Assembly (NCBI GenBank): GCA_036677445.1
Contig: JAVBWI010000019.1
Coordinates: 1,535-65,534, forward strand
DNA length: 64,000 nt
Source of the DNA: Clostridia bacterium
Lineage (GTDB): Bacteria; Bacillota; Clostridia; Christensenellales; CAG-138
Direction: 5' to 3'
Shown: one piece after another, positions 1 to 64,000 of the stretch
Position numbering within the stretch: position 1 is the stretch's first letter
Layout of the letters: the number at the start of each line of letters is the position of its first letter
Made by a program: the position numbers and the translations under genes
Notes under the pieces: generated by a model
What the model was told of the DNA's origin: nothing
Databases searched by the model: none
The model's input: only the letters and a program-made list of their open reading frames with translations

Positions 1-706
1 GAAGGTCGGCACCGGCGCGTTCGTGGAAACGCAGGAGGAAGCGCGCAAGCTTGCTTCCACCATGGTGGAGATTGGCAAGCATCTGGGCCGCCGCGTGGTG
101 GCGATTATTACCGATATGAACCAGCCGCTGGGCCTTGCGGTAGGCAATGCCCTGGAGGTGCGCGAGGCGATAGAGCTTTTGAGCGGCAAAATCCCTGCGG
201 GCGACCCGCTTTACGAAGTCTGCATGCTGCTGGGTAGCCATATGCTGTGTTTGTGCGGGGAAGCGGAAGGGGAGAAGGATGCGAAGGGCAAGCTTGCGCA
301 TTCCCTCGAATCCGGTGCAGCGCTGCAAAAGCTCAGGGACATGGTGCAGGCGCAGGGCGGCGATCCCAAATACATCGACATCGTAAAGATCAACGAGCTG
401 TGCGCCGTCAAAAGCAAGATACCCGTATACTTACAGAGCGGTCAGGTACAGCGGATGGATGCCGCAAAGATCGGCCTTGCGGCGCAGTTGTTGGGTGCGG
501 GCAGGGCGAAAAAAGAGGATCGCATCGACCCCGCGGTGGGCTTGGTAATGCATAAGCGGCTGGGGGATACCGTTAACGCGCAGGAGCCGGTGTGTACGCT
601 CTATGTAAATGACGATGCGCAGGTAGAAGCCGCCATTGCATTGCTGCGCGAGGGGATCGTGGTGGAAAACCGCGCGCCGCGTATGGTGTATGATGTATTG
701 GATTAA
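1..706 (+). CDS. pdp: Pyrimidine-nucleoside (thymidine) phosphorylase, C-terminal part; 5' end lies outside the window
   Basis: The reading frame is open from base 2 (KVGTGAFVETQEEARKLA...). It has family-typical stretches (ITDMNQPLG..VGNALEV.EAIE.L.G) and a C-terminal PYNP domain. The GVG start listed in the ORF track at 23 is internal. Confidence 0.85.
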   Translation, partial: KVGTGAFVETQEEARKLASTMVEIGKHLGRRVVAIITDMNQPLGLAVGNALEVREAIELLSGKIPAGDPLYEVCMLLGSHMLCLCGEAEGEKDAKGKLAHSLESGAALQKLRDMVQAQGGDPKYIDIVKINELCAVKSKIPVYLQSGQVQRMDAAKIGLAAQLLGAGRAKKEDRIDPAVGLVMHKRLGDTVNAQEPVCTLYVNDDAQVEAAIALLREGIVVENRAPRMVYDVLD

Positions 707-765
707 AGGGCGGGTGTGTCAGAAGCGTTCCGGTGGCAATACTTACCCCAAGGAGCGTGAATGAC

Positions 766-1941
766 ATGGTGATTGGTTTGTTCTGTGATACATTTCCGCC
801 CGAGCTGGACGGGGTAGGCATGGTGGTGAAAAGCTATGCCCGCGAGCTTCATGCCATGGGCGACGAATGCTATGTGGTCTCCCCCAAGGCGCCAGGCTAT
901 GATAACATCGAGTACCCATATCATGTGCTGCAGTACAGGGGTGTAGCGGTGCCTATGGCGCCGCAGTACCGCGCGGGCGTGCCTGCATGGGATCTTTCCT
1001 ATCTGCTGCAGTCGCGCAACGTAAAGATGGACCTGCTCCACGCGCACAGCCCGTTTGGCGCAGGAATCGAAGCGCTGCGGTTAAAGCGGATACACGATAT
1101 CCCGCTGATCGGGACGTTCCACTCGAAATACTATGATGACTTTTATATGGCCACGCACAGCGAGGCCATGTCGCAGGCGGCCGTCAAGCTGATACTGAGC
1201 TTTTATAACGCGTGCGACGAAGTGTGGACGGTCAACGACTCTACCGCGCAGGTGCTGCGCGAATACGGCTTTACGGGCGACATCACCGTAATGCCCAACG
1301 GCACCGACCCGTGGTATCCCACACAGGCCGATAAAAAACGTGTGGAGGAGCAGTACAATTTAGGCGACGGACCTGTGCTGCTGTTCGTGGGGCAGCAGCA
1401 TTGGAAAAAGAATATCCGGCATATTGTGGAAGCGTTATCGCTCTACCGGAATATACAGCCCGGGTTTCGTATGGTAATGGTGGGGCAGGGTTCCCACGAG
1501 GAAGAGATAAAAGAGCTGGTAAAGTGTCTGGATCTGGAGCAAAACTTCGTATTCACGGGGCAGTTGATGCAGCGCGAGCAGATCATGGGCCTTTATGCGC
1601 GGGCGAGCCTGTTCCTGTTCCCGTCGCTCTACGATACGGCGGGCTTGGTGGTACGTGAAGCGGCGGCCTCCGGCACGCCCTCGCTGTTAGTGGAAGGCTC
1701 CTGTGCGGCGGAGTGCGTGTGCGACGGCGAGAACGGCTTTTTATGCCGCGATGACCCGAAGAGTATCTGCGATGCGCTTACCCGCATTCTATCCGACGAA
1801 GTATTGCTGCGGCGCGTGGGTGAGGCGGCGCGGCAGACCATCCCCATCCCGTGGAAGGATGTCATGAAGCAGGTGCGCGCACGGTATCTGGAGGGGAAGG
1901 ATGCGTATGACATGCGCGGCATTTGCTTGAACGAAAAATGA
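766..1941 (+). CDS. Glycosyltransferase, GT4 (GT-B fold) family
   Basis: N-terminal FPPELDGVG and a C-terminal E..G...LEA-like region (GLVVREAAASGTPSL) are typical of GT4 enzymes. The ATG at 766 has an AAGGAG RBS about 10 nt upstream. The track start at 733 is less likely. Confidence 0.8.
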   Translation: MVIGLFCDTFPPELDGVGMVVKSYARELHAMGDECYVVSPKAPGYDNIEYPYHVLQYRGVAVPMAPQYRAGVPAWDLSYLLQSRNVKMDLLHAHSPFGAGIEALRLKRIHDIPLIGTFHSKYYDDFYMATHSEAMSQAAVKLILSFYNACDEVWTVNDSTAQVLREYGFTGDITVMPNGTDPWYPTQADKKRVEEQYNLGDGPVLLFVGQQHWKKNIRHIVEALSLYRNIQPGFRMVMVGQGSHEEEIKELVKCLDLEQNFVFTGQLMQREQIMGLYARASLFLFPSLYDTAGLVVREAAASGTPSLLVEGSCAAECVCDGENGFLCRDDPKSICDALTRILSDEVLLRRVGEAARQTIPIPWKDVMKQVRARYLEGKDAYDMRGICLNEK

Positions 1942-1956
1942 ACCGGGGGTAACAAA

Positions 1957-4542
1957 ATGGAAGCACACAGCGGCAAGCGGCTGATTGCCATTGACGGCAA
2001 CAGCCTGATGCACCGCGCATATTACGCGCTGCCCGCAATGACCAGCCGGGAGGGCACGCCCACCGGCGCAATACATGGCTTCTTGAGCATGCTGCTCAAG
2101 CTGACGGAGATGAAACCGGATTATCTTGTTGTGGCGTTCGACCTGCACGGGCCGACATTCCGTCACGAGCAGTTTGAGGAATATAAGGCAGGACGCCGTG
2201 AAACGCCGGAGGATCTTCGCCCGCAGTTTCCGCTGCTGCGGCAGATACTGGAGCAAATGGGCATTGCGGTATGTACCTGCGAGACGTTTGAAGCCGACGA
2301 TATACTGGGCACGTTCGCCCGTATGGCGGAAGAGCGGGATACAGACGCCCTCTTGGTCACCGGCGACAGGGACGCGTTGCAGCTGATCTCCGATTATACG
2401 CATGTGCTGCTTACCAAAAAGGGTATATCGGATACCATGGAAATGGACCGCGAAGTGCTCAGGGCGACCTATGGCCTTACGCCGGACCTAATGCGCGATC
2501 TCAAGGGCCTGATGGGCGACGGGTCGGATAATATCCCCGGGATTCCCGGCGTAGGGGAAAAAACGGCGCTCAAGCTGTTGGAAGGGTATGGCAGCATGGA
2601 AGCGGTGCTCGCCCACGCGAATGAAATCAAGGGCAAGCTGGGGGAGCGGATTGCCGCGAATGCGGATCTGGCGCGCATGAGCTTTCGGCTTGGCGTCATC
2701 CGCACGGACGCGCCCATTACGCTTTCCCTGGAAGACAGCGCGTTCAGGCCTGAACGAATGGGCGGCGCGCTGCCGCTGCTGCGGCAATTGCAGCTCAATT
2801 CACTTGCCAACCGCCTGCCTGCGGGGGAGGAAGCGGCCGTATTCGAGCAGCCCGTGCAAAGCAAGAAGACCACGACGGATATTTTGGATATCCCCGCGCT
2901 GCTTAACGCGGTGGAGGCGTTGCGCAATGCTGAGATCCTCGCGCTGTGTACGGAGGAGGATACGCTTTATATCGCAGCTGAAAAGGGCGCGGAGTATCGC
3001 CTGCGGCTTTCGGGCACATTGCTGGAACCGGGCCTGGATCCTGCCGAAGTATGGCGGACGGTGCAGCCGCTTCTTATAGAGGAGAAGCCAAAGAAAATCC
3101 TGTTCGACGCAAAAAAGTGGATGCACCTGCTTGCCCGCGAAGGGATCACTCTCCAAGGGCTGCATTTTGATGCGATGATCGTGGATTATCTGTTGAACGC
3201 CATACGCCCTACGCCTTCGCTCACGGCTTTGGCGCAGGAACGCCTGGGCGTCGATAAACCCGGCGCATGCGCGCTGCTGCATTTGTATGAACCCATGATG
3301 AAGCAGCTTCACGATTTTGGCTTGCAGGAACTGTATGAAACTGTGGAGCTTCCGCTTATCAGCGTACTTTTCCGCATGGAGCGGCACGGCTTCCGCGTGG
3401 ATGCGGGCGTGCTGCAGGAGTTGGATGCGCAGTTCAAAGCGCGTATAGGCGAACTGGCCGCGGCAATTTACGAGCAGGCGGGGGAGAGCTTCAATATACT
3501 CTCCACCAGGCAGTTGGGCGCTGTGCTGTTCGATAAGCTGGGTCTGCCTTCCCAGCGCAAAACAAAGACCGGCTATTCCACCGATTCGGACGTGCTGGAT
3601 ACCTTGGTGGAATTGCACCCCATCGTGGCGCTGATTCAGGAATACCGGTTTTTGACCAAGCTCAAGAGCACGTTCATCGACGGGCTGCTTGCCGTCATTT
3701 CGCCTGCGGACGGGCGCGTGCACACGAGCTTCAACCAGAACGTCGCGGCCACGGGGCGCATTTCCAGCACCGAGCCCAATTTGCAGAATATTCCCGTGCG
3801 TACGGCGCTGGGGCGCGAGATACGCAAGGCATTTGTGGCAAGCCCCGGCAACGTGCTTCTGGGTGCGGATTACTCGCAGATCGAGCTGCGGCTGCTGGCC
3901 CATATCAGCGGGGATGAGGCAATGACCATGAACTTCCGGCAGGGCGGCGATATTCATACCCGCACGGCGGGCGAGGTGTTCGGCGTTCCGCCCGAAGAGG
4001 TCACGTCCGAGCAGCGCAGCGCCGCCAAAGCGGTCAATTTCGGTATCGTATACGGTATTTCCGATTTTGGCCTTGCGCGCAACCTTGGCATCGGCCGAAA
4101 ACGGGCGGGCGAATTTATTGAGCGGTATTTGAACCGTTATCCCGGCGTGCGCGCATACATGCAGCAGAGCGTGGAAAACGGCAAGCGCGACGGGTATGTG
4201 AAGACCCTTTTGGGGCGCAGGCGCGATCTCCCGGAATTGAAGAGCAGCAACTACAATACCCGCTCCTTTGGTGAGCGCGTCGCCATGAACATGCCGATAC
4301 AGGGCACCGCCGCGGATATCATCAAGCTTGCCATGGTACGCGTGGATAGGGCCCTGCGCGAGCGGGGGCTATCCGCCAGGCTCGTGCTGCAGATTCACGA
4401 CGAATTGATCGTCGATACGCCGCCGCAGGAGGAAGAAGCCGTCACCGCGCTTGTGTGCGACTGTATGCAGAACGCCATGCGGCTTCATGTTCCGCTGGAG
4501 GCCGAGGTTAAAAGCGGGCATAGCTGGTACGATACCAAATGA
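1957..4542 (+). CDS. polA: DNA polymerase I
   Basis: 861 aa. It has a 5'-3' exonuclease N-terminus (LLVTGDRDALQL, GIPGVGEKTA) and pol motifs A (DYSQIELR), B (RSAAKAVNFGIVYG) and C (QIHDEL). Confidence 0.97.
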   Translation: MEAHSGKRLIAIDGNSLMHRAYYALPAMTSREGTPTGAIHGFLSMLLKLTEMKPDYLVVAFDLHGPTFRHEQFEEYKAGRRETPEDLRPQFPLLRQILEQMGIAVCTCETFEADDILGTFARMAEERDTDALLVTGDRDALQLISDYTHVLLTKKGISDTMEMDREVLRATYGLTPDLMRDLKGLMGDGSDNIPGIPGVGEKTALKLLEGYGSMEAVLAHANEIKGKLGERIAANADLARMSFRLGVIRTDAPITLSLEDSAFRPERMGGALPLLRQLQLNSLANRLPAGEEAAVFEQPVQSKKTTTDILDIPALLNAVEALRNAEILALCTEEDTLYIAAEKGAEYRLRLSGTLLEPGLDPAEVWRTVQPLLIEEKPKKILFDAKKWMHLLAREGITLQGLHFDAMIVDYLLNAIRPTPSLTALAQERLGVDKPGACALLHLYEPMMKQLHDFGLQELYETVELPLISVLFRMERHGFRVDAGVLQELDAQFKARIGELAAAIYEQAGESFNILSTRQLGAVLFDKLGLPSQRKTKTGYSTDSDVLDTLVELHPIVALIQEYRFLTKLKSTFIDGLLAVISPADGRVHTSFNQNVAATGRISSTEPNLQNIPVRTALGREIRKAFVASPGNVLLGADYSQIELRLLAHISGDEAMTMNFRQGGDIHTRTAGEVFGVPPEEVTSEQRSAAKAVNFGIVYGISDFGLARNLGIGRKRAGEFIERYLNRYPGVRAYMQQSVENGKRDGYVKTLLGRRRDLPELKSSNYNTRSFGERVAMNMPIQGTAADIIKLAMVRVDRALRERGLSARLVLQIHDELIVDTPPQEEEAVTALVCDCMQNAMRLHVPLEAEVKSGHSWYDTK

Positions 4543-5159
4543 GCGCAGGGTGTAAAAAACGCATAGGCCTTACCGGCGGCATCGGCGCGGGCAAATCCAC
4601 CGTTTCAGCACGGCTGCGGCGTTTGGGCGCTACGGTGCTGGATGCGGATATTGCGGCCCGGCAGGCCGTGGAACCGGGCACGCCGGGCCTTGCCATACTG
4701 ATACAGCGTTATGGTGCGGGCATATTGCAGCAAAACGGCGAGCTGGACCGGCGCGCGCTGGCGCAAATCATATTCGGCGAGGAGGCGGAGCGGCTTGCCG
4801 TCAACGCGCTGCTGCACCCGATGGTGCGCGAACGCATGCTCGAACAGGAAAGACTGTATCGTACTGCGCAGCCTTGTGCGCCGGTATTCTGGGATGTCCC
4901 GCTGTTGATCGAAAGCGGCATGCACAAGGATATGGATGAAGTCTGGCTGGTGGTGGCGGACGAGGCGGCGCGCATATCGCGCATTATGCTGCGCGACGGC
5001 AGCACACAGGCCGAAGCAAGCGCTCGCATCAACAGCCAGATGCCGCAGCAGCAAAAGCTTGCCTTTGCGCACCGGGTGCTCGATAATTCAGGCGATCAGG
5101 TTGCGCTCTATAAACGGGTGGACGCCCTATATGCGGCAGTGAAAGGTACGCAGGAATGA
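4539..5159 (+). CDS. coaE: Dephospho-CoA kinase
   Basis: P-loop IGLTGGIGAGKST at the N-terminus and a ~200-aa length. ATGA overlap with the polA stop. polA-coaE is a conserved gene order. Confidence 0.9.
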   Translation: MSAGCKKRIGLTGGIGAGKSTVSARLRRLGATVLDADIAARQAVEPGTPGLAILIQRYGAGILQQNGELDRRALAQIIFGEEAERLAVNALLHPMVRERMLEQERLYRTAQPCAPVFWDVPLLIESGMHKDMDEVWLVVADEAARISRIMLRDGSTQAEASARINSQMPQQQKLAFAHRVLDNSGDQVALYKRVDALYAAVKGTQE

Positions 5160-5770
5160 ACAGGATGGAAAACGAGGGAAAGTTGGAAAGAACCAAGCAA
5201 AAACGAAAACGCAAGGGCAGGGGCGTATTCGCGGCCTTCCTATTGCTGTTGCTGGCGCTTATTATGGTATTGCTGCTTGGGCGTGAGCTGGAAAAGCGCA
5301 CCTATAAGCTGAACTATCCCGAAACCATAGCGGCGTACGCGGAAGAATACGCGTTGGATCCATATCTCATAGCCGCCGTTATACACTGCGAAAGCAGCAA
5401 CCGGCCGGAGGTTGTAAGCCCGGTGGGCGCCATGGGGCTGATGCAGATCATGCCGGATACGGGCGAATGGATAGCGGGTAAGCTGGATGTGGCGGATTTC
5501 AGTACCGATATGCTGCTGGATCCTGCGCAGAACATCCGTTTTGGCTGCTGGTATCTCCGGTTTCTGATGAACCGTTACGATCAGGACCGCCAATTGACGC
5601 TTGCGGCCTATAACGCCGGCCACGGGAATGTGGACAAGTGGATCGACGACCCCGCCATCTCCAAGGAAGGGCAGCTCGTGGACATTCCCTACGCGGAAAC
5701 AAAGAACTATGTGGAAAAGGTGCAACGTGCATATGAAAAATATCAATCGCTTTATAAAAACGCATTTTAG
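5156..5770 (+). CDS. Lytic transglycosylase (SLT domain) with N-terminal membrane anchor
   Basis: SLT catalytic motifs (IHCESSN..., GLMQIMPDTG, AAYNAG) follow a basic segment plus hydrophobic helix. ATGA overlap with coaE. Confidence 0.85.
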   Translation: MNRMENEGKLERTKQKRKRKGRGVFAAFLLLLLALIMVLLLGRELEKRTYKLNYPETIAAYAEEYALDPYLIAAVIHCESSNRPEVVSPVGAMGLMQIMPDTGEWIAGKLDVADFSTDMLLDPAQNIRFGCWYLRFLMNRYDQDRQLTLAAYNAGHGNVDKWIDDPAISKEGQLVDIPYAETKNYVEKVQRAYEKYQSLYKNAF

Positions 5771-7385
5771 AATACCGGCGCTGCTGCTGTGCTTCTTTAT
5801 GGCAGGGTGCAGCGCCACTGCCGCGCCGGAGGCTACCGTTACGCCCATCGCGATTCCAACCGCCTCGCCCGCGCCGCAGCCCGTAGCAGGCGGCGAGCTT
5901 ATTTTACCCATTCCCCGCAACCCTTTCAAAAGCGAAAACAGTACGGGGGCCAATCCGCTCTCGATCAATACGGAAGAGATGCGCAACATGTACTCTTTGG
6001 TGTATGAACCGCTGCTGCGCTGCGACGCTTCCAACCGCATTGTGCCCAGCCTTGCGGAAAAATGGAGCAGCGACGATACCGGGCGGGTCTGGACGATACG
6101 GCTTCGCAACAATGTCATGTGGCATGAGGGCGAAAGCATGCTCAACGCCGACGATGTGCTTTATACCATCGCGCAGATCAAAAGCCTGGGTGAAGAATCC
6201 TACTACTCGCTTGCGGCGAATGCGATAGAAACCTGCGAAAAGGTGGACGAGAGCACACTGCGCATCACCATGTACAAGGCGGGCACGGCTTCGCTTTATT
6301 CGTTGGTATTTCCGGTCATCTGTGCACAGTCCACGCCCGGCAGCCTCAACGGCACAGGTCCTTATAAGGTCGCAAGCTCGACCGAAACGGCGGTCGAGCT
6401 TACCGTCAATGGTCACTGGTGGAAGCAGGCGCCGTATATCACAACCATCCGCTGCCTTGCACGCGACAGCAATGACGTTGCGCTGGATTCGTATGAAGCG
6501 GGTCAGCTCAATATGGTGCCGACCGCCACGGTCTCGGCCGGCAAATACCGTGAGGAAGGCGTTACCAATGTGCTCGACGTGATGACGCAGGACGCGGAGG
6601 TGCTGCTGGTCAACCACAACAACTCGATACTGCGGGACTTGGAGGTCCGGCAGGCGATCGCCTATGCCATTGAGCGCAGCGCGATCGTATCCAACGTATA
6701 TATGAACCGCGCGACGATCTGCGACGTTCCCGTGCCGCCGGATTCTTTTCTTTACGACGCCACCACAAAGATATACGATTACGACACCGCCCATGCCGCT
6801 TCGCTGCTTGCTTCCGCCGGGTGGACGGATGAAGACGGCGACGGTATCCTGCAGCAGGGCTCGCGCGCGCTGCACCTGCGCCTTTTGGTAAACGACAGCA
6901 CGGAGAGCACGTACCGCAAGAACGCCGCCGCGCTGATCGCATCGCAGCTGCTCAAAGTGGGCATTGAGATCGAGATCGAGACAGCGAAGCTGAGCATCGG
7001 CGAGGCGGGCGGCGAGTTTGAGCAGCGGCTCCAATCCGGCGATTTCGACCTTGCCATGGCGGGATTCAATCTGGAACAGAGCGGCAATCTGCTGCCTTAC
7101 CTTTCTTCCAACGGCGCGCGCAATTATGGCGGCATATCCGGCGCCAAATGGGAGCCCCTGATTGCCGCGGCCGCTTCCGCGATCGAGGAAAACAGTATAC
7201 GGGAGGCGCACGCGGCGCTCCAGCAGGCATTTGTGCAGGAACTGCCTTTTATTATGCTGTATTTCCGCATGAGCAGCGTTGTTTACAGCGCCGATATCCG
7301 GGACGTAACGGAGATTCGCGCCACGGACGTGCTGCGTACGGTGAACCGGTGGTATTTCGGTACTTCGGAAACTGCCGCAGGCTGA
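5733..7385 (+). CDS. ABC transporter substrate-binding lipoprotein, family 5 (peptide/nickel type)
   Basis: The in-frame ATG at 5733 gives MKNINRFIKTHFRIPALLLCFFMAGC, a lipobox signal peptide. The body resembles SBP_bac_5 proteins. The track start at 5601 would overlap the SLT gene by 170 nt. Confidence 0.8.
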   Translation: MKNINRFIKTHFRIPALLLCFFMAGCSATAAPEATVTPIAIPTASPAPQPVAGGELILPIPRNPFKSENSTGANPLSINTEEMRNMYSLVYEPLLRCDASNRIVPSLAEKWSSDDTGRVWTIRLRNNVMWHEGESMLNADDVLYTIAQIKSLGEESYYSLAANAIETCEKVDESTLRITMYKAGTASLYSLVFPVICAQSTPGSLNGTGPYKVASSTETAVELTVNGHWWKQAPYITTIRCLARDSNDVALDSYEAGQLNMVPTATVSAGKYREEGVTNVLDVMTQDAEVLLVNHNNSILRDLEVRQAIAYAIERSAIVSNVYMNRATICDVPVPPDSFLYDATTKIYDYDTAHAASLLASAGWTDEDGDGILQQGSRALHLRLLVNDSTESTYRKNAAALIASQLLKVGIEIEIETAKLSIGEAGGEFEQRLQSGDFDLAMAGFNLEQSGNLLPYLSSNGARNYGGISGAKWEPLIAAAASAIEENSIREAHAALQQAFVQELPFIMLYFRMSSVVYSADIRDVTEIRATDVLRTVNRWYFGTSETAAG

Positions 7386-7544
7386 TTTTGCCTTTGCTGC
7401 GGGTATGTGCTATACTGTGAAAGGTTTTGCTTTAGCCTTGCTGTGGGGGACTGCATAACAAATACAATGAAAAAGTGCGCGTGCGGTTTTTCGTCGGGAT
7501 AAAACGCCATGCGTCAATACCTCATTCTGGAGTCGGGGGTAACT

Positions 7545-8105
7545 ATGCTGGAAACCATCATCGTGCTGCTGCTGATAGGCTTGGATCAGCTGGCAAAATA
7601 TTTAACGGATCTCTATCTCATGCCTTTGGGCACCAGCATTCCGCTGTGGGAAGGCGTGTTCCATTTCACAAGCGCGCACAACACCGGCGCGGCATTCGGC
7701 ATGCTCGCAGGCGGCCGTTGGTTTTTTATAGCCGTTTCCCTGTTGGCCAGTGCGGCTATCGTACTGTTCCTTGTAAAATCAAGAAAGCGTCTGCATATCT
7801 TTATACGCGTTTGCTTTGCCCTGATACTCGCGGGGGCGTTGGGCAACCTGATTGACCGTGCGATATTGGGTTATGTGCGCGATATGCTGGAGTTCCGCCT
7901 GGCCCGCTTTGCCATATTTAATGTGGCGGACAGCGCCGTCTCGGTGGGCGCCGTGCTGCTGGGCCTGGATATTATTTTCGGCAAAGGCAAAGCCCTGCTC
8001 GACGAACTGGATAAAAAAACGAAAAAGCCGGTTGCCGCGCCTGAGGCGCAAACGCCGGAAAAGACGGAGCAGGACCCGCCGGAGGGAGCCCGTGGAGACG
8101 TTTGA
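7545..8105 (+). CDS. lspA: Lipoprotein signal peptidase (signal peptidase II) with charged C-terminal tail
   Basis: LspA motifs are present (DQLAKY, FHFTSAHNTGAAFG, GALGNLIDR, FNVADS). ATG 7545 follows GGAG...GGGGG. The ATG at 7509 is an alternative start. Confidence 0.85.
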   Translation: MLETIIVLLLIGLDQLAKYLTDLYLMPLGTSIPLWEGVFHFTSAHNTGAAFGMLAGGRWFFIAVSLLASAAIVLFLVKSRKRLHIFIRVCFALILAGALGNLIDRAILGYVRDMLEFRLARFAIFNVADSAVSVGAVLLGLDIIFGKGKALLDELDKKTKKPVAAPEAQTPEKTEQDPPEGARGDV

Positions 8106-9039
8106 CGAATGCGAAGAACTGCTCTTTGAAGCGGATAATGCAAATGAACGTTTGGACGTTTTTTTAGCGCGCGAAAGCGGGGAAAGCCGCGCGCGCATAC
8201 AGCATTTGATACAGGACGGCTGCGTGCTGGTGGATAGCCGGGCCCGCAAAGCCAATTACCGGCTGCAAAGCGGGGAAGTCGTATCCCTGCGCATCGGGAT
8301 GCCGGAAGCGCTCGATGTGCGGCCGGAGAACATTCCCATTTCCATACTCTATCAGGATGCGGACATCTGCGTGGTCAACAAAGCGCAGGGGATGGTGGTG
8401 CACCCCGCGCCGGGCAACCGGAGCGGTACGCTGGTCAACGCCCTGCTCTATGCGCTTTGTGACCTTTCCGGCATTGGCGGCGTGCTGCGCCCCGGGATCG
8501 TGCACCGTATCGACAAAATGACCTCCGGTCTCATCGTAGTTGCGAAGAACGATCTGGCGCATGCTTCGCTTGCGGCGCAAATCAAGGCGCATACTGCGAA
8601 AAGGACGTATCTTGCCATCGTGGAGGGAAATATTCGCGAGGATGCGGGCACCGTGGATGCGCCTATAGGGAGGCATCCGGTGGACCGCAAGCGCATGGCG
8701 GCGGTGCAGGACGGAAGGAAGGCGGTGACGCATTGGCGGGTACTTTCGCGTATGGGGCAGTTCACGCTCGTAGAGGCGTCGCTGGAGACCGGTCGCACCC
8801 ATCAGATCCGCGTGCACATGGCATATGAAAAGCACTCGGTTGCGGGGGATACGGTGTATGGCCCCGCAAAACCCAAGCTGGGGTTAAGCGGGCAGGCGCT
8901 CCATGCGTATAAGCTGCAACTGCGGCACCCCCGTACGGGGGAGGATATGGCGTTTTACGCGCCCCCGCCCGAATGGTTTACGGATGCACTCAAGCGGGCC
9001 GGATGGGACGGCATGCCGGACTTAAAAACAATCGAATGA
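8092..9039 (+). CDS. rluD: 23S rRNA pseudouridine synthase, RluA/RluD family
   Basis: S4 domain (RLDVFLA...SR..IQ.LI..G.V.V) and the catalytic HRIDKMTSGL motif. The GTG start at 8092 overlaps the lspA end. The upstream part of the track ORF (7852) is out-of-frame read-through of lspA. Confidence 0.88.
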   Translation: METFDECEELLFEADNANERLDVFLARESGESRARIQHLIQDGCVLVDSRARKANYRLQSGEVVSLRIGMPEALDVRPENIPISILYQDADICVVNKAQGMVVHPAPGNRSGTLVNALLYALCDLSGIGGVLRPGIVHRIDKMTSGLIVVAKNDLAHASLAAQIKAHTAKRTYLAIVEGNIREDAGTVDAPIGRHPVDRKRMAAVQDGRKAVTHWRVLSRMGQFTLVEASLETGRTHQIRVHMAYEKHSVAGDTVYGPAKPKLGLSGQALHAYKLQLRHPRTGEDMAFYAPPPEWFTDALKRAGWDGMPDLKTIE

Positions 9040-9506
9040 AAAAGGCAAGGAACATGAGAACTTATACAACGCTAAAAAAGGCTATTGTAGTGGCATTGCT
9101 GCTATTGACAGTGTTTATGCTTTGCGCCTGTACGGCGGCGGATGTCTGCGTGCGCGTAGAAGAAGAGGAGCTTACGGACGAGGCGAAGGCGGCGTTTTCG
9201 GCGCTCTCGGGTGAGCGCGGGGTCATGCTCTACAGCGACCCTGCACAGATGACGGGCAGCAAAGTGCGCATGTACGCCGTGCTCTACGGTTCTTCCGGGC
9301 AGGAGCTTTCGCTTTCACATTCCTTTTTCAACCTCGTATGGAAGATCACCGGGCAACCGCAGGAAGGGTATACCGTATGGCGTATAGAGTATAACCCCAG
9401 ATGGGTCCGCCGCGCATCCTTTCAACAAAACGGCGAAGAACAGGCGATGGACGGTTACGAGGAGCTAAAGTTCACCGTGGAGGAATCGCTGCGCGCGCAG
9501 GAATAG
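9036..9506 (+). CDS. Hypothetical lipoprotein
   Basis: MKKARNMRTYTTLKKAIVVALLLLTVFMLCAC gives a signal peptide with a lipobox. ATGA overlap with the rluD stop. No recognisable domain. Confidence 0.5.
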   Translation: MKKARNMRTYTTLKKAIVVALLLLTVFMLCACTAADVCVRVEEEELTDEAKAAFSALSGERGVMLYSDPAQMTGSKVRMYAVLYGSSGQELSLSHSFFNLVWKITGQPQEGYTVWRIEYNPRWVRRASFQQNGEEQAMDGYEELKFTVEESLRAQE

Positions 9507-9541
9507 CATACGTATTTTCGATAACCTTCGACAATCGTCTG

Positions 9542-9678
9542 TTTACACGATAAGCGGATTGTGTTATAGTATCTGAAGCGGACAGAACTTTAATTCGGTA
9601 CAGTGATGCCGGGAAGGTCTGATGTGTATGTGCTGTGCATATTCACGCGCCTTCCGGCAAGCGGAAGGCGCGTTTTTT
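9542..9678 (+). promoter_or_regulatory. pyr leader: sigma-A-like promoter, PyrR-binding-loop-like hairpin and intrinsic terminator (attenuator)
   Basis: TTTACA-17 nt-TATAGT lies at 9542-9570. The hairpin CGG-ta-CAGTGA-tg-CCG-GGAAGG (9595-9617) resembles the B. subtilis PyrR binding loop CAG-uc-CAGAGA-gg-CUG-AGAAGG. An 11-bp GC stem (9646-9656 / 9662-9672) plus T6 (9673-9678) sits just upstream of pyrR. GGAAGG (9612-9617) can pair with CCTTCC (9650-9655) as an antiterminator. Confidence 0.6.
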
Positions 9679-9706
9679 GTTAAAGAATGACGCTCGGCCA
9701 TGTTGA

Positions 9707-10258
<552 letters not shown>

Positions 10259-10330
10259 ATAAAACCGGTTTTCTGCGCGCAGGCGCATGGAAATATTGCA
10301 ATCCTATACAACATTTCAGGAGGGGTATCG

Positions 10331-11599
10331 ATGGAAAAGAAAGGACAAGCACTGAAACTGGGGATTTTAGGCATACAGCATGTGTTCGCCATGTTCGGCG
10401 CTACGGTGCTGGTGCCTGCGCTCACAGGGCTTAACCCTGCGGTAGCGTTATTCTGCGCAGGTGTGGGTACATGGCTGTTTCATCTGGTCACCAAACGCAA
10501 GGTTCCGGTATTTCTGGGTTCCAGCTTTGCGTTTATGCCGGCCGTTGTAACGGTTGCGACCACTTTCTCAAGCGGAGCGGAATTCGGTTCGGACGCTTAC
10601 CTTGCGGCGCTGCCGTATGCTACCGGCGGCATTATCGTGGCTGGCGCGCTGTACTTGGTGCTTGCTTTGCTCGTCAAGCTTTTTGGCGCGGAAAAGATCC
10701 GCAGCTTCTTCCCGCCCGTGATCACGGGTACGATGGTCATCATCATCGGGCTCATGCTGGCGCCGGTTGCGATTTCGGGCATCGTATCGCAAATGACCAT
10801 TGGCGAGGCGGTGCTGCCAATGTGGAAGAACTGGGTCATTGCGGTCATCACGATATTTGCAATTATTGCAGGCACGCTCTACGCAAAAGGCTTTTTCAAG
10901 CTGGTTCCCATACTCATCGGCATTGTGGTGGGCTATTTGCTTTCCCTGGCGCTGGGCGCGGTGAATACGCAGCCGCTTACGAAGGCGGCATGGATACAGG
11001 TGCCCGCTTTCTTCCTGCCCAAGTTTGACTGGGGCGCGATACTGATGATTGCGCCGATCGCCATCGTTACGTTTGTGGAGCATATCGGCGACATTACCGC
11101 CAACGGCGCGGTTACAGGGCAGGATTACATCCAAGACCCCGGCCTGCACCGTACGCTCATCGGCGATGGCCTTGCAACCATGCTTGCGGGCGCTTTGGGC
11201 GGCCCGGCCAATACCACCTATTCCGAGAACACCGGCGTACTTGCGGCAACCCACAATTATAATCCTGTCACGCTGCGCATCGCGGCGACGGTCGCACTCC
11301 TGATCAGCTTTGTCGGCAAGCTGGGCGCCGTGCTGCAAACCATACCGGGTCCCGTTATGGGCGGCGTGAGCGTGGTGCTCTTCGGTATGATCGCGGCGGT
11401 CGGACTGCGTACGCTGATTGAAAACCAGGTGGATTTCAAAAACAGCCGCAACCTGCTGATTACGGCGGTCATGCTGGTCATGGCGCTTGGCGGCGCTACC
11501 ATCAGCTTTGGCCCGGTCAGCTTCTCCGGCGTGGCGCTTTCGGCAGTGCTGGGAATATTCCTCAACAAGGTACTGCCCGTAAAGATCGAAAAAGACTAA
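10331..11599 (+). CDS. pyrP: Uracil permease (NCS2 family)
   Basis: 422-aa polytopic membrane protein with NCS2 signatures (GIQHVFAMFGATVLVP, TYSENTGVLA). It lies directly downstream of pyrR. Confidence 0.9.
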   Translation: MEKKGQALKLGILGIQHVFAMFGATVLVPALTGLNPAVALFCAGVGTWLFHLVTKRKVPVFLGSSFAFMPAVVTVATTFSSGAEFGSDAYLAALPYATGGIIVAGALYLVLALLVKLFGAEKIRSFFPPVITGTMVIIIGLMLAPVAISGIVSQMTIGEAVLPMWKNWVIAVITIFAIIAGTLYAKGFFKLVPILIGIVVGYLLSLALGAVNTQPLTKAAWIQVPAFFLPKFDWGAILMIAPIAIVTFVEHIGDITANGAVTGQDYIQDPGLHRTLIGDGLATMLAGALGGPANTTYSENTGVLAATHNYNPVTLRIAATVALLISFVGKLGAVLQTIPGPVMGGVSVVLFGMIAAVGLRTLIENQVDFKNSRNLLITAVMLVMALGGATISFGPVSFSGVALSAVLGIFLNKVLPVKIEKD

Positions 11600-11615
11600 C
11601 TTACAAAATGGCTCT

Positions 11616-11650
11616 CCGCCCCCGGCCAGATATGGCCGGGGGCGGTTTTT
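11616..11650 (+). terminator. Intrinsic terminator of pyrR-pyrP
   Basis: CCGCCCCCGGCC-agatat-GGCCGGGGGCGG followed by TTTTT. Confidence 0.85.
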
Positions 11651-11767
11651 GTTGCACGAAGTTAACAACAAATTGCAAATATGCAGTTGCAAATCGGATG
11701 ATCCGGTTGTACACTATACATAAACAATCGCTTATATGTTTATATGTTATAGCGTGGAGGGGCGAAT

Positions 11768-12193
11768 ATGCAGGAAAAAAAGCAATTTCCCGTCTGTCAG
11801 GCGGAACACATCGACGCGCAGCATGAGCATTATATCATTTCCCAAATACCGGATGAAGACGCCGCTGTGGACGCTGCGGAGTTGTTCCGGCAGCTGAGCG
11901 ATTCCACCCGCGTACGGCTGTTGTCCATGTTGGCCATTGAAGACATGTGCGTGTGCGAAATGGCGGATATTTTGGGTATGAGCCAGCCTGCGGTGTCCCA
12001 TCACCTGCGTTCGCTCAGGCAATGCGGCGTGATTCGCTTTAAAAAAACCGGCAAGCGTGCCGTGTATTATTTAAACGACAACAATACCGGACGCATGGTG
12101 CGCCATGTGCTGCACGATATTTGCAGCGGCGAAGCGGCGGCGTGCCTGCAGCAAAAAGCGCCGTGCGAACTGTGCGGGGAGGAAGAAGAATGA
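11768..12193 (+). CDS. ArsR/SmtB-family metal-sensing repressor (CadC/CzrA-like)
   Basis: wHTH region STRVRLLSML....CVCE.A.ILGMSQPAVSHHLR.L, with CVC in helix alpha3. Its stop overlaps the start of a P1B ATPase. Confidence 0.88.
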   Translation: MQEKKQFPVCQAEHIDAQHEHYIISQIPDEDAAVDAAELFRQLSDSTRVRLLSMLAIEDMCVCEMADILGMSQPAVSHHLRSLRQCGVIRFKKTGKRAVYYLNDNNTGRMVRHVLHDICSGEAAACLQQKAPCELCGEEEE

Positions 12194-14160
12194 GCGGCGA
12201 GCAAACAAAGAACGGATACAAAACGGAACATATGCACGAATCCGGCCATGCGCAGGATATCTGCGAAGGTGATTCCTGCTGCATTGGCGAAGGCTGCGGT
12301 GCCGGCTGCAGCGCCTGCGGCCACGCGCACGACGAGCCGTCTAATCCGTGGAAGCAATGGCTGTCCATATTGTCGGGCGCGGCGCTGTTCGCGGCCGCTC
12401 TCCTGACAAAAGGCGTCTTGAGTACGGTTTTGTTCTTCGCGGCATATGCCCTGCTCGGCATGCCGGTGCTGCTGCAGGCCGCGCGCGATATCGGGCGCGG
12501 GCAGGTGTTTGGCGAAAGCTTTTTGATGGGTATTGCGACGATCGGTGCATTTGCCCTGGCGGAGTACGGCGAGGCCGTGGCGGTCATGCTGTTCTACCGC
12601 GTCGGGGAATACTTTCAGGACTTGGCTGTAGACCGCTCGCGCAGCACCATTCGCTCTGCGGTAGATCTAAGGCCGGATACCGCGCGTGTTTTACGCGACG
12701 GCGCATGGGTGATTTCCGATCCCATGCTGATTTCGGCAGGCGAGCGGATACTTGTGGAGCCGGGCGAACGCATACCGCTCGACGGCAAGGTGCTTTCAGG
12801 CGAAAGCCGTGTGGATAACAGCGCGATTACGGGGGAATCCGTACCCGAGCGCGCCGCCCCGGGCCGCGAGGTCATGGCGGGCGGCATAAACCAAAGCGGG
12901 CCTTTGACGCTTGAGGTGCTGCGCGTTATGCAGGAGTCCGCGGCGGGGCGGATTCTTCGCGCCGTGGAGGACGCCGCCAAAGGCAAGCCGCGGCTGGAGA
13001 ACTTTATTACCCGTTTTGCACGGGTATATACGCCCGTCGTCGTGGGGCTGGCGGTATTGCTTTCGACGGTGCCGCCGCTCTTTGGGGCGGGCGCGTTTAC
13101 GGTCTGGCTGCACAGGGCGCTGCTGTTTCTCGTAATCTCCTGCCCGTGCGCGTTGGTCATCAGCGTACCGCTTACATTTTTCGCAGGGCTGGCGCATGCC
13201 TCTGCGCGCGGTGTACTCTTTAAGGGCGCCAACCGTATGGAGGCGCTGGCGAAAATCAATGCCGCGGTATTTGACAAGACAGGCACGCTTACCCGTGGGG
13301 TGTTCGAAGTGCAGCAGGTTTTTACGGCGGAAGGCTTTGAACCGGATGCGCTGCTGCGGTTGGCGGCCGCGGCGGAACACCACAGCCCCCACCCTGTGGC
13401 AAAGGCGATCCTGAAGGCCGCGGGCGAATATACCCCTGCCGAAGAGGTGCAGGAGCTTGCCGGCCGCGGCGTCTCCGCTCTTATTTCAGGCAAACGGGTG
13501 CTGGTTGGCAATGCGCGGCTTTTGCAGGAAGCAGGCGTCACGCCGCCGGAAATCGAACTGGGCACGGTCGCATATATTGCGGTGGATGGCGCCTATGCCG
13601 GGGCCGTCATCATTGCGGATACGCTCAAGCAGGATGCGGCGGACGCCGTGCGAAAGCTGAATAGACTGGTTGGGTACACGGCCATCCTCACGGGCGATGC
13701 CGCCGGCCCTGCGCAGCTTGCGGCGCAGCGGACGGGTGCGAGTCAGGTGTTTGCAAAGCTGCTGCCCGAGGAGAAACTCTCCCGCATGCAGGAAATTCGC
13801 GCCCGACACGGCCGCGTGTTGTTTGTGGGCGACGGTATCAACGATGCGCCGGTGCTCATGGGCGCGGATGTCGGAATGGCTGTCGGCGGCAGTGGTACGG
13901 ATATGGCGGTGGAGGCGGCCGACGTCGTGCTGCTTTCACCGGAGCTTACGGCAGTCCCTGACGCCGTGCAGCAAAGCCGCCGTACCATATCGGTGGCGCG
14001 GGTGAATATTGTGTTCGCGATCGGGATCAAAACCCTGGTGATGGCGCTTGGCGCTTTCGGTATCGCCAACATGTGGATGGCGGTGTTTGCGGACGTGGGT
14101 ACGGCGCTTCTTTGCGTGCTCAACGCGCTGCGGCTGCTGCCCGGCAAACGGAAAGCGTGA
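12190..14160 (+). CDS. Heavy-metal translocating P1B-type ATPase (Cd/Zn/Co-type CPC transporter)
   Basis: Motifs TGES, CPC (VISCPCALVISVP), DKTGTLT, GDGINDAP and HP (SPHPVA). The N-terminus is Cys/His-rich rather than a classical HMA fold. ATGA coupling to the ArsR gene supports the start at 12190. Confidence 0.92.
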   Translation: MSGEQTKNGYKTEHMHESGHAQDICEGDSCCIGEGCGAGCSACGHAHDEPSNPWKQWLSILSGAALFAAALLTKGVLSTVLFFAAYALLGMPVLLQAARDIGRGQVFGESFLMGIATIGAFALAEYGEAVAVMLFYRVGEYFQDLAVDRSRSTIRSAVDLRPDTARVLRDGAWVISDPMLISAGERILVEPGERIPLDGKVLSGESRVDNSAITGESVPERAAPGREVMAGGINQSGPLTLEVLRVMQESAAGRILRAVEDAAKGKPRLENFITRFARVYTPVVVGLAVLLSTVPPLFGAGAFTVWLHRALLFLVISCPCALVISVPLTFFAGLAHASARGVLFKGANRMEALAKINAAVFDKTGTLTRGVFEVQQVFTAEGFEPDALLRLAAAAEHHSPHPVAKAILKAAGEYTPAEEVQELAGRGVSALISGKRVLVGNARLLQEAGVTPPEIELGTVAYIAVDGAYAGAVIIADTLKQDAADAVRKLNRLVGYTAILTGDAAGPAQLAAQRTGASQVFAKLLPEEKLSRMQEIRARHGRVLFVGDGINDAPVLMGADVGMAVGGSGTDMAVEAADVVLLSPELTAVPDAVQQSRRTISVARVNIVFAIGIKTLVMALGAFGIANMWMAVFADVGTALLCVLNALRLLPGKRKA

Positions 14161-14303
14161 CATTGGCACGGGCGAATATGCGCGTATGGTGTTGATAAAA
14201 CACTATGCCCGGCTCCGACAGTCAAAATTCATAAAGCCGCCATATATTCAATGGCGGCTTTATGGTATTATTTTTAGGAAGTAAAGGGCGAAGGAGAAGA
14301 GGC

Positions 14304-14768
14304 ATGTACGAAAACGCGTATGACATCGTGGCCATGGGCATGCGTTACTTCTTTCTGCTGCTCATACTCTATATACTCATCCGTCTGGTGCAGCATGCGC
14401 TGAGCGAGTTCAAAGCCGTGCAGCAAATCAAGCAGCAGGTGCGCAGCGTATCGCCCGGCTATTTGGAGGTGCTTGCGCCTGAAGAACTGTGCGGGGAAAA
14501 ATACGCGCTGCGGCGCGAGAACACCATCGGCCGCAGCAAGCGGTGCGATATCCCCGTCATGCTTCCTTCCCTCGCGCTCATTCACGCCTTTTTATATGAA
14601 AAAAAGGACGGTCTTTATGTAACGGATTATGGAAGTCGCGCAGGCGTACTGCTAAACGGCGAGCGCATCGGCAAACGGGATGAACTGCTCTATACCGAGG
14701 ATACGCTGCAAATGGGCGAGCTTATTTGCACAGTGCATCTCTCCGGAGAGGAGGAAAAGGATGCGTAG
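14304..14768 (+). CDS. FHA-domain membrane protein
   Basis: An N-terminal TM helix is followed by an FHA signature (TIGRSKRCDI....L.LIHAFLY.....LYVTDYGSRAGVLLNGERI). ATG 14304 has an AAGGAGAAG RBS. Confidence 0.75.
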   Translation: MYENAYDIVAMGMRYFFLLLILYILIRLVQHALSEFKAVQQIKQQVRSVSPGYLEVLAPEELCGEKYALRRENTIGRSKRCDIPVMLPSLALIHAFLYEKKDGLYVTDYGSRAGVLLNGERIGKRDELLYTEDTLQMGELICTVHLSGEEEKDA

Positions 14769-16005
14769 ATGGAAACGTGTGAGCGCCGCGGGGCTGCTTA
14801 CGCTCATTATGCTATTCGAGCTGAGCGCTTTTTCCCTTCTGGCGTTCCGGAATCTGACGCTGGATTATACCGCCTTCCTGTTTGGCGGCATACTGGTGGC
14901 GCTGCTGCTGTTCCAGTATATTTCCCTTACCTCCATATTCCGCCATGTGGATCGTTACCTTCTCATCATCGCCAATGTACTGGTGGCCATGGGGCTTATC
15001 GTGCAGTACCGTATCGATCCGGATATCGCCTTCAAACAGGTAATTTGGTTCGGTATAGGCATGCTGGCGATGGTGTTCTGCATACTGTTCATGCGCCGGC
15101 CAAACATATTCCGGCGAATCAACTGGCTGTTGATGGCGGGCGGTCTCGGCGTCTTGGCGGTACTGTTTATAATCGGCAGCGAGGTATACGGCGCGAAGAA
15201 TTGGATTACCATCGCCGGGCAAAAGTTTCAGCCATCGGAATTTGTAAAGGTGGGTACGGTGTTCGTGCTGGCGCACTGGCTGACAAGCTCGCGCCAGGTG
15301 CGCGGCATCTGGCCGCTGCTCGTTTATATCGTGGGCGTTGTGGGGCTCCTGGTCATGGAACGCGACCTGGGCGCGGCGGTGCTCATCGCGGGTACGGCGC
15401 TTATCGTGTTCTATGTGGCGACGGGCAACAAGGCGCTTACGGGGTTGGGGCTTGCGGCGGGCTGCGCGGGCGCTGTGGCGAGCTATTATCTTTTTGACCA
15501 TGTGCGCGTGCGCGTTGCCATCTGGAAGAACCCGTGGGCGACGTATTCGGGCAACGGCTACCAGATCGCGCAGGGCCTGATGGCAATTGCGAGCGGCGGG
15601 CTTTGGGGAATGGGGCTTACGCGCGGCTCACCCAAGCTGATACCAGCCTACCATACGGATTATATTTTCGCCGTCATCTGTGAGGAATTCGGCGTGATCG
15701 TCGGCGTGTGCGTCATCGCGTTTTACCTGGTATTCATCGTACGCGGGGCGCTTATTGCGCTCAATGCGCCGGATCGCTTTACCATGCTGGTGGCGTTTGG
15801 CTGTACGGTGCTGATCACCCTGCAAAGCTTTATCATCATTGCGGGCGTCATCAAGCTGATACCGCTTACAGGCATCACATTGCCGTTTGTAAGCTATGGC
15901 GGCAGTTCCATGATCGGGAGCATGATGCTGCTGGGAATCCTTGAAGGCGTTGCCATACAGGGCGGCGAAACGCTGGAGCGTGCCTTAAAGGAGATGACGG
16001 CATGA
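14761..16005 (+). CDS. FtsW/RodA/SpoVE (SEDS) family peptidoglycan glycosyltransferase
   Basis: ~10-TM protein with SEDS motifs (QPSEFVK, GAAVL, DYIFAVICEEFG, PLTGITLPFVSYGGSS). Its start overlaps the FHA gene stop. Confidence 0.9.
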   Translation: MRRWKRVSAAGLLTLIMLFELSAFSLLAFRNLTLDYTAFLFGGILVALLLFQYISLTSIFRHVDRYLLIIANVLVAMGLIVQYRIDPDIAFKQVIWFGIGMLAMVFCILFMRRPNIFRRINWLLMAGGLGVLAVLFIIGSEVYGAKNWITIAGQKFQPSEFVKVGTVFVLAHWLTSSRQVRGIWPLLVYIVGVVGLLVMERDLGAAVLIAGTALIVFYVATGNKALTGLGLAAGCAGAVASYYLFDHVRVRVAIWKNPWATYSGNGYQIAQGLMAIASGGLWGMGLTRGSPKLIPAYHTDYIFAVICEEFGVIVGVCVIAFYLVFIVRGALIALNAPDRFTMLVAFGCTVLITLQSFIIIAGVIKLIPLTGITLPFVSYGGSSMIGSMMLLGILEGVAIQGGETLERALKEMTA

Positions 16006-17495
16006 ATACGAGGCAGAACATCAAGGGCATGCTCATTATATTCTGCGCGCTGTTCCTGGTGCTGTGCGTGTATCTTGTGTATACCATCAACGCCTATGGC
16101 ACGCGCTGGTTTTCCAGCCCCTACAACTCGCGGCTCAATACGCAGAAGAATAATGTCATCGCGGGGGATATTCTGGACCGTACAGGCAAAGTGCTCGCCA
16201 CCACGGATTCGGACGGGGATCGCGTGTATATCGACGGCAGCTCCGTCCGGCGCGCCACCTCGCATGTCGTGGGAGATAATTATGGCCAGACATTCGGCGC
16301 GGAGAATTTTTACTCAAAATACCTGCTCGGTTTTGATCAGACCATATTTGAACGCGTGTCGCAGGCGATTTCAGGCAAGCAGAGTAACGGCTCGGATGTG
16401 GTGCTCACCATTGACGCGGCGCTTTGCGGTGCCGCCTACGACGCCATGGACGATTATCGCGGTGCGGTGGTGGTGATGAACTATAAAACGGGCGAACTGC
16501 TCGCCTCGGTGAGCCAGCCCACGTTTGACCCCAAATATGTGGCGGATTATTTGAGCGGGGATAAGGCTCTTGACGAAAGCGCCATGGTCAACCGCGTGAC
16601 TGTAGGGCGCTATACGCCCGGCTCCGTATTCAAGATCGTGACCGCGCTCGCCGCCATCCGCTACCTGCCCGGCGTGACGGAGCGTACCTTCACCTGCGCC
16701 GGGCCGCTGGTATTTGATGCGAGGAACGGGAAATATCTCCCCAACGTGCATATCACCGCCGAAGAGGATGTCGCCAATGAAGAAAACGAAGCGGGCATGA
16801 GCGGGGAATACCTCGTGGTGCGGGATTACAATGACGAATACCACGGCGAGTTGGATCTTAAGACCGCGTTTGCCAAATCCTGCAACCATGTGTTCGCGCA
16901 GCTTGCCGTAGAGGTCGGCGCGGACCGGCTGCAGCGGGTTGCAAGGGATTTGGGCATTGGGGACGACTTTCTCTTTGACGATATGGTAACGGCGTCCAGC
17001 AGCTATGAAAAGCCCGGGTCTGATGTGAATCTCGCCTGGTCGGGCGTAGGGCAGTATACGGATTTGATGACGCCGCTGCAAATGTGTATGATCGTGGGCG
17101 GGATTGCGAACGACGGCATAATGATGGAACCCAAGCTGCTGATGTCCGTGCGGAACTCCATTGGCACATCGACTTATCAGTTCAAGACCGAGAGCTACCG
17201 CAAGGCGTTTTCGTCGGCCGAGGCGGCGCAGCTTTCCGAGTTCATGATCAATACGGTGGAAAAGGGTACGGGCCGCAAGGCTGCGGTTTCCGGCTGTACG
17301 GTAGCGGGCAAGACCGGAACGGCGGAGGTTTCTTCCGGCGATGGTGCGCCCAACGCGTGGTTTGCTGGCTTTGTGGAGGATGATGAACATCCGCTTGCAA
17401 TTTGCGTTGTGCTTGAAAAAGGCGGAAGTGGCGGCAGCAACGCTGCGCCGATCGCGGCAAAGGTGTTGAAAAAGGCCATTGCGCTGGGCTATTGA
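16002..17495 (+). CDS. Class B penicillin-binding protein (PBP2/transpeptidase)
   Basis: Signal anchor plus transpeptidase motifs SVFK (SxxK), SCN (AKSCNHVF, the SxN motif) and KTGTAE. ATGA overlap with the SEDS gene. Confidence 0.9.
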   Translation: MNTRQNIKGMLIIFCALFLVLCVYLVYTINAYGTRWFSSPYNSRLNTQKNNVIAGDILDRTGKVLATTDSDGDRVYIDGSSVRRATSHVVGDNYGQTFGAENFYSKYLLGFDQTIFERVSQAISGKQSNGSDVVLTIDAALCGAAYDAMDDYRGAVVVMNYKTGELLASVSQPTFDPKYVADYLSGDKALDESAMVNRVTVGRYTPGSVFKIVTALAAIRYLPGVTERTFTCAGPLVFDARNGKYLPNVHITAEEDVANEENEAGMSGEYLVVRDYNDEYHGELDLKTAFAKSCNHVFAQLAVEVGADRLQRVARDLGIGDDFLFDDMVTASSSYEKPGSDVNLAWSGVGQYTDLMTPLQMCMIVGGIANDGIMMEPKLLMSVRNSIGTSTYQFKTESYRKAFSSAEAAQLSEFMINTVEKGTGRKAAVSGCTVAGKTGTAEVSSGDGAPNAWFAGFVEDDEHPLAICVVLEKGGSGGSNAAPIAAKVLKKAIALGY

Positions 17496-17544
17496 GCGCT
17501 GAACCGGCTGCGTAAAATGATTTTCGGCTTACGGGGCATGCTAA

Positions 17545-18207
17545 ATGCATGTTCCGTTTTTATTTGGAAAAAGAGGAAGGTGGGACCTCTTGCATCTGTT
17601 CTTTATCATCGTGCTCTCGTTGCTGGCGATCATTCTTCTGGCTTTATGGTGGCCGGTACGGTTGGACGTACAGGCGCAGCTGGATATGCCAAGACGCGCG
17701 CAGGTTACCCTGTTTATTCGTTTTTTCAGCGGGCTCGTTCGACTGCGGTACAAGCTGGAGGCCAATCTGCTGAGTGAACCGTCCCTGACACTGCTGCTGT
17801 ATCAGGGAGAGGAAGCGCCGCGCGTGCTGTGGCGGCCGGGCCAAAGCCGCCCGCGCACACAGCGCATGGGCCTGCCCTTCAGGAAGATTTGGCGGCACGT
17901 ACGGCTTAAACGGCTGTGGCTCCTGGGCGAGCTGGGCATACGAGACGACGCGTTCTGGACGGTGATATTTACCGGCACGCTTTGCGCCGCACTGCAGAGC
18001 CTGTTGGTTGCGGCCTGCGCAGGTAAAGAACAGTCTTCTTTGGATGTACGCATACTGCCTGATTTTACCGGAGATCGTCTGCGGCTAAATTTGGAAGGCA
18101 TAGCCGATTGCCCACCGATACATATTATAAGCGCCATAATGATTTGGCATCTCAAGAACAGAAAGGGGCAAGCAACGGTATGGCACATCCTATCGAAAAC
18201 ATCATGA
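17545..18207 (+). CDS. Hypothetical membrane protein, YtfI (DUF2953)-like by position
   Basis: It has an N-terminal TM segment and sits directly upstream of, and overlapping, gerW/ytfJ, like ytfI in Bacillus. The family assignment is by synteny only. Confidence 0.45.
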   Translation: MHVPFLFGKRGRWDLLHLFFIIVLSLLAIILLALWWPVRLDVQAQLDMPRRAQVTLFIRFFSGLVRLRYKLEANLLSEPSLTLLLYQGEEAPRVLWRPGQSRPRTQRMGLPFRKIWRHVRLKRLWLLGELGIRDDAFWTVIFTGTLCAALQSLLVAACAGKEQSSLDVRILPDFTGDRLRLNLEGIADCPPIHIISAIMIWHLKNRKGQATVWHILSKTS

Positions 18208-18635
18208 AGACCACAATGGAACAGCTCAAGGAGATGGTGGACGTCAACACCATCATAGGCGACCCCGTCATGACCGGCGGCGATACGGTCATTGTACCGG
18301 TATCGCGCGTCTGTATGGGGTTCCTTTCCGGCGGCGGCGAATATGGGTCCAAGGCGAAACGGGACGAAAGGGAACCGCAGGAAGAAGGCCGGCACCCGTT
18401 TGCGGGCACGTCCGTCGCGGGCATGAACCTCACGCCTATGGCATTCTTGGCTATCAACGGCGGCGTTGTCCGTGTGCTGCCCGCGCACTACGACTGCACG
18501 CTGGATCGCATCATTGAGATGGTACCCGAAACCATAAGAGAAATCGACCGTATTGTCAAGGAAGCCTGCTCCTGTAAGCAACAGCAGCAAGGGCAGACGG
18601 AGTCGACGAAAAGCGGTTCAGCAGCCGGGGAATAG
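18180..18635 (+). CDS. gerW: Sporulation protein GerW/YtfJ family
   Basis: The N-terminus IENIMKTTMEQLKEMVDVNTIIGDPV......VIVPVSRV..GF..GGGEYG is the characteristic YtfJ/GerW sequence. Confidence 0.85.
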   Translation: MAHPIENIMKTTMEQLKEMVDVNTIIGDPVMTGGDTVIVPVSRVCMGFLSGGGEYGSKAKRDEREPQEEGRHPFAGTSVAGMNLTPMAFLAINGGVVRVLPAHYDCTLDRIIEMVPETIREIDRIVKEACSCKQQQQGQTESTKSGSAAGE

Positions 18636-18663
18636 CGGTGGCTGAGCGTAGCGGGAGAAGTGC

Positions 18664-19782
18664 ATGAAGGGGAGAAGGTTGATCGCTGCGCTGGCCATGC
18701 TATGCGCCTTGTGCTTAGCTATGCCTTGTAAGGCGGTGCAGGCGGAGGTAGGCGCGGCCGGCGCGGTGTTGATGGATGTGCAAACAACACGCGTGCTGTC
18801 CGCGCAGAATGCGCATACGCGGCTGCCCATGGCCAGCACCACAAAAGTCATGACGGCGCTTGTGGCGTTGGAAAACTGCGCGCTTGACGATATCGTAACC
18901 GTGACCAAGGACGCCTACGGCATGGAAGGATCCAGCATGTACCTGAACCTTGGCGAAAAGCTGACCATGGAGGACCTGCTCTATGGCCTTATGCTTTCTT
19001 CCGGAAACGATGCGGCGGTCGCCATCGCAGTACACGTGGGCGGCTCGGTGGAGGGCTTCGCGCAGATGATGAACAATCGGGCGGCTGCGCTTGGCTGCAC
19101 AAACACCAACTTTGTCACACCCAACGGTCTGCATAATGAAAACCACTATACCACGGCATACGATTTGGCGCTCATTGCAAGCGCCGCCATGAGAAACCCC
19201 GCATTCCGTGAGATTGTGGGCACAAAATACAGGCAGACCGCCTCGGGCGATGTCGTACGGACGCTGAAAAACAAAAACAAAATATTGTGGCAATACGAGG
19301 GCGGCAACGGCATTAAAACGGGCTTTACCAAGAATGCGGGCCGGTGCCTTGTGTTTTCGGCGGAACGCAACGGAAGCACGGTCGTCGGCGTCGTGCTTAA
19401 TTGCCCGGATATGTGGAACGCATCCACCAGCCTGCTGGATTTCGCGTTTAAAAACTATTCATGGAAGACGCTTGCCGACACGGGAGAGGTCGTACTTACC
19501 GCGCAAGTTGAAAAAGGCATGAAAAGCAGCTTGGAAATACTCGCCGAAAAGGATATACTGATTCCATTACGCGAAGAGGAGCCGGAGGATGCCGTGGAAC
19601 TGCGGGTGGATTGCCCGCAGCAAGTGGCTGCGCCGGTATTTGCGGGCCAAACAGTGGGGACGCTGGAGGCATGGTGCGACGGCAGGATGCTTGCGTCAAC
19701 GAAGCTGATCGCCGCGGAAACCGTGATGCGTAAGGAATATCCGTACTATTTGTGGCAGCTCGCGCGCGGTTGGGTCGCTTAG
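18664..19782 (+). CDS. D-alanyl-D-alanine carboxypeptidase (PBP5-type serine peptidase S11)
   Basis: Signal peptide plus all three catalytic motifs: ASTTK (SxxK), SSGND (SxN) and KTGFT (KTG). Confidence 0.9.
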   Translation: MKGRRLIAALAMLCALCLAMPCKAVQAEVGAAGAVLMDVQTTRVLSAQNAHTRLPMASTTKVMTALVALENCALDDIVTVTKDAYGMEGSSMYLNLGEKLTMEDLLYGLMLSSGNDAAVAIAVHVGGSVEGFAQMMNNRAAALGCTNTNFVTPNGLHNENHYTTAYDLALIASAAMRNPAFREIVGTKYRQTASGDVVRTLKNKNKILWQYEGGNGIKTGFTKNAGRCLVFSAERNGSTVVGVVLNCPDMWNASTSLLDFAFKNYSWKTLADTGEVVLTAQVEKGMKSSLEILAEKDILIPLREEEPEDAVELRVDCPQQVAAPVFAGQTVGTLEAWCDGRMLASTKLIAAETVMRKEYPYYLWQLARGWVA

Positions 19783-19844
19783 CCGACTGTGCGCCGGAAT
19801 TTTGCTGACTGAATTCGGTACGGCGTTAAGGGGTTGGTCAAGGG

Positions 19845-20570
19845 ATGCGGCTGCAGAAATATATGGCGGAAGCGGGGGTGGCTTCCCGCAGGCAGTGCGA
19901 GGAGTATATCCGGCAGGGCCGCGTACTGGTAAACGGCGAGAAAGCGGAGATTGGCTGCGTAGTGGACCCCGGGGAGGATGCCGTCAGCATGGACGGCGTG
20001 CCTTTGCAGAGAGCGAAGCGGCGCGTGGTGCTGCTGTTTTATAAACCGCGCGGCGTCGTTTCCACCAGTATGGATCCGCAAGGGCGCAAAACGGTGCAGG
20101 ACTTTTTCAGGGAGTTTCCCGAACGGCTGTACAACGTAGGCAGGCTGGATATCAATTCCGAGGGGCTGCTCATCATGACAAACGACGGCGCGCTTGCGCA
20201 AGCCATGACGCACCCGCGCTACAAGATTCCCAAGACCTATTACGTTGTCTGCGACGGCGTGCTGACTTCGGCGCAGGCGGCAAAGCTGCAAAACGGCGTG
20301 CAGCTTTCCGACGGCATGACCGCCCCCGCGCGCGTGGAGAACGTGCGCCCTACCAAAACCGGCCAGACAAGCTTCCTTATCACCATACGCGAGGGGCGTA
20401 ACCGGCAGGTGCGGCGCATGCTCGAGGCAGTGGAGCATAAAACCCTGCTGCTCAAACGGGAGCGCGTCGGCGTGCTGCAAATTGAAGGACTTGTGCCCGG
20501 CGCCTGGCGCCATGCTTCGGAGCAGGAACTCAAGTGGCTGGATGATTTGCTGCTGGGTAATAAGGAATGA
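19845..20570 (+). CDS. rluB: Pseudouridine synthase, RsuA/RluB family
   Basis: S4 domain (MRLQKYMAEAGVASRR.CE.YI..GRV.VNG) and the catalytic GRLD.NSEGLL motif. Confidence 0.88.
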   Translation: MRLQKYMAEAGVASRRQCEEYIRQGRVLVNGEKAEIGCVVDPGEDAVSMDGVPLQRAKRRVVLLFYKPRGVVSTSMDPQGRKTVQDFFREFPERLYNVGRLDINSEGLLIMTNDGALAQAMTHPRYKIPKTYYVVCDGVLTSAQAAKLQNGVQLSDGMTAPARVENVRPTKTGQTSFLITIREGRNRQVRRMLEAVEHKTLLLKRERVGVLQIEGLVPGAWRHASEQELKWLDDLLLGNKE

Positions 20571-20812
20571 TTATGACCTTTGCGGCAAATAAGATTGTTT
20601 GATATGGCGCAGCGATTTCGCTGCGCCATGAATATGTATATGCGCATATAAGAAAAAAGGCTTGATATATTTATGCACTAGATGGTAGAATGCAAATATA
20701 TTATAATGCGGGAATGTTCGATTATTGTCGGACTCCAAGGGATTGAAACCATAAACAATATTTCAAAGTGTCACATAAGCATAATGATTTCTTTTAACAG
20801 GAGGTGAAAGTA

Positions 20813-21214
20813 ATGGACGTAACACAGATTTCCGGATGGGGAGTCATGGCGCTTGGCATGGGCGTGGTATTCATGGGATTGGTTTCGCTGGTCTTTATCA
20901 CCCAGTTCATGAGCTTTTTATGCAAAGCGGCATCCATAAAAGGAAAGACCCCTGCTCCCGCTGTAAAGGGCACGGTTCCTGCAGCGGCGGCGCCTGCGCC
21001 CATCGCAAACAAGCCGCAGTTTACGGCAGCTGTCGCCACGGCCATCGCGTTACAAATGGGTACGGAGCCGAGCGGGCTTCGGATTCATTCCATAAGGCCC
21101 GTGGGCGCCGCTTCGGGCCGTGAGCAGTTCGTTGCGGCCGTGTCTGCTGCAGTGGCGGCACAAATGGGCGGCGATGTATCCGGGCTTCGAATTCATTCCA
21201 TACGTCAGGTTTAG
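20813..21214 (+). CDS. oadG: Na+-translocating decarboxylase small membrane subunit (OadG family) with duplicated C-terminal module
   Basis: N-terminal TM helix (GWGVMALGMGVVFMGLVSLVF), Ala/Pro linker and two copies of AAV.A.A.QMG...SGLRIHSIR. It is the first gene of the decarboxylase operon. GGAGG lies 8 nt before ATG 20813. Confidence 0.7.
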   Translation: MDVTQISGWGVMALGMGVVFMGLVSLVFITQFMSFLCKAASIKGKTPAPAVKGTVPAAAAPAPIANKPQFTAAVATAIALQMGTEPSGLRIHSIRPVGAASGREQFVAAVSAAVAAQMGGDVSGLRIHSIRQV

Positions 21215-21278
21215 TACGGCGCCACATAGGGCGGTGTTACTGTGAAAACGATCCAAGATTATTTTAGGAGGAAATACG

Positions 21279-21647
21279 ATGCGTAAATTTCTGGTGAATG
21301 TCAACGGTACTTCTTATGAGGTCATGGTCGAAGAAATTTCCGGTGCTGCCGCGCCTGCCGCGGTACCCGCCGCTGCCCCCGCGCCCGTTGCGGCTCCTGC
21401 CGCCGCGCCTGCTCCCGTCGCCGCTTCTGCCGGGCAGGAAAGCGTAACGTCCCCCATGCCGGGCACCATCCTGTCCGTAAGCGTGAAGGCGGGCGAATCC
21501 GTCAAAGAGGGTCAGGTATTAATGATACTCGAAGCGATGAAGATGGAGAACGAGATCATGGCGTCCAGAGCCGGCACCGTGGCAGCCGTCAACGTTACAT
21601 CCGGTGCAACCGTCAACACGGGAGATGTGCTTTGCGTGATCGGCTGA
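21279..21647 (+). CDS. Biotin carboxyl carrier (biotinyl/lipoyl domain) subunit
   Basis: Ala/Pro linker followed by a biotinyl domain with the EAMKMENEI attachment motif. Confidence 0.9.
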
Positions 21648-21677
21648 TCGCCCCAATCTTTATAAGGAGTACCTGCA

Positions 21678-22862
21678 ATGAAAGCATTTATTGATTTTTT
21701 AGGCAGCACCGGCTTTGCCCAGATCGGCGCGGATTGGCGTGTGCTGATCATGATTGGCATTGCATGTGTGCTCCTATACTTGGCGATCGTCAAGAAATTC
21801 GAACCCCTTTTACTTCTGCCCATTGCATTCGGCATGCTGCTGACCAATTTGCCTGGAGCCGGTTTGTATCATGTGGAGTTGTTCGAGGGCGGACATGTTC
21901 ACTGGGATGTTTTTGACAAAACCGCGGGTTTGATTGACTATCTCTATCTGGGCGTTAAGCTTGGCATTTATCCTTCGCTGATATTTATGGGCGTTGGCGC
22001 GATGACGGATTTCGGTCCCTTAATCGCAAACCCCAAAAGCTTATTGCTTGGCGCTGCGGCGCAGCTGGGTATTTTTATTGCCTTCCTGGGCGCATTGGGG
22101 CTTACCGAATTGTTTCCGGAGTTGGCGTTTGGTTATAATGAGGCGGCTTCCATCGGTATTATTGGCGGCGCGGACGGCCCGACGGCCATTTATGTAACGA
22201 CACAGCTTGCCCCTGATTTGCTTGGCCCCATCGCAGTGGCGGCGTATTCTTATATGGCGCTGGTACCGGTCATACAGCCGCCTATTATGAAGGCGCTTAC
22301 GACAAAAAAAGAGCGCATGATCGTCATGGAGCAGCTTCGCCCCGTATCGCATACGGAAAAGGTGCTTTTCCCCATCGTGGTGACGATATTCGTTTCGTTA
22401 TTATTGCCCTCCGCCGCACCGCTGATCGGTTTCCTGATGCTGGGCAACCTGTTCCGTGAGAGCGGCGTAACGGAACGCCTTTCCAAGACGGCGCAGAACG
22501 AGCTGATCAACATTGTTACCATTTTCCTGGGCGTTTCGGTAGGCGCAACCGCTACGGCGGCATCCTTCCTAAGCCCGCGTACACTGATGATTATGGCGAT
22601 GGGCGTAATCGCATTCGGATTTGGCACCGTTGGCGGCTTGCTGTTGGGCAAGCTGATGAACTTGATTTCCAAGAAACCCATCAACCCGCTCATCGGCTCC
22701 GCCGGCGTTTCGGCCGTTCCCATGGCGGCGCGCGTGTCGCAGGTGGTCGGCCAGAAGGAAAACCCCAAGAACTTCCTGCTGATGCACGCCATGGGTCCTA
22801 ATGTGGCCGGCGTCATCGGCTCTGCGATCGCAGCGGGCGTATTTCTCTCGCTGTTCAAGTGA
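21678..22862 (+). CDS. oadB: Na+-translocating decarboxylase beta subunit (OadB/GcdB/MmdB family)
   Basis: 394-aa polytopic membrane protein with family-typical segments ([40 protein letters not shown]). Confidence 0.92.
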
Positions 22863-22888
22863 TACCACTGTGAAAGGAGGAAATTAGT

Positions 22889-24385
22889 TTGACGAAAAAA
22901 GTATTCATTACCGATACCATCCTGCGTGACGCACACCAGTCCCAGGCCGCGACGCGCATGCGCGTGGAAGACATGCTGCCCGCCTGCGAAATACTCGACA
23001 GCGTCGGGTACTGGTCCCTGGAGTGCTGGGGCGGCGCCACGTTCGACAGCTGCCTGCGCTTTTTGAACGAGGACCCCTGGGAGAGGCTGCGCAAGCTGAA
23101 AAAGGCGCTGCCCAATACCAAACTGCAAATGCTTTTCCGCGGCCAGAATATTTTGGGGTACAAGCATTATGCGGATGACGTGGTGGAGCAATTCTGCCGC
23201 AAGGCTATCGAGAACGGTATCGACGTGGTGCGTATATTCGACGCGCTCAACGATATCCGCAACCTTGAAGCCGCGATCAAATATACCAAGAAATACGGCG
23301 GCATCTGCGAGCCCGCCATCAGTTACACCATCAGCCCCGTGCATAACGAGGACTATTTTGTGAAGATGGCCAAGGAACTCGTACAGATGGGCGCGGATAC
23401 CATCTGCATCAAGGACATGGCAAACCTGCTCCTGCCCTATGCGGCGTATTCGCTGGTCAAGCGCTTGAAGGCGGAGGTGGATGTACCCATCCATCTGCAT
23501 ACCCACAACAGCACCGGCACCGGCGATATGACTTATCTTATGGCCGTGCAGGCGGGCGTGGATATCGTGGACTGCGCGCTGTCCCCTATGGGCAACGGCA
23601 CCTCGCAGCCCGCTACCGAACCGTTGGTCGCTACCCTGCGGGATACCGAGTACGATACCGGTCTGGATATGATGAAGCTGGTGGAGGCGGCCAAGTATTT
23701 CCGCGGCGTAGCCGAACGGCTCACCAAGGAAGGCAGCCTTGATCCGAAGGTGCTCAGCGTCGACGTCAATACGCTGCTGTATCAGGTGCCCGGCGGTATG
23801 CTGTCCAACCTGATTTCGCAGATCAAGCAGGCCAATGCCGAAGATAAATACTATACGGTGCTCGAGGAAGTTCCCCGCGTACGCGAAGACTTCGGTTACC
23901 CGCCCCTTGTTACGCCGACGAGCCAGATCGTGGGTACGCAGGCGGTGTTCAATATACTATCGGGCGCGCGCTATAAAACGTTCACCAAAGAATCCAAGGC
24001 GCTGCTGCGCGGCGAATATGGCCGCCTGCCCGGCGAAGTGAACGAGGAAGTTCGCAAAAAGGCGATCGGCGACGAAGAGGTCATCACCTGCCGTCCCGCG
24101 GATCTGCTTACACCGGAGCTTGACAAATACCGCGAGGAAATCAAGGACTACATGGAGCAGGAGGAGGATGTGCTCAGCTACGCGCTCTTCCCGCAGGTAG
24201 CCATTAAGTTCTTTGAGGCGCGCAAGGCTGCGAAGGCCGCGCCTGCGGCAGCAGCGGTTACCGCGCAGGTTGCGCCTGCACAGGCCGCATCCGTGAGAGA
24301 CTCGGCGCCTAAACAGGCTGCACCCGCCGTGCAGGCGGCGCCTGCCGGTGTTACGGTGCTCTACGTTGAGGACCTGTCTATCTGA
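22889..24385 (+). CDS. oadA: Oxaloacetate decarboxylase alpha-type carboxyltransferase (5S/pyruvate carboxylase subunit B-like), no biotinyl domain
   Basis: TIM-barrel carboxyltransferase motifs (TDTILRDAHQS, ECWGGATFD, IKDMAN, HLHTHNSTG). The C-terminus is an Ala/Pro-rich tail without an AMKM motif. The TTG start follows AAAGGAGG. Confidence 0.9.
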   Translation: MTKKVFITDTILRDAHQSQAATRMRVEDMLPACEILDSVGYWSLECWGGATFDSCLRFLNEDPWERLRKLKKALPNTKLQMLFRGQNILGYKHYADDVVEQFCRKAIENGIDVVRIFDALNDIRNLEAAIKYTKKYGGICEPAISYTISPVHNEDYFVKMAKELVQMGADTICIKDMANLLLPYAAYSLVKRLKAEVDVPIHLHTHNSTGTGDMTYLMAVQAGVDIVDCALSPMGNGTSQPATEPLVATLRDTEYDTGLDMMKLVEAAKYFRGVAERLTKEGSLDPKVLSVDVNTLLYQVPGGMLSNLISQIKQANAEDKYYTVLEEVPRVREDFGYPPLVTPTSQIVGTQAVFNILSGARYKTFTKESKALLRGEYGRLPGEVNEEVRKKAIGDEEVITCRPADLLTPELDKYREEIKDYMEQEEDVLSYALFPQVAIKFFEARKAAKAAPAAAAVTAQVAPAQAASVRDSAPKQAAPAVQAAPAGVTVLYVEDLSI

Positions 24386-24515
24386 TACAGGAAGCACATT
24401 GCGGGCGGGGCAATAGTCCCGCCCGTAAGTTGTCTTAAAAAGTGTGGCCGTTTGTATCATAATGCGATATAATGGGGTACATGGACGATTGGACAGGATT
24501 GGCAGGTAACAGGCA

Positions 24516-25118
24516 ATGAAGCAGATTCCCAATATGCTTTCCGCTTTGCGCATCGGCATGGTTGGATTATTTATACATTTTTTCTTACAGCAACGTTACT
24601 TCGCGGCGCTGGGAATCTATGTATTGGCAATACTGACGGATACATTGGACGGATATCTTGCACGTCACTACAACTGGATTACCGATCTGGGCAAAGTACT
24701 GGACCCTTTGGCGGACAAACTGATGCTTATCGCCGCACTGTTCTGTTTTTACAGCAAACAATGGATACCATTTTGGCTTGTTGCGATTGTGGTGGGCAAA
24801 GAGCTGATCATGATCATAGGCGGCGCGTTGCTCTGGAAACGCGACATCGTGGTATATGCGGATTGGTTCGGGAAATCAGCCACGGGCTTTTTCAATGCGG
24901 GTGTGGTTGCAACGCTGTGCAAACGGTTCTGGCCGTGGATAAGGCACTGGAACATTGTGCTGCTCTCCGTCGCCATGCTGCTTGCCATCATTGCCCTTGT
25001 GCATTATGCGCAGAAAAATGTGTTTGTAAACAAACGGACAGAGCCGCAGGCGACAAAGCTTGAAGCGCAGCAACGACAGGAAGGGAACTGCGCCGATTCC
25101 GCCAAAAACGGAGAATGA
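24516..25118 (+). CDS. pgsA: CDP-diacylglycerol--glycerol-3-phosphate 3-phosphatidyltransferase (CDP-alcohol phosphatidyltransferase family)
   Basis: Signature D.LDG.LAR......LG..LDP.ADK in a ~200-aa membrane protein. Confidence 0.85.
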   Translation: MKQIPNMLSALRIGMVGLFIHFFLQQRYFAALGIYVLAILTDTLDGYLARHYNWITDLGKVLDPLADKLMLIAALFCFYSKQWIPFWLVAIVVGKELIMIIGGALLWKRDIVVYADWFGKSATGFFNAGVVATLCKRFWPWIRHWNIVLLSVAMLLAIIALVHYAQKNVFVNKRTEPQATKLEAQQRQEGNCADSAKNGE

Positions 25119-25256
25119 TATTTAAATACGGGCTTGATCGGGCAGGCTTTATATAAAGAATAACCGGGGCGTAAAGCCGGGCGCGGTTTCGCCGTATCGG
25201 ACATCAGGCGGAAAGTGCAGACGTGGCACGGGCTGTGGCACGGGCGTATTTTTCCG

Positions 25257-25285
25257 TTGACAAACCCCTGTGGAATGGATACAAT
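25257..25285 (+). promoter_or_regulatory. Sigma-A-type promoter for yceD-rpmF
   Basis: TTGACA (25257-25262), a 17-nt spacer and TACAAT (25280-25285), about 30 nt upstream of the yceD start. Confidence 0.6.
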
Positions 25286-25314
25286 AAACGATGGTTGACC
25301 TTGGAGGAAAGCCT

Positions 25315-25836
25315 ATGGAGCTGCATATTGCTGCGGCATTGAAACAGCCGGGCGAAGTCTTTTCGGCAACGCTAAGTCAGATAATACCGCCTCAGGATTT
25401 CGGGGGCAGGGAGATCGTATTTGCCGAACCCGTCCAACTGGAGTTTACCTATTTCTTTGACGGCAAGGCTTTTACCTTGAGCGGCCAAATGCAAACGGCA
25501 TTGTCCTCGCGGTGCGCCCGGTGTGACGAGCCCTTTACCGAACCGTTGCACATTCCCTTTACCGAACGCTTTACCAAGGGTTCGCTGGGGGATAATGAAG
25601 AGGACAGCTATGCTTTCGAGGGAGAAACACTGGATTTGACTTCGATGGTGATGGACAATCTCTTCCTGCATGTGCCCATATCCAGTGTTTGCAGTGAGGG
25701 TTGCCGGGGCTTGTGCCCCGTTTGTGGATGCAATTTGAATACGGCGCAGTGTGCCTGCGTACCGGAAGAGCCGGAGGATGTTTCCTCCCCGCTTGCGGCG
25801 TTGGGGCCACTGTTGAACGATGGTAAGGAGGTGTAA
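25315..25836 (+). CDS. yceD: YceD/DUF177 family ribosome-maturation-associated protein
   Basis: It has C-terminal Cys pairs ([17 protein letters not shown]...C.C) and the conserved position immediately upstream of rpmF. GGAGG precedes ATG 25315. Confidence 0.85.
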
Positions 25837-25838
25837 TC

Positions 25839-26042
25839 ATGGCGGTCCCGAAGAGAAAAACTTCAAAGGCTAGGCGGGATTCCCGCAGGTCCAGTCACTG
25901 GAAGCTGACCATGCCCGGTATTGTGGCGTGCCCCCAGTGCCACCAACTCAAGCTCGCCCACAGGGTATGCAAGAAGTGCGGCTATTACGATGGCAAGCTT
26001 GTCGTCAACATGGAGACAAAAGAAAAGAAGAACGAAGCCTGA
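25839..26042 (+). CDS. rpmF: 50S ribosomal protein L32
   Basis: [16 protein letters not shown]....L....V.CP.C......HRVC..CGYY. Confidence 0.97.
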
Positions 26043-26353
26043 CGTATGCGTGCGCCGCAGTTTGCGGCGCGCTTTACGTAGTTTGAACGGAAATTTTTTG
26101 TTTCAATCCGATTTTCATGCGTCCCGGTTCAGACCGGAACAATTTTGCAATGAAAGCTGCGTGTCTGCCTTGCAGGCATTACCTCGAATGAAAAGGCAGA
26201 GAATGTGAGTTTTCTGCCTTTCGTCATTAATAAAGGGGAAGTTGGGCGAAAGCAGCGGCAAGGCAGCCGCCGACCGAAAAGAGCGGACGTACTTTTGGAG
26301 GCGTCCGGTAATGGACACATCTTGCACGAATGCAAAACAGGAGGGGGAACGGT

Positions 26354-27364
26354 ATGTATATTGCGGTGGATGTATTTGGCGGGGACAATGCACCACAGGC
26401 GATACTTGACGGCTGTATGCTGGCGCTTTCACAACATGCGGATATGCGGCTGATACTGGCGGGGGAGATTTCCGTAATTGAAAAATATCTTGCGGAACAT
26501 GCTTGCGATTCCAACCGTATACGTATCAAACATGCGCCGGATGTGATCAGTAGCCACGAACAGCCTACGGTCGCCATCAAACAAAAGAAGGAGTCTTCGC
26601 TGGTGCAAGCGTTGCTTTCTGTTTCGCAAGGCGAGGCGGGCTGCATGGTGTCCGCGGGCAGCACCGGCGCGGTGCTTGCAGGCGCTACGCTGTTGGTACG
26701 CAGGCTAAAGGGCGTCAAACGCCCGGCCTTGGCGCCCATCATGCCTACGCGCACCGGCTGCATACTGCTGGTGGACTGCGGCGCCAATATCGACTGCAAG
26801 CCTAGTTACCTGCAGCAGTTCGCGGTAATGGGTTCAGCGTATATGCAGCATGTCAGGGGCATCGAACGCCCGCGGATAGGGCTGCTCAACAACGGCGCGG
26901 AGGCGGAAAAGGGAAACGAGCTGACGAAGGCCACGTATCCGCTGCTGGAGCGGACACCCGTCAACTTTGTGGGCAACTGCGAAGGGCGCGACGCGCTCTC
27001 CGGAAATTTCGACGTTGTGGTGTGCGACGGTTTTTCCGGCAACGTTTTTCTCAAGAGCACGGAAGGCGCTGCGGAACTGATGGTGCAAATGCTTAAGGAT
27101 GAGCTGACGGCCGATACGCGCTCCAAGCTTGGCGCTGCGCTTGCAAAGCCCGCGTTTCGCCGCTTTAAGAGCCGTATGGATTACACCGAGTACGGCGGCG
27201 CACCGCTTTTGGGCATCAACGGCGGCATCATCAAGGCGCACGGCAGTTCCAACGCCAAAGCGTTCGCGGCGGCGCTGCGGCAGGCGGCGGCGTATATCAA
27301 TGGCAATGTCACAGGGGCGATCGGCGAGGCGATCGCGGCCATGGAGCCGGATGGCCTGGACTAA
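26354..27364 (+). CDS. plsX: Phosphate acyltransferase PlsX
   Basis: MYIAVDVFGGDNAP at the start, and GNVFLK and GAPLLG.NG..IK.HGSS motifs. It sits in rpmF-plsX-acpP synteny. Confidence 0.95.
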   Translation: MYIAVDVFGGDNAPQAILDGCMLALSQHADMRLILAGEISVIEKYLAEHACDSNRIRIKHAPDVISSHEQPTVAIKQKKESSLVQALLSVSQGEAGCMVSAGSTGAVLAGATLLVRRLKGVKRPALAPIMPTRTGCILLVDCGANIDCKPSYLQQFAVMGSAYMQHVRGIERPRIGLLNNGAEAEKGNELTKATYPLLERTPVNFVGNCEGRDALSGNFDVVVCDGFSGNVFLKSTEGAAELMVQMLKDELTADTRSKLGAALAKPAFRRFKSRMDYTEYGGAPLLGINGGIIKAHGSSNAKAFAAALRQAAAYINGNVTGAIGEAIAAMEPDGLD

Positions 27365-27482
27365 CGGTGCGCGGAACATGGCACGGTCAGGATTCGGCAT
27401 TGACAGATCAGCCCCCTTGCCCTAAACTGAATTTGGAATACCTATTATTTATATTTCATTCGGACTGAGAGGAGTAAGCGCA

Positions 27483-27707
27483 ATGAAATTTGAAAAGGTT
27501 CGCGAGATCATTGCCAAACAACTGGATGTGGATGCCGAGAGCATCACCATGGAATCCAAACTGGTGGATGATCTTAAGGCGGATAGCTTGGATGTGGTGG
27601 AACTGATCATGGATCTGGAACAGGAATTCGACATTGAGATCCCGGACGAAGAACTGCCGAAAGTACGCACAGTGGGCGACATTGTGGAGTATGTGGAAAA
27701 TCACTGA
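27483..27707 (+). CDS. acpP: Acyl carrier protein
   Basis: 74 aa with the DLKADSLD phosphopantetheine-attachment motif. Confidence 0.95.
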
Positions 27708-27779
27708 GCATTTTAAAATCCATCATGCCCGCATCATACTTTTGGTGCGGGCATTCGTTTGAATAAGGGAGGCACACGA

Positions 27780-28493
27780 ATGATGTCGAAGCGGGAAGAC
27801 CAGCTGTCCGAGCTTCAGAAACGCATAGGCTATCAGTTTGCTGATTTCACACTGTTGGATACCGCGCTTACCCATACCTCTTTTGTAAAAGGCGATGGGA
27901 AGGGCAGCGCCCACAATGAACGCCTGGAGTACCTGGGCGACGCCGTGCTGGAACTGTGCATCAGCGAGCAGCTCTTCTTACGCTATCCCAATTGGAGCGA
28001 AGGCGCCATGACTCGCGCGCGCGCCCTGATCGTGTGTGAAACCGCGCTGGATCAGGCGGCGCGCACGTACTTTTCCCTGCAGGAGTACTTGCTGCTGGGT
28101 CATGGCGAAGAAAATACGGGGGGGAGGACAAAGCCTTCCATACTCTCCGACGCGCTGGAAGCGCTCATAGGCGCCATTTATCTGGACGGCGGGCTGTCGG
28201 CTGCAAAGGCCTTTATTATGCGCTTTGCGCTGCCTGCGCTGGAACAGGCTGTAGACGGCGGGCTGGGCAAGGATCACAAAACCAGCCTGCAGGAATATGT
28301 GCAGAAAAAGCATCTGGGCAGCATCGGCTACCGGTTGGTCGCCGCTACCGGGCCGGATCATAAAAAAGAATTTCGTATCCGCGTTTCCCTCAACGACAGA
28401 CTCGTCGGCGAAGGCGTGGGCAGCACCAAGCAGGAAGCCGGGCAGCGTGCCGCAAAGGCGGCGTTGAGGCTGCTACGCACGGAAGAAAAGTAG
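27780..28493 (+). CDS. rnc: Ribonuclease III
   Basis: Signature NERLEYLGDAVLEL and a C-terminal dsRBD (SKQEAGQRAAKAAL). AAGGGAGG precedes ATG 27780. Confidence 0.95.
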   Translation: MMSKREDQLSELQKRIGYQFADFTLLDTALTHTSFVKGDGKGSAHNERLEYLGDAVLELCISEQLFLRYPNWSEGAMTRARALIVCETALDQAARTYFSLQEYLLLGHGEENTGGRTKPSILSDALEALIGAIYLDGGLSAAKAFIMRFALPALEQAVDGGLGKDHKTSLQEYVQKKHLGSIGYRLVAATGPDHKKEFRIRVSLNDRLVGEGVGSTKQEAGQRAAKAALRLLRTEEK

Positions 28494-28548
28494 TATATCA
28501 ACGGCGTTCCCGCCGGGATATGCGTATATAAAGGAAGTGTATTGAAAA

Positions 28549-31500
28549 TTGCGCCTGACCAAGCTGGAACTGCATGGATTCAAATCCTTTGCGCGCAAGA
28601 CCGAGCTGCTGTTCGACGAAGGCATCACAGCGGTCATCGGCCCGAACGGCAGCGGCAAAAGCAATATCGCGGACGCCGTGCGCTGGGTACTGGGTGAGCA
28701 GAGCGCCAAAGCACTGCGCGGTACCCGCATGGAGGATGTCATATTCAACGGTACCCAGGAGCGCAAAGCGCAGGCATATTGCGAGGTGGCGCTGACATTC
28801 GATAATTCCGACGCATCGCTGCCTTTGGAGTTTTCCGAGGTTACCATCACGCGCCGCGTGTACCGCTCCGGCGAGAGCGAATATGCCATCAACCGCAACA
28901 ACTGCCGGCTGAAGGATATCAACGAGCTGTTCCGGGACACAGGCATCGGCAAAGAAGGGTACTCCATTATCGGGCAGGGCAAAGTCGAGGAGATACTATC
29001 CAATAAGTCCGGCGACCGGCGTGCCGCGCTCGAAGAGGCGGCGGGCGTCATGCGCTACCGCATCCGCAAGGAAGAAGCGCTGCGCAAGCTGGAACATACG
29101 CGCAAAAACCTGGAGCGGTTGGAAGACATATTGGGCGAGCTGAAAAGCCAGCGCGAGCCGCTGCAGGAGCAGGCCGAAAAGGCGCGCGCTTACCTTGGGT
29201 TACGGGATGAGCTCAAAGCCCTGGAGATTAACGTATTCCTGTACCAGTATGAGCGTACGAAGGAGCGGCTTTCCACCGTGGCCGCCACGATTAATCAGAT
29301 GCAGGAGGAAGGCGCGGCGCTGATGGATACCGAGCGCGCGCTTGCGGCCGACTGCGCCGCGCAGGAGGAAGAACTGCGCGCCATCGAGCAGACTGCGAGC
29401 GCGGCGCAAAACCGGCTACTTGCCATGATGTCCGGTATGGAAGCGCACATGGGGGAAGCCAATGTGCTGCGCGAGCGCAGGGATCATCTGATCAGGGAGC
29501 GGGAACGGCTGGAGAAGGCGCTGCAGGAGGATGCCGCGCGCCGGGATGCGCACGGCGCCGCGCTCGCCCAGCTTGCACATAACGATACCGCGGGGCGGGA
29601 CATGCTTACCGCGCTCGACGCAGAGATCGCGCAGGTACAAACGCAACTTGGCGCGTTGCAGCAGGCGATTGAAGGACAGGAACAGACGCTCAACGCCCAG
29701 AAGAACAGCATTATCGAGTCGCTTAATCGCTTGTCCGACGCTAAGAGCCAGCTTTCCAGGATGGAGGCCATGACTGCGGCGCTCGAGCAGCGGCTTGCGG
29801 CCGTGCAGGGCGAGCAGGCTGCCATTGCCGACGAACGTGAAAAGCTCCTTGCCGAGCAGCAGGAGGCCCAAGCGGAATGGCAGGCGCAGGAACAGGCGCA
29901 CCGCAGCCTGCTGGATGCGCAGACGGAGGCGCAAAAGCAGCTCGCACAGGCGCAGGGGGGGAGCCGCACAGCCGACCAGACCCTGCGTGAACTCGAACAG
30001 CGCCAGAATACCATGCGCTCTCGTTCCAACGTACTGGACGAAATGGCCCGCGCGCATGAGGGGTATTATTTCAGCGTGCGCAACGTACTGCGGGATTGCG
30101 ACAGGGATATCGAGCTGCGCCGCTGCATACTCGGCGTCGTGGCGGAACTGATACAGGTGCCGGAAACTTATGAGACGGCTCTCGAAATGGCACTCGGCTC
30201 TGCGCTTCAGAACATTGTCACCCCTACGCCGGAACATGCAAAGCGCGTGATCGACCATCTGCGCCAGCGCCAGTATGGCCGCGCGACTCTGCTGCCGGTT
30301 TCCGCAATGCGGCCGCGGCTGCTGGATGCCGGTGAGCGCGCCGCGCTGCAGACGCCGGGCTGTATCGGCGTAGCGTCGGAGCTTGTGGAATACGATGAAA
30401 AATACAGGAGCGTTGTGGAAAACCTGCTGGGCCGCACGGTGATCGTCAAGGATCTCGATTCGGGCATTGCGCTCAACAAACGCGCCAACGCGGCATTTCG
30501 CATCGCGACGCTGCAGGGCGATATCATACACCCCGGCGGCTCCATGACGGGGGGCAGCGTGCAAAAGCGCGAGTTCAGCCTCCTGGGCCGCGAGCGCGAG
30601 CTAAAGCAGCTCCAGCAAAACATACGCGAGATCGAAGCGCAGATGCGGGAAGCGGCGGTACAACGTACACAAGCGGAACAGCGCGTGGAAGAATGCAAGC
30701 AGGCGATCGCGCAGGCGGAAGCCAACCTGCACGCGCAGGAGATCGAAAGCGCCCGGCACAAGGAAAAGCTGGAGCTCATACTCCGCGATATCCGCCAGAA
30801 CGAGCAAAAGAACGAGCGCAGCGAGCTGGAATGCGCGCAGATACGCGACAACCTCGCCGATATCGACAAAGAGCGCAAGGGCATCGAGGGCGTGCAATCC
30901 GGCATTGAAGAGGGCAGCGCCGCCACGCAGGAGGATGTGCAGCGCTCGCAGGCACGCCTGAACGAGCTGCGCGCGCAGCATGAGGCGGTCGCGGCAACGC
31001 TCACCGAGCGCAAGGTGCAGCGTATGGCTCTTCAAAAGGAAGAGGACGCCGTACTGCTCGAGCACAAACGCTTGGAACGGGAGCTAGCGCAGACCGCGCA
31101 TACGCTTTTGGACAATCAGGCCGCACATACGAAAACCATCGAGCAGGAAGCCGCGCTTTGCGAGCAGATAGAAGCGCTTTCCCGCGATATCAAGGATGAG
31201 CAAACCGAAGTGGACGCCCGCAAGGAAGAACAGCACGCCATGGAGGAAGAGCGCCAGCGGCGCCTGCAGACGCTTTCGGAGGGGCGCGCGCGCAAGGACG
31301 AACTCAACGCGCGCCTGCGCGAGCTGGAGGAACGCAGGCATAAGCAGGAGCTTGCGCAAAGCCGCGCGGAGCTGGAGTTCGATACGATGCAGGAACGCAT
31401 GCTGACCGATTACGAGCTGACCTATGAGACAGCCTTACCGCTGCGGACGGAAACAAACGGCATTACGGCCGCGCATGTGCGCATCGACGAGCTCAAGCGC

Positions 31501-32118
31501 GAGATTCGCGCGTTGGGCAACATCAATGTCAACGCCGTGGAGGATTACCAGACGCTCAGCGAGCGCTACGAAACGCTCAGCGCGCAATGCGAGGATCTCA
31601 ACCGCGCCGAGGCGGATCTGCAAACGCTCATTGCGGAGCTGACCGCCACCATGCAGCAGCAGTTTTTGCAGCAGTTCCAGCTGATACAGAAGAATTTTTC
31701 AGTGGTGTTCGAACAGCTCTTTGGCGGCGGCTGGGCGGAGCTTCGGCTTTCCGATCCCAAGGATGTGCTCAATTGTGATATCGACATCATTGCGCAGCCG
31801 CCGGGCAAGAAGCTGCAATTGCTCACGCTGCTTTCCGGCGGCGAACGGGCGCTGACGGCGATCGCGCTGCTGTTCGCCATGCTTAAGCTCAAGCCGACAG
31901 TATTCTGCATACTCGACGAGATCGAATCCTCGCTCGACGAGGTCAACGTTACGCGGTTTGCAAACTATCTGTGCGAATATTCCGACGATACGCAGTTCAT
32001 ACTCATCACGCACCGCAAGGGCAGCATGGAAGTCTGCAACGCCCTCTACGGTGTCGCCATGGAAGAAAAGGGCGTTTCCAAGATCGTGTCCGCGCGCTTC
32101 CAGGATGCGGCGTCGTAA
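28549..32118 (+). CDS. smc: Chromosome segregation protein SMC
   Basis: 1189 aa. Walker A GPNGSGKSN, long coiled coils, a central hinge, the C-terminal LSGGE signature and Walker B ILDEIE. The start is TTG. Confidence 0.97.
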   Translation: MRLTKLELHGFKSFARKTELLFDEGITAVIGPNGSGKSNIADAVRWVLGEQSAKALRGTRMEDVIFNGTQERKAQAYCEVALTFDNSDASLPLEFSEVTITRRVYRSGESEYAINRNNCRLKDINELFRDTGIGKEGYSIIGQGKVEEILSNKSGDRRAALEEAAGVMRYRIRKEEALRKLEHTRKNLERLEDILGELKSQREPLQEQAEKARAYLGLRDELKALEINVFLYQYERTKERLSTVAATINQMQEEGAALMDTERALAADCAAQEEELRAIEQTASAAQNRLLAMMSGMEAHMGEANVLRERRDHLIRERERLEKALQEDAARRDAHGAALAQLAHNDTAGRDMLTALDAEIAQVQTQLGALQQAIEGQEQTLNAQKNSIIESLNRLSDAKSQLSRMEAMTAALEQRLAAVQGEQAAIADEREKLLAEQQEAQAEWQAQEQAHRSLLDAQTEAQKQLAQAQGGSRTADQTLRELEQRQNTMRSRSNVLDEMARAHEGYYFSVRNVLRDCDRDIELRRCILGVVAELIQVPETYETALEMALGSALQNIVTPTPEHAKRVIDHLRQRQYGRATLLPVSAMRPRLLDAGERAALQTPGCIGVASELVEYDEKYRSVVENLLGRTVIVKDLDSGIALNKRANAAFRIATLQGDIIHPGGSMTGGSVQKREFSLLGRERELKQLQQNIREIEAQMREAAVQRTQAEQRVEECKQAIAQAEANLHAQEIESARHKEKLELILRDIRQNEQKNERSELECAQIRDNLADIDKERKGIEGVQSGIEEGSAATQEDVQRSQARLNELRAQHEAVAATLTERKVQRMALQKEEDAVLLEHKRLERELAQTAHTLLDNQAAHTKTIEQEAALCEQIEALSRDIKDEQTEVDARKEEQHAMEEERQRRLQTLSEGRARKDELNARLRELEERRHKQELAQSRAELEFDTMQERMLTDYELTYETALPLRTETNGITAAHVRIDELKREIRALGNINVNAVEDYQTLSERYETLSAQCEDLNRAEADLQTLIAELTATMQQQFLQQFQLIQKNFSVVFEQLFGGGWAELRLSDPKDVLNCDIDIIAQPPGKKLQLLTLLSGGERALTAIALLFAMLKLKPTVFCILDEIESSLDEVNVTRFANYLCEYSDDTQFILITHRKGSMEVCNALYGVAMEEKGVSKIVSARFQDAAS

Positions 32119-32216
32119 AACAACCCGAAACGTGCTGCCTTGTGTGCCAAACATTGCGGGGGCGCGCCGCGCACGAATGATACTGAGAAAGGAACACACC
32201 TTCGGAAGGTATAGAT

Positions 32217-33128
32217 ATGGAACAAAAACAAAGCATGTTTCAAAGGCTCAAGCAGGGCCTGAGCAAAACACGGGATAACCTTCTTGCCGCGGTTTTTACC
32301 GGGCGGGATGGCATTGACGACGATTTTTTTGAGGAACTCGAAGAAGCGCTTATTATGGCGGACGTCGGCATGGAGCTTTCCGAGAGTCTGTTAGGCGAGC
32401 TGCGCACCTGTATCAAGGCGGAAAAGCTCAATAAATCCGCACAGGCGCGCGCGGCGCTCTCATCGCTGCTTGCGGCGCATATGCGCGTAGAGACGCCTTT
32501 CCTGCCCGAAACCGGGCCTGCCGTGCTGTTGATCGTAGGCGTCAATGGAGTGGGGAAGACGACCTCCATCGGCAAACTGGCATGGCATTTCAAACAGCAG
32601 GGCAAAAAACCCATGCTGGCCGCGGCGGATACATTCCGCGCGGCCGCCGCGGAGCAGCTTGGCATTTGGGCGGAGCGCGCCAAAGTACCCATGGTCCGCC
32701 ATGACGAGGGCGCGGACCCTGCCGCCGTCGTATTCGACGCCATCGCTTCCTTTAAGGCCAAGGGCTGCGACCTGTTGATCTGTGACACCGCAGGGCGTCT
32801 GCACAACAAAAAGAATTTGATGAACGAGCTGGAAAAGATACGCCGCGTCATCTCACGGGAACTGCCGGATGCCGCCTGCCGTGTGCTGTTGGTGCTGGAC
32901 GCCACGACCGGCCAGAACGCCATTGCGCAGGCAAAGGCCTTTGGAGAGGCCACGGGCCTGACCGATGTGGTGCTTACAAAGCTGGACGGCACCGCAAAGG
33001 GCGGCATGGCTGTAGCGGTAAAGGAGGTACTGGATCTTCCCGTGCGCTTTGTGGGCGTGGGGGAAGGGATCGACGACCTGCAGCCTTTTGATGCGGAAGC
33101 GTTTGCCGCCGCGCTGCTGGGGGAATAG
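32217..33128 (+). CDS. ftsY: Signal recognition particle receptor FtsY
   Basis: NG domain motifs GVNGVGKTTSIGKLA, DTAGR, TKLDGTAKGG and G.GE...DL. Confidence 0.95.
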   Translation: MEQKQSMFQRLKQGLSKTRDNLLAAVFTGRDGIDDDFFEELEEALIMADVGMELSESLLGELRTCIKAEKLNKSAQARAALSSLLAAHMRVETPFLPETGPAVLLIVGVNGVGKTTSIGKLAWHFKQQGKKPMLAAADTFRAAAAEQLGIWAERAKVPMVRHDEGADPAAVVFDAIASFKAKGCDLLICDTAGRLHNKKNLMNELEKIRRVISRELPDAACRVLLVLDATTGQNAIAQAKAFGEATGLTDVVLTKLDGTAKGGMAVAVKEVLDLPVRFVGVGEGIDDLQPFDAEAFAAALLGE

Positions 33129-33174
33129 TAATAATCAATAAAAACGGGGGCTGCTGATGCAGCTCCCGCTTACG

Positions 33175-34029
33175 CTATTCTTCCAGATCCATATCGAGGT
33201 CATCGTCCTGTGCGCGCTTGGCGCGGCGACGGGATTTGGGTGTTTCTTCCTCATCGAGTTTGTCCAGCGAATCTTCTTCCTCGAACAATTCGTCCTCGTC
33301 CTTACGGCGGAACCAGCCCCGCTTACGGCGCGGCTGGAAGTCTTCCTCTTCTTCCTTGGCTTCCGCCTGTGCTACCGGCGCCTGCGGCTCAACCGGGCGC
33401 TTGACGGACTGCGGCGCATCTTGCTTAGCGTGCTGCGGCGCGGCCTGCTGTACCGGCTGTGCCGCCTGCTGCTGTACGGGCGGCCGTGTGGCGACGACGC
33501 CAAGCTCTGTGCGGTTCTGGCCGACCATGTGATGGTATCCCATTAAATAACGCTGCACATCCTGCAATATTTCGTCCGCATACTGCTTTGCACCGTTATA
33601 TACGATGTTCGCGTTGTTTTCGGCTTGTTTTTGTAAAAGCTCCGCGCGGCGCTGTACTTCCAGGAGCACTTTATCCTCCGCTACGCGCGCTTCAAATTCC
33701 TCCTCCGCGGCCCGGCGTATCTGCTCCGCTTCCGAGAGGGACTGGCGATGCAGCGCATCCGCTTCCTGCTGCGCCTGATCTACCACGTCTACCGCTTCCT
33801 GATTGGCGTGCTCGAGCAGGGTGTCCGCCTCGATGAGCACGCTGTTGGCCCGGCGGATATCCTCCGGAATCGTTACCTTCAGGTCGCCTAACAGGTCGTA
33901 TATTTCATCGACATCCACAATACGGCGGCTGCCGCCGCCCAGTTTGGGGCGCGGCGCGCTCTCGAGCGTTTGCTCTATCTGGGATATGATGGTGAATATC
34001 CGCAGGGATTGCTGATTCTGTGTGCTCAT
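33175..34029 (-). CDS. Hypothetical coiled-coil protein with highly charged C-terminal tail
   Basis: 284-aa ORF whose start overlaps the coaD stop (translationally coupled). The central region is Gln/Glu/Ala-rich heptad-like (QEADALHRQSLSEAEQIRRAAEEEFEARVAEDK). The C-terminus is KR/DE-rich. No enzyme motif was found. Confidence 0.55.
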   Translation of the reverse strand: MSTQNQQSLRIFTIISQIEQTLESAPRPKLGGGSRRIVDVDEIYDLLGDLKVTIPEDIRRANSVLIEADTLLEHANQEAVDVVDQAQQEADALHRQSLSEAEQIRRAAEEEFEARVAEDKVLLEVQRRAELLQKQAENNANIVYNGAKQYADEILQDVQRYLMGYHHMVGQNRTELGVVATRPPVQQQAAQPVQQAAPQHAKQDAPQSVKRPVEPQAPVAQAEAKEEEEDFQPRRKRGWFRRKDEDELFEEEDSLDKLDEEETPKSRRRAKRAQDDDLDMDLEE

Positions 34030-34526
34030 CGCTTTGTCAACCTTTCTATTATGATGCTTTTGTTCACTGCCGGCACAAGATCGTCGATGGAACCGCCCAG
34101 CGAGCAGACTTCCCGTATTACGCTGGAGCTTAAATACGAATGCTCCGGCTCGGCCATAAAATAAACCGTATCGATATCCGGCGCAAGCCGCCGGTTCATT
34201 GCGCTGATCTGGAATTCATATTCGAAATCCATCACGGCGCGCAGGCCGCGTATGATGTGACGGGCGCCCAGACTGTGTGCATATTCCACCAGCAGACCGT
34301 CGAATGACCCGGGTTCTACGTTTGTAAGTCCCTCTTCCCGTACGGCGGCGTCGATGAACGCTATCCGTTCTCCCACAGTGAAAAAGGGCCTTTTTGAAGA
34401 GTTTGTCAATACGGCTACCACGACGCGGTCCATCAGCGCCGCGGCGCGGCGCAGTACGTCCATATGCCCTGCGGTCAGGGGGTCGAAGCTCCCTGGATAA
34501 ACGCCTATATTCAAATTACTATGCAT
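34026..34526 (-). CDS. coaD: Phosphopantetheine adenylyltransferase
   Basis: IGVYPGSFDPLTAGHMD (the T/HxGH motif) and ISAMNR. The internal ATG at 34526 gives the canonical ~166-aa length. The track start at 34550 is the alternative. Confidence 0.92.
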   Translation of the reverse strand: MHSNLNIGVYPGSFDPLTAGHMDVLRRAAALMDRVVVAVLTNSSKRPFFTVGERIAFIDAAVREEGLTNVEPGSFDGLLVEYAHSLGARHIIRGLRAVMDFEYEFQISAMNRRLAPDIDTVYFMAEPEHSYLSSSVIREVCSLGGSIDDLVPAVNKSIIIERLTKR

Positions 34527-35121
34527 CCTTTCCGTTACGGGGAGGGACAAAAAAGCTCAGGCCCGTATCGCCGTACTTGCGCGTATCCGCATGCTCCATC
34601 AGCGGTTCGACGGCATGCGGAGGCTCCTCCCACGCATGCTCCACGATAACCTGCCCGCCGGCGCCAATGAGCCCCGCGCGAAACAATGCTTCCATCGCCT
34701 GTTGCGCGCCCAGGCGGTAAGGCGGGTCCAGAAAAACGAGATTAAATGCCTGTCCGCCCGAAAGCCGGTTGACCGCTGCAAGCGCATCCGCCTGCATGAC
34801 GGCGGCGCGATCCGAAAACCCCAGCGTATCCAGATTCCGGCGTATTATATCGCAGCAGCCGTGATCGGAATCGTTGAATACGGCATAGGCCGCCCCGCGC
34901 GAAAGCGCCTCCAACCCGAGATTGCCCGAGCCTGCATAAAGATCCAGCACGCGCGCGCCTGGAATGGAAAACTGCAAAATGCCGAACAGCGCTTCTTTGA
35001 CGCGGTCCAGCGTAGGGCGCGTATTTCTGCCTTTGGGGGCAAGGATGGGTCTGCCCCGTGCCGCGCCGGCGATAATGCGCAAAGGCTTCCTCCCAAGAAT
35101 ACCATTTTTTACGCCTATCAT
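34519..35121 (-). CDS. rsmD: 16S rRNA (guanine966-N2)-methyltransferase RsmD
   Basis: RIIAG..RGR.L..P....RPT.DRVKEALF, a SAM motif LDLYAGSGNLGLEALSRGA and DPPY. rsmD-coaD is a conserved gene order. Confidence 0.9.
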   Translation of the reverse strand: MIGVKNGILGRKPLRIIAGAARGRPILAPKGRNTRPTLDRVKEALFGILQFSIPGARVLDLYAGSGNLGLEALSRGAAYAVFNDSDHGCCDIIRRNLDTLGFSDRAAVMQADALAAVNRLSGGQAFNLVFLDPPYRLGAQQAMEALFRAGLIGAGGQVIVEHAWEEPPHAVEPLMEHADTRKYGDTGLSFFVPPRNGKDA

Positions 35122-35361
35122 TGTATCATAAAAAGCACCCTGTGCAAATCAAAAAGAATGTACAGCCAGTCTTTACCTGTCGGTAAGGCGGGCAAATACC
35201 GGGCGGTATACAAAAGGGATGCTTTAAGCCGCAAAGGCAAGTGGGCGGGCTTGCCTGGCATAAACAGCATCCCTGCAGGAGGAACGACATTGTCCGGGTA
35301 GAGTTCGGGAATAGGAAACGGTTGCATATCCTGACCATCCGCAGGATACGTACGGGGGATG

Positions 35362-36843
35362 TTAACTGCGCCCGTACAGGCGTGTGAGGCAGGCGATTTT
35401 TTCAGCAAGCGCATCGGAACACTCGCCGGGCAGCATGCGCCATTGCCAGTTGCCGCCTACCGTACCGGGGGTGTTCATGCGGCAGCCTGAGCCCAGCTCC
35501 AGATAATCCTGCATCTGCGCAACGAACAGGTCCGCTACGGACGCCATGCCGCCGCGTATCAGCCCCCATACGCGCCCTTCCGCGTCGTTCAGGCCAAGGT
35601 AAGCCTCTGCATGCGCCGCGTCGTCCCGGCTGATTTCCCGCAGCCAGCCTGCCGCGGTGGTGTTGTCGTGTGTGCCGGTGTAGCAAACGCAGTGCCGCGT
35701 GTAGGTATGCGGCAGATAATTGCCCGGCTCGCGCGTATCAAACGCGAACTGTAGCACCTTCATGCCGGGGTAACCTGAGCGTTTTACCAACTCCATCACT
35801 TCATCCGTCAGGTATCCCAAGTCTTCCGCTATGATTGTAAGTTCGCCGAAGCGCTGTTTCATCGCCTCGATCAGGTCCCAGCCCGGCCCCTGCACCCATT
35901 TGCCGTTGCGGGCGGTGGTTTCGCCGCTGGGGACGCTCCAATAGCTTGCAAGGCCTCGAAAATGATCGATGCGTATTACATCAAACATACGGGCCGCCAT
36001 CGCGATGCGGTCCATCCAGAGCGCGTATCCGTTTTTCTTCAGTGATTCCCAGTCGTAAAGCGGGTTTCCCCAAAGCTGCCCGTCGGCGCTGAAATAATCC
36101 GGGGGCACTCCCGCTACGGCGGTGAGATTTCGCTCTTCATCCAGCAAAAAGCATTCGGGTCTTGACCAAACCTCCGCCGAATCCGGCGCGGCGTATATCG
36201 GCAGGTCGCCAATAAGACGTATGCCCCGAAGTGAAACGTATTCCTTAAAGCCCGCCCATTGCCGGAAGAACAGGTACTGTACAAACATATAGAACCGGAT
36301 ATCTTCTTCCAGCAGGCAGGTATAGCGCTGTATGGCCTCCGGCTGCCTGCGCCGTATGGCGTCGTCCTCCCACTGCATCCAGGAGCGCATTCCGAAGTAT
36401 TGCTTGAGCGCCATGAACAGCGCGTAGTCCTGCAGCCAGCAGCTGTTTGCGGATTGGAACGCTTCCATTTCCGCCGCGTGACGCAAAAAGCCGCGGCGGT
36501 ACGCCGCGCGAAGCAAATGGTAACGGTGCGCATAGATTGCTCCATAGTCCACACGGCGCGCACTTTTACCCCAGTTGATAGCGTTTACCTCCTCGCAGGT
36601 GAGCAAGTCGTCCGCAATCAGCATGTCGAGATCAATGAAATACGGGTTGCCCGCATACATGGAAAACGCCTGATAGGGAGAATCTCCGTACCCTGTGTGG
36701 CCAAGCGGGAGCATCTGCCAGTATTGCTGGCCGGCTTTGGCAAGAAAATCCGCAAAGCCATAGGCCGCCCTTCCCAAAGTGCCTATGCCGTGGGGGGAAG
36801 GAAGGGAGGAAATATGCATCAATATGCCGCTGCTGCGCTTCAT
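35362..36843 (-). CDS. malQ: 4-alpha-glucanotransferase (amylomaltase, GH77)
   Basis: MKRSSGILMHISSLPSPHGIGTLG, SPY and DHFRG are typical GH77 motifs. The gene lies downstream of a sugar ABC transporter. Confidence 0.93.
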   Translation of the reverse strand: MKRSSGILMHISSLPSPHGIGTLGRAAYGFADFLAKAGQQYWQMLPLGHTGYGDSPYQAFSMYAGNPYFIDLDMLIADDLLTCEEVNAINWGKSARRVDYGAIYAHRYHLLRAAYRRGFLRHAAEMEAFQSANSCWLQDYALFMALKQYFGMRSWMQWEDDAIRRRQPEAIQRYTCLLEEDIRFYMFVQYLFFRQWAGFKEYVSLRGIRLIGDLPIYAAPDSAEVWSRPECFLLDEERNLTAVAGVPPDYFSADGQLWGNPLYDWESLKKNGYALWMDRIAMAARMFDVIRIDHFRGLASYWSVPSGETTARNGKWVQGPGWDLIEAMKQRFGELTIIAEDLGYLTDEVMELVKRSGYPGMKVLQFAFDTREPGNYLPHTYTRHCVCYTGTHDNTTAAGWLREISRDDAAHAEAYLGLNDAEGRVWGLIRGGMASVADLFVAQMQDYLELGSGCRMNTPGTVGGNWQWRMLPGECSDALAEKIACLTRLYGRS

Positions 36844-36862
36844 TCATACACTCCTGCGGGCG

Positions 36863-37720
36863 TCATCCCTTGACCGCTCCTGCGACAACGCCTTTGATAA
36901 TGTGCCGTTGGCTGGTAAGATAGAATACGACGATCGGCGTGATCGCCAGCACCAGCATGGCCATCATCGCCCCCATATCGATTGAGCCGTAACCGCCTTT
37001 CAAATACTGTATGGCGATGGGTATGGTCTTGTGGTCCGTATCCAGCAGCAGGTATGGCAGGAGGTAATCGTTCCATATCCACATGGTGTTGAGTATGGCG
37101 ACCGTGATGGCGGTGGGTTTTAGAATGGGAAATACGATTTTAAAGAACGTGCGGATGGGCCCGCAGCCATCCATCATGGCGGCTTCTTCCACGTCAACGG
37201 GGATGGACTTGACAAACCCGCTGAACATAAAGGTAGATAACCCCGCGCCAAACCCCAGGTAGATCAATATAATGCCGAAGGGATTGTCAAGGTGGAGCAT
37301 ATTTGCAAACTTGGACATAGTGAACATGACCATTTGAAACGGTACGATCATGGAGAACACAAGCGTGTAATAAATTACCTTTGTGAACGTACGCTTGACA
37401 CGGGTGATATACCAGCCGGTCATGGCCGTAAAGAGCACGATAACGGCGACCGAGCAAACCGTGATAAACAGCGACCAAAAGAACGCCTGCCAGAAGCCGA
37501 TCTTTTCAATACCGCTGCTATAATTGCTTAAGCCCGCAAAGGTGCCTTCCGCCGCCGAAGGGAACGAGAAAGGCGCGGAGCTGATGAACAGCTTTCCCTT
37601 GAAGGAGTTCATCAGTACGATGCCGATGGGGGAAAGGTATAACAGAGCAAGTACAGAGAGTAGCAAGCCCATCAGGGTACGGATGGACCGCTGCCGGTGT
37701 GAACGGCTTTTGCTGTTCAT
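36863..37720 (-). CDS. Carbohydrate ABC transporter permease (MalG-like)
   Basis: 6-TM protein with an EAA loop (EEAAMMDGCGPIRTFFKIVFP). Confidence 0.9.
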   Translation of the reverse strand: MNSKSRSHRQRSIRTLMGLLLSVLALLYLSPIGIVLMNSFKGKLFISSAPFSFPSAAEGTFAGLSNYSSGIEKIGFWQAFFWSLFITVCSVAVIVLFTAMTGWYITRVKRTFTKVIYYTLVFSMIVPFQMVMFTMSKFANMLHLDNPFGIILIYLGFGAGLSTFMFSGFVKSIPVDVEEAAMMDGCGPIRTFFKIVFPILKPTAITVAILNTMWIWNDYLLPYLLLDTDHKTIPIAIQYLKGGYGSIDMGAMMAMLVLAITPIVVFYLTSQRHIIKGVVAGAVKG

Positions 37721-38562
37721 TGCTCCACCTCCCTGCGCCTTGTCAGTATCAGCTGTACAAACGCTATGGCGGCAACCAGCAGGAAGAATACCACGGCCTT
37801 TGCCTGGCCGACGCCTTCCCAGCCCATACGTCCGTAAAACGTGTTGTAAATATCCAGCGCGAGCATTGCAGTTTGCTTGGAAGGCGCGCCTGCGGTCAGC
37901 GCAAGATTCTGGTCAAACAGCTTGAAGGAGTTCGTAAGCGTCAGAAAGGTGCATATCGTAACGGCGGGCATGACCATGGGGATGGTGACGTTTTTAAGTA
38001 ATCCCCATTTGCCTGCGCCGTCGACTTTGGCGGCGTCCATCAGTTCCCCGGGGATATGCTGAATACCGGCGATGTATATGATCATCATGTAGCCGATCAG
38101 CTGCCAGTTCATCAGCAGCACCAGCCCCCAGAAGCCATATTCCGGTTTGAATGTGAGCGTGACGCCGAACTGGTAAAGTATGCCGTTGAGTATGATCTGC
38201 CAGATATACCCCAGCACAATCCCGCCGATGAGATTGGGCATGAAGAACACGGTCCGGAATACATTCGTGCCCTTTATCCCGCGGGTAAGCAGCAGCGCGA
38301 TGGCAAATGCCAGCACATTGATGGTTACTACAGATACCACTGCGAACTTGGCGGTAAACCAAAGCGCGTTCAAAAATTCGTCGTTGGTGGCAAACGCCTT
38401 GCTGTAGTTGGATACCCCGACCCAATGCGCGTTGGTGACGGTGGTGAATTCCGTAAACGACAGGTATATGCCCATGATAAACGGAATCACAAACGCGATG
38501 GCGAACGCGATCAGCGTGGGCAGAGCGAAGAAAGCGAAGTATTTCTTCAGTGATTTTTGCAT
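37717..38562 (-). CDS. Carbohydrate ABC transporter permease (MalF-like)
   Basis: 6-TM protein with an EAA-type loop (DAAKVDGAGKWGLLKNVTIPM). It overlaps the downstream permease start. Confidence 0.9.
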   Translation of the reverse strand: MQKSLKKYFAFFALPTLIAFAIAFVIPFIMGIYLSFTEFTTVTNAHWVGVSNYSKAFATNDEFLNALWFTAKFAVVSVVTINVLAFAIALLLTRGIKGTNVFRTVFFMPNLIGGIVLGYIWQIILNGILYQFGVTLTFKPEYGFWGLVLLMNWQLIGYMMIIYIAGIQHIPGELMDAAKVDGAGKWGLLKNVTIPMVMPAVTICTFLTLTNSFKLFDQNLALTAGAPSKQTAMLALDIYNTFYGRMGWEGVGQAKAVVFFLLVAAIAFVQLILTRRREVEQ

Positions 38563-38639
38563 ATCGGCGCCCCTCCTTATGGATACTGCTCCGCACTGGG
38601 CATGCGGAGCAGTATCGCAAATGCTTTTACGGTATCTGT

Positions 38640-40031
38640 TCAGGAAGCGGCACGTTCAGACGCCCAGGACTGCACCACGACATCTGCGACTTCTTCCCAG
38701 GTCTTGGAGCCCTGCGCGTATTCGAGCAGCGCGTCGCCGAAGTAGTTCTTGAACTCCTCGGAAGGGAATGCAGCGAACGTCCACGCAACAGAGGTCACGC
38801 CACCCTTTTCCATCCAGGCGAGCACTTCCTTGGCCAGCGGATCGGTCGGCTTTTCATCATCCTCAAAGGTGTTGAACGGCGCGATGAAGCCCAGCTTCTC
38901 CTTCACAAAGCCCTTACCCGTATCGCTGGAGAACAGCCACACGAGGAAATCGATGGAGGCCTGCTGCTTCTCGGGGGAAGCCTGGCTGTTGATGCACAGA
39001 TAGTTCTCCGTGCCGATGCATAGCCCCTGGTTTTCCTCGCCCGCTACGCCGGTGTAGATGGGCAGGAACTTGATATCCGCGTCGGCAACGGTGTTGCCTT
39101 CAACGCCCAATATCTGCGAAGCGCCCCAGTTGCCGTTCTGCACCATGGCGCAACGGCCCAGCGCGAACTCCGCCATGGAGTCATTGACGGAAATGTTGCC
39201 GAGCAACCCCTTGGCGGAAACGGAGTTATTGAGGTACAGGTCGAATATGTTACGGTAATTGTCACCGTATTTGAATGCGATGGTATCGGCCGCGAGCCCC
39301 GCGAGTACGGTATTGTCGTAGGCGGCGTTGTCCTTGAATTCGTAATACAGCGGCAGGTTGGCAAGGTGGGTCTGCCAGCGCCACTGTTCGCCCGCGAGCA
39401 GAGACGTGGAAGCGAACACGCCTTCAATACCCAACTGATCCTTCTTTGCCTGCATATCTTCCACTACGGCCTTGAGTGCGGCAAAACTATTGATTTCGTC
39501 CATGGAGGCGGCAGCTGCGCCGTCAAGGGCAAAATACTTCTGCATGATCGCATTGTTGTAAATGATGCCGTAGCCTTCCACAACGTAGGGAATACCGTAT
39601 ACGCCGTCGCCGCTTGCAACGGCAAGGCTCTTGTCCGAAAGCATGTTGTAGAGTTGGGTGCCGGAGAGATCCAGGCAATAATCCTTCCAGCCCTGGTAGC
39701 CGACCGGCCCGTTGATCTGGAAGATGGTAGGCGCGTCGGTCTTTGCGATCTCGCTCTTTAAGGTGGTTTCATACGTACCGGCGGCAGCCGTGTCGACCTT
39801 CACCTTCACGCCTGTTTCCGCTTGGTAAGCCGCGGCGATTTCCGTGTACACCTCTGCAATCTCGGGCTTGAAATTGAGGAAGTAGATTTCAGTCGCGGCG
39901 GCGGCAGACTCTTCGGACGGTTTTTCCGCCACGGGTGCTTCGACGGGCGATTGTGCGGCGGGCTGCGCGCAGCCTGCCAGAGCGGCTGCGGACATCAGAA
40001 TCACGAGAAGCAGCGCAATTGTTTTCTTCAT
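38640..40031 (-). CDS. Carbohydrate ABC transporter substrate-binding lipoprotein
   Basis: The internal ATG at 40031 gives MKKTIALLLVILMSAAALAGC (lipobox). The body is SBP family 1-like. It is the first structural gene of the transporter cluster. Confidence 0.88.
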   Translation of the reverse strand: MKKTIALLLVILMSAAALAGCAQPAAQSPVEAPVAEKPSEESAAAATEIYFLNFKPEIAEVYTEIAAAYQAETGVKVKVDTAAAGTYETTLKSEIAKTDAPTIFQINGPVGYQGWKDYCLDLSGTQLYNMLSDKSLAVASGDGVYGIPYVVEGYGIIYNNAIMQKYFALDGAAAASMDEINSFAALKAVVEDMQAKKDQLGIEGVFASTSLLAGEQWRWQTHLANLPLYYEFKDNAAYDNTVLAGLAADTIAFKYGDNYRNIFDLYLNNSVSAKGLLGNISVNDSMAEFALGRCAMVQNGNWGASQILGVEGNTVADADIKFLPIYTGVAGEENQGLCIGTENYLCINSQASPEKQQASIDFLVWLFSSDTGKGFVKEKLGFIAPFNTFEDDEKPTDPLAKEVLAWMEKGGVTSVAWTFAAFPSEEFKNYFGDALLEYAQGSKTWEEVADVVVQSWASERAAS

Positions 40032-40103
40032 TGACTTTCCACCTCTTTCTTGATAATAGGGCTTGCTGCATTTTGCGCGGCAGATCCGCACAAACCGAAT
40101 GTT

Positions 40104-41126
40104 TTAGTTAATGGGCATTACGGAGCCGCCTTCGCGAAGGTTCGTACCCAGCACCACGTGCCGGTTTTGGCCCTTTCCTTCGATGATATCGATCAACAGG
40201 CCCGCGCTTTGGCTAGCGATGGTATCGGCGGGCTGTTCGAGCGTAGTTAGGGTGGGGATGGTGTATTGGGAAAGCTCCAACCCATCGATGGCGATGACGG
40301 AACGGTCCTCCGGCACGCGGCAGCCGCTGTCCGTAAGCGCCTTCACGGCTGCGATGGCCATTGCGTCGGCGATGGTAAATACGGCGGTGAAGGTGTTATC
40401 CCGTGCAATCAGACGCCGCATGCCTTCATAGGCCGCCGGCATATCGAAGCTGCCGGTACACTCCACCAGCGACGGGACAAGCGGCAAACCGCATTCCTCC
40501 AGCGCCTGCTTATACCCTGCAAAACGCAGTTCGCTGATGGATTTATCGTTTTCGCGTGCAACCAGCGCGGCAATGCGCCTGTGGCCGCATGCGTACAAGC
40601 GCATGACGGCGTCGTGCGCTTCTTTTTTATCGTCCACCGCAATGGAAGAATAGGAGGCGGGGTCAAGGCTGCCGAACGTGTTGGTATAGGTGCAGCACAC
40701 ATAAGGAATATCCAGCCTTGCCGTATCCTCCGGCGTGTAATTGAATCTTCCACCCAAAAACAGTATGCCGAGCAGCTTGCGCTCGGTGGCCAGCATGACG
40801 GCCGTTTTTAACTCGTCGTCATCCGCGTTGATCTGATGCAGCGCCATCGAATAACCGCGCCGGTAAATCTCCTGCTCGACGCCCTTGATGATCCGTGTAA
40901 AGAACGGGTTGGAGACGCCGCGCACCACCAACGCGATGGTATCGGAGCTGGTGCATACAAGATTTCGCGCGCTGTTATTGGGGATGTAGCCGCATTGCTC
41001 AATCACATCCAAAATACGTTTGCGCATGGCGTCGCTGACATCCTGATGATTGTTGAGCACACGCGAAACGGTGCTGACGCTGGCATTGCAAATTCGAGCA
41101 ATATCCTTGATGGTTTGCTGTTTCAA
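40104..41126 (-). CDS. LacI-family transcriptional regulator
   Basis: N-terminal HTH IKDIARICNASVSTVSRVLN followed by a periplasmic-binding-fold sugar sensor domain. Confidence 0.92.
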   Translation of the reverse strand: MKQQTIKDIARICNASVSTVSRVLNNHQDVSDAMRKRILDVIEQCGYIPNNSARNLVCTSSDTIALVVRGVSNPFFTRIIKGVEQEIYRRGYSMALHQINADDDELKTAVMLATERKLLGILFLGGRFNYTPEDTARLDIPYVCCTYTNTFGSLDPASYSSIAVDDKKEAHDAVMRLYACGHRRIAALVARENDKSISELRFAGYKQALEECGLPLVPSLVECTGSFDMPAAYEGMRRLIARDNTFTAVFTIADAMAIAAVKALTDSGCRVPEDRSVIAIDGLELSQYTIPTLTTLEQPADTIASQSAGLLIDIIEGKGQNRHVVLGTNLREGGSVMPIN

Positions 41127-41187
41127 AGCGTAATCTTCCTTGCTTTTATGATGGAGGGCTGCCGAACACGATATTGTGCAGAAAAAC

Positions 41188-41213
41188 TGGAAACGTTACT
41201 GGAAACGTTTCCG
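41188..41213. promoter_or_regulatory. Candidate LacI-type operator (palindrome plus adjacent half-site repeat)
   Basis: CTGGAAACGTTA-CTGGAAACGTTTCC: TGGAAACGTTTCC (41200-41212) contains the perfect palindrome GGAAACGTTTCC with the central CG typical of LacI/cre-like operators. It lies in the divergent region upstream of the LacI gene. Confidence 0.5.
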
Positions 41214-41364
41214 GAACTTGATGAATGTATTATACTATCCGATTATTCCGTTGTCAATACATGCGAATTGTTTTTGTCATATGTAAACAATCTACATTTT
41301 TGCGCAGGTACTTGCCAATCCGGTATTAATTAAGCAATAATAGAGGCAGGAGGAAACAAACCCC

Positions 41365-42528
41365 ATGCTGTTGTTAAAAAACGCGCTCGTCATGAGCATG
41401 GCGCGCCCCGCCTTTCATGGCGATGTGCTGATAGAAGGCGGCCGTATCGCGGCCGTTGAAGTTGCTTTGCAGGCGCCCGGCGCGGAAATATTGGATTGTA
41501 CAAATAAATATGTGTTGCCCGGTCTTATAGACGCACACTGCCATATCGGCATGTGGGAGGATGGTATAGGCGAGGAAGGCGCCGACGGAAATGAAAGCAC
41601 CGACCCCATTACGCCGGAAATGCGCGCGACGGACGGTATCAACCCCTTCGACCCCTGCTTTGTTGAAGCACGTGCCGCGGGCGTAACCACGGTGCTTACC
41701 GGCCCGGGCAGCGCAAATGTGATCGGCGGCCAGTTTGTGGCGCTCAAAACATTCGGCCGCTGTATTGAGGAAATGATACTCAAAGAGCCCGTCGCCATGA
41801 AGGCCGCCTTGGGCGAAAATCCCAAGCGGGAATATATCGAGCAGAAGGCGACCCCGTACACGCGCATGGCTATTGCGGCGCTCTTCCGCAAGGCGATGGT
41901 GGAAGCGCAGGAATATCAGCGAAAGCTGGAGCTTTCCGAGGAGGACCCCGACAAATTGCCCGACCGGGATATCTCTGTGGAAGCGCTGCTGCCGGTGCTT
42001 CGCGGCGAACTCAAGGTGAAAGTGCATGCGCACCGGGCGGACGATATACTTACAGCCCTGCGGCTGGCGCGTGAATTCGGCCTTTCCATCACCATCGAGC
42101 ATTGTACCGAAGGGCATCTGATACTGGATGTTCTCAAGGAGCAGATTGCGGAACTGGGCGCGGGGATCATACTCGGGCCCCTGCTTTCGGAGCGCGCGAA
42201 GATCGAAATGAAGAATCTTACCTTCCATGCGCCAAAGCTGTTGCATGATGCGGGCATACCGTTTGCCCTGATGACGGATCACCCCGTTACCCCCATCCAG
42301 TACCTGCCTGTGTGCGCGGCGCTGTGCGTGCGCGACGGGCTGGATGAGGAGACTGCGCTAAAGTCCATCACCATCAATGCCGCGAATACCACGGGGCTGG
42401 GCGCGCGCGTAGGCAGCCTGGAGCCGGGCAAGGATGCGGATATCGCCATATTCGACGCACATCCGCTGGATTTCCGCAGCCATTGCGTATGTACCATCAT
42501 CAACGGACAAGTCGTTTATCGAAAATGA
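41365..42528 (+). CDS. Metal-dependent amidohydrolase family protein
   Basis: N-terminal GLIDAHCHIG (the HxH metal motif) and a later H and D consistent with the amidohydrolase superfamily. The substrate is unknown. Confidence 0.8.
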   Translation: MLLLKNALVMSMARPAFHGDVLIEGGRIAAVEVALQAPGAEILDCTNKYVLPGLIDAHCHIGMWEDGIGEEGADGNESTDPITPEMRATDGINPFDPCFVEARAAGVTTVLTGPGSANVIGGQFVALKTFGRCIEEMILKEPVAMKAALGENPKREYIEQKATPYTRMAIAALFRKAMVEAQEYQRKLELSEEDPDKLPDRDISVEALLPVLRGELKVKVHAHRADDILTALRLAREFGLSITIEHCTEGHLILDVLKEQIAELGAGIILGPLLSERAKIEMKNLTFHAPKLLHDAGIPFALMTDHPVTPIQYLPVCAALCVRDGLDEETALKSITINAANTTGLGARVGSLEPGKDADIAIFDAHPLDFRSHCVCTIINGQVVYRK

Positions 42529-42569
42529 GTTTCTCGGTTTTTAATAAACCTGAAATGGAGGAAGAAATT

Positions 42570-43703
42570 ATGCTTCGGCCGACTCATGCGATCATTGATT
42601 TGGATGCACTCAGGCACAACATCCGGTTGTTGCGGGCCAATGTGGGCGATGAAGTAAAGTACATGTCGGTGGTAAAGGCCAATGCGTACGGGCACGGCAT
42701 CGTCGAGATCGGGAAAGTAACAGAGGAATTCGGCGCCGATTATTTGGGCGTGGCTATCCCGGAGGAGGGGAAGCGGCTGCGCGAAGCCGGCATTCACATC
42801 CCGATACTCATACTCGGCGGCATACTGCCTGATGGTGCCGATATGGTTCTCGCCTATGACCTGGCCCCCACGGTATTCACATGTGAAATACTGACTGCGC
42901 TTCAGCTTGCGGCGCAGCGGCAGGGTAAAGTATGCGGCATACACATCAAAATCGATTCCGGTATGAACCGTATCGGCGTAAAGACGGCGGAAGAGTTTGA
43001 AAAGCTGCTGCTGCTGGCGAAAAACAGCCCCAATATCCGCGTGGAAGGTTTGTTTACGCACTTTGCGGTGAGCGAGATACCGGATAAATCCTTTACCATC
43101 GAGCAGAACGACCGCTTTATGGCGTTTGTGCGCATCGCGCAGGAGATGGGCTTTTCGCCGCTCGTACATGCCTGCAACAGCGGCGCGCAGCTGGATATGC
43201 CCGAAGAGCTCAAGCATGCCATGGTGCGCGGCGGCATCGCCATGTATGGCTACCATCCCGGCGCACAATGCGGGCGCTGGGCCGATCTTCGGCCTGTGCT
43301 GACATGGAAGACTGCCGTACTGCACGTAAAAGAAATACAGCCGGGAGAAACCGTGAGCTATGGCAGGCGCTTTACCGCCGCACAGCCGCGTTTGATCGCC
43401 ACGTTGCCCCTGGGGTATGGCGATGGCTATAAGCGCTGCCTTACCAACAAGGCGCAGGTGCTGATCCATGGCCAGCGCGCGCCTATCGTGGGTACGGTGT
43501 GTATGGATCAATGTATGGCGGACGTGACGGATATCGGCGGCGTACGTCCGGGCGACGAGGTGGTGCTCATCGGCAGGCAGGGCAATGAAAACATCAGTGC
43601 GGACGAAATGGCGGGCTGGGCGGATACCATCAGTTATGAGATATTGCTCAGCATCAGCGACCGCGTGCCGCGAATCTATTCGGGCGCAGGGTCGGAACAG
43701 TAA
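42570..43703 (+). CDS. alr: Alanine racemase
   Basis: The PLP-lysine motif VVKANAYGHG and C-terminal YE.L..I..RVPR. GGAGGAAG precedes ATG 42570. Confidence 0.93.
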   Translation: MLRPTHAIIDLDALRHNIRLLRANVGDEVKYMSVVKANAYGHGIVEIGKVTEEFGADYLGVAIPEEGKRLREAGIHIPILILGGILPDGADMVLAYDLAPTVFTCEILTALQLAAQRQGKVCGIHIKIDSGMNRIGVKTAEEFEKLLLLAKNSPNIRVEGLFTHFAVSEIPDKSFTIEQNDRFMAFVRIAQEMGFSPLVHACNSGAQLDMPEELKHAMVRGGIAMYGYHPGAQCGRWADLRPVLTWKTAVLHVKEIQPGETVSYGRRFTAAQPRLIATLPLGYGDGYKRCLTNKAQVLIHGQRAPIVGTVCMDQCMADVTDIGGVRPGDEVVLIGRQGNENISADEMAGWADTISYEILLSISDRVPRIYSGAGSEQ

Positions 43704-43722
43704 CCGGCACCGGAAACATTTG

Positions 43723-43978
43723 CTCCGCCCCGGCGTTTTATCGCCGGGGCGGCCAGAGTGTAAAAAAAGTCTTTATGGTTAGCAAACGAGTGCCGCAATA
43801 GGCTTCATTCGCGAGCGGCGACACGTGCGGCGCGAGCGAAAAGCCTTGCGGCGCAAGGCTTTCCTTGCAGGAACCACCGACCGCATCAAAGATGCAGGCG
43901 GTTCCTGTGAAACTCAAAAAAGTGACGCAGTCACTTTTTTGACAGCCTCTCCGCCCAGGCGTTTTATCGCCGGGGCGG
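43723..43978. repeat. Copy A of a ~195-bp multi-hairpin intergenic element, bracketed by a duplicated 30-nt terminator hairpin
   Basis: Direct repeats CTCCGCCC(C/A)GGCGTTTTATCGCCGGGGCGG lie at 43723-43752 and 43949-43978. The core between them carries three consecutive hairpins and is homologous to 48498-48692. Confidence 0.75.
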
Positions 43979-44039
43979 CGTTTGCCTTTAAAGGGTTTTG
44001 TGTACCTGTAACTACATGCAAAGGAAGGCGGAAGAGGAC

Positions 44040-45533
44040 ATGCTGCAAATACTCACGCCCGAACAGTCGCGGCGGCTGGATGTGCATATGATAGGGGAGC
44101 AGGGCATCCCCGGCATCGTGCTGATGGAGCATGCGGCGCTGGGCGTTGTGGAGGCTGTGCTTAGGCTGATGAACCCGCAGGGGCGGGTATGCATACTGTG
44201 TGGCGGCGGCAACAACGGCGGGGACGGCATGGCCGTGCTGCGGCAGCTCATTATGCGCGGCGTATCTGCATCCGCGGTGCTGTTGGCGGGACCGGAACAG
44301 CTTACAGGGGATGCGCTTACGCAGTACCGCATGGCGGCCGTATGCGGCTTGCCCATAACCCTTGCATTGACCGATGAGGCCGTTGAAGCGTTGCATTTCT
44401 CCGATGCGGATGTGCTGGTGGATGCGCTGTTCGGCACGGGCCTTTCCCGCGCGGTACAGGGGCGGTATCTGCGCGCCATTGAGCGCATCAACGACTCCGG
44501 CAAGCCGGTGGTGGCGGTGGATATCCCTTCGGGTGTGGACGGCGCAACGGGGCATGTGCTGGGCGCGGCCGTACAGGCGGCGGTGACCGTGACGTTCCAG
44601 AATAAAAAGCTGGGGCATCTGCTGTTCCCCGGCCGCGAGTATGCCGGCGAGGTGCGCGTTGTGCCTATCGGCCTGCCCGCGCTGCCGCTGGAGGCTGCGC
44701 TGGAGCTGGAGGAATCCGATGTACGCGCGCTGCTGCCGGAACGTCCGTTGGACAGCCACAAAGGGAAAAACGGGCACGCGCTGCTATGTGCGGGCAGCGG
44801 GCAATACGCGGGGGCCGCGCTGCTTGCGGCGAGATCGGCGCTCCGTTCGGGCTGCGGCTTGCTGCATGCTGCGGTGCCGCGGGGTATCCGCGCGGTGTTT
44901 GCGGATTGTCCCGGGGCGATCTGCCATCCCGTAGGCTGCTCGGAGGAATGGCAGGACGCTGCCGCCCAGGAGGCGATTGCGCTGCTGCCAAAGGTACAGG
45001 CCGCGGCCATAGGGCCGGGCATGGGCACAGGCGGGGGAATATCGATATTGCTCGAAGCAGCGCTCAATACCGGCAAGCCACTCATTATCGACGCGGATGG
45101 GCTCAATGCGCTTGCGGCCAATCCGAAGCTTATGCGGCTGCTGCACAAAAACGTATTGCTTACGCCGCATCCGGGAGAGATGGGGCGGCTTACGAACAAA
45201 AGCGTACCGGAAATACTGGATGATCCTGTACGTGTGGCGCGGCAGGCGAGCGGAGCCTGGGGCTGCGTAGTGCTGCTTAAGGGCGCTACGAGCGTCATCG
45301 CACAGGGGGACAGGGTATGCCTTAACGCAACAGGCAACCCCGGCCTGGCCAAGGGCGGCAGCGGCGATGTGTTAACGGGCATACTGCTTGCGCTGCTCGC
45401 ACAGGGGCTTGCGCACTTTGAGGCGGCAAGTGCCGGCGCGTATCTATTAGGCTGTGCGGCGGAGGAAGCATATGCGCTGCTGGGTACGCGCATGCTGCTC
45501 CCCACCGACGTTATCGATGCGCTGGGCAATTGA
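44040..45533 (+). CDS. nnr: Bifunctional NAD(P)H-hydrate epimerase / ADP-dependent dehydratase
   Basis: An N-terminal YjeF_N domain (GGGNNGGDG) and a C-terminal carbohydrate-kinase-like domain (GPGMG, GSGDVLTG). ATG 44040 follows AAGGAAGG...GAGG. Confidence 0.9.
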   Translation: MLQILTPEQSRRLDVHMIGEQGIPGIVLMEHAALGVVEAVLRLMNPQGRVCILCGGGNNGGDGMAVLRQLIMRGVSASAVLLAGPEQLTGDALTQYRMAAVCGLPITLALTDEAVEALHFSDADVLVDALFGTGLSRAVQGRYLRAIERINDSGKPVVAVDIPSGVDGATGHVLGAAVQAAVTVTFQNKKLGHLLFPGREYAGEVRVVPIGLPALPLEAALELEESDVRALLPERPLDSHKGKNGHALLCAGSGQYAGAALLAARSALRSGCGLLHAAVPRGIRAVFADCPGAICHPVGCSEEWQDAAAQEAIALLPKVQAAAIGPGMGTGGGISILLEAALNTGKPLIIDADGLNALAANPKLMRLLHKNVLLTPHPGEMGRLTNKSVPEILDDPVRVARQASGAWGCVVLLKGATSVIAQGDRVCLNATGNPGLAKGGSGDVLTGILLALLAQGLAHFEAASAGAYLLGCAAEEAYALLGTRMLLPTDVIDALGN

Positions 45534-45585
45534 GCCGCCATTGCGGAAGATATTATACAGTGCTATCTGGGCGCTATATGCTTAC

Positions 45586-45619
45586 AAAACGGGCGTGCCG
45601 TAGTCGGCACGCCCGTTTT
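45586..45619. terminator. Bidirectional intrinsic terminator between convergent nnr and the PLP enzyme gene
   Basis: AAAACGGGCGTGCCG-tagt-CGGCACGCCCGTTTT. Confidence 0.85.
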
Positions 45620-45638
45620 GTAAGAGGTAGGAAAACAA

Positions 45639-47114
45639 TTATAAGGTTTCGAGCACGCCCGTCTCCGCGTTGAAGGCATCGATGAGCGCGTCGATTTCTT
45701 TGGCCTGTTTGTGGATGCCGCCCCAGTAGTTGTCGTAATCGTACCACTGCGCGTTGAGCTCTTCGACGGTCTTGCCCTGCTGTTCCACCCAAGTGTAGTA
45801 CTTGAGGTTGTGCACGCGCTTGCGGGCCTCGTAGGTGAGCTCCTCCATCGTATCCGTGCGGATGCCATGCATATGCCCGGCGTAATCCGCGGCGGCCTTT
45901 ACGCTGGAGTATTCGCCGTTCTTCTCTGCCAGTTCCGCCACGCGGGAGCCGTACATCTCGGCGGAATCCGTGCCGACGGTGAAGAGCAGGTCGTTTTCGG
46001 TCAGCTCGTAGTATTTTGCCATCTTGATGCAGCACAGCACGTTGGCGATACCCGAGATGCCGAGCAGAGAGAGCTTTTCTATAAACGCCGGGTCAAGCCC
46101 CAGCTCGCTCACGAGGTACGCGCGGCCGGCCGGTTCGTTGAACAGGCGAAGCAGGTTCTGGCTGTCCTCGTCGTCGATGGCGATGACCATGTCGGTGTTC
46201 TTGACGTTGTGTACCCAGGGCACATGCTTGTCGCCGATGCCTTCGATACGGTGGCCGCCAAAGCCGTTGTTGAGCAGCGTCGGGCACTGCAGCGCTTCGC
46301 CGACGGCGAGCTTCGCATGCGGGTACTGCTCCTTGATGTAATCGCCGCTTGCCATGGTGCCGGCCGAACCGGAGGTGAAGGCCATACCGGCCAGACGGCC
46401 GTTCTCGCCCTTCAATTGCAGGAACGCGTCCTCGATGGCCTTGCCGGTAACGGTATAGTGCCACAGGTGGTTGCCCATCTCGTCAAACTGGTTGAATATC
46501 ACAACATCCTCGCGGGTGTTGCGCAGTTCCCAGGTTTTGTCGAAGATTTCCTTTACGTTGCTCTCGCAGCCGGGGGTGGCGATGACCTCGCCCGCAATCT
46601 TGGAGAGCCATTCAAAGCGCTCGCGGCTCATTTCCGCAGGCAGTATGGCTACGGAATCGCAGGAAAGCAGCTTGGAGTTGTAGGCACCGCCGCGGCAATA
46701 GTTGCCGGTGGAGGGCCATACGGCCTTGTGGTAGGTGGGGTCGAACTGGCCTGTTACCAGGCGGGGCGCCAGGCAGCCAAAAGAAGCGCCTACCTTATGG
46801 CAGCCGGTGGGGAACCATTTGCCTGTCAATACCACGATACGAGCTTTCACGCCGCTGAGCGCGGAAGGAATTTCTAAATAATTCACATCCCCGAATTCGC
46901 CGCCGCTCATCTTGGGCTCGTTGCGCCAGGTGATGCGGAAGAGGTTGAGAGGGCTGATATCCCATAAACCGGTGGTCTTAAGGCCTTTTTTGATCTTTTC
47001 CGGCACTGATTTCGGGTCGCGCATCTGTGCGAACGTAGGGATGACGATTTTGTTTTCGCGGGCTCTTTGAATGGTACGCTGGAGGTTATCTCGATTCACT
47101 GTTAAATCAATCAT
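45639..47114 (-). CDS. PLP-dependent enzyme of the tryptophan-synthase-beta/cysteine-synthase fold (lyase/thiolase-like), function unknown
   Basis: ~491 aa. It has a candidate PLP-lysine segment (FPTGCHKVGASFG), a glycine-rich phosphate loop (FTSGSAGTMASG) and a large C-terminal extension. The start at 47114 follows GGAG. The longer track start at 47231 lacks an RBS. Confidence 0.65.
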   Translation of the reverse strand: MIDLTVNRDNLQRTIQRARENKIVIPTFAQMRDPKSVPEKIKKGLKTTGLWDISPLNLFRITWRNEPKMSGGEFGDVNYLEIPSALSGVKARIVVLTGKWFPTGCHKVGASFGCLAPRLVTGQFDPTYHKAVWPSTGNYCRGGAYNSKLLSCDSVAILPAEMSRERFEWLSKIAGEVIATPGCESNVKEIFDKTWELRNTREDVVIFNQFDEMGNHLWHYTVTGKAIEDAFLQLKGENGRLAGMAFTSGSAGTMASGDYIKEQYPHAKLAVGEALQCPTLLNNGFGGHRIEGIGDKHVPWVHNVKNTDMVIAIDDEDSQNLLRLFNEPAGRAYLVSELGLDPAFIEKLSLLGISGIANVLCCIKMAKYYELTENDLLFTVGTDSAEMYGSRVAELAEKNGEYSSVKAAADYAGHMHGIRTDTMEELTYEARKRVHNLKYYTWVEQQGKTVEELNAQWYDYDNYWGGIHKQAKEIDALIDAFNAETGVLETL

Positions 47115-47392
47115 GATGCTTCGCTCCATTTCTGCATGCTGTATTGTTGGGGACACGCCGTTGGGTCGCTTTTCCTTTATATATCCACAGTGTAGCCCAT
47201 TCCTATACGTTTGTAAATGCTTCCTGCACATTTTCCTAAAAAATTTTTTTCATGCCTGAAAAATTATGTGATTTGTCGCTGCGAATACTATTCCCCGCAG
47301 GGAATACTACAATAGTATCCTAAATGCGTCGGAGGGGGAACCTCTATCCGCTTTGATGCGTTTTATAAACAAACAATGTATGGAGGCGTTAA

Positions 47393-48424
47393 ATGAAGAA
47401 GCTTATTACAATATTGCTCTTGGGAGTATTGCTGTTTTCAGGCATTGCCTGTGCGCCAAAGCAGGAGGAAGTACCCGCGCCCACGCCCGCCCAACAAGTC
47501 AGTCCGCCTGAAGGATTGACGCTTTCGATGCAGCAGGCTACTTATTACTTGGATAGTGCGGAACTGGTGGCAACGTTGATAAACGATACGGAATATACCT
47601 GTACATTCGGCGAGGCATCCTACCTTGAATTGCAAAGCGGCGACGGTTGGCAGCGCGTGCCGTTTAAAGAGGATGTTTATTGGATCGAAATCGCTTACAT
47701 ACTTGGGCCGGGAGAATCCAAAGAAGTCGTCCTGCCGCTCGATCTGTTTGAAGGGCTGGCCCCCGGAACCTACCGGCTGGTGAAAGAGGTATATTGCGAC
47801 GACGGAAGCGAAGAGGGCATTCGGGCAACTGTGTCGGCTGCATTCAATTTGGACGCCGTACCGGCGGAAACGGCTGCTGCAATGAAACCTGTTATCTACC
47901 TTTACCCACAGGAGGAAACAGAGGTAACCGTTCAGCTTGACTTTGACGGCACGCTTACCTGCACCTACCCCGCCTATCGGGAGGGGTGGCATGTACTCGC
48001 GCAGCCGGACGGTACGCTGACGGATATGGAAAACGGGAGTGAATACTCATATCTCTTCTGGGAAGGCGTAAGCGATACGCAATACGATCTTTCGTCGGGC
48101 TTTGTGGTAAAGGGTCCGGATACCATGGCATTTTTACAGGAAAAGCTTGCGTACATGGGCTTAACCCCCAAGGAATACAATGAGTTTATCGTATATTGGC
48201 TCCCCCGCATGCAGGATAACGCCTATAACCTGATCTCCTTCCAGCGGCAGGCTTATACGGAGCATGCGGCGCTTACCGTAAACCCGCAGCCGGACAGCAT
48301 CCTCCGGGTATTTATGGCGTATAAAGCGTTGAATGCACCGGCCAAGGTACCGGAGCAGCGCCTGACACCTTTTATACGTGAAGGGTTTACGGTGGTGGAG
48401 TGGGGAGGAGCGGAAATAGAATAA
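47393..48424 (+). CDS. Hypothetical lipoprotein
   Basis: MKKLITILLLGVLLFSGIAC is a lipobox signal peptide. There are two domains with no motif I can name. Confidence 0.6.
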   Translation: MKKLITILLLGVLLFSGIACAPKQEEVPAPTPAQQVSPPEGLTLSMQQATYYLDSAELVATLINDTEYTCTFGEASYLELQSGDGWQRVPFKEDVYWIEIAYILGPGESKEVVLPLDLFEGLAPGTYRLVKEVYCDDGSEEGIRATVSAAFNLDAVPAETAAAMKPVIYLYPQEETEVTVQLDFDGTLTCTYPAYREGWHVLAQPDGTLTDMENGSEYSYLFWEGVSDTQYDLSSGFVVKGPDTMAFLQEKLAYMGLTPKEYNEFIVYWLPRMQDNAYNLISFQRQAYTEHAALTVNPQPDSILRVFMAYKALNAPAKVPEQRLTPFIREGFTVVEWGGAEIE

Positions 48425-48469
48425 ACAATTGTTTAGGATACATGAACGAAGCATTTCGATTTTGCTTTT

Positions 48470-48720
48470 AGCAGTCTGTCGTATCCGGCAGGCTGCTCTG
48501 ACTGTTGATAAACCCCTTGGGGATTCGGGGACCGCAGTCCCCGGAGGCTTCCAACCGCCGCCAGCGACATGTGCGGTGGCGGCGGAAAGCCTTGCGACGC
48601 AAGGCTTTCCTTGCAGGAACAACCGCCCGTGCCGCAGGCACAGGTTGTTCCTGTAATTCTCGAAAAAGTGCAAGCACTTTTTCGACAAGCTAAGCAGTCT
48701 GCCATATCCGGCAGGCTGCT
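48470..48720. repeat. Copy B of the ~195-bp multi-hairpin element, bracketed by a duplicated 28-nt hairpin
   Basis: Direct repeats AGCAGTCTG(TCG/CCA)TATCCGGCAGGCTGCT lie at 48470-48497 and 48693-48720. The core is homologous to copy A (GAAAGCCTTGCGnCGCAAGGCTTTCCTTGCAGGAAC...GTTCCTGT...AAAAAGTG....CACTTTTT). Confidence 0.75.
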
Positions 48721-48758
48721 TTGTATGTCGGCTGCTGGAATACTCAAAAAATTGCGTA

Positions 48759-48787
48759 TTGACAGTTATATCGTCTCCCGATATAAT
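48759..48787 (+). promoter_or_regulatory. Consensus sigma-A promoter upstream of padR
   Basis: TTGACA (48759-48764), a 17-nt spacer and TATAAT (48782-48787), about 75 nt upstream of the padR start. Confidence 0.7.
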
Positions 48788-48862
48788 TACATCGTCATAC
48801 GGTGTAACGTTAGACGATATAACGCTGCGCGATATACGGTGAACAAGCAATGGAGGCGGAAC

Positions 48863-49183
48863 ATGCAAGAGAACATCGCTTTGACGGAAGCGGTATTTTA
48901 CATCCTTCTTTCCCTGTATCAACCCATGCATGGGTACGGCATTATGCAGAATGTTGCACAGCTCAGCGGCGGAAGGGTGAACCTGGCCGCAGGTACATTG
49001 TATGGCGCATTAAGCACGTTGCTGGAAAAAGGATGGATACGGCCGCAGACGGCGGAAGAAAACATCAGAAAAAAGGAATACGAAATCACACAGGCAGGGC
49101 GGGCAGCGGTGGAAACAGAGCTTAGCAGGTTGCAGGAACTCATAGAGAACGGCCGGAAGGTTGTGGGGGAGAAACGGATATGA
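48863..49183 (+). CDS. PadR-family transcriptional regulator
   Basis: LTEAVFYILLSLYQPMHGYGIMQ.V......V.L..GTLYGALS.L...GWI is a typical PadR wHTH. GGAGG precedes ATG 48863. Confidence 0.9.
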   Translation: MQENIALTEAVFYILLSLYQPMHGYGIMQNVAQLSGGRVNLAAGTLYGALSTLLEKGWIRPQTAEENIRKKEYEITQAGRAAVETELSRLQELIENGRKVVGEKRI

Positions 49184-49755
49184 AGCATACGGTCTATAAA
49201 GTGTTTACCGTCGCGGAATTCGAAAAAGAAGAAAATTGGCTCAACGAGATGTCCGCAAAGGGCCTGCAGCTTACCGACGTCGGCTTATGCAGGTATGTAT
49301 TTGAGGAAGGCATACACGGCTAATACGTCTATCGGTTGGAATTGTTGGAGAATATGCCTGCGCACCCGGAAAGCGCAGCTTATATCCGGTTTATGGAGGA
49401 AATGGGTGTGGAGCATGTGGGTTCCATGCTGCGCTGGGTATATTTCCGGAAAAAAGCGTCGGATACGCCATTCGACATCTATTCGGATCTGGATTCAAAG
49501 ACACGGCATTTCCGGCGCATCAATTTGCTGTGCAATTGGCTGATCGGCGCCAATTTGGCAGCCGGCGTTGTGAACCTGCTCCTGTTTGCCGGCGATCTTG
49601 TGAATACATATATGGGTGTTGCCGTTCATTTGCATGCCGCGAATTTCACGGTCGGCGGCGTCAATCTTGCGATCGCGGTGCTTATATTTGTGCTGGCGCG
49701 CCCCATACGTTTGCGTTTAAAGACAATGCAAAAAGAAAGTGCCGTTCACGAATAA
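49180..49755 (+). pseudogene. DUF2812-type membrane protein gene (PadR partner) interrupted by an in-frame TAA
   Basis: ATG 49180 overlaps the padR stop. The frame reads ...GLCRYVFEEGIHG-TAA(49321-49323)-YVYRLELLENMPAHPESAAYIRFMEE... and continues in the same frame to 49755. Confidence 0.7.
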
Positions 49756-49902
49756 AGGCGGACGGCAGGGCAAAGGGCGGCATTCCCAACGGGGTGCCGC
49801 TTTTTTGCGTGATTCTGCCTCGATTGGGTCAATTTGGGTACAACCTGTGCATGGCGCTTTCCAAACGGGCATATGTATAAAAGTGCGAAGGGGGGATGGG
49901 CG

Positions 49903-57293: not shown

Positions 57294-60200
57294 ATGAGGT
57301 ATTCATCACCCCTAAAGCGCATGGCATACATAACGCTTGCATTCCTGATGCTGCTGTCCCTGTTCCCCCATAAGGCAAAAGCTGCCGCCACTACCCTCGG
57401 GAGCAAACCGGTAGGCTCCATTGTCAAAATCAAGGAAGATGGCGTTTATCAAAATTACATCGTCATTCAGTCATATTATGAAGATAACCCCGGAACGCTT
57501 CTCATGAGGCAGAAAGGTACTGCCGGCAATGAAAATGGTTGGGGCTTCAACAGCCTTGCCGCAGGTCCTTACTTCGGGAGTTCACTGGATCAATGGCTCA
57601 CAACCTACTACAGAAATAAATTGGAAAGCGGTATTCTTTCCAAGCTGCAGCCAATAAACATGCACTGTGATCAGCAATACGCAACACGAGATATATTTAC
57701 TTTTTCTATCACGGAGCTTGGCTTATCACATTCAAATTACCGAAGCAATGGCTCCCACATACCTTACTTCAACGTCAACACAAGAATAATGGGAAGCGAT
57801 TACGGAAGCCCTGCACCGTACCTTACCCGTTCAGCAAATCGATATGATGAAATGTACAGCGCAAAGATAACGACTAGTGGGACTATAATTGAAAACTACA
57901 AAATCGTCTTTGGATATTTTATGTTCCCCTTGTTCGTCCTTCCGGATGATATGCTGGTCGCAGATACCGGAGAAATTCTTGTGAACACGCCTCCCACCGC
58001 TCCCGAATCGATCACGGCAATGCACAGCGGAAACAATATCAATGTCAGCTGGACAATCTCCACAGACGCGGATGGAAATCTTACGGGGTACATCCTGGAG
58101 CGAAGCGTAAACGGAGAATCATGGAGTGTTGTCAAAGACACTGCCTTCACTACATATGAAGACACTCTTGCCGAAGGCTGGCCCTCCGCCGTATACCGTG
58201 TGAAGGCATATGACAGTGACGGGCTGGAATCGGAATATACGGTCAGCGATGTTCTACCGTTGCCTTACATCACCGGAATTGACGTTCCGGCAACCATGCC
58301 GTATACGGGCGGGGATGCCACAATAACCGTTTCCGGCGTTAACCTGTATGACGGTATCACGATCAAGGTTTTCGACGGAATAGTGGAAGTACTAAGCGGC
58401 AGCACCACAGGCAACGGTACCGAGCAGGCCGTCACACTTCTGTTTCCAGCAAACACAAGTTTTACAACAGACAAAACCTATACGGTAAAAGCGTCTCTGG
58501 ACGAGGGAGCGACTTGGAGCAACTTCACAAAAACCGTGGTGGTGGAGCGAAATCTTTCACCCCTCATTTCAAATGTAACAGTGTCTCCTGTCAGCCTCGA
58601 TCACAACGGAGGTACAGTCAACATAACTGTCATAGGGTTCAATCTGTCGGACGGGATGCTTGTGGAGGCATACGCCGGTGAGGATACAATTGAGGGTCCC
58701 ACGACCGGTGATGATATGACGCAAGCCGCCAGCCTGGAGTTGCCTCCGAGCCAGGTTTACGTGGATGCAACGGTTTATGGCGTGCGCGCTTCGTTGGATG
58801 ACGGCGAAAACTGGTTTATTTCGCCTATGGAAGTAGCCGTCTCCCCGCAGGTTCTACCTGCGCCCATGATAACTCGGAACCTGGATACGGATATGGCGCT
58901 GGTGGAAAAGGATACTCTGGAATTGACCATACAGGCGAGCGCGGAAGCAGGCGCGCTTTCGTATCAGTGGTATAAAGACGGGGTGCCAATTCCAGAAGAA
59001 AAGGCGGATACGCTTACGATACCGGATATCGCGCTCACGGACGCTGGCGAGTATTCCTGCACCGTCACAACCACGATACAGGGCAAGACAGCCAGCGCCA
59101 CAAGCCGCGTATGCAGTGTTTCTGTCCAAAAGCAGGCGGATTTACCTACGATACTTGAGAATCTGCCAGAAGAGAAAACGGTTATAGAGTGGCACGAGCT
59201 CTCCCTGTCCGTTACGGCAAGCTGTGAAACCGGATCTTTGTCATATGAATGGTTCAAGGACGGCACATTGATTTCGGGAGAAACGGAAGCAGTATTGCTT
59301 ATCCCGGAAGCTGAACCGGAGGATACCGGAACCTATTTCTGCAAGATCACCAGCACTTATGGCCTGTCGCAGAAATCCGTAGATAGCATTTCCTGCGATG
59401 TGGCTGTTCAAGAAAACATTCCGGTATTTGAAAACGACTTGCCGGATAAGCAAGCTGTTATCGAGGCGCATACATTTGCGTTGTCGGTATCCACCTCCAG
59501 TCCTGCCGGAGAGATATCCTATCAATGGTACAAGGATAATTTGCCGTTGACAGGAGAAACATCTCCGGAGCTGTGCATCCCTTCCGTTGTAACGGAGGAT
59601 GCAGGTGAATTCTTCTGCCGTGCTACGGCTACATATGAGACATATCAGCGGTCGGCAGATAGTAACACCTGCACGGTCAGCGTCGAAGGGAATTTGCCCG
59701 AGTTAGTTGATGATCTTCCTTCTGAAATGACGCTCATTGAAACGCAGGACCTTACGCTATCGGTAACGGCAAACAGCCCGGACGGGGGACTTTCCTATGC
59801 CTGGTATAAGGATGATGCTTTACTCCCCAGAGAAATCGAGCCAACATTGCACATATCCTCCGTCACGATGGCCCATGCGGGCCTTTACTTTTGCCGGATC
59901 GTCAATACTTACGGGGAAATGCAATGGGCGGTAGACAGCACGGTCTGCTCCGTCAGCATTCAGGAAGGACCCGCCACACCCGTGATCGAGCAGGATTTGG
60001 AAGACAACGTTACTGTAACTTCAGGCAGCGGTTTATCCCTTGCCGCAAGCGCATCCAGCGCAAACGGCACGCTTTCCTGCCAATGGTATAAAGACGATGC
60101 CGCTTTGCCGGACGCGACCAATAGCTCGTTGTTCATTGAGTCCGTCATCTCTGACGATGCTGGCGAGTATTATTGCATCTTTACCAACACCATAGGGGAG

Positions 60201-60782
60201 GTGACGGCATCCGCTCGCACGCGCACCTGCCTTGTCGTATATGATGACCCGGAACCTGATCCGAGTCCGACGCCGGATCCAGAACCCTCGCCAGAACCTA
60301 GCCCCAGCCCGTCGCTGGAGCCTGATCCCAGCCCGTCACCGGATCCCACTCCAACGTCGGAACCCACCCCAACGTCAGAACCCAGTTCAAGTCCGTCGCC
60401 AGAGCCTAGTCATAGGCCGTCACGAACGCATCGGCCCAAAACTACGCCAAGCCCAACGCCCAGCTCTACCCCCAGCCCAACGCCGAAGGCGAGTCTCCGC
60501 CCAACGTTGAGGCCCAGGGTGAGCGCGACACTGTCTCCCAGCCCGATCGTGAGTCCCAGCCCATCCCCTGACCCCGGCCCCAGCCTAACGCTCAATCCGG
60601 AACCGGAACCTATTCCTACCGTCTCGCCAACACCATCCACTCCCATCGCGACTGAAGCAGACTTGCCCGATCCCGAACCTTTCAAGCAAGACGGTACTGC
60701 CATTCTTGTTGGAATCGGTATCGTGGTCATTCTTATATTGGCCGTGGCTATCTATTTGCATCAGAGGCGAAAAAGGGTGTAA
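57294..60782 (+). CDS. Large membrane-anchored surface protein: N-terminal domain, FN3, two Ig/TIG-like modules, five I-set-like Ig repeats, Pro/Ser/Thr linker, C-terminal TM anchor
   Basis: Signal peptide MRYSSPLKRMAYITLAFLMLLSLFPHKAKA. An FN3-like region (PPTAPESI...YRVKAYDSDGLES). Five ~90-aa repeats with W(Y/F)KD and D.G.Y.C motifs. A PEPDPSPTPDPEPSPEPSPSPS... linker. The C-terminus GTAILVGIGIVVILILAVAIYLHQRRKRV has no LPXTG. AGGAGG precedes ATG 57294. Confidence 0.85.
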   Translation: MRYSSPLKRMAYITLAFLMLLSLFPHKAKAAATTLGSKPVGSIVKIKEDGVYQNYIVIQSYYEDNPGTLLMRQKGTAGNENGWGFNSLAAGPYFGSSLDQWLTTYYRNKLESGILSKLQPINMHCDQQYATRDIFTFSITELGLSHSNYRSNGSHIPYFNVNTRIMGSDYGSPAPYLTRSANRYDEMYSAKITTSGTIIENYKIVFGYFMFPLFVLPDDMLVADTGEILVNTPPTAPESITAMHSGNNINVSWTISTDADGNLTGYILERSVNGESWSVVKDTAFTTYEDTLAEGWPSAVYRVKAYDSDGLESEYTVSDVLPLPYITGIDVPATMPYTGGDATITVSGVNLYDGITIKVFDGIVEVLSGSTTGNGTEQAVTLLFPANTSFTTDKTYTVKASLDEGATWSNFTKTVVVERNLSPLISNVTVSPVSLDHNGGTVNITVIGFNLSDGMLVEAYAGEDTIEGPTTGDDMTQAASLELPPSQVYVDATVYGVRASLDDGENWFISPMEVAVSPQVLPAPMITRNLDTDMALVEKDTLELTIQASAEAGALSYQWYKDGVPIPEEKADTLTIPDIALTDAGEYSCTVTTTIQGKTASATSRVCSVSVQKQADLPTILENLPEEKTVIEWHELSLSVTASCETGSLSYEWFKDGTLISGETEAVLLIPEAEPEDTGTYFCKITSTYGLSQKSVDSISCDVAVQENIPVFENDLPDKQAVIEAHTFALSVSTSSPAGEISYQWYKDNLPLTGETSPELCIPSVVTEDAGEFFCRATATYETYQRSADSNTCTVSVEGNLPELVDDLPSEMTLIETQDLTLSVTANSPDGGLSYAWYKDDALLPREIEPTLHISSVTMAHAGLYFCRIVNTYGEMQWAVDSTVCSVSIQEGPATPVIEQDLEDNVTVTSGSGLSLAASASSANGTLSCQWYKDDAALPDATNSSLFIESVISDDAGEYYCIFTNTIGEVTASARTRTCLVVYDDPEPDPSPTPDPEPSPEPSPSPSLEPDPSPSPDPTPTSEPTPTSEPSSSPSPEPSHRPSRTHRPKTTPSPTPSSTPSPTPKASLRPTLRPRVSATLSPSPIVSPSPSPDPGPSLTLNPEPEPIPTVSPTPSTPIATEADLPDPEPFKQDGTAILVGIGIVVILILAVAIYLHQRRKRV
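58848..60240 (+). repeat. Five tandem ~270-bp coding repeats (Ig-like modules) inside the surface protein gene
   Basis: Repeated protein pattern: L.L.V.A......LSY.WYKD......E...L.I......DAG.Y.C..T.......S......V.V. Confidence 0.8.
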
Positions 60783-61040
60783 CTTTGTGACCAAATGAGG
60801 ATGTGCTCGATTGGAGATAAAGGCAATATCAAGAAAAACGTTGACGCCCCCGGAGGGATACTTTCTGGTATCCCTTCGGGGCAAGGGCAAGGATGATATC
60901 TATCAGCCCCAAAAGAACATTGCGAAAAGCACTTTGTCTGCAGCGCTTGCGCGTATTTGCATGATTTCCCGTAGGTTAGGTGATTATCTTAGAATTTTAT
61001 CAGAACAGCTATCCCACGGGATGTCGAAAGAATGCATATA

Positions 61041-61208
61041 TGGTATAATATTGGAAATCCGATAGATTTCGATATAGCTATGTTTGCATTAGCTATAATG
61101 CAAAGCTTAGTGAAGTACCGGTAGTAGCAATATAATCGGAACCTCGGCGAAGATTGTAGCAAAAATGCGAAGCTCGTTCTTGAATTGTAAAATTAATATT
61201 CTTATACT
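61041..61208 (+). promoter_or_regulatory. Candidate promoters and palindromic leader upstream of the nuclease-helicase pair
   Basis: An extended -10 TGgTATAAT at 61041-61049. A second candidate TTGAAT-17 nt-TATACT at 61180-61208. Overlapping inverted repeats ATAGCTA/TAGCTAT (61074-61096) and TTTGCATTA-gcta-TAATGCAAA (61083-61104). Confidence 0.4.
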
Positions 61209-61217
61209 TTTGGGTGT

Positions 61218-62039
61218 ATGGAGATATTTAATATGAATCCGCCTAAGTACATCGACTGGTTTGTAGAGGAAAGCACCGTCACTTTAGAAGATGGCATTCC
61301 TATCTCATGCTACCGCCTAGACTATACAGTGGATGATGCTATTTATTGTGAATGGGCGTTGCATCTTCGCCAACACTATGAATCTGATGCTGAAATAGAA
61401 GAGTCCCTTGCGGTAACGGGGATGTCTGTTGAGCAATATTTGCGAACCCGTGTCATACCACAAAAAGATGATCCTTTCGGGCCAACATCTCGTTCAAATG
61501 ATTTTACTGAAATTATGGTTTCCGACCTACTGGAGTTCATACAGGGTTATACCGTGCCTCGTTGTAAACAACGGAATCGGTCAGGTAAGACTCAAAGTGA
61601 GCATGGCACTGACATTCTCGCATATAAGTATGCAAAAGCCACCAAGAAACCTGATAGTGAAGATGAATTGTTAGCGGTTGAGGTAAAGGCAGGCTTATCC
61701 TCCGATAAATACGATCCGATAAGTAATGCTGTTACCGATTCCCATGCTTATGATGAGGTCAGGCATGCACTTACATTGAATTACTACCGTAAAAAACTAC
61801 GCAACATAAATAATGAACAGGCGAATGAAATTGCTCGTTTCCAACAAAAGTCCGAACATGATTATCTTATTACCTATATAGCCGCAGCAATTATCAGCCG
61901 TGATCATATAGCTGATGATATTGTGTTGGGCATTAGGGGTGACGAACTGGAATTACGCCAAGATAATAGAGTTTTTCTAGTTCATGGGAAAAAGCTAATG
62001 GCTTTGGCGCATGACATATTTGAGAGGTGTATAAAATGA
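61218..62039 (+). CDS. hamA: PD-(D/E)xK-type putative nuclease, HamA (DUF1837)-like by motif and gene context
   Basis: 273 aa. It carries GTD(132)ILAY...23 aa...LLAVE(155)VK(157)AG, a D...ExK arrangement. Its stop overlaps the start of a DEAH helicase (ATGA at 62036-62039). An alternative start is ATG 61233, preceded by GGAG. The family name was not verified by an HMM. Confidence 0.7.
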   Translation: MEIFNMNPPKYIDWFVEESTVTLEDGIPISCYRLDYTVDDAIYCEWALHLRQHYESDAEIEESLAVTGMSVEQYLRTRVIPQKDDPFGPTSRSNDFTEIMVSDLLEFIQGYTVPRCKQRNRSGKTQSEHGTDILAYKYAKATKKPDSEDELLAVEVKAGLSSDKYDPISNAVTDSHAYDEVRHALTLNYYRKKLRNINNEQANEIARFQQKSEHDYLITYIAAAIISRDHIADDIVLGIRGDELELRQDNRVFLVHGKKLMALAHDIFERCIK

Positions 62040-64000
62040 TTTTTAATAGACGATCAAATTACATGCTCAAATACGAAAAATCAAAGTCAAAACTGGTTGA
62101 ATTTGATGTCGCGGAAGAAAACTACCCAAGTTATCCCCTGAATTCCGATGATCTAACTTACACAACCATTTTTGCCCTATCACGCTTTTGCGAAGAGAAC
62201 ATAGAAAATCCGCGTTCACCACAGCTACCAGAATTAAAATCAGAATTAGCAATTGTTTCACAGTATTATGATTCAACAGTAAAAACCCGACTTCGTCAGA
62301 ATCATAGCAGGTTGTTTTTATTATTAGGTTCAACCGCCTATTTTCTATCTGAAAATTTCGGAAGTGCTAAAGTTCTTATTGAGCAGATTGATATTCAGGA
62401 ACCCCATGATAGTATTATGACATTGTTACACGTTACATTGCTATTTTTACTTACAGGGAAATGGGTAGAAGTTCCCGCGGAAAGGAAATATTATCGTCAA
62501 TATGTGGATGGATTAGTAAGCCATTTTACGGAAGGTACTTCTGCTGAAATTGTTTTTGATGCTCTATGCAAAATGCGTGATAGAGTGCATCAGTCCACTG
62601 ATGTATTTGCCATCAGCTACATAGACTTTCTCTTTTCCGTGATAATCTGCGCGATAGACCATTCTGCTTGGATTCTATTACCGCAGTATTCAAATACAGA
62701 TCCTGAACAATGGAAAGACTATTTGTCCAAGTCAGGTAGCATTAAACTTTTATGGCCTGCTCAAAAAGTTATTCTACAAGCTGGTGCCCTCACCGGAAAC
62801 GACCTAGTTGTCCCCCTACCTACCGGGGTAGGGAAAACAAAAAGTATTGAAATTCTCTTGCGCACAAAATTCATGAAGCAAGGAACTTGTATAGCGATTA
62901 TTATTGCCCCGTTACGGGCATTGTGCAATGAAATCGCAACGGACTTAATGTCCGCTTTAGCAGGCGAAGCTATTATAAATCAATTTACCGATACTACGCA
63001 GGAAGATTTTGATCTTAAACTTCTCTTCAACACGAAGTATGTGTTCGTTTGTACCCCGGAAAAGTTTTCCTATATTTTTCGTCATGAGCCTAGCTTTCTC
63101 ACAGATATTCAGCTTTTTATATTTGATGAGGCACATCTATTTGATGATGCTTCAAGAGGCGCACAATATGAGCTTCTGGTATCCGAAATAGCCAGAAGCC
63201 GGAATGAATCTGCGCAAATGGTGTTGTTTTCAGCCGTTCTTTGTAATGCCCGCCAAATAAGCGGATGGCTGTTCAATGATGAAGAAGCAACAATTGACTA
63301 TTCATTAGTAACATCAACCGAAAAGTCGATAGGCTTCCTTTCTTCTGATCAAACCATACATTACTATGAAAAAGACGATATGGCAGAAGAAAGTTTCTAC
63401 GTCCCCCAAAGTATAACTTTTCAGGAGCTTAAACTCCATGGGAAAGAAACAAAGCAGCGGTTTTTCCCAGAGATAGATGCGCAAGATATAGCCATATATT
63501 TTGCAATTAAATTATGCAACCAAGGGGGTGTGGCAATTTACGCAGGCCAGGTACGCAGCATCCCCCCAATCATGCGTCGCATTGTTGAGATTAGCGAGCG
63601 CGGTTATGATTTTTCAAATTTGCATAGAACAGTCAATTTCAGTGAAGCTATTAAGCTGTCAAATATGTTCGCGCTGCACTATGGAAAAGACTATGGACTA
63701 ACGCAAGCCGCCAGATTAGGTGCATTTCCGCACTATGCGGATTTGCCTAATGGGATCAAAATGGCAATTGAACATGCACTGCGTAAAAGGCATGTTTCCT
63801 TTATCGTTTGTACAACAACCCTAGCAGAGGGCGTAAACATTCCAATAAAATACCTGTTCCTCACCACTTTCAGTCTTGGCACCACAAGTGTTCAAATACG
63901 TAAAATGCAGAACATGGTGGGAAGAACAGCAAGGTCAGGTATCCACACAGAAGGTAGCGCCATAATCACTGATTTCAAATTCTACGATAATCGCTTGAAT
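62036..64000 (+). CDS. hamB: SF2 DEAH-box helicase with ~260-aa N-terminal accessory region, HamB-like; 3' end outside the window
   Basis: The open frame runs from ATG 62036 to the window end (655 codons, no stop, hence absent from the ORF track). Motifs: LWPAQ, PLPTGVGKT (~62818-62844), FDEAHLF (63122-63142), FSAV, TTTLAEGVNIP and QNMVGRTARSG (63908-63940). Confidence 0.85.
   Translation, partial: MIFNRRSNYMLKYEKSKSKLVEFDVAEENYPSYPLNSDDLTYTTIFALSRFCEENIENPRSPQLPELKSELAIVSQYYDSTVKTRLRQNHSRLFLLLGSTAYFLSENFGSAKVLIEQIDIQEPHDSIMTLLHVTLLFLLTGKWVEVPAERKYYRQYVDGLVSHFTEGTSAEIVFDALCKMRDRVHQSTDVFAISYIDFLFSVIICAIDHSAWILLPQYSNTDPEQWKDYLSKSGSIKLLWPAQKVILQAGALTGNDLVVPLPTGVGKTKSIEILLRTKFMKQGTCIAIIIAPLRALCNEIATDLMSALAGEAIINQFTDTTQEDFDLKLLFNTKYVFVCTPEKFSYIFRHEPSFLTDIQLFIFDEAHLFDDASRGAQYELLVSEIARSRNESAQMVLFSAVLCNARQISGWLFNDEEATIDYSLVTSTEKSIGFLSSDQTIHYYEKDDMAEESFYVPQSITFQELKLHGKETKQRFFPEIDAQDIAIYFAIKLCNQGGVAIYAGQVRSIPPIMRRIVEISERGYDFSNLHRTVNFSEAIKLSNMFALHYGKDYGLTQAARLGAFPHYADLPNGIKMAIEHALRKRHVSFIVCTTTLAEGVNIPIKYLFLTTFSLGTTSVQIRKMQNMVGRTARSGIHTEGSAIITDFKFYDNRLN

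What the first reader, a model, noticed from the sequence alone, without database searches (positions are those of the whole stretch)
43723..43978. ~195-bp three-hairpin element inserted at the alr terminator, with the whole 30-nt terminator hairpin duplicated on both sides
Downstream of alr, the hairpin CTCCGCCCCGGCG-TTTTAT-CGCCGGGGCGG (43723-43752) occurs again 226 bp later (43949-43978) with a single substitution.

Between the two copies lies a segment built of consecutive hairpins:
- a perfect palindrome, GAAAGCCTTGCG/CGCAAGGCTTTC;
- CAGGAACCaCC...GGcGGTTCCTG;
- an A-tract/stem/T-tract terminator-like hairpin, AAAAAAGTGA-cgcag-TCACTTTTTT.

The same core recurs at 48.5 kb, flanked there by a different, locus-specific duplicated hairpin. 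A 28-30-nt flanking duplication that coincides exactly with a terminator stem-loop is much longer than ordinary transposase target duplications. It suggests an element, or an insertion mechanism, that targets or copies hairpin DNA. I do not recognise it as a named MITE/REP family.
Basis: seen in the sequence. Interest (0 to 1): 0.7.

Follow-up and report, generated by a model that had tools for sequence, protein, structure and literature searches.

The report
Hairpin-targeting miniature transposon (IS1182-type MITE)

Summary
At 43723-43979 a 195-nt element (43754-43948) lies between two copies of the 31-nt alr terminator hairpin. A second copy (48498-48692) lies between two copies of a different 28-nt hairpin.

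It is a dispersed repeat. About 50 copies were found in 10 uncultured Clostridia MAGs. In 14 of 29 complete copies, the copy's own flanks match better than any of 808 mismatched flank pairs, and the duplication length (about 26-46 nt) follows the hairpin length.

A related strain has an empty site for copy B: one hairpin and no insert. Two more empty sites were seen between MAGs.

The element's ends (CAGnCTGTYGAWAAA ... TTTTTCGACAAGCTA) match the ends of IS1182-family insertion sequences: 14/16 and 12/16 positions against ISCbo5. I checked two autonomous members directly, ISCbo5 on a C. botulinum plasmid and an IS in a Bacillota MAG. Both are themselves flanked by duplicated, locus-specific hairpins.

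Published work shows that this family targets hairpins by structure, not sequence. One paper proposed whole-stem-loop duplication as one possible outcome of transposase attack at the feet of a cruciform.

Verdict: a previously undescribed MITE of the IS1182 (ISCno1/ISCbo5-like) group. The cognate transposase gene was not found. The internal hairpins are unusually well conserved, and I cannot explain why.

The parts
43723..43753 (+). Left copy of the target-site duplication at site A. This is the alr terminator hairpin, CTCCGCCCCGGCG-TTTTAT-CGCCGGGGCGG(C). Its T-tract has been displaced by the insert.
   Evidence: repeat D6: 31 nt, 97% identity.
43754..43948 (+). MITE copy A, 195 nt, with no ORF. 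It belongs to the divergent subfamily and its left-end hairpins are degenerate.
   Evidence: (nhmmer 1.6e-48).
43754..43769 (+). Left terminal inverted repeat of copy A, CAGAGTGTAAAAAAAG.
   Evidence: compared there with the left ends of ISCbo5 and the P0124 IS.
43808..43839 (+). Internal hairpin, corresponding to helices 2 and 3 of the family structure.
43840..43862 (+). Internal perfect palindrome AAAGCCTTGCG-G-CGCAAGGCTTT (helix 4).
43868..43907 (+). Composite internal hairpin CAGGAACCaCC...GCATC-aaa-GATGC...GGcGGTTCCTG (helices 5 and 6). It differs from copy B by compensatory changes.
43914..43942 (+). Subterminal hairpin of A-tract, stem and T-tract (helix 7). Its 3' arm runs into the right inverted repeat.
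   Evidence: ISCbo5 and the P0124 IS have an analogous right-end hairpin.
43933..43948 (+). Right terminal inverted repeat of copy A, ACTTTTTTGACAGCCT.
   Evidence: (inverted repeat I1).
43949..43979 (+). Right copy of the target-site duplication at site A. This hairpin keeps the downstream T-rich tail GTTTGCCTTT.
48470..48497 (+). Left copy of the target-site duplication at site B, the terminator hairpin of the upstream 343-aa Big_14 gene.
48498..48692 (+). MITE copy B, 195 nt, close to the family consensus. Its ends are CTGACTGTTGATAAA ... TTTTTCGACAAGCTA.
   Evidence: (nhmmer 8.2e-60). It is absent from the related strain L051.
48693..48720 (+). Right copy of the target-site duplication at site B.
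42570..43703 (+). Context: the alanine racemase gene, whose terminator was the target at site A.
   Evidence: Pfam Ala_racemase_N and Ala_racemase_C.
44040..45533 (+). Context: the downstream YjeF_N/Carb_kinase (Nnr) gene.

Best explanation
The two elements are copies of a non-autonomous DNA transposon (a MITE). It derives from, and is presumably moved in trans by, an IS1182-family DDE transposase of the ISCno1/ISCbo5 group.

Proposed steps:
1. A terminator-type inverted repeat in the target DNA extrudes as a cruciform, or otherwise presents two hairpins.
2. The transposase recognises the structure, not the sequence.
3. The two 3'-OH ends of the element are joined to the two target strands at the 5' foot of each hairpin. 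The two attack points are close together in space but a whole hairpin apart along the duplex.
4. Gap repair then copies the entire stem-loop, leaving hairpin-element-hairpin.

Consequences: the duplication length equals the hairpin length, give or take a few bases. Insertion occurs in either orientation. Because the element starts immediately after the stem, the left hairpin copy loses its T-tract, while the right copy keeps it and can still terminate transcription.

Shown here: mobility, hairpin-sized duplication, lack of target sequence specificity, both orientations, end similarity to IS1182-family elements, and the same behaviour in autonomous relatives.

Inferred, not shown: the identity of the mobilising transposase in this genome, cruciform extrusion, and the chemistry of strand transfer.
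For: Mobility and duplication:
- 45 loci in 10 MAGs carry the core, and a profile search finds about 50 copies.
- 14 of 29 complete copies have flank repeats stronger than all 808 cross-pairs.
- Duplications range from about 26 nt (L005) to 43-46 nt (L033) and follow hairpin size.
- Long variants are also flanked by duplicated hairpins: L009 (770 nt between repeats), L002 and L010.

Empty sites:
- The related strain L051 has one hairpin where the window has hairpin-element-hairpin.
- L024 is empty where L016 is filled, and L015 is empty where L026 is filled.

Link to the IS1182 family:
- ISCbo5 on NC_015418 (IS 35706-37319) encodes a transposase with Pfam DUF772 and DDE_Tnp_1_6.
- ISCbo5 begins CAGGCTGTTGATAAA and ends TTTTTGAACAATCTGA. 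It sits between two copies of GTAAAGATAGCACACCTTATAGGTGTGCT.
- End identity of the MITE to ISCbo5 is 13-14/16 on the left and 12/16 on the right.
- A second autonomous relative, P0124, named IS1182 family by NCBI, has four insertion sites. Each is flanked by a different duplicated 14-21-nt hairpin.

Target choice:
- 36 of 42 copies lie within 200 nt of a gene's 3' end.
- Orientation is unbiased: 11 co-directional, 13 antisense, 12 between convergent genes.
- L021 and L022 carry the element in opposite orientations at the same terminator.

Literature:
- IS1272/TnSha1 of the IS1182 family target hairpins structure-specifically in both orientations (PMC4923244, PMC5678879).
- PMC5678879 Fig. 13, pathway b, predicts whole-stem-loop duplication when the ends join at the 5' feet.
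- ISCbo5 sites are terminator hairpins (PMC3098183).
Against: - No IS1182-family transposase gene was found in the 64-kb window or in about 400 kb of related loci. A metagenome scan for the right end found no parent. So the mobilising enzyme in these genomes is unidentified.
- Similarity to known IS1182 members is limited to about 16 nt at each end, the right-end hairpin architecture, and a hairpin plus GGAGG motif on the left. The 130-nt core has no counterpart in ISCbo5 or the P0124 IS.
- The best-studied family member, IS1272, deletes the hairpin instead of duplicating it.
- About half of the complete copies lack a recognisable duplication. Decay (the left hairpin copy at the L026 site, which is empty in L015) or recombination between copies could explain this, but it is not proven.
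- The internal hairpins show more structural conservation than a passive MITE needs.
Confidence: 0.8

Rival explanations
1. The element is primarily a structured non-coding RNA module, for example a 3'-UTR or terminator-associated RNA. Selection on its fold explains its conservation, and mobility is secondary or the element has been domesticated.
For: - In 27 copies, 48 base pairs are 97.5% paired. 17 pairs show compensatory changes, and 0 of 500 shuffles reach the observed values.
- About 53 G.U cells against about 15 A.C cells favour folding of the + strand.
- Variable-length expansions sit at hairpin tips, as in functional RNAs.
Against: - No Rfam family matches.
- No promoter-like site lies inside the copies.
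- Orientation relative to neighbouring genes is random, so there is no consistent transcript context.
- Much of the covariation separates just two subfamilies, so it reflects few independent events.
- Empty sites and target duplications show it is first of all an insertion.
Confidence: 0.12
2. A different hairpin-specific enzyme, not an IS1182-type DDE transposase, moves the element. Candidates are an HUH/Y1 transposase (IS200/IS605 or REP/RAYT type), a tyrosine recombinase, or a Cas1-like integrase. Cas1-Cas2 duplicates a CRISPR repeat by staggered attacks at its two borders (background knowledge, not checked here).
For: - No IS1182 transposase was found near any copy.
- The hairpin-sized duplication formally resembles repeat duplication during CRISPR spacer integration (background knowledge).
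- In L031 and L043 the right hairpin copy has its loop inverted, which hints at hairpin-based DNA processing.
Against: - The ends match IS1182-family ends at both termini and in the correct register next to the duplication.
- Two autonomous IS1182-family elements produce the same duplications.
- IS200/IS605 and REP/RAYT elements make no target duplication and need a conserved 4-5-nt target motif (background knowledge). The sequences abutting the element are locus-specific hairpins with no shared sequence.
- No conserved core sequence is shared between the hairpins, so sequence-specific recombination is excluded.
Confidence: 0.05
3. It is a retroelement or an RNA-mediated insertion: either target-primed reverse transcription, which gives variable long duplications, or a degenerate group IIC intron, a class that inserts next to terminators.
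For: - Duplication length is variable.
- The + strand shows a folding bias.
- Group IIC introns are known to sit downstream of terminator hairpins (PMC1702495).
Against: - At 195 nt with no ribozyme domains, it gives no intron hit in Rfam.
- It has terminal inverted repeats typical of DNA transposons.
- The duplication is bounded by the hairpin feet, not by a nick-site motif.
- It inserts in both orientations.
- Group IIC introns do not duplicate the hairpin.
Confidence: 0.02
4. These are coincidental local duplications, from replication slippage or template switching at palindromes, around a non-mobile repeat.
For: Palindromes are hotspots for template switching. One loop inversion (L031) looks like such an event.
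Against: - The same 195-nt unit with the same boundaries lies between unrelated hairpins at more than 14 loci.
- Empty sites differ from filled sites by exactly the element plus one hairpin copy.
Confidence: 0.01

Closest known systems
IS1182 family, ISCno1/ISCbo5 (ISBma2-like) group of Clostridia
   Same: - The terminal sequences match: CAGGCTGTTGATAAA ... TTTTTGAACAATCTGA in ISCbo5 against CAGnCTGTYGAWAAA ... TTTTTCGACAAGCTA in the MITE.
- Both have a subterminal A-tract/stem/T-tract hairpin at the right end, and a hairpin plus GGAGG near the left end.
- Both insert at terminator hairpins at gene ends (PMC3098183).
- Both duplicate the hairpin. I verified this for ISCbo5 on NC_015418 and for four sites of the P0124 IS.
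   Different: - The MITE has no transposase gene.
- The MITE is 195 nt against about 1.6 kb.
- It carries about 130 nt of G+C-rich conserved hairpins with no counterpart in those IS.
- Its hosts are uncultured Oscillospiraceae/Feifaniaceae-like Clostridia.
- The parent IS has not been found.
IS1272 / TnSha1 (IS1182 family, staphylococci)
   Same: Both target hairpins and terminators by structure, with no sequence consensus. Both insert in either orientation, often just downstream of genes (PMC4923244, PMC5678879).
   Different: IS1272 and TnSha1 delete or replace the stem-loop and leave no target duplication. The element here duplicates the whole stem-loop. That outcome is drawn only as a hypothetical pathway b in PMC5678879.
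Bacterial MITEs in general (Correia, RUP, BOX, SPRITE, ERIC, etc.)
   Same: All are short, non-coding, multi-copy and intergenic. They have terminal inverted repeats, fold into stable structures, and show presence/absence polymorphism.
   Different: - The usual duplications are 2-10 bp of fixed length. Here they are 26-46 bp and set by target structure.
- A 2024 review of prokaryotic MITEs does not mention IS1182 anywhere in its text (PMC10969869).
Group IIC introns and REP-targeting IS (IS1397, IS110-type ISPpu10)
   Same: These also use extragenic hairpins or terminators as landing sites (PMC1702495, PMC1525189).
   Different: - They insert beside or inside the hairpin without duplicating it.
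- Their enzymes are different: reverse transcriptase plus ribozyme, IS3-type DDE, or DEDD recombinase with bridge RNA.
- REP targets are sequence families, not arbitrary hairpins.
CRISPR spacer integration by Cas1-Cas2 (an analogy only, from background knowledge; not checked with tools or papers here)
   Same: Two staggered strand transfers occur at the two borders of an often palindromic 28-37-bp repeat. Gap repair then duplicates the whole repeat.
   Different: The enzyme and the substrate are different. Site choice is set by leader and repeat sequence and a molecular ruler, not by any hairpin. No cas genes are involved here.

Membership tests
MITE (non-autonomous DNA transposon) | Short, with no coding capacity. 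| tested here: met
   195 nt; the long variants of 300-770 nt also lack transposase similarity.
MITE (non-autonomous DNA transposon) | Terminal inverted repeats. | tested here: met
   The consensus left end against the reverse-complemented right end gives 12/16. See also inverted repeat I1.
MITE (non-autonomous DNA transposon) | Target-site duplication, and presence/absence polymorphism with empty sites. | tested here: met
   for duplications; for empty sites.
MITE (non-autonomous DNA transposon) | Multiple dispersed copies per genome. | tested here: met
   Up to about 13 copies in one MAG, and 10 MAGs in total.
MITE (non-autonomous DNA transposon) | A cognate autonomous element with the same ends in the same genome. 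| tested here: inconclusive
   None was found in the window or in about 400 kb of loci.
IS1182 family (ISCno1/ISCbo5 group) derivative | Ends homologous to the ends of family members. | tested here: met
   13-14/16 on the left and 12/16 on the right against ISCbo5; 11-12/16 on the left against the P0124 IS.
IS1182 family (ISCno1/ISCbo5 group) derivative | Structure-specific insertion into inverted repeats or terminators, with no sequence consensus and in either orientation. | tested here: met
   Literature: PMC4923244, PMC5678879, PMC3098183.
IS1182 family (ISCno1/ISCbo5 group) derivative | Long duplication of variable length, equal to the target hairpin. | tested here: met
   About 26-46 nt for the MITE. 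Autonomous relatives give 14-30 nt.
IS1182 family (ISCno1/ISCbo5 group) derivative | Mobilised by a DUF772 + DDE_Tnp_1_6 transposase. | not testable with these tools
   This needs whole-genome searches of the host assemblies and a transposition assay. The domain architecture was confirmed only for ISCbo5 and its homologues.
IS1272-type stem-loop-replacing transposition | The target hairpin is deleted and there is no target duplication. | tested here: not met
   The hairpin is kept and duplicated.
IS200/IS605-derived PATE or REP/RAYT element | No target duplication; a conserved 4-5-nt target motif next to the left end; subterminal hairpins of conserved sequence. | tested here: not met
   Duplications are present. 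The flanks are unrelated hairpins with no shared motif.
Group IIC intron | Ribozyme domains I-VI; inserted downstream of a terminator without duplicating it. | tested here: not met
   There is no Rfam intron hit and the element is only 195 nt. The hairpin is duplicated.
Any curated RNA family (Rfam 15) | A covariance-model match at or near the gathering score. | tested here: not met
   The best hit scored 19.9 bits against a cut-off of 100, and it fell on the flanking hairpin. Nothing was found in 12 related loci except an unrelated malK-I RNA and a SAM riboswitch.

The most novel reading that the evidence does not exclude
The conserved hairpin architecture of the element may be functional, not just inherited. 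The evidence is compensatory substitutions that even rewrite the right inverted repeat while preserving its hairpin, and a G.U bias toward one strand. Either of two readings would fit:
- Transposition in this IS1182 clade proceeds through folded single-stranded ends: structure recognising structure, with hairpinned ends meeting a cruciform target.
- The MITE has been co-opted as a terminator-adjacent RNA module.

In either case, the hairpin-length duplications would be a natural readout of a cruciform-directed DDE integration mechanism that has never been shown biochemically.
Probability: 0.2. Interest if true: 0.65.

Novelty: new member of a known kind. Interest (0 to 1): 0.35.

Why it matters
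- It explains two odd intergenic structures in this window and about 50 more in related uncultured Clostridia.
- It gives the IS1182 family what appears to be its first described MITE.
- It provides a clean natural data set: many independent events, empty sites, and hairpins of 14-46 nt. The data show that this clade inserts at the feet of terminator hairpins and duplicates the whole stem-loop. That outcome had only been drawn as a hypothetical pathway for IS1272, which deletes the hairpin instead.
- Practically, such elements break short-read assemblies at terminators, as seen in the Logan contigs. They also create tandem terminator copies that could change termination efficiency or 3'-UTR content of many genes.
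- Structure-directed, sequence-independent integration next to terminators is also of some interest as a low-damage landing strategy.

Tried and rejected
- **Rfam searches.** I ran the window at gathering scores, the 400-nt region at E<=10, and 12 related loci. None matched the element.
- **IS200/IS605-TnpB omega-RNA, IscB/HEARO, IS110 bridge RNA, retron, group IIC intron.** I considered these because of the multi-hairpin RNA-like look. I rejected them because of the target duplication, the terminal inverted repeats, the absence of a conserved target motif, and the lack of any linked ORF.
- **Long variants as autonomous partners.** They are the same element with expansions in one hairpin tip and have no ORF.
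- **Partial profile hits.** L012 2045-2108 and L027 1623-1701 are truncated remnants, not ends of a larger element.
- **Search for a parent IS.**
  - A motif scan for extra ends in all held DNA found nothing.
  - A tblastn search with two IS1182 transposases against the window and the loci held then, L001-L051 (about 400 kb), found nothing.
  - The single metagenome scan, with the right-end hairpin pattern, returned 5 loci with only palindromes and no transposase.
- **blastn of copy B against plasmids and phages.** No match.
- **Exact-protein look-ups for alr and nnr.** These first returned only contigs that break inside the element. The empty site came from the neighbouring site B on L051.
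- **Accession guesses for the C. botulinum plasmid.** Two failed or gave the wrong plasmid before NC_015418 was found.
- **Literature.** The Everyman's Guide review was not held. My recollection that ISfinder lists direct repeats of 0-60 bp for IS1182 therefore rests on memory only.

Full report
**1. The observation**

The sequence is as described. A 31-nt hairpin, CTCCGCCCCGGCGTTTTATCGCCGGGGCGGC, lies 20 nt downstream of the alr stop codon at 43723-43753. It recurs at 43949-43979 with one substitution (repeat D6).

The 195 nt between the two copies (43754-43948) are built of consecutive hairpins. A second copy lies at 48498-48692, between two copies of an unrelated 28-nt hairpin at 48470-48497 and 48693-48720. 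The two elements align over their whole length. They differ by compensatory changes in their stems, for example GCATC/GATGC against GTGCC/GGCAC.

A 35-nt core pattern occurs twice in the window and never in 100 shuffles. Both regions fold far better than shuffled controls, with z-scores of -10.2 and -9.7.

**2. It is a dispersed repeat family**

A 21-nt core word found 45 loci in the species-representative genome collection. Apart from one chance match inside a Muribaculaceae gene, all are in uncultured Clostridia: Bacillota, Oscillospiraceae, Feifaniaceae and Eubacteriales MAGs. One MAG has up to about 13 copies. A profile built from 23 copies finds about 50 copies in those loci and only the two known ones in the window.

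The consensus is:

CAGtCTGTCGAAAAA-CCCTTGGGG-TTCGGGGGCCGCAGCCCCCGGAGGCTTCCAA-CCGCCGCCAGCGACATGTGCGGTGGCGGCGG-AAAGCCTTGCGnCGCAAGGCTTT-CCTTG-CAGGAACAACCGCCCGTGCCGTAGGCACAGGTTGTTCCTG-TAATCC-TCGAAAAAGTGCCGCAGGCACTTTTTCGACAAGCTA

Its ends are inverted repeats, 12/16. Longer versions of about 300, 480 and 770 nt are the same element with extra structured sequence inserted in one hairpin tip. They contain no ORF.

**3. The flanking hairpin duplication is general and marks an insertion**

In copy after copy, a different locus-specific hairpin is present on both sides, at the same distance from the element's ends. Among 29 complete copies with both flanks available, 14 have an own-flank direct repeat stronger than any of 808 mismatched left/right flank pairs.

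The repeat length follows the hairpin: about 26 nt in L005, 27-32 nt in most, and 43-46 nt in L033. Long variants are flanked in the same way (L009, L002, L010).

Three empty sites were found:
- A related strain (Logan SRR27162510, locus L051) has the Big_14 gene and the PadR gene separated by 220 nt with a single hairpin. The window has 439 nt there, with hairpin-element-hairpin. The difference is exactly the element plus one 28-nt hairpin.
- L024 is empty where L016 is filled.
- L015 is empty where L026 is filled. In that older insertion the left hairpin copy has decayed while the right one is intact. This probably explains many of the copies that lack a recognisable repeat.

Site A is filled in both strains, and short-read contigs break inside the element.

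**4. What it is**

No curated RNA family matches. There are no hits in plasmid or phage collections.

The literature search gave the lead:
- IS1182-family elements target hairpins by structure. IS1272 and TnSha1 insert into terminator hairpins with no sequence consensus and in both orientations, but they delete the stem-loop (PMC4923244, PMC5678879).
- ISCbo5 of Clostridium botulinum group III sits at terminator hairpins at gene ends (PMC3098183).
- PMC5678879 draws a model in which the transposon's 3' ends attack a cruciform. Attack at the 3' feet deletes the stem-loop. Attack at the 5' feet would duplicate the whole stem-loop (their pathway b).

I then examined ISCbo5 directly on plasmid p3BKT015925 (NC_015418). 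It is a 1,614-bp IS at 35706-37319 encoding a 454-aa protein with DUF772 and DDE_Tnp_1_6 domains. It starts CAGGCTGTTGATAAA and ends TTTTTGAACAATCTGA. It has a subterminal A-tract/stem/T-tract hairpin at the right end, and a hairpin followed by GGAGG near the left end. It is flanked by two copies of GTAAAGATAGCACACCTTATAGGTGTGCT.

The MITE's ends are nearly the same. Copy B's left end matches in 14/16 positions, the consensus in 13/16, and the right end in 12/16. The MITE also has the same right-end hairpin and the same left-end hairpin-plus-GGAGG arrangement.

A second autonomous relative is P0124, 61% identical to the ISCbo5 transposase and called IS1182 family by NCBI. It was recovered at several sites in a Bacillota MAG. 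Four clean sites each show a different duplicated hairpin abutting the ends CAGACTG...AACCTG:
- AATGCCCTAAAGGGCATT
- AAACTAATAAGTTT
- AACCTCTTATTTTTAAGAGGT
- AGATTCCCCTATAAGGAATCT

So whole-hairpin duplication is a property of this clade of IS1182-family elements. The element in the window is a miniature, gene-less derivative with the same ends and the same behaviour.

**5. How it most likely works**

A DDE transposase of the IS1182 family, supplied in trans, binds the inverted-repeat ends. It inserts the element at an extruded inverted repeat, joining the two 3' ends at the 5' foot of the hairpin on each strand. Repair synthesis then copies the stem-loop on both sides.

This accounts for four features:
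- The duplication length is variable and set by the hairpin.
- The targets share no sequence.
- Copies sit at gene ends: 36 of 42 lie within 200 nt of a gene's 3' end.
- There is no orientation preference: 11 co-directional, 13 antisense, 12 between convergent genes. One orthologous terminator is occupied in opposite orientations in two MAGs.

Because the element begins directly after the stem, the left hairpin copy loses its T-tract and the right copy keeps it. A working terminator is therefore preserved downstream, which may make such insertions nearly harmless.

The cruciform step and the chemistry are inferred from the geometry and from the published model. They were not shown here.

**6. 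What remains open**

- **The transposase was not found.** tblastn with two IS1182 transposases hits nothing in the window or in about 400 kb of related loci. No additional ends were found. The one metagenome scan recovered only short palindromes. Whole assemblies could not be searched.
- **The internal 130 nt have no counterpart in ISCbo5 or the P0124 IS, yet are strongly structured.** In 27 copies, 48 pairs are 97.5% paired and 17 pairs carry compensatory changes. No shuffle out of 500 reaches the observed values, and slid registers collapse to about 40% paired.
  - Many of these changes separate two subfamilies, so independent events are fewer than the counts suggest.
  - However, the terminal hairpin that contains the right inverted repeat covaries repeatedly. 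Examples are TCCCAAAAG.../...CTTTTGGGA in L032 and similar cases in L008, L019, L020 and L030.
  - G.U cells outnumber A.C cells by about 53 to 15 on the + strand.
  - These points suggest that the fold itself matters, for transposition or as RNA. The random orientation relative to host genes and the absence of an internal promoter-like site argue against a simple RNA role.
- **About half of the complete copies lack a clear duplication.** Decay and recombination between copies are plausible causes but unproven. In L031 and L043 the right hairpin copy has an inverted loop. I cannot explain this.

**7. Comparison and novelty**

The closest known systems are the IS1182-family elements ISCno1, ISCbo5 and ISBma2, which share the ends, targets and duplication. 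IS1272/TnSha1 have the same target logic but the opposite outcome. Group IIC introns and REP-targeting IS use hairpins as landing sites but do not duplicate them. CRISPR repeat duplication by Cas1-Cas2 is only a geometric analogy, recalled from background knowledge.

A 2024 review of prokaryotic MITEs does not mention IS1182 anywhere in its text. The T. kivui paper states that little is known about the mechanisms of IS1182-family elements, which act with or without target duplication or deletion, and on sequence or structure.

Interest is moderate to low (0.35). The conserved architecture, and the clean natural evidence for foot-of-cruciform integration, are the parts a transposon specialist might want to follow up.

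Noticed in passing
window 54227-62039: A tRNA gene (54227-54300) is followed by a block with lower third-position G+C. The block encodes ParA-like (55034-55849) and ParB_N (55809-56762) proteins, a 1164-aa protein with many Ig domains (57288-60782), and a HamA (Hachiman-like) protein (61218-62039). This is probably an integrated mobile element or defence island at the tRNA.
   Followed up: partly
L016 ~6660-6710, L039, L044 (one orientation); L029, L030 ~2900-2945 (opposite orientation); also in long variants L010, L014, L009: A module of about 45 nt, CCTCGGCGGGAGACGCCTCGGCACTAGGCCTGCGGGCCGTCG, appears at the tips of two different MITE hairpins in both orientations. It looks like a tiny nested insertion or a recurrent structural module. 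It has no Rfam match.
   Followed up: partly
L044 ~2760-2810; L004 2677-2711, 6094-6255, 7594-7676: A second small repeat family (...CCGCTTAGGGCCGTAACGGCCCTAAGAACCC...) was seen. In L044 it occupies the same position just before the terminator that the MITE occupies in the orthologous L027 locus.
   Followed up: no
L017 602-661 and 6237-6297 (inverted); L004 1499-1547 / 5944-5993; L028 left flank; L040 1070-1091 / 3139-3159: A third repeat family has the motif AAGGTATCGGCGC...GCGCCGACG. The two L017 copies are inverted and 5.6 kb apart, so they could be the ends of a larger element.
   Followed up: no
L031 5962-5988 vs 6186-6212; L043 flanks: The right copy of the duplicated hairpin has its loop reverse-complemented (TTTTA against TAAAA) while the stems are unchanged. 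The two copies are therefore inverted, not direct. The cause is unexplained; it may be an intra-hairpin inversion or a variant insertion event.
   Followed up: partly
L004 1069-1363: Two MITE copies lie head to tail, sharing a junction.
   Followed up: no
L021 5340-5533 (+) vs L022 3610-3735 (-): In two MAGs the orthologous terminator carries the MITE in opposite orientations, and the L022 copy is internally deleted. This is either two independent hits on the same hairpin, or an inversion by recombination between the palindromic flanking copies.
   Followed up: partly
L065 ~1105-1155, L067 ~315-362, L068 ~865-912 (metagenome Ga0081455): A 50-nt perfect palindrome, GTCGCACATTGTCGAAAAAGTGCCGCGGCACTTTTTCGACAATGTGCGAC, recurs at three or more loci of a high-G+C organism. 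It shares 16 nt with the MITE inverted repeat. It could be an ends-only relative, or the match could be coincidence.
   Followed up: no
window 45581-45624: A perfect 20-bp inverted repeat with a 4-nt loop lies between the convergent nnr gene and the 530-aa gene. It is a likely bidirectional terminator, and the MITE has not inserted there (repeat I3).
   Followed up: no
NC_015418 (L053) 35677-35705 vs 37320-37359: At the ISCbo5 site the duplicated segment covers the full 5' arm and the loop but only 8 nt of the 3' arm of a roughly 40-nt hairpin. The duplication is therefore not always foot to foot. L044 shows the same asymmetry for the MITE.
   Followed up: partly

Follow-up and report, generated by a model that had tools for sequence, protein, structure and literature searches.

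The 195-nt hairpin repeat between the genes for a Big_14-domain protein and a PadR regulator, here called copy B, is very probably a non-autonomous MITE that either descends from IS1182-family DDE insertion sequences (ISs) of the Oscillospiraceae or has been moved by them. The direct repeats that bracket it are the target-site duplication of a pre-existing terminator-like hairpin. An earlier note on this DNA had recorded the bracket and the compensatory changes in the stems, while missing the IS1182-type terminal inverted repeats, the bracket as a target-site duplication and the identity of its stem 3 as an IS subterminal hairpin.

Two copies of the element in the window

The window, by which we mean the whole stretch of 64,000 nt that was analysed, contains exactly two MITE copies according to an element-profile search. 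Copy B, matched by the profile at E = 1e-52, has the following parts and neighbours.

47393..48424, + strand: upstream gene of copy B, a Big_14-domain protein, whose terminator-like hairpin is the target
48470..48497, unstranded: left copy of the duplicated target hairpin, AGCAGTCTGTCGTATCCGGCAGGCTGCT, 26/28 identical to 48693-48720
48498..48692, + strand: MITE copy B, B-type subfamily, 195 nt, non-coding
48498..48512, + strand: 5' terminal inverted repeat, CTGACTGTTGATAAA; family consensus CAGGCTGTCGATAAA
48524..48544, + strand: hairpin H0b, CGGGGAC CGCA GTCCCCG (helices 1-2)
48555..48585, + strand: hairpin H1, CCGCCGCCA / TGGCGGCGG, with the conserved loop GCGACATGTGCGG
48586..48610, + strand: hairpin H2, GAAAGCCTTGC..GCAAGGCTTTC, a palindrome of nearly invariant sequence
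48614..48653, + strand: hairpin H3 (stem 2 of the earlier note), CAGGAACAACC..GGTTGTTCCTG, with the inner hairpin GTGCC GCA GGCAC
48660..48685, + strand: hairpin H4 (stem 3 of the earlier note), TCGAAAAAGTG..CACTTTTTCGA, subterminal
48678..48692, + strand: 3' terminal inverted repeat, TTTTTCGACAAGCTA, reverse complement TAGCTTGTCGAAAAA
48693..48720, unstranded: right copy of the duplicated target hairpin, with the original T-rich tail TTTGTATGT next to it, downstream
48863..49183, + strand: downstream gene of copy B, a PadR regulator

The left bracket begins 45 nt past the stop of the Big_14 gene, and the 28-mer corresponds exactly to a 12-bp stem with a 4-nt loop; the spacing of 223 nt between its two copies is as first described. 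The only ORF over copy B is a 62-aa read-through, the frame of which is not kept in copies with loop indels. The two ORFs that had been dismissed as spurious (43825-44091 and 48505-48693) both encode RKALRRKAFLAGTT and do so from reading through the repeat.

The promoter of padR, TTGACA-17-TATAAT (48759-48787), is intact and lies outside the right bracket. At 48729-48765, a 27-nt stretch resembling the A-type H3/H4 junction is followed by TTGACAG, in which TTGACA is the -35 box of padR. A third MITE copy or remnant donating this -35 box was considered and rejected: the element profile gives only E = 1.2 at this site, so that an origin of the padR promoter from a MITE remnant is unsupported.

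The second copy, copy A, has an equivalent arrangement.

43723..43753, unstranded: left copy of the target hairpin (the alr terminator), 30/31 identical to 43949-43979
43754..43948, + strand: MITE copy A, A-type subfamily, 195 nt
43949..43979, unstranded: right copy of the target hairpin, the sole terminator-like call of a simple scan in this stretch

Copy A is flanked by the alanine racemase gene (stop at 43703) upstream and by YjeF/NnrD downstream, both on the + strand. The placement between tandem genes, just after a stop codon, is therefore common to both copies, as had been observed: copy A follows alanine racemase and copy B follows Big_14, each with another + strand gene (YjeF/NnrD or PadR, respectively) next in line. 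The bracket of copy A is a 31-nt hairpin of a sequence unrelated to that of copy B. The cores of the two elements align, with 79% identity over 107 nt ungapped, and the whole element can be aligned with gaps. Both stem swaps reported from this comparison are real. Stem 2 is CAGGAACAACC/GGTTGTTCCTG in copy B and CAGGAACCACC/GGCGGTTCCTG in copy A, with one clean C:G to A:T change; a second position is A:T in copy B and an A.C mismatch in copy A, where the A-type consensus has G:C. Stem 3 is TCGAAAAAGTGC/GCACTTTTTCGA in copy B and TCAAAAAAGTGAC/GTCACTTTTTTGA in copy A, a G:C to A:T change.

A modular repeat family

The genome to which the window belongs (G000) is a 3.4 Mb draft of 27 contigs, 96% complete. 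Copies or fragments of the element occupy ~60-70 places in it, and 4 of its contigs terminate within a copy. Copy B is 91-96% identical to ~10 other full copies in this genome. The family is modular: short forms measure ~195 nt, long forms, which contain an additional module of ~50 nt, ~240 nt, and composite forms 300-430 nt, alongside numerous truncated mosaics. The tips form imperfect terminal inverted repeats (5' CAGsyTGTCGAwAAA / 3' TTTwTCGACArsCTG), ~13/16 complementary in the consensus. The family thus displays inverted-repeat tips, target-site duplications that differ between copies, small size, many copies and no coding capacity, which are the features of a MITE. The complete element is confined to Clostridia-type genomes; matches in other phyla involve the H2 hairpin only, and the H2 sequence found alone elsewhere is a chance terminator-like hairpin.

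Composite forms in G000 were observed at C4:378198-378493, C2:73116-73411, C2:118333-118703, C17:151033-151452, C17:32906-33322, C27:110349-110636 and C5:53-365. They carry 100-230 nt of extra hairpin modules, inserted between element positions ~38 and ~43. Two composites have hairpin duplications of their own, of 24 nt and 34 nt, and hence moved as units.

In a related genome, G008, a sibling subfamily of >40 copies with 92-97% mutual identity (e.g. L099:741-942) has the same tip-and-five-hairpin layout with all stem sequences different. This suggests a recent burst there, though no IS1182 transposase is assembled in G008.

Comparison of flanks also revealed a second repeat of 130-160 nt, with 72-94% identity and in both orientations, around several truncated MITE copies in G000. 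This different repeat lies at the following positions.

C13:~14990-15270, C17:~17390-18880, C17:~40940-41100, C17:~84790-84960 and C20:~27010-27240: different repeat of 130-160 nt

Its recurrence in the flanks means that the genome holds at least one further short repeat family.

Insertion duplicates whole hairpins

The duplication was assessed across the family by an anchored flank-repeat test, in which 1218 mismatched flank pairs served as the null and its 99th percentile as the threshold. This threshold was exceeded by 14/70 copies (0.7 expected), each with a different repeat, the observed values reaching 32 against a null maximum of 8. The two window copies score 22 and 28, and repeats that long occur in 0/1218 mismatched pairs. 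Eleven of the 14 significant duplications are 22-32 nt long and fold into a hairpin, leaving 0-5 nt beyond the stem; two of these come from other genera. A recognisable duplication is kept by only about one fifth of copies. Folding of the flanks extends the pattern: with random intergenic 36-mers as the control, at least one flank falls at or below the 10th percentile of control folding energy in 32/46 copies and both flanks do so in 15 (expected ~9 and 0.5, respectively; p = 5e-19).

An orthologous empty site is available for one relative. In G003, the site is filled by a 174-nt family member with a copy of AAAGCCCCGCCG(C/T)CAGCGGCAGGGC on each side, and the orthologous site in G068 has a single hairpin with the same immediate context on both sides and flanks that are 90-91% identical. 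For copies A and B themselves, exact-pattern scans of metagenome contigs found no empty allele; three Logan contigs from other assemblies of the strain carry the filled site, broken within the repeat. Furthermore, G008 contains an array (L099, G008:C6:30090-31660, at about 381-1200) of four MITE copies, three reverse and one forward, spaced by copies of the hairpin AGGGCTTCCGGCGCTGCCGGAAGCCCT. This looks like repeated insertion into a regenerated target.

The position of copies relative to genes is likewise skewed. With genes called by our own dicodon model, 37% of copies lie between convergent genes against a background of 16%, and 8% between divergent genes against 18% (chi-square p = 2e-5).

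Transposon ends point to a probable IS1182-type partner

Candidate partners were sought among 240 sampled genomes from the same bacterial family (Oscillospiraceae), of which 45 contain the DDE_Tnp_1_6 domain; 30 loci were examined. Seven of these hold full-length elements of ~1.5 kb with the tips CAGnnnGTC(A/G)A.AAA. In BLAST comparisons, the MITE tips land exactly on the tips of four of the seven (L054, L057, L060 and L061), and the two subfamilies divide between them. B-type tips are like those of L060 and L054: the consensus of the 5' terminal repeat, CAGGCTGTCGATAAA, fits the left tip of L060, CAGGCTGTCGAGAAACCC, and the 3' terminal repeat of copy B fits the tips of L054 and L060 (CAGCTTGTCGAGAAAGT, CAGGCTGTCGAAAAAGT). 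A-type tips, TGTCAAAAAAGT, are like those of L057 and L061, and the tips of copy A fit both of these elements. The transposases that were scored (L057, L060 and L071-type) match the IS1182 model NF033551 at 379-443 bits, with a cut-off of 270, and those of L057, L060 and L071 carry DUF772, DDE_Tnp_1 and DDE_Tnp_1_6. The tip similarity is short, 13-18 nt with single-match E-values of 0.01-0.2, so the link to IS1182 rests on the position of the matches at the tips and on shared behaviour.

This shared behaviour is apparent in several respects. The ISs L061, L068 and L071 themselves lie between duplicated whole hairpins of ~19-28 nt. One genome, G245, holds the matching IS L054 together with at least 30 MITE copies, whose hairpin duplications measure 26-34 nt. 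At each of the 14 ends of the seven ISs there is a hairpin, beginning 5-12 nt from the tip and overlapping the terminal repeat in part, whose sequence differs by lineage. The 3' end of the MITE shares this tip-plus-hairpin layout; its 5' counterpart, H0a, is short and weak. L057 (in G217) and L060 (in G149) each have a strong hairpin on either side, but not the same one left and right; copies may have recombined, the IS may have inserted between two neighbouring hairpins, or there may be a second mode of insertion. Another IS, L041 in G003, was ruled out as a partner, having unrelated 34-nt ends.

Beyond the ends, BLAST of the MITE against the 30 IS1182 loci detected no internal homology, and no transposase was found in the MITE-bearing loci. 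The H1-H3 core has no counterpart in any IS examined. Searches of the own draft assembly with PF13751, NF033551 and tblastn found no IS1182 transposase, only a DUF772 fragment and a 108-aa piece. These IS5/IS1182-type fragments were observed at G000 C14:156600-156749 and C12:17320-17637, the 108-aa piece being 43% identical to the L071 transposase, and they may be relics of a lost partner. Most MITE-rich relatives, which are drafts or MAGs, are also without an IS1182 transposase. ISs are frequently missing from draft and MAG assemblies.

The absence of an IS1182 transposase from the own genome could be taken to mean that another enzyme moves the element, either one of IS30 type, like that of IS1630, or an HUH enzyme (RAYT) acting on a REP/BIME-like repeat, and that the likeness to IS1182 tips is coincidental. 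A precedent for the former exists in IS1630, for which the account in PMC3317919, citing Calcutt 1999, gives duplication of variable inverted repeats of 16-26 bp. We regard this explanation as very improbable, since, in both subfamilies and at either end of the element, the matches fall exactly at IS1182-type tips, and since G245 holds the IS1182 element together with the MITE. Additionally, a profile search of the own genome found no Y1_Tnp/RAYT (PF01797), and the elements are composites of ~195 nt with inverted-repeat tips, not REP units of 20-40 nt. Mobilisation by an IS1182-type enzyme is accordingly the reading that we follow below.

Stems covary across the family

Covariation was evaluated in a MAFFT alignment of 46 non-redundant copies from the own genome and five relatives. 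Of the 30 pairs predicted by RNAalifold, 23 show compensatory changes. A structure of five hairpins and 55 pairs, drawn up from copy B, was then set against 500 shuffles and against controls in which the partner was slid. Paired cells make up 89.5%, compared with 78% in shuffles and ~40% with the partner slid, in controls that leave phylogenetic dependence in. Double-sided changes occur in 39/55 pairs against 23.6 in shuffles, and 260 cells are compensated against 74; with phylogenetic dependence not removed, the observed covariation values were reached by 0/500 shuffles. The covariation first noticed between two copies thus holds in the 46-copy alignment and does not vanish as more copies are added. 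The stems are kept through compensatory change at the scale of the family and across genera, which bears out the view that the repeat is not a decaying duplication.

The hairpins differ in how they vary. In H0b, 71-81% of cells are paired and double-sided changes affect 7/7 pairs; in H1 they affect 6/8 pairs around the loop GCGACATGTGCGG, which is nearly invariant across genera. H2 is 87.5% paired with few changes. H3, present in more than ten complementary versions, has double-sided changes in 10/11 outer and 4/5 inner pairs, and its outer cells are 96.6% paired. The 3' arm of H4 (stem 3) forms part of the terminal repeat, and the covariation of this stem therefore tracks the tips of two IS lineages (TCGACA vs TTGACA). 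Across genera, the H1-H3 layout is constant while the stem sequences turn over, with the loop GCGACATGTGCGG and the palindrome AAGCCTTGC..GCAAGGCTT nearly invariant.

What maintains this structure is a question separate from mobility. The stems, or at least H1-H3, may be kept for an RNA function, such as stabilising a 3'-UTR, acting as terminator or insulator or serving as a small RNA, in which case the MITE shell would do no more than spread them; such a function concerns solely the cause of structure conservation and is compatible with mobility. The strong covariation across genera would fit, as would the near invariance of the H1 loop and the H2 sequence, a fold much more stable than shuffles (RNA z = -12), the location of copies in gene 3' regions where read-through transcripts are likely, and the A-run and T-run flanks of H4, which resemble those of a bidirectional terminator. 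We nevertheless consider it unlikely. Orientation in tandem contexts is unbiased (22 co-oriented vs 14 anti-oriented, p = 0.24), the ratio of G.T to A.C (90:66) shows no clear strand asymmetry, and the opposite strand as DNA also folds well beyond shuffles (z = -8). Modules are freely gained and lost between copies, and no Rfam family matches: a search of Rfam 15 with copies A and B and four composites yielded no credible match, the only overlap being a chance one with mir-4428 at 28 bits against a gathering threshold of 90. The earlier note had proposed selection on the hairpins as RNA or as DNA cruciform or recombination substrates. Of this proposal, the conservation of the stems stands and the direction of a DNA cruciform or recombination substrate was right, whereas the RNA alternative gains no support from the orientation, the mismatch ratio or Rfam.

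Compensatory changes can also arise without selection, when intra-strand template switching (quasipalindrome correction) copies a change in one arm into the other. Quasipalindrome correction during replication or repair is an established process. As a cause of the covariation only, it is a real though minor possibility. All structured parts of the element are simple local palindromes, with no long-range or pseudoknotted pairs, and the constraint is symmetrical on both strands. The duplicated target hairpins behave in a similar manner, their loops and centres drifting and changing length between the two copies (C25_25690, C26_37410). Self-correction alone, however, leaves unexplained why the same five hairpins stand at the same positions across genera with their stems replaced, as in the G008 sibling subfamily, and why loop and linker sequences are conserved.

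A model for insertion and maintenance

In the model that we favour, an IS1182-type MITE, the terminator-like hairpin that follows the Big_14 gene would have been the insertion site of copy B, and repair of staggered target cuts would have duplicated the whole hairpin, giving the order hairpin, element, hairpin. The transposase, supplied in trans by an IS1182-type element, would recognise the geometry of a hairpin or cruciform and not its sequence. The 3' ends of the element may be joined at the two 5' bases of the extruded palindrome, by strand transfer at the base of the cruciform. The stagger, and hence the duplication, would then equal the length of the palindrome struck, ~22-34 nt and different for each site. 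A stagger of palindrome length accounts for the variable, hairpin-length duplications, for insertion in either orientation and for re-targeting.

Within the element, H4, and less clearly the short 5' H0a, would reproduce the tip-plus-subterminal-hairpin architecture of the parent IS. The terminal hairpins are probably part of transposase binding, such that a change in the tip would force a change in the partner arm. Two IS lineages that differ in their tips are reflected in the A-type and B-type copies. Hairpins H1-H3 in the interior, which are not IS-derived, are kept palindromic either by selection or by palindrome self-correction. The H1-H3 core could itself be a functional module, consisting of target-mimic hairpins that recruit the hairpin-seeking transposase to an element without the benefit of encoding it in cis, or of an RNA or DNA module useful to the host that permits harmless residence in terminators; both we consider distinctly improbable.

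With regard to the host, the downstream hairpin keeps its T-rich tail, and H4, flanked by an A-run and a T-run like a bidirectional terminator, is terminator-like in both directions. Termination is therefore probably preserved, and such sites would be cheap for the host.

Relation to known systems

The element is a further example of a known, little-studied kind of transposon, the IS1182-type MITE that duplicates hairpins. What the present analysis adds is a test of covariation across the whole family, the tracing of the A and B subfamilies to two IS lineages, an empty site, an array, and a genome with both IS and MITE.

The closest description concerns ISCbo5/ISBma2-like elements of the IS1182 family in C. 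botulinum group III and C. novyi-NT, nearly all insertions of which are at gene-end hairpins, presumed to be terminators, with the hairpin 'surrounding' the element (PMC3098183). Our element shares with ISCbo5 the IS1182 DDE transposase (here through its tips), insertion at hairpins and gene ends, and a multicopy presence in Clostridia. In contrast, those are autonomous ISs of ~1.5 kb, whereas the MITE is 195 nt long and transposase-less, has an unrelated, hairpin-rich interior, resides in Oscillospiraceae and has no partner visible in its own genome. IS1272/TnSha1 of staphylococci, also of the IS1182 family, targets structure and not sequence; hairpins, often confirmed terminators, are struck repeatedly and in both orientations, with part of the stem-loop reportedly deleted and no target duplication made (PMC4923244, PMC5678879). 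This partial deletion differs from the duplication of whole hairpins by the MITE. IS1630 of Mycoplasma fermentans, described in PMC3317919, is a behavioural analogue only; its transposase is of the IS30 family and its ends are different.

IS1182-derived MITEs are known from Methanosarcina acetivorans, with ISMac2 partners (PMC3852290). Like ours, they are assigned to an IS1182-family partner by their ends; unlike ours, they are archaeal and have duplications of 0-4 bp, and neither hairpin targeting nor conserved internal hairpins are reported for them. REP/BIME, ERIC and Correia-type repeats are similar in being abundant, hairpin-forming and intergenic, sometimes mosaic and often co-transcribed with their neighbours, but differ in their ends, in their enzymes (RAYT for REP) and in making either short duplications of fixed length or none at all.

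These findings account for a conspicuous class of structured intergenic elements of gut Clostridia, those showing compensatory changes, as copies of a transposon and not as regulatory RNAs, a point relevant both to annotation and to RNA-discovery screens that depend on covariation. They also provide a natural data set for the mechanism of IS1182 transposition, with dozens of insertions whose duplications are as long as the hairpin that was struck, in addition to re-targeting arrays, an orthologous empty site and a genome containing both IS and MITE. With the terminator regenerated on both sides, and perhaps a terminator-like hairpin of the element's own added, a transposon can multiply in gene-dense genomes at low cost.

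Elsewhere in the window (45577-45640), the convergent genes for YjeF and a PLP-enzyme have between them a perfect inverted repeat of 20 bp (45581-45600 / 45605-45624). The repeat, whose Rfam match to tpke11 is weak and sub-threshold (28.7 bits vs 43), most likely serves as an ordinary bidirectional terminator; it is also a potential target, unoccupied, of the type that the MITE uses.

What the first reader, a model, noticed from the sequence alone, without database searches (positions are those of the whole stretch)
61041..64000. Translationally coupled small nuclease-like protein plus large DEAH helicase (Hachiman-type layout) as AT-rich cargo at the island end
Gene 1 (61218-62039, 273 aa) has no housekeeping counterpart. 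It carries a PD-(D/E)xK-style signature: GTD132ILAY, then LLAVE155-V-K157AG (D codon 61611-61613; E-V-K 61680-61688).

Its stop overlaps the ATG of gene 2 (ATGA, 62036-62039). Gene 2 is an open frame of at least 655 codons that runs off the window and is missing from the supplied ORF track because it has no stop. It has a ~260-aa non-helicase N-terminal region followed by SF2 motifs: LWPAQ, PLPTGVGKT, DEAH, TTTLAEGVNIP and QNMVGRTARSG.

A DUF1837-type nuclease coupled to a Ski2-like/DEAH helicase is the defining architecture of the Hachiman (HamA/HamB) anti-phage system. The locus is the most AT-rich stretch of the window and sits inside a tRNA-linked island next to ICE-type genes, which is the expected neighbourhood for a defence cassette.

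If gene 1 does not fall in DUF1837, this would instead be an undescribed nuclease-helicase pairing. In either case it is the best candidate for a dedicated conflict system here.
Basis: partly seen in the sequence, partly recalled or inferred. Interest (0 to 1): 0.85.

Follow-up and report, generated by a model that had tools for sequence, protein, structure and literature searches.

The report
Ordinary two-gene Hachiman anti-phage system

Summary

Gene 1 is HamA (DUF1837). It matches PADLOC model HamA1 end to end (E 2.7e-81) and passes the Pfam HamA cut-off. Its predicted fold matches solved E. coli HamA best. The residues shown essential in other HamA proteins (D, E, D, E-x-K) are invariant in 20 homologues.

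Gene 2 is HamB. The window part matches PADLOC HamB1 at E 3.9e-210. A public contig 100% identical to window 60232-64000 completes it to 1020 aa, matching the model end to end (E 4.7e-277). Its predicted fold matches solved HamB over the full length (TM 0.74).

There is no HamC, no N-terminal fusion on HamA, and no adjacent methylase or specificity gene, so this is type I (I-A) Hachiman. DNA similarity to relatives covers exactly hamA-hamB, which marks a self-contained two-gene cassette. It sits in 40% GC DNA, against 56.5% for the chromosome, downstream of tRNA-Arg.

The mechanism is inferred from published work: HamB senses damaged or free-ended DNA and activates HamA to degrade DNA. This is a new member of a known kind, of low interest.

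The parts
61180..61208 (+). Possible promoter of the hamAB operon (TTGAAT, 17 nt, TATACT)
   Evidence: Consensus scan. The number of such sites in the region is no higher than in shuffled sequence, so this is weak evidence and rests on position only.
61220..61223 (+). Shine-Dalgarno GGAG, 9 nt upstream of the likely hamA start at 61233
   Evidence: Read from the sequence. DNA similarity to relatives starts at about 61217.
61233..62039 (+). hamA: DUF1837 PD-(D/E)xK-type nuclease, 268 aa.
   Evidence: PADLOC HamA1 PDLC00161 E 2.7e-81. Pfam HamA 33.3 bits against a cut-off of 25. P0001 is 100% identical and 268 aa long. The best Foldseek hit is 8vx9_A, E 6.2e-5, probability 1.00.
61500..61511 (+). 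HamA acidic motif D-F-T-E (D90/E93 in 268-aa numbering; D95/E98 in 273-aa numbering)
   Evidence: Invariant in 20 homologues. It corresponds in order and spacing to S. thermophilus HamA D90/E93, which are essential for defence (PMC13064477).
61611..61613 (+).
   Evidence: Invariant; codon GAC. It corresponds to the essential D127 of S. thermophilus HamA.
61680..61688 (+).
   Evidence: Invariant. E(x)K mutations abolish defence or nuclease activity in ECOR31 HamA (E138A/K140A) and in DEC14B HamA (E150A/K152A).
62036..62039 (+). ATGA overlap of the hamA stop and the hamB start, preceded by GAGG at 62024-62027
   Evidence: The same ATGA junction is present in all 8 related loci examined (L001, L003-L009).
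62036..64000 (+). hamB: Ski2/Hel308-like SF2 helicase, first 655 of 1020 codons. It runs off the window and would end at window-equivalent 65098.
   Evidence: PADLOC HamB1 PDLC00188 E 3.9e-210. Full length from the 100%-identical contig L001/L010 gives E 4.7e-277. PDB HamB 8vx9_B matches at E 5.7e-32. Foldseek 8vxa_A gives TM 0.74.
62036..62740 (+). HamB N-terminal all-alpha-helical region (about aa 1-235), inferred to be the HamA-binding bundle (NAH)
   Evidence: The AlphaFold model has helices only in residues 4-230. The full-length structural alignment to ECOR31 HamB supports the assignment. The NAH binds HamA in the solved complex.
62750..62839 (+). HamB Q-motif region (LWPAQ) and motif I / Walker A (PLPTGVGKT)
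   Evidence: W240, A242, Q243, G264, G266, K267 and T268 are invariant in 26 homologues.
63122..63136 (+). HamB motif II / Walker B (F-DEAH)
   Evidence: D364, E365 and H367 are invariant.
63812..63940 (+). HamB RecA2 motifs V (TTTLAEGVNIP) and VI (QNMVGRTARSG)
   Evidence: T593, T595, G599, Q625, G629, R630 and R633 are invariant.

Best explanation
This is a complete type I (subtype I-A) Hachiman anti-phage defence operon, hamA-hamB. It is carried as a self-contained two-gene cassette in a low-GC island downstream of tRNA-Arg.

Shown here:
- The family membership of both proteins.
- Intact nuclease residues (D-x2-E ... D ... E-x-K) and intact helicase motifs.
- The conserved 4-nt overlap of the two genes.
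- The cassette boundaries.

Inferred from published work on homologous systems: HamA and HamB form a heterodimer through the N-terminal helical bundle of HamB, which keeps the HamA nuclease in check while the complex surveys intact DNA. When phage infection or DNA damage produces free or single-stranded DNA ends, these enter the HamB helicase and trigger ATP hydrolysis. The resulting conformational change activates or releases HamA. HamA then degrades phage and host DNA indiscriminately, which aborts the infection.
For: - Profile matches: PADLOC HamA1 E 2.7e-81 and HamB1 E 3.9e-210; full-length HamB E 4.7e-277 over the whole model; Pfam HamA above its gathering score, plus DEAD and Helicase_C.
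- Folds: the HamA model (pLDDT 74.9) matches 8vx9_A best. The HamB model (pLDDT 83.4) matches 8vxa_A/8vx9_B at TM 0.74 over about 1130-1170 columns, against 0.44-0.53 for the PolQ and Hel308 helicases ranked next.
- Catalytic residues D95, E98, D132, E155 and K157 (273-aa numbering) are invariant in 20 homologues. They correspond to residues shown essential experimentally.
- The ATGA junction is conserved in all related loci.
- DNA similarity to relatives in unrelated genomic contexts covers only hamA-hamB.
- No DUF3223/HamC was found among the downstream genes.
- Plasmid homologues at 29-31% identity are annotated 'Hachiman antiphage defense system protein HamA'.
- GC is 0.40-0.42, against 0.565 for the chromosome.
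Against: - No experiment exists for this locus or for this subfamily.
- Sequence identity to the structurally and biochemically characterised systems is low: 14-16% in the structural alignments. HamA finds no PDB sequence hit, even with a profile.
- The last 365 codons of hamB are not in the window. They are inferred from a 100%-identical contig from another sample.
- The modelled C-terminal third of HamB is all-helical and about 150 aa shorter than ECOR31 HamB. It probably lacks that protein's OB-like barrel, so DNA-end sensing may differ in detail.
- The HamA-HamB complex was not modelled.
Confidence: 0.93

Rival explanations
1. hamAB is only part of a larger restriction-like or DISARM-like system. 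In this reading it works together with the downstream PLD-like nuclease, the two unknown genes and the 2311-aa methylase + SNF2-helicase protein.
For: All these genes lie on the same strand within 13 kb. The PLD protein matches DrmC weakly (E 2.2e-5) and MkoC weakly. The giant protein has an Eco57I-like methylase region and an SNF2 helicase, with partial DrmD and BrxH matches.
Against: - DNA similarity to relatives stops at the hamB stop codon.
- Relatives carry hamAB between tryptophan- and lysine-biosynthesis genes with none of these neighbours.
- No DrmA or DrmB (DUF1998) is present. The DrmD and BrxH matches cover only about 100 residues of the generic helicase C-domain.
- GC differs sharply between the genes: 0.34-0.44 against 0.55 for the giant gene.
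- To my knowledge, methylase-SNF2 giants of this kind are common cargo of conjugative elements.
Confidence: 0.04
2. The pair is a housekeeping or mobile-element DNA-repair or maintenance module (a Hel308-like helicase with a nuclease), not an immune system.
For: HamB is a Ski2/Hel308-type helicase. It matches NCBIfam Hel308 models at E 1e-35 to 2e-31 and matches Hel308 and PolQ structures. Published Hachiman systems respond to DNA damage.
Against: - The Hel308 model scores are far below their cut-offs: 109-123 bits against 887-1200.
- The full-length match is to HamB models and the HamB structure.
- The gene is always coupled to HamA.
- Its distribution is patchy and points to horizontal transfer: Clostridia-type MAGs and a Saccharibacteria MAG, in unrelated contexts.
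Confidence: 0.02
3. The copy is decayed or non-functional. hamB would be broken beyond the window end, as it is in one relative.
For: The window ends inside hamB. In the Pygmaiobacter MAG (L008) the hamB frame stops after 341 aa and about 370 nt of similarity are missing.
Against: A contig 100% identical over the 3769 shared bases carries an intact 1020-aa hamB. All catalytic and helicase motifs within the window are intact.
Confidence: 0.03

Closest known systems
Type I-A Hachiman, E. coli DEC14B HamAB (PMC11914072), and the PADLOC subfamily HamA1 PDLC00161 / HamB1 PDLC00188
   Same: It is a two-gene operon. HamA consists of DUF1837 only and has an intact (D/E)xK site; with the 61233 start, E150/K152 carry the same numbers as in DEC14B HamA. 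HamB is an SF2 helicase of about 1000 aa. The PADLOC subfamily models are matched end to end.
   Different: I did not compare the sequence directly with the DEC14B proteins. This subfamily has not been tested experimentally, as far as the papers I read show.
E. coli ECOR31 HamAB (PDB 8VX9, 8VXA, 8VXY; PMC12278908)
   Same: It is the best structural match for both proteins. Shared features are the N-terminal helical bundle, two RecA domains and the helical C-terminal region of HamB, the D-E(x)K nuclease site in HamA, and the ATP-binding motifs.
   Different: - Identity in the structural alignments is only 14-16%, and HamA shows no detectable sequence match.
- Motif II is DEAH here and DEGH in ECOR31.
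- HamB is 1020 aa against 1174 aa. The model has no beta-strand elements after residue 644 (DSSP shows only isolated bridge residues near 690-697), so the C-terminal OB-like barrel of ECOR31 HamB is probably absent. PMC13064477 says this barrel is restricted to one subtype.
Streptococcus thermophilus HamAB (type III-B in the scheme of PMC13064477)
   Same: The essential HamA residues D90, E93, D127, E147 and K149 correspond by order and near-identical spacing to D90, E93, D127, E150 and K152 here. Walker A Lys and motif II Asp are required in HamB.
   Different: No PezAT toxin-antitoxin or AbiJ gene is attached here. The gene just upstream is an 84-aa ORF with no family match. Subtype placement by phylogeny was not done.
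AbpAB / type I-B Hachiman of E. coli K-12 (PDB 8ZUE)
   Same: It pairs a DUF1837 protein with a Ski2-like helicase. 8zue_A is the second-best fold hit for HamA.
   Different: AbpA has an N-terminal Cap4-type nuclease fused to a catalytically dead DUF1837 domain. Here HamA is 268 aa, has no extra domain, and keeps its active-site residues.

Membership tests
Hachiman type I (PADLOC/DefenseFinder definition) | A HamA protein with the DUF1837 domain | tested here: met
   Pfam PF08878 scores 33.3 bits against a cut-off of 25. PADLOC HamA1 PDLC00161 gives E 2.7e-81 over residues 8-272 and model positions 4-268 of 271.
Hachiman type I (PADLOC/DefenseFinder definition) | A HamB superfamily-2 (Ski2/Hel308-like) helicase matching HamB models | tested here: met
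   PDLC00188 gives E 3.9e-210 for the window part and E 4.7e-277 for the full length, model positions 1-1032 of 1037. DEAD and Helicase_C are above their Pfam cut-offs.
Hachiman type I (PADLOC/DefenseFinder definition) | hamA and hamB adjacent on the same strand | tested here: met
   The ATGA overlap lies at 62036-62039 and is conserved in all related loci examined (L001, L003-L009).
Hachiman type I (PADLOC/DefenseFinder definition) | No HamC (DUF3223), whose presence would make it type II | tested here: met
   No DUF3223 hit was found in the ORFs scanned: the 84-aa ORF upstream, the three ORFs downstream, and the giant protein.
Hachiman subtype I-A (PMC11914072) | HamA is DUF1837 only, with no N-terminal Cap4, peptidase or other domain, and has conserved PD-(D/E)xK residues | tested here: met
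   The protein is 268 aa and the model match spans the whole protein. D, E, D and E-x-K are invariant in 20 homologues.
Hachiman (structural definition, PDB 8VX9) | HamA has the restriction-endonuclease-like fold of solved HamA | tested here: met
   Foldseek ranks 8vx9_A first (E 6.2e-5, probability 1.00, TM 0.49-0.51), then 8zue_A and type II restriction enzymes. Model confidence is moderate (pLDDT 74.9).
Hachiman (structural definition, PDB 8VX9) | HamB has an N-terminal helical bundle (NAH) plus a RecA1/RecA2 core and a helical C-terminal region, as in solved HamB | tested here: met
   8vxa_A and 8vx9_B rank first with TM 0.74 (normalised by query length) over 1128-1173 columns. The PolQ and Hel308 helicases ranked next reach 0.44-0.53. 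Residues 4-230 are all helical.
Hachiman (structural definition, PDB 8VX9) | C-terminal OB-like barrel of ECOR31-type HamB | tested here: not met
   The model has no beta-strand elements after residue 644, only isolated bridge residues near 690-697, and is about 150 aa shorter. This feature is subtype-specific and does not define the family.
Hachiman (functional definition) | HamA-HamB heterodimer, ATP- and DNA-end-triggered DNA degradation, and phage protection | not testable with these tools
   This needs complex modelling or purification, plus plaque assays.
Type I/III restriction-modification (res/HsdR helicase-nuclease) | A cognate methylase (and specificity) gene in the same operon | tested here: not met
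   hamB is followed by a PLD-like gene and two unknown genes. The nearest methylase domain lies 3 kb downstream inside a 2311-aa SNF2 fusion protein, which is not conserved with hamAB. The ResIII Pfam hit is only the generic helicase N-domain.
DISARM | DrmA helicase + DrmB (DUF1998) + DrmC (PLD) core | tested here: not met
   Nothing matches DrmA or DrmB across its length. There is only a weak DrmC match for the PLD gene (E 2.2e-5) and partial DrmD and DrmA matches to a helicase C-domain.
Hel308 housekeeping repair helicase | A score above the NCBIfam equivalog cut-off | tested here: not met
   Scores are 109-123 bits against cut-offs of 887-1200.

The most novel reading that the evidence does not exclude
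This HamAB subfamily (PADLOC HamA1 PDLC00161 / HamB1 PDLC00188) is common in gut-type Clostridia MAGs and is also found in a Saccharibacteria MAG. It shares only about 15% identity with the solved systems and appears to lack the C-terminal OB-like barrel of ECOR31 HamB. It could therefore sense a different DNA signal (for example dsDNA rather than 3' single-stranded ends, as reported for the OB-less type I-B system) or control HamA differently. That would make it a mechanistic variant rather than a plain copy.
Probability: 0.12. Interest if true: 0.35.

Novelty: new member of a known kind. Interest (0 to 1): 0.13.

Why it matters
This matters little for discovery. It is a clean, automatically detectable instance of a defence system reported in more than 5% of prokaryotic genomes (PMC12278908), with solved structures and published mechanisms.

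Its practical value is annotation. The identical proteins are in public databases without a name, and one close homologue is mislabelled 'SAVED domain-containing protein'.

The locus also marks the stretch downstream of tRNA-Arg as a defence and mobile island. The unannotated neighbours there (a PLD-like nuclease and two unknown proteins at 34-44% GC) are more likely places to find something new than hamAB itself.

Tried and rejected
- Sequence search of HamA against PDB chains found nothing, either as a single sequence or as a 20-sequence profile. The link to solved HamA only appeared at the fold level.
- NCBIfam has no model that matches HamA.
- The idea that hamAB belongs to a restriction-modification or DISARM-like operon with the downstream PLD gene and the methylase-SNF2 giant was rejected. 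Similarity to relatives ends at the hamB stop, and no DrmA or DrmB is present.
- I looked for a conserved third gene. A 267-aa ORF sits 40 nt upstream of hamA in four related loci (L003-L006). It has no Pfam or PADLOC match and is absent from the window.
- The window's 84-aa upstream ORF (60811-61065) has no family match.
- The promoter scan gave one well-placed site, but site counts in the region are no higher than in shuffles.
- I could not recover the NCBI record name or the organism of the window. Cluster look-up returned no accession or name. The closest named relatives are Firmicutes/Pygmaiobacter MAGs.
- I found no integrase or att repeat that would define the island ends within the sequence available.
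Full report
**1. Observation**

The ORF list shows 61218-62039 (+, 273 aa). Translation from 62036 is open for all 655 codons to the window end. The junction ...AAAATGATT puts the second gene's ATG (62036-62038) over the first gene's TGA (62037-62039).

- D132 is GAC at 61611-61613.
- E155-V-K157 is 61680-61688.
- LWPAQ, PLPTGVGKT, F-DEAH, TTTLAEGVNIP and QNMVGRTARSG are all present.

GC is 0.40 in 62001-64000, the lowest bin of the window. For comparison it is 0.565 in 1-54000 and 0.49 in 54304-61217.

One correction concerns the start codon. The start used by the 100%-identical database protein P0001 and by nearly all homologues is the second ATG, at 61233, which gives 268 aa. GGAG lies 9 nt upstream of it, and DNA similarity to relatives begins at about 61217. 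In that numbering the nuclease residues are D90, E93, D127, E150 and K152.

**2. What the two genes are**

Gene 1 passes the Pfam HamA (PF08878, formerly DUF1837) gathering score, at 33.3 bits against 25. It matches PADLOC model HamA1 PDLC00161 across its whole length, E 2.7e-81.

Gene 2 carries DEAD and Helicase_C domains. It matches PADLOC HamB1 PDLC00188 at E 3.9e-210 over model positions 1-665 of 1037, which is what a truncated HamB should give. NCBIfam Hel308-type models match only far below their cut-offs, 109-123 bits against 887-1200.

**3. Completing hamB**

HamA is 100% identical to P0001. A Logan contig that encodes P0001 (L001/L010) is 100% identical to window 60232-64000 over 3769 bases, with no mismatch or gap. 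On that contig hamB is 1020 aa, which corresponds to a window-equivalent end at 65098. The full protein matches PDLC00188 end to end (residues 1-1014 against model 1-1032 of 1037, E 4.7e-277).

That the window's own copy is intact beyond 64000 is an inference from this identity.

**4. Active sites**

In an alignment of 20 HamA homologues (52-85% identical to the window protein), D95, E98, D132, E155 and K157 (273-aa numbering) are invariant. Their order and spacing match the experimentally essential residues of other HamA proteins:
- S. thermophilus HamA: D90, E93, D127, E147, K149 (PMC13064477).
- ECOR31 HamA: the E(x)K pair E138/K140 (PMC12278908).
- DEC14B HamA: the E(x)K pair E150/K152 (PMC11914072).

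In 26 HamB homologues the Q motif, Walker A (G264, G266, K267, T268), D364-E365-x-H367, and motifs V and VI are invariant.

**5. Structure**

HamA has no detectable sequence match in the PDB, even with a profile. Its AlphaFold model (pLDDT 74.9) matches ECOR31 HamA (8vx9_A) best: E 6.2e-5, probability 1.00, TM about 0.5. Next come K-12 AbpA/HamA (8zue_A) and type II restriction endonucleases.

HamB matches ECOR31 HamB by sequence in the helicase core, E 5.7e-32. Its model (pLDDT 83.4, pTM 0.81) aligns to 8vxa_A and 8vx9_B over essentially the full length, TM 0.74. The PolQ and Hel308 helicases ranked next reach only 0.44-0.53.

It corresponds to the N-terminal helical bundle that binds HamA in the solved complex.

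There is one difference. The model has no beta-strand elements after residue 644 (DSSP shows only isolated bridge residues near 690-697), and the protein is about 150 aa shorter than ECOR31 HamB. The C-terminal OB-like barrel is therefore probably missing. The literature already describes that barrel as subtype-specific.

**6. A two-gene cassette**

The ATGA junction is present in all related loci examined (L001, L003-L009). DNA similarity (67-81%) between the window locus and relatives spans only L010 986-4864, which is window-equivalent 61217-65095. That runs from the hamA ribosome-binding site to the hamB stop.

In the closest distinct relative (L003-L006) the pair lies between tryptophan-biosynthesis genes and thioredoxin and lysine-biosynthesis genes. 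Other relatives are in a Firmicutes MAG, a Pygmaiobacter MAG where hamB is broken, and a Saccharibacteria MAG at 65% identity.

No HamC/DUF3223 is present, and HamA has no N-terminal fusion. The locus is therefore type I, subtype I-A in the scheme of PMC11914072.

**7. Neighbourhood**

Window 1-54 kb is ordinary chromosome: PolA, SMC, ScpA/ScpB, penicillin-binding proteins and ABC-transporter binding proteins. After tRNA-Arg(CCG) at 54227-54303 GC falls. The genes that follow are:
- a 132-aa ORF of unknown function;
- ParA and ParB;
- a 1164-aa Ig-repeat surface protein;
- hamAB.

Past the window end come a PLD-like nuclease, two unknown proteins, and a 2311-aa methylase + SNF2 helicase protein.

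This fits an integrated mobile element carrying defence cargo. However, I saw no integrase, relaxase or secretion genes in the stretches available, so 'ICE' is not demonstrated.

**8. Mechanism (inferred from published homologues)**

HamAB forms a heterodimer. HamB restrains HamA while the complex surveys intact dsDNA. Entry of a free or single-stranded DNA end into the helicase triggers ATP hydrolysis and a conformational change, which activates or releases HamA. HamA then degrades phage and host DNA, an abortive-infection outcome (PMC12278908; PMC11914072).

For this locus only the parts list and the intact catalytic residues are shown. The rest is inferred.

**9. Rivals**

- A larger restriction-modification or DISARM-like system is unlikely. 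The neighbours are not conserved with hamAB, no DrmA or DrmB is present, and the helicase matches are only partial.
- A housekeeping Hel308-type repair role is unlikely, given the scores, the obligate coupling to hamA and the patchy distribution.
- A decayed copy cannot be excluded from the window alone, but the identical contig argues against it.

**10. Verdict**

The system is a canonical, already described defence system, found here with standard models. It is a new member of a known kind and of low interest.

Noticed in passing
window 54092-54275: Just upstream of the intact tRNA-Arg(CCG) gene (54227-54303) lies a 71-nt tandem repeat (2.6 copies, 92% matches). It consists of degenerate copies of the tRNA's 5' half plus a spacer. 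Rfam scores the copy at 54156-54212 at only 18 bits. These may be scars of repeated integration or excision at this tRNA, but that is unexplained.
   Followed up: partly
window 54373-54392 and 54457-54477: Short TTACTACAT(T) direct repeats lie between the tRNA terminator and the first island ORF (54555-54953, 132 aa, no Pfam or PADLOC match). They could be protein-binding sites of the element, for a regulator, a partition protein or a replication protein.
   Followed up: no
window 57288-60782 (+): A 1164-aa predicted surface protein. It has an N-terminal DUF6273 domain, at least five eukaryote-type immunoglobulin domains (Ig_3, Ig_2, I-set), a long Pro/Ser/Thr-rich linker and a C-terminal membrane anchor. 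It is encoded on the island between parAB and hamAB.
   Followed up: partly
L010 4999-7862 (window-equivalent about 65230-68093, just past the window end): Three genes follow hamB: a 249-aa PLD-like nuclease (PLDc_2, weak DrmC and MkoC matches, GC 0.34) and two proteins of 279 and 342 aa with no Pfam or PADLOC match. They are low-GC cargo next to a defence system and are candidates for a further, undescribed defence module.
   Followed up: partly
L010 7998-14867 and beyond: A 2311-aa protein combining an Eco57I-like N6-adenine methylase region (about aa 790-980) with an SNF2-type helicase (about aa 1490-2050). GC is 0.55, unlike the hamAB region. Only partial helicase-domain matches to DrmD and BrxH models were found. 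To my knowledge this resembles the large methylase-helicase proteins of conjugative elements.
   Followed up: partly
L008 10001-13600 (Pygmaiobacter MAG CAXXMP010000002.1): The hamB copy is broken. The frame stops after 341 aa and about 370 nt of similarity are missing. This is either a decaying Hachiman copy or an assembly error.
   Followed up: partly
L009 9752-12766 (Candidatus Saccharibacteria MAG CANAUU010000021.1): The same hamAB subfamily (HamA 65% identical, same ATGA junction) occurs in a Saccharibacteria MAG. This points either to transfer between very distant phyla or to a binning artefact.
   Followed up: no
L003 9158-9961 (also L004, L005, L006): In the 86%-identical relatives, a conserved 267-aa ORF with no Pfam or PADLOC match lies 40 nt upstream of hamA. 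It is absent from the window, which has an unrelated 84-aa ORF at 60811-61065 instead.
   Followed up: partly
protein P0013: A HamA homologue 80% identical to the window protein is named 'SAVED domain-containing protein' in NCBI/nr. This looks like a misannotation, since the precomputed domain for it is HamA (PF08878).
   Followed up: no
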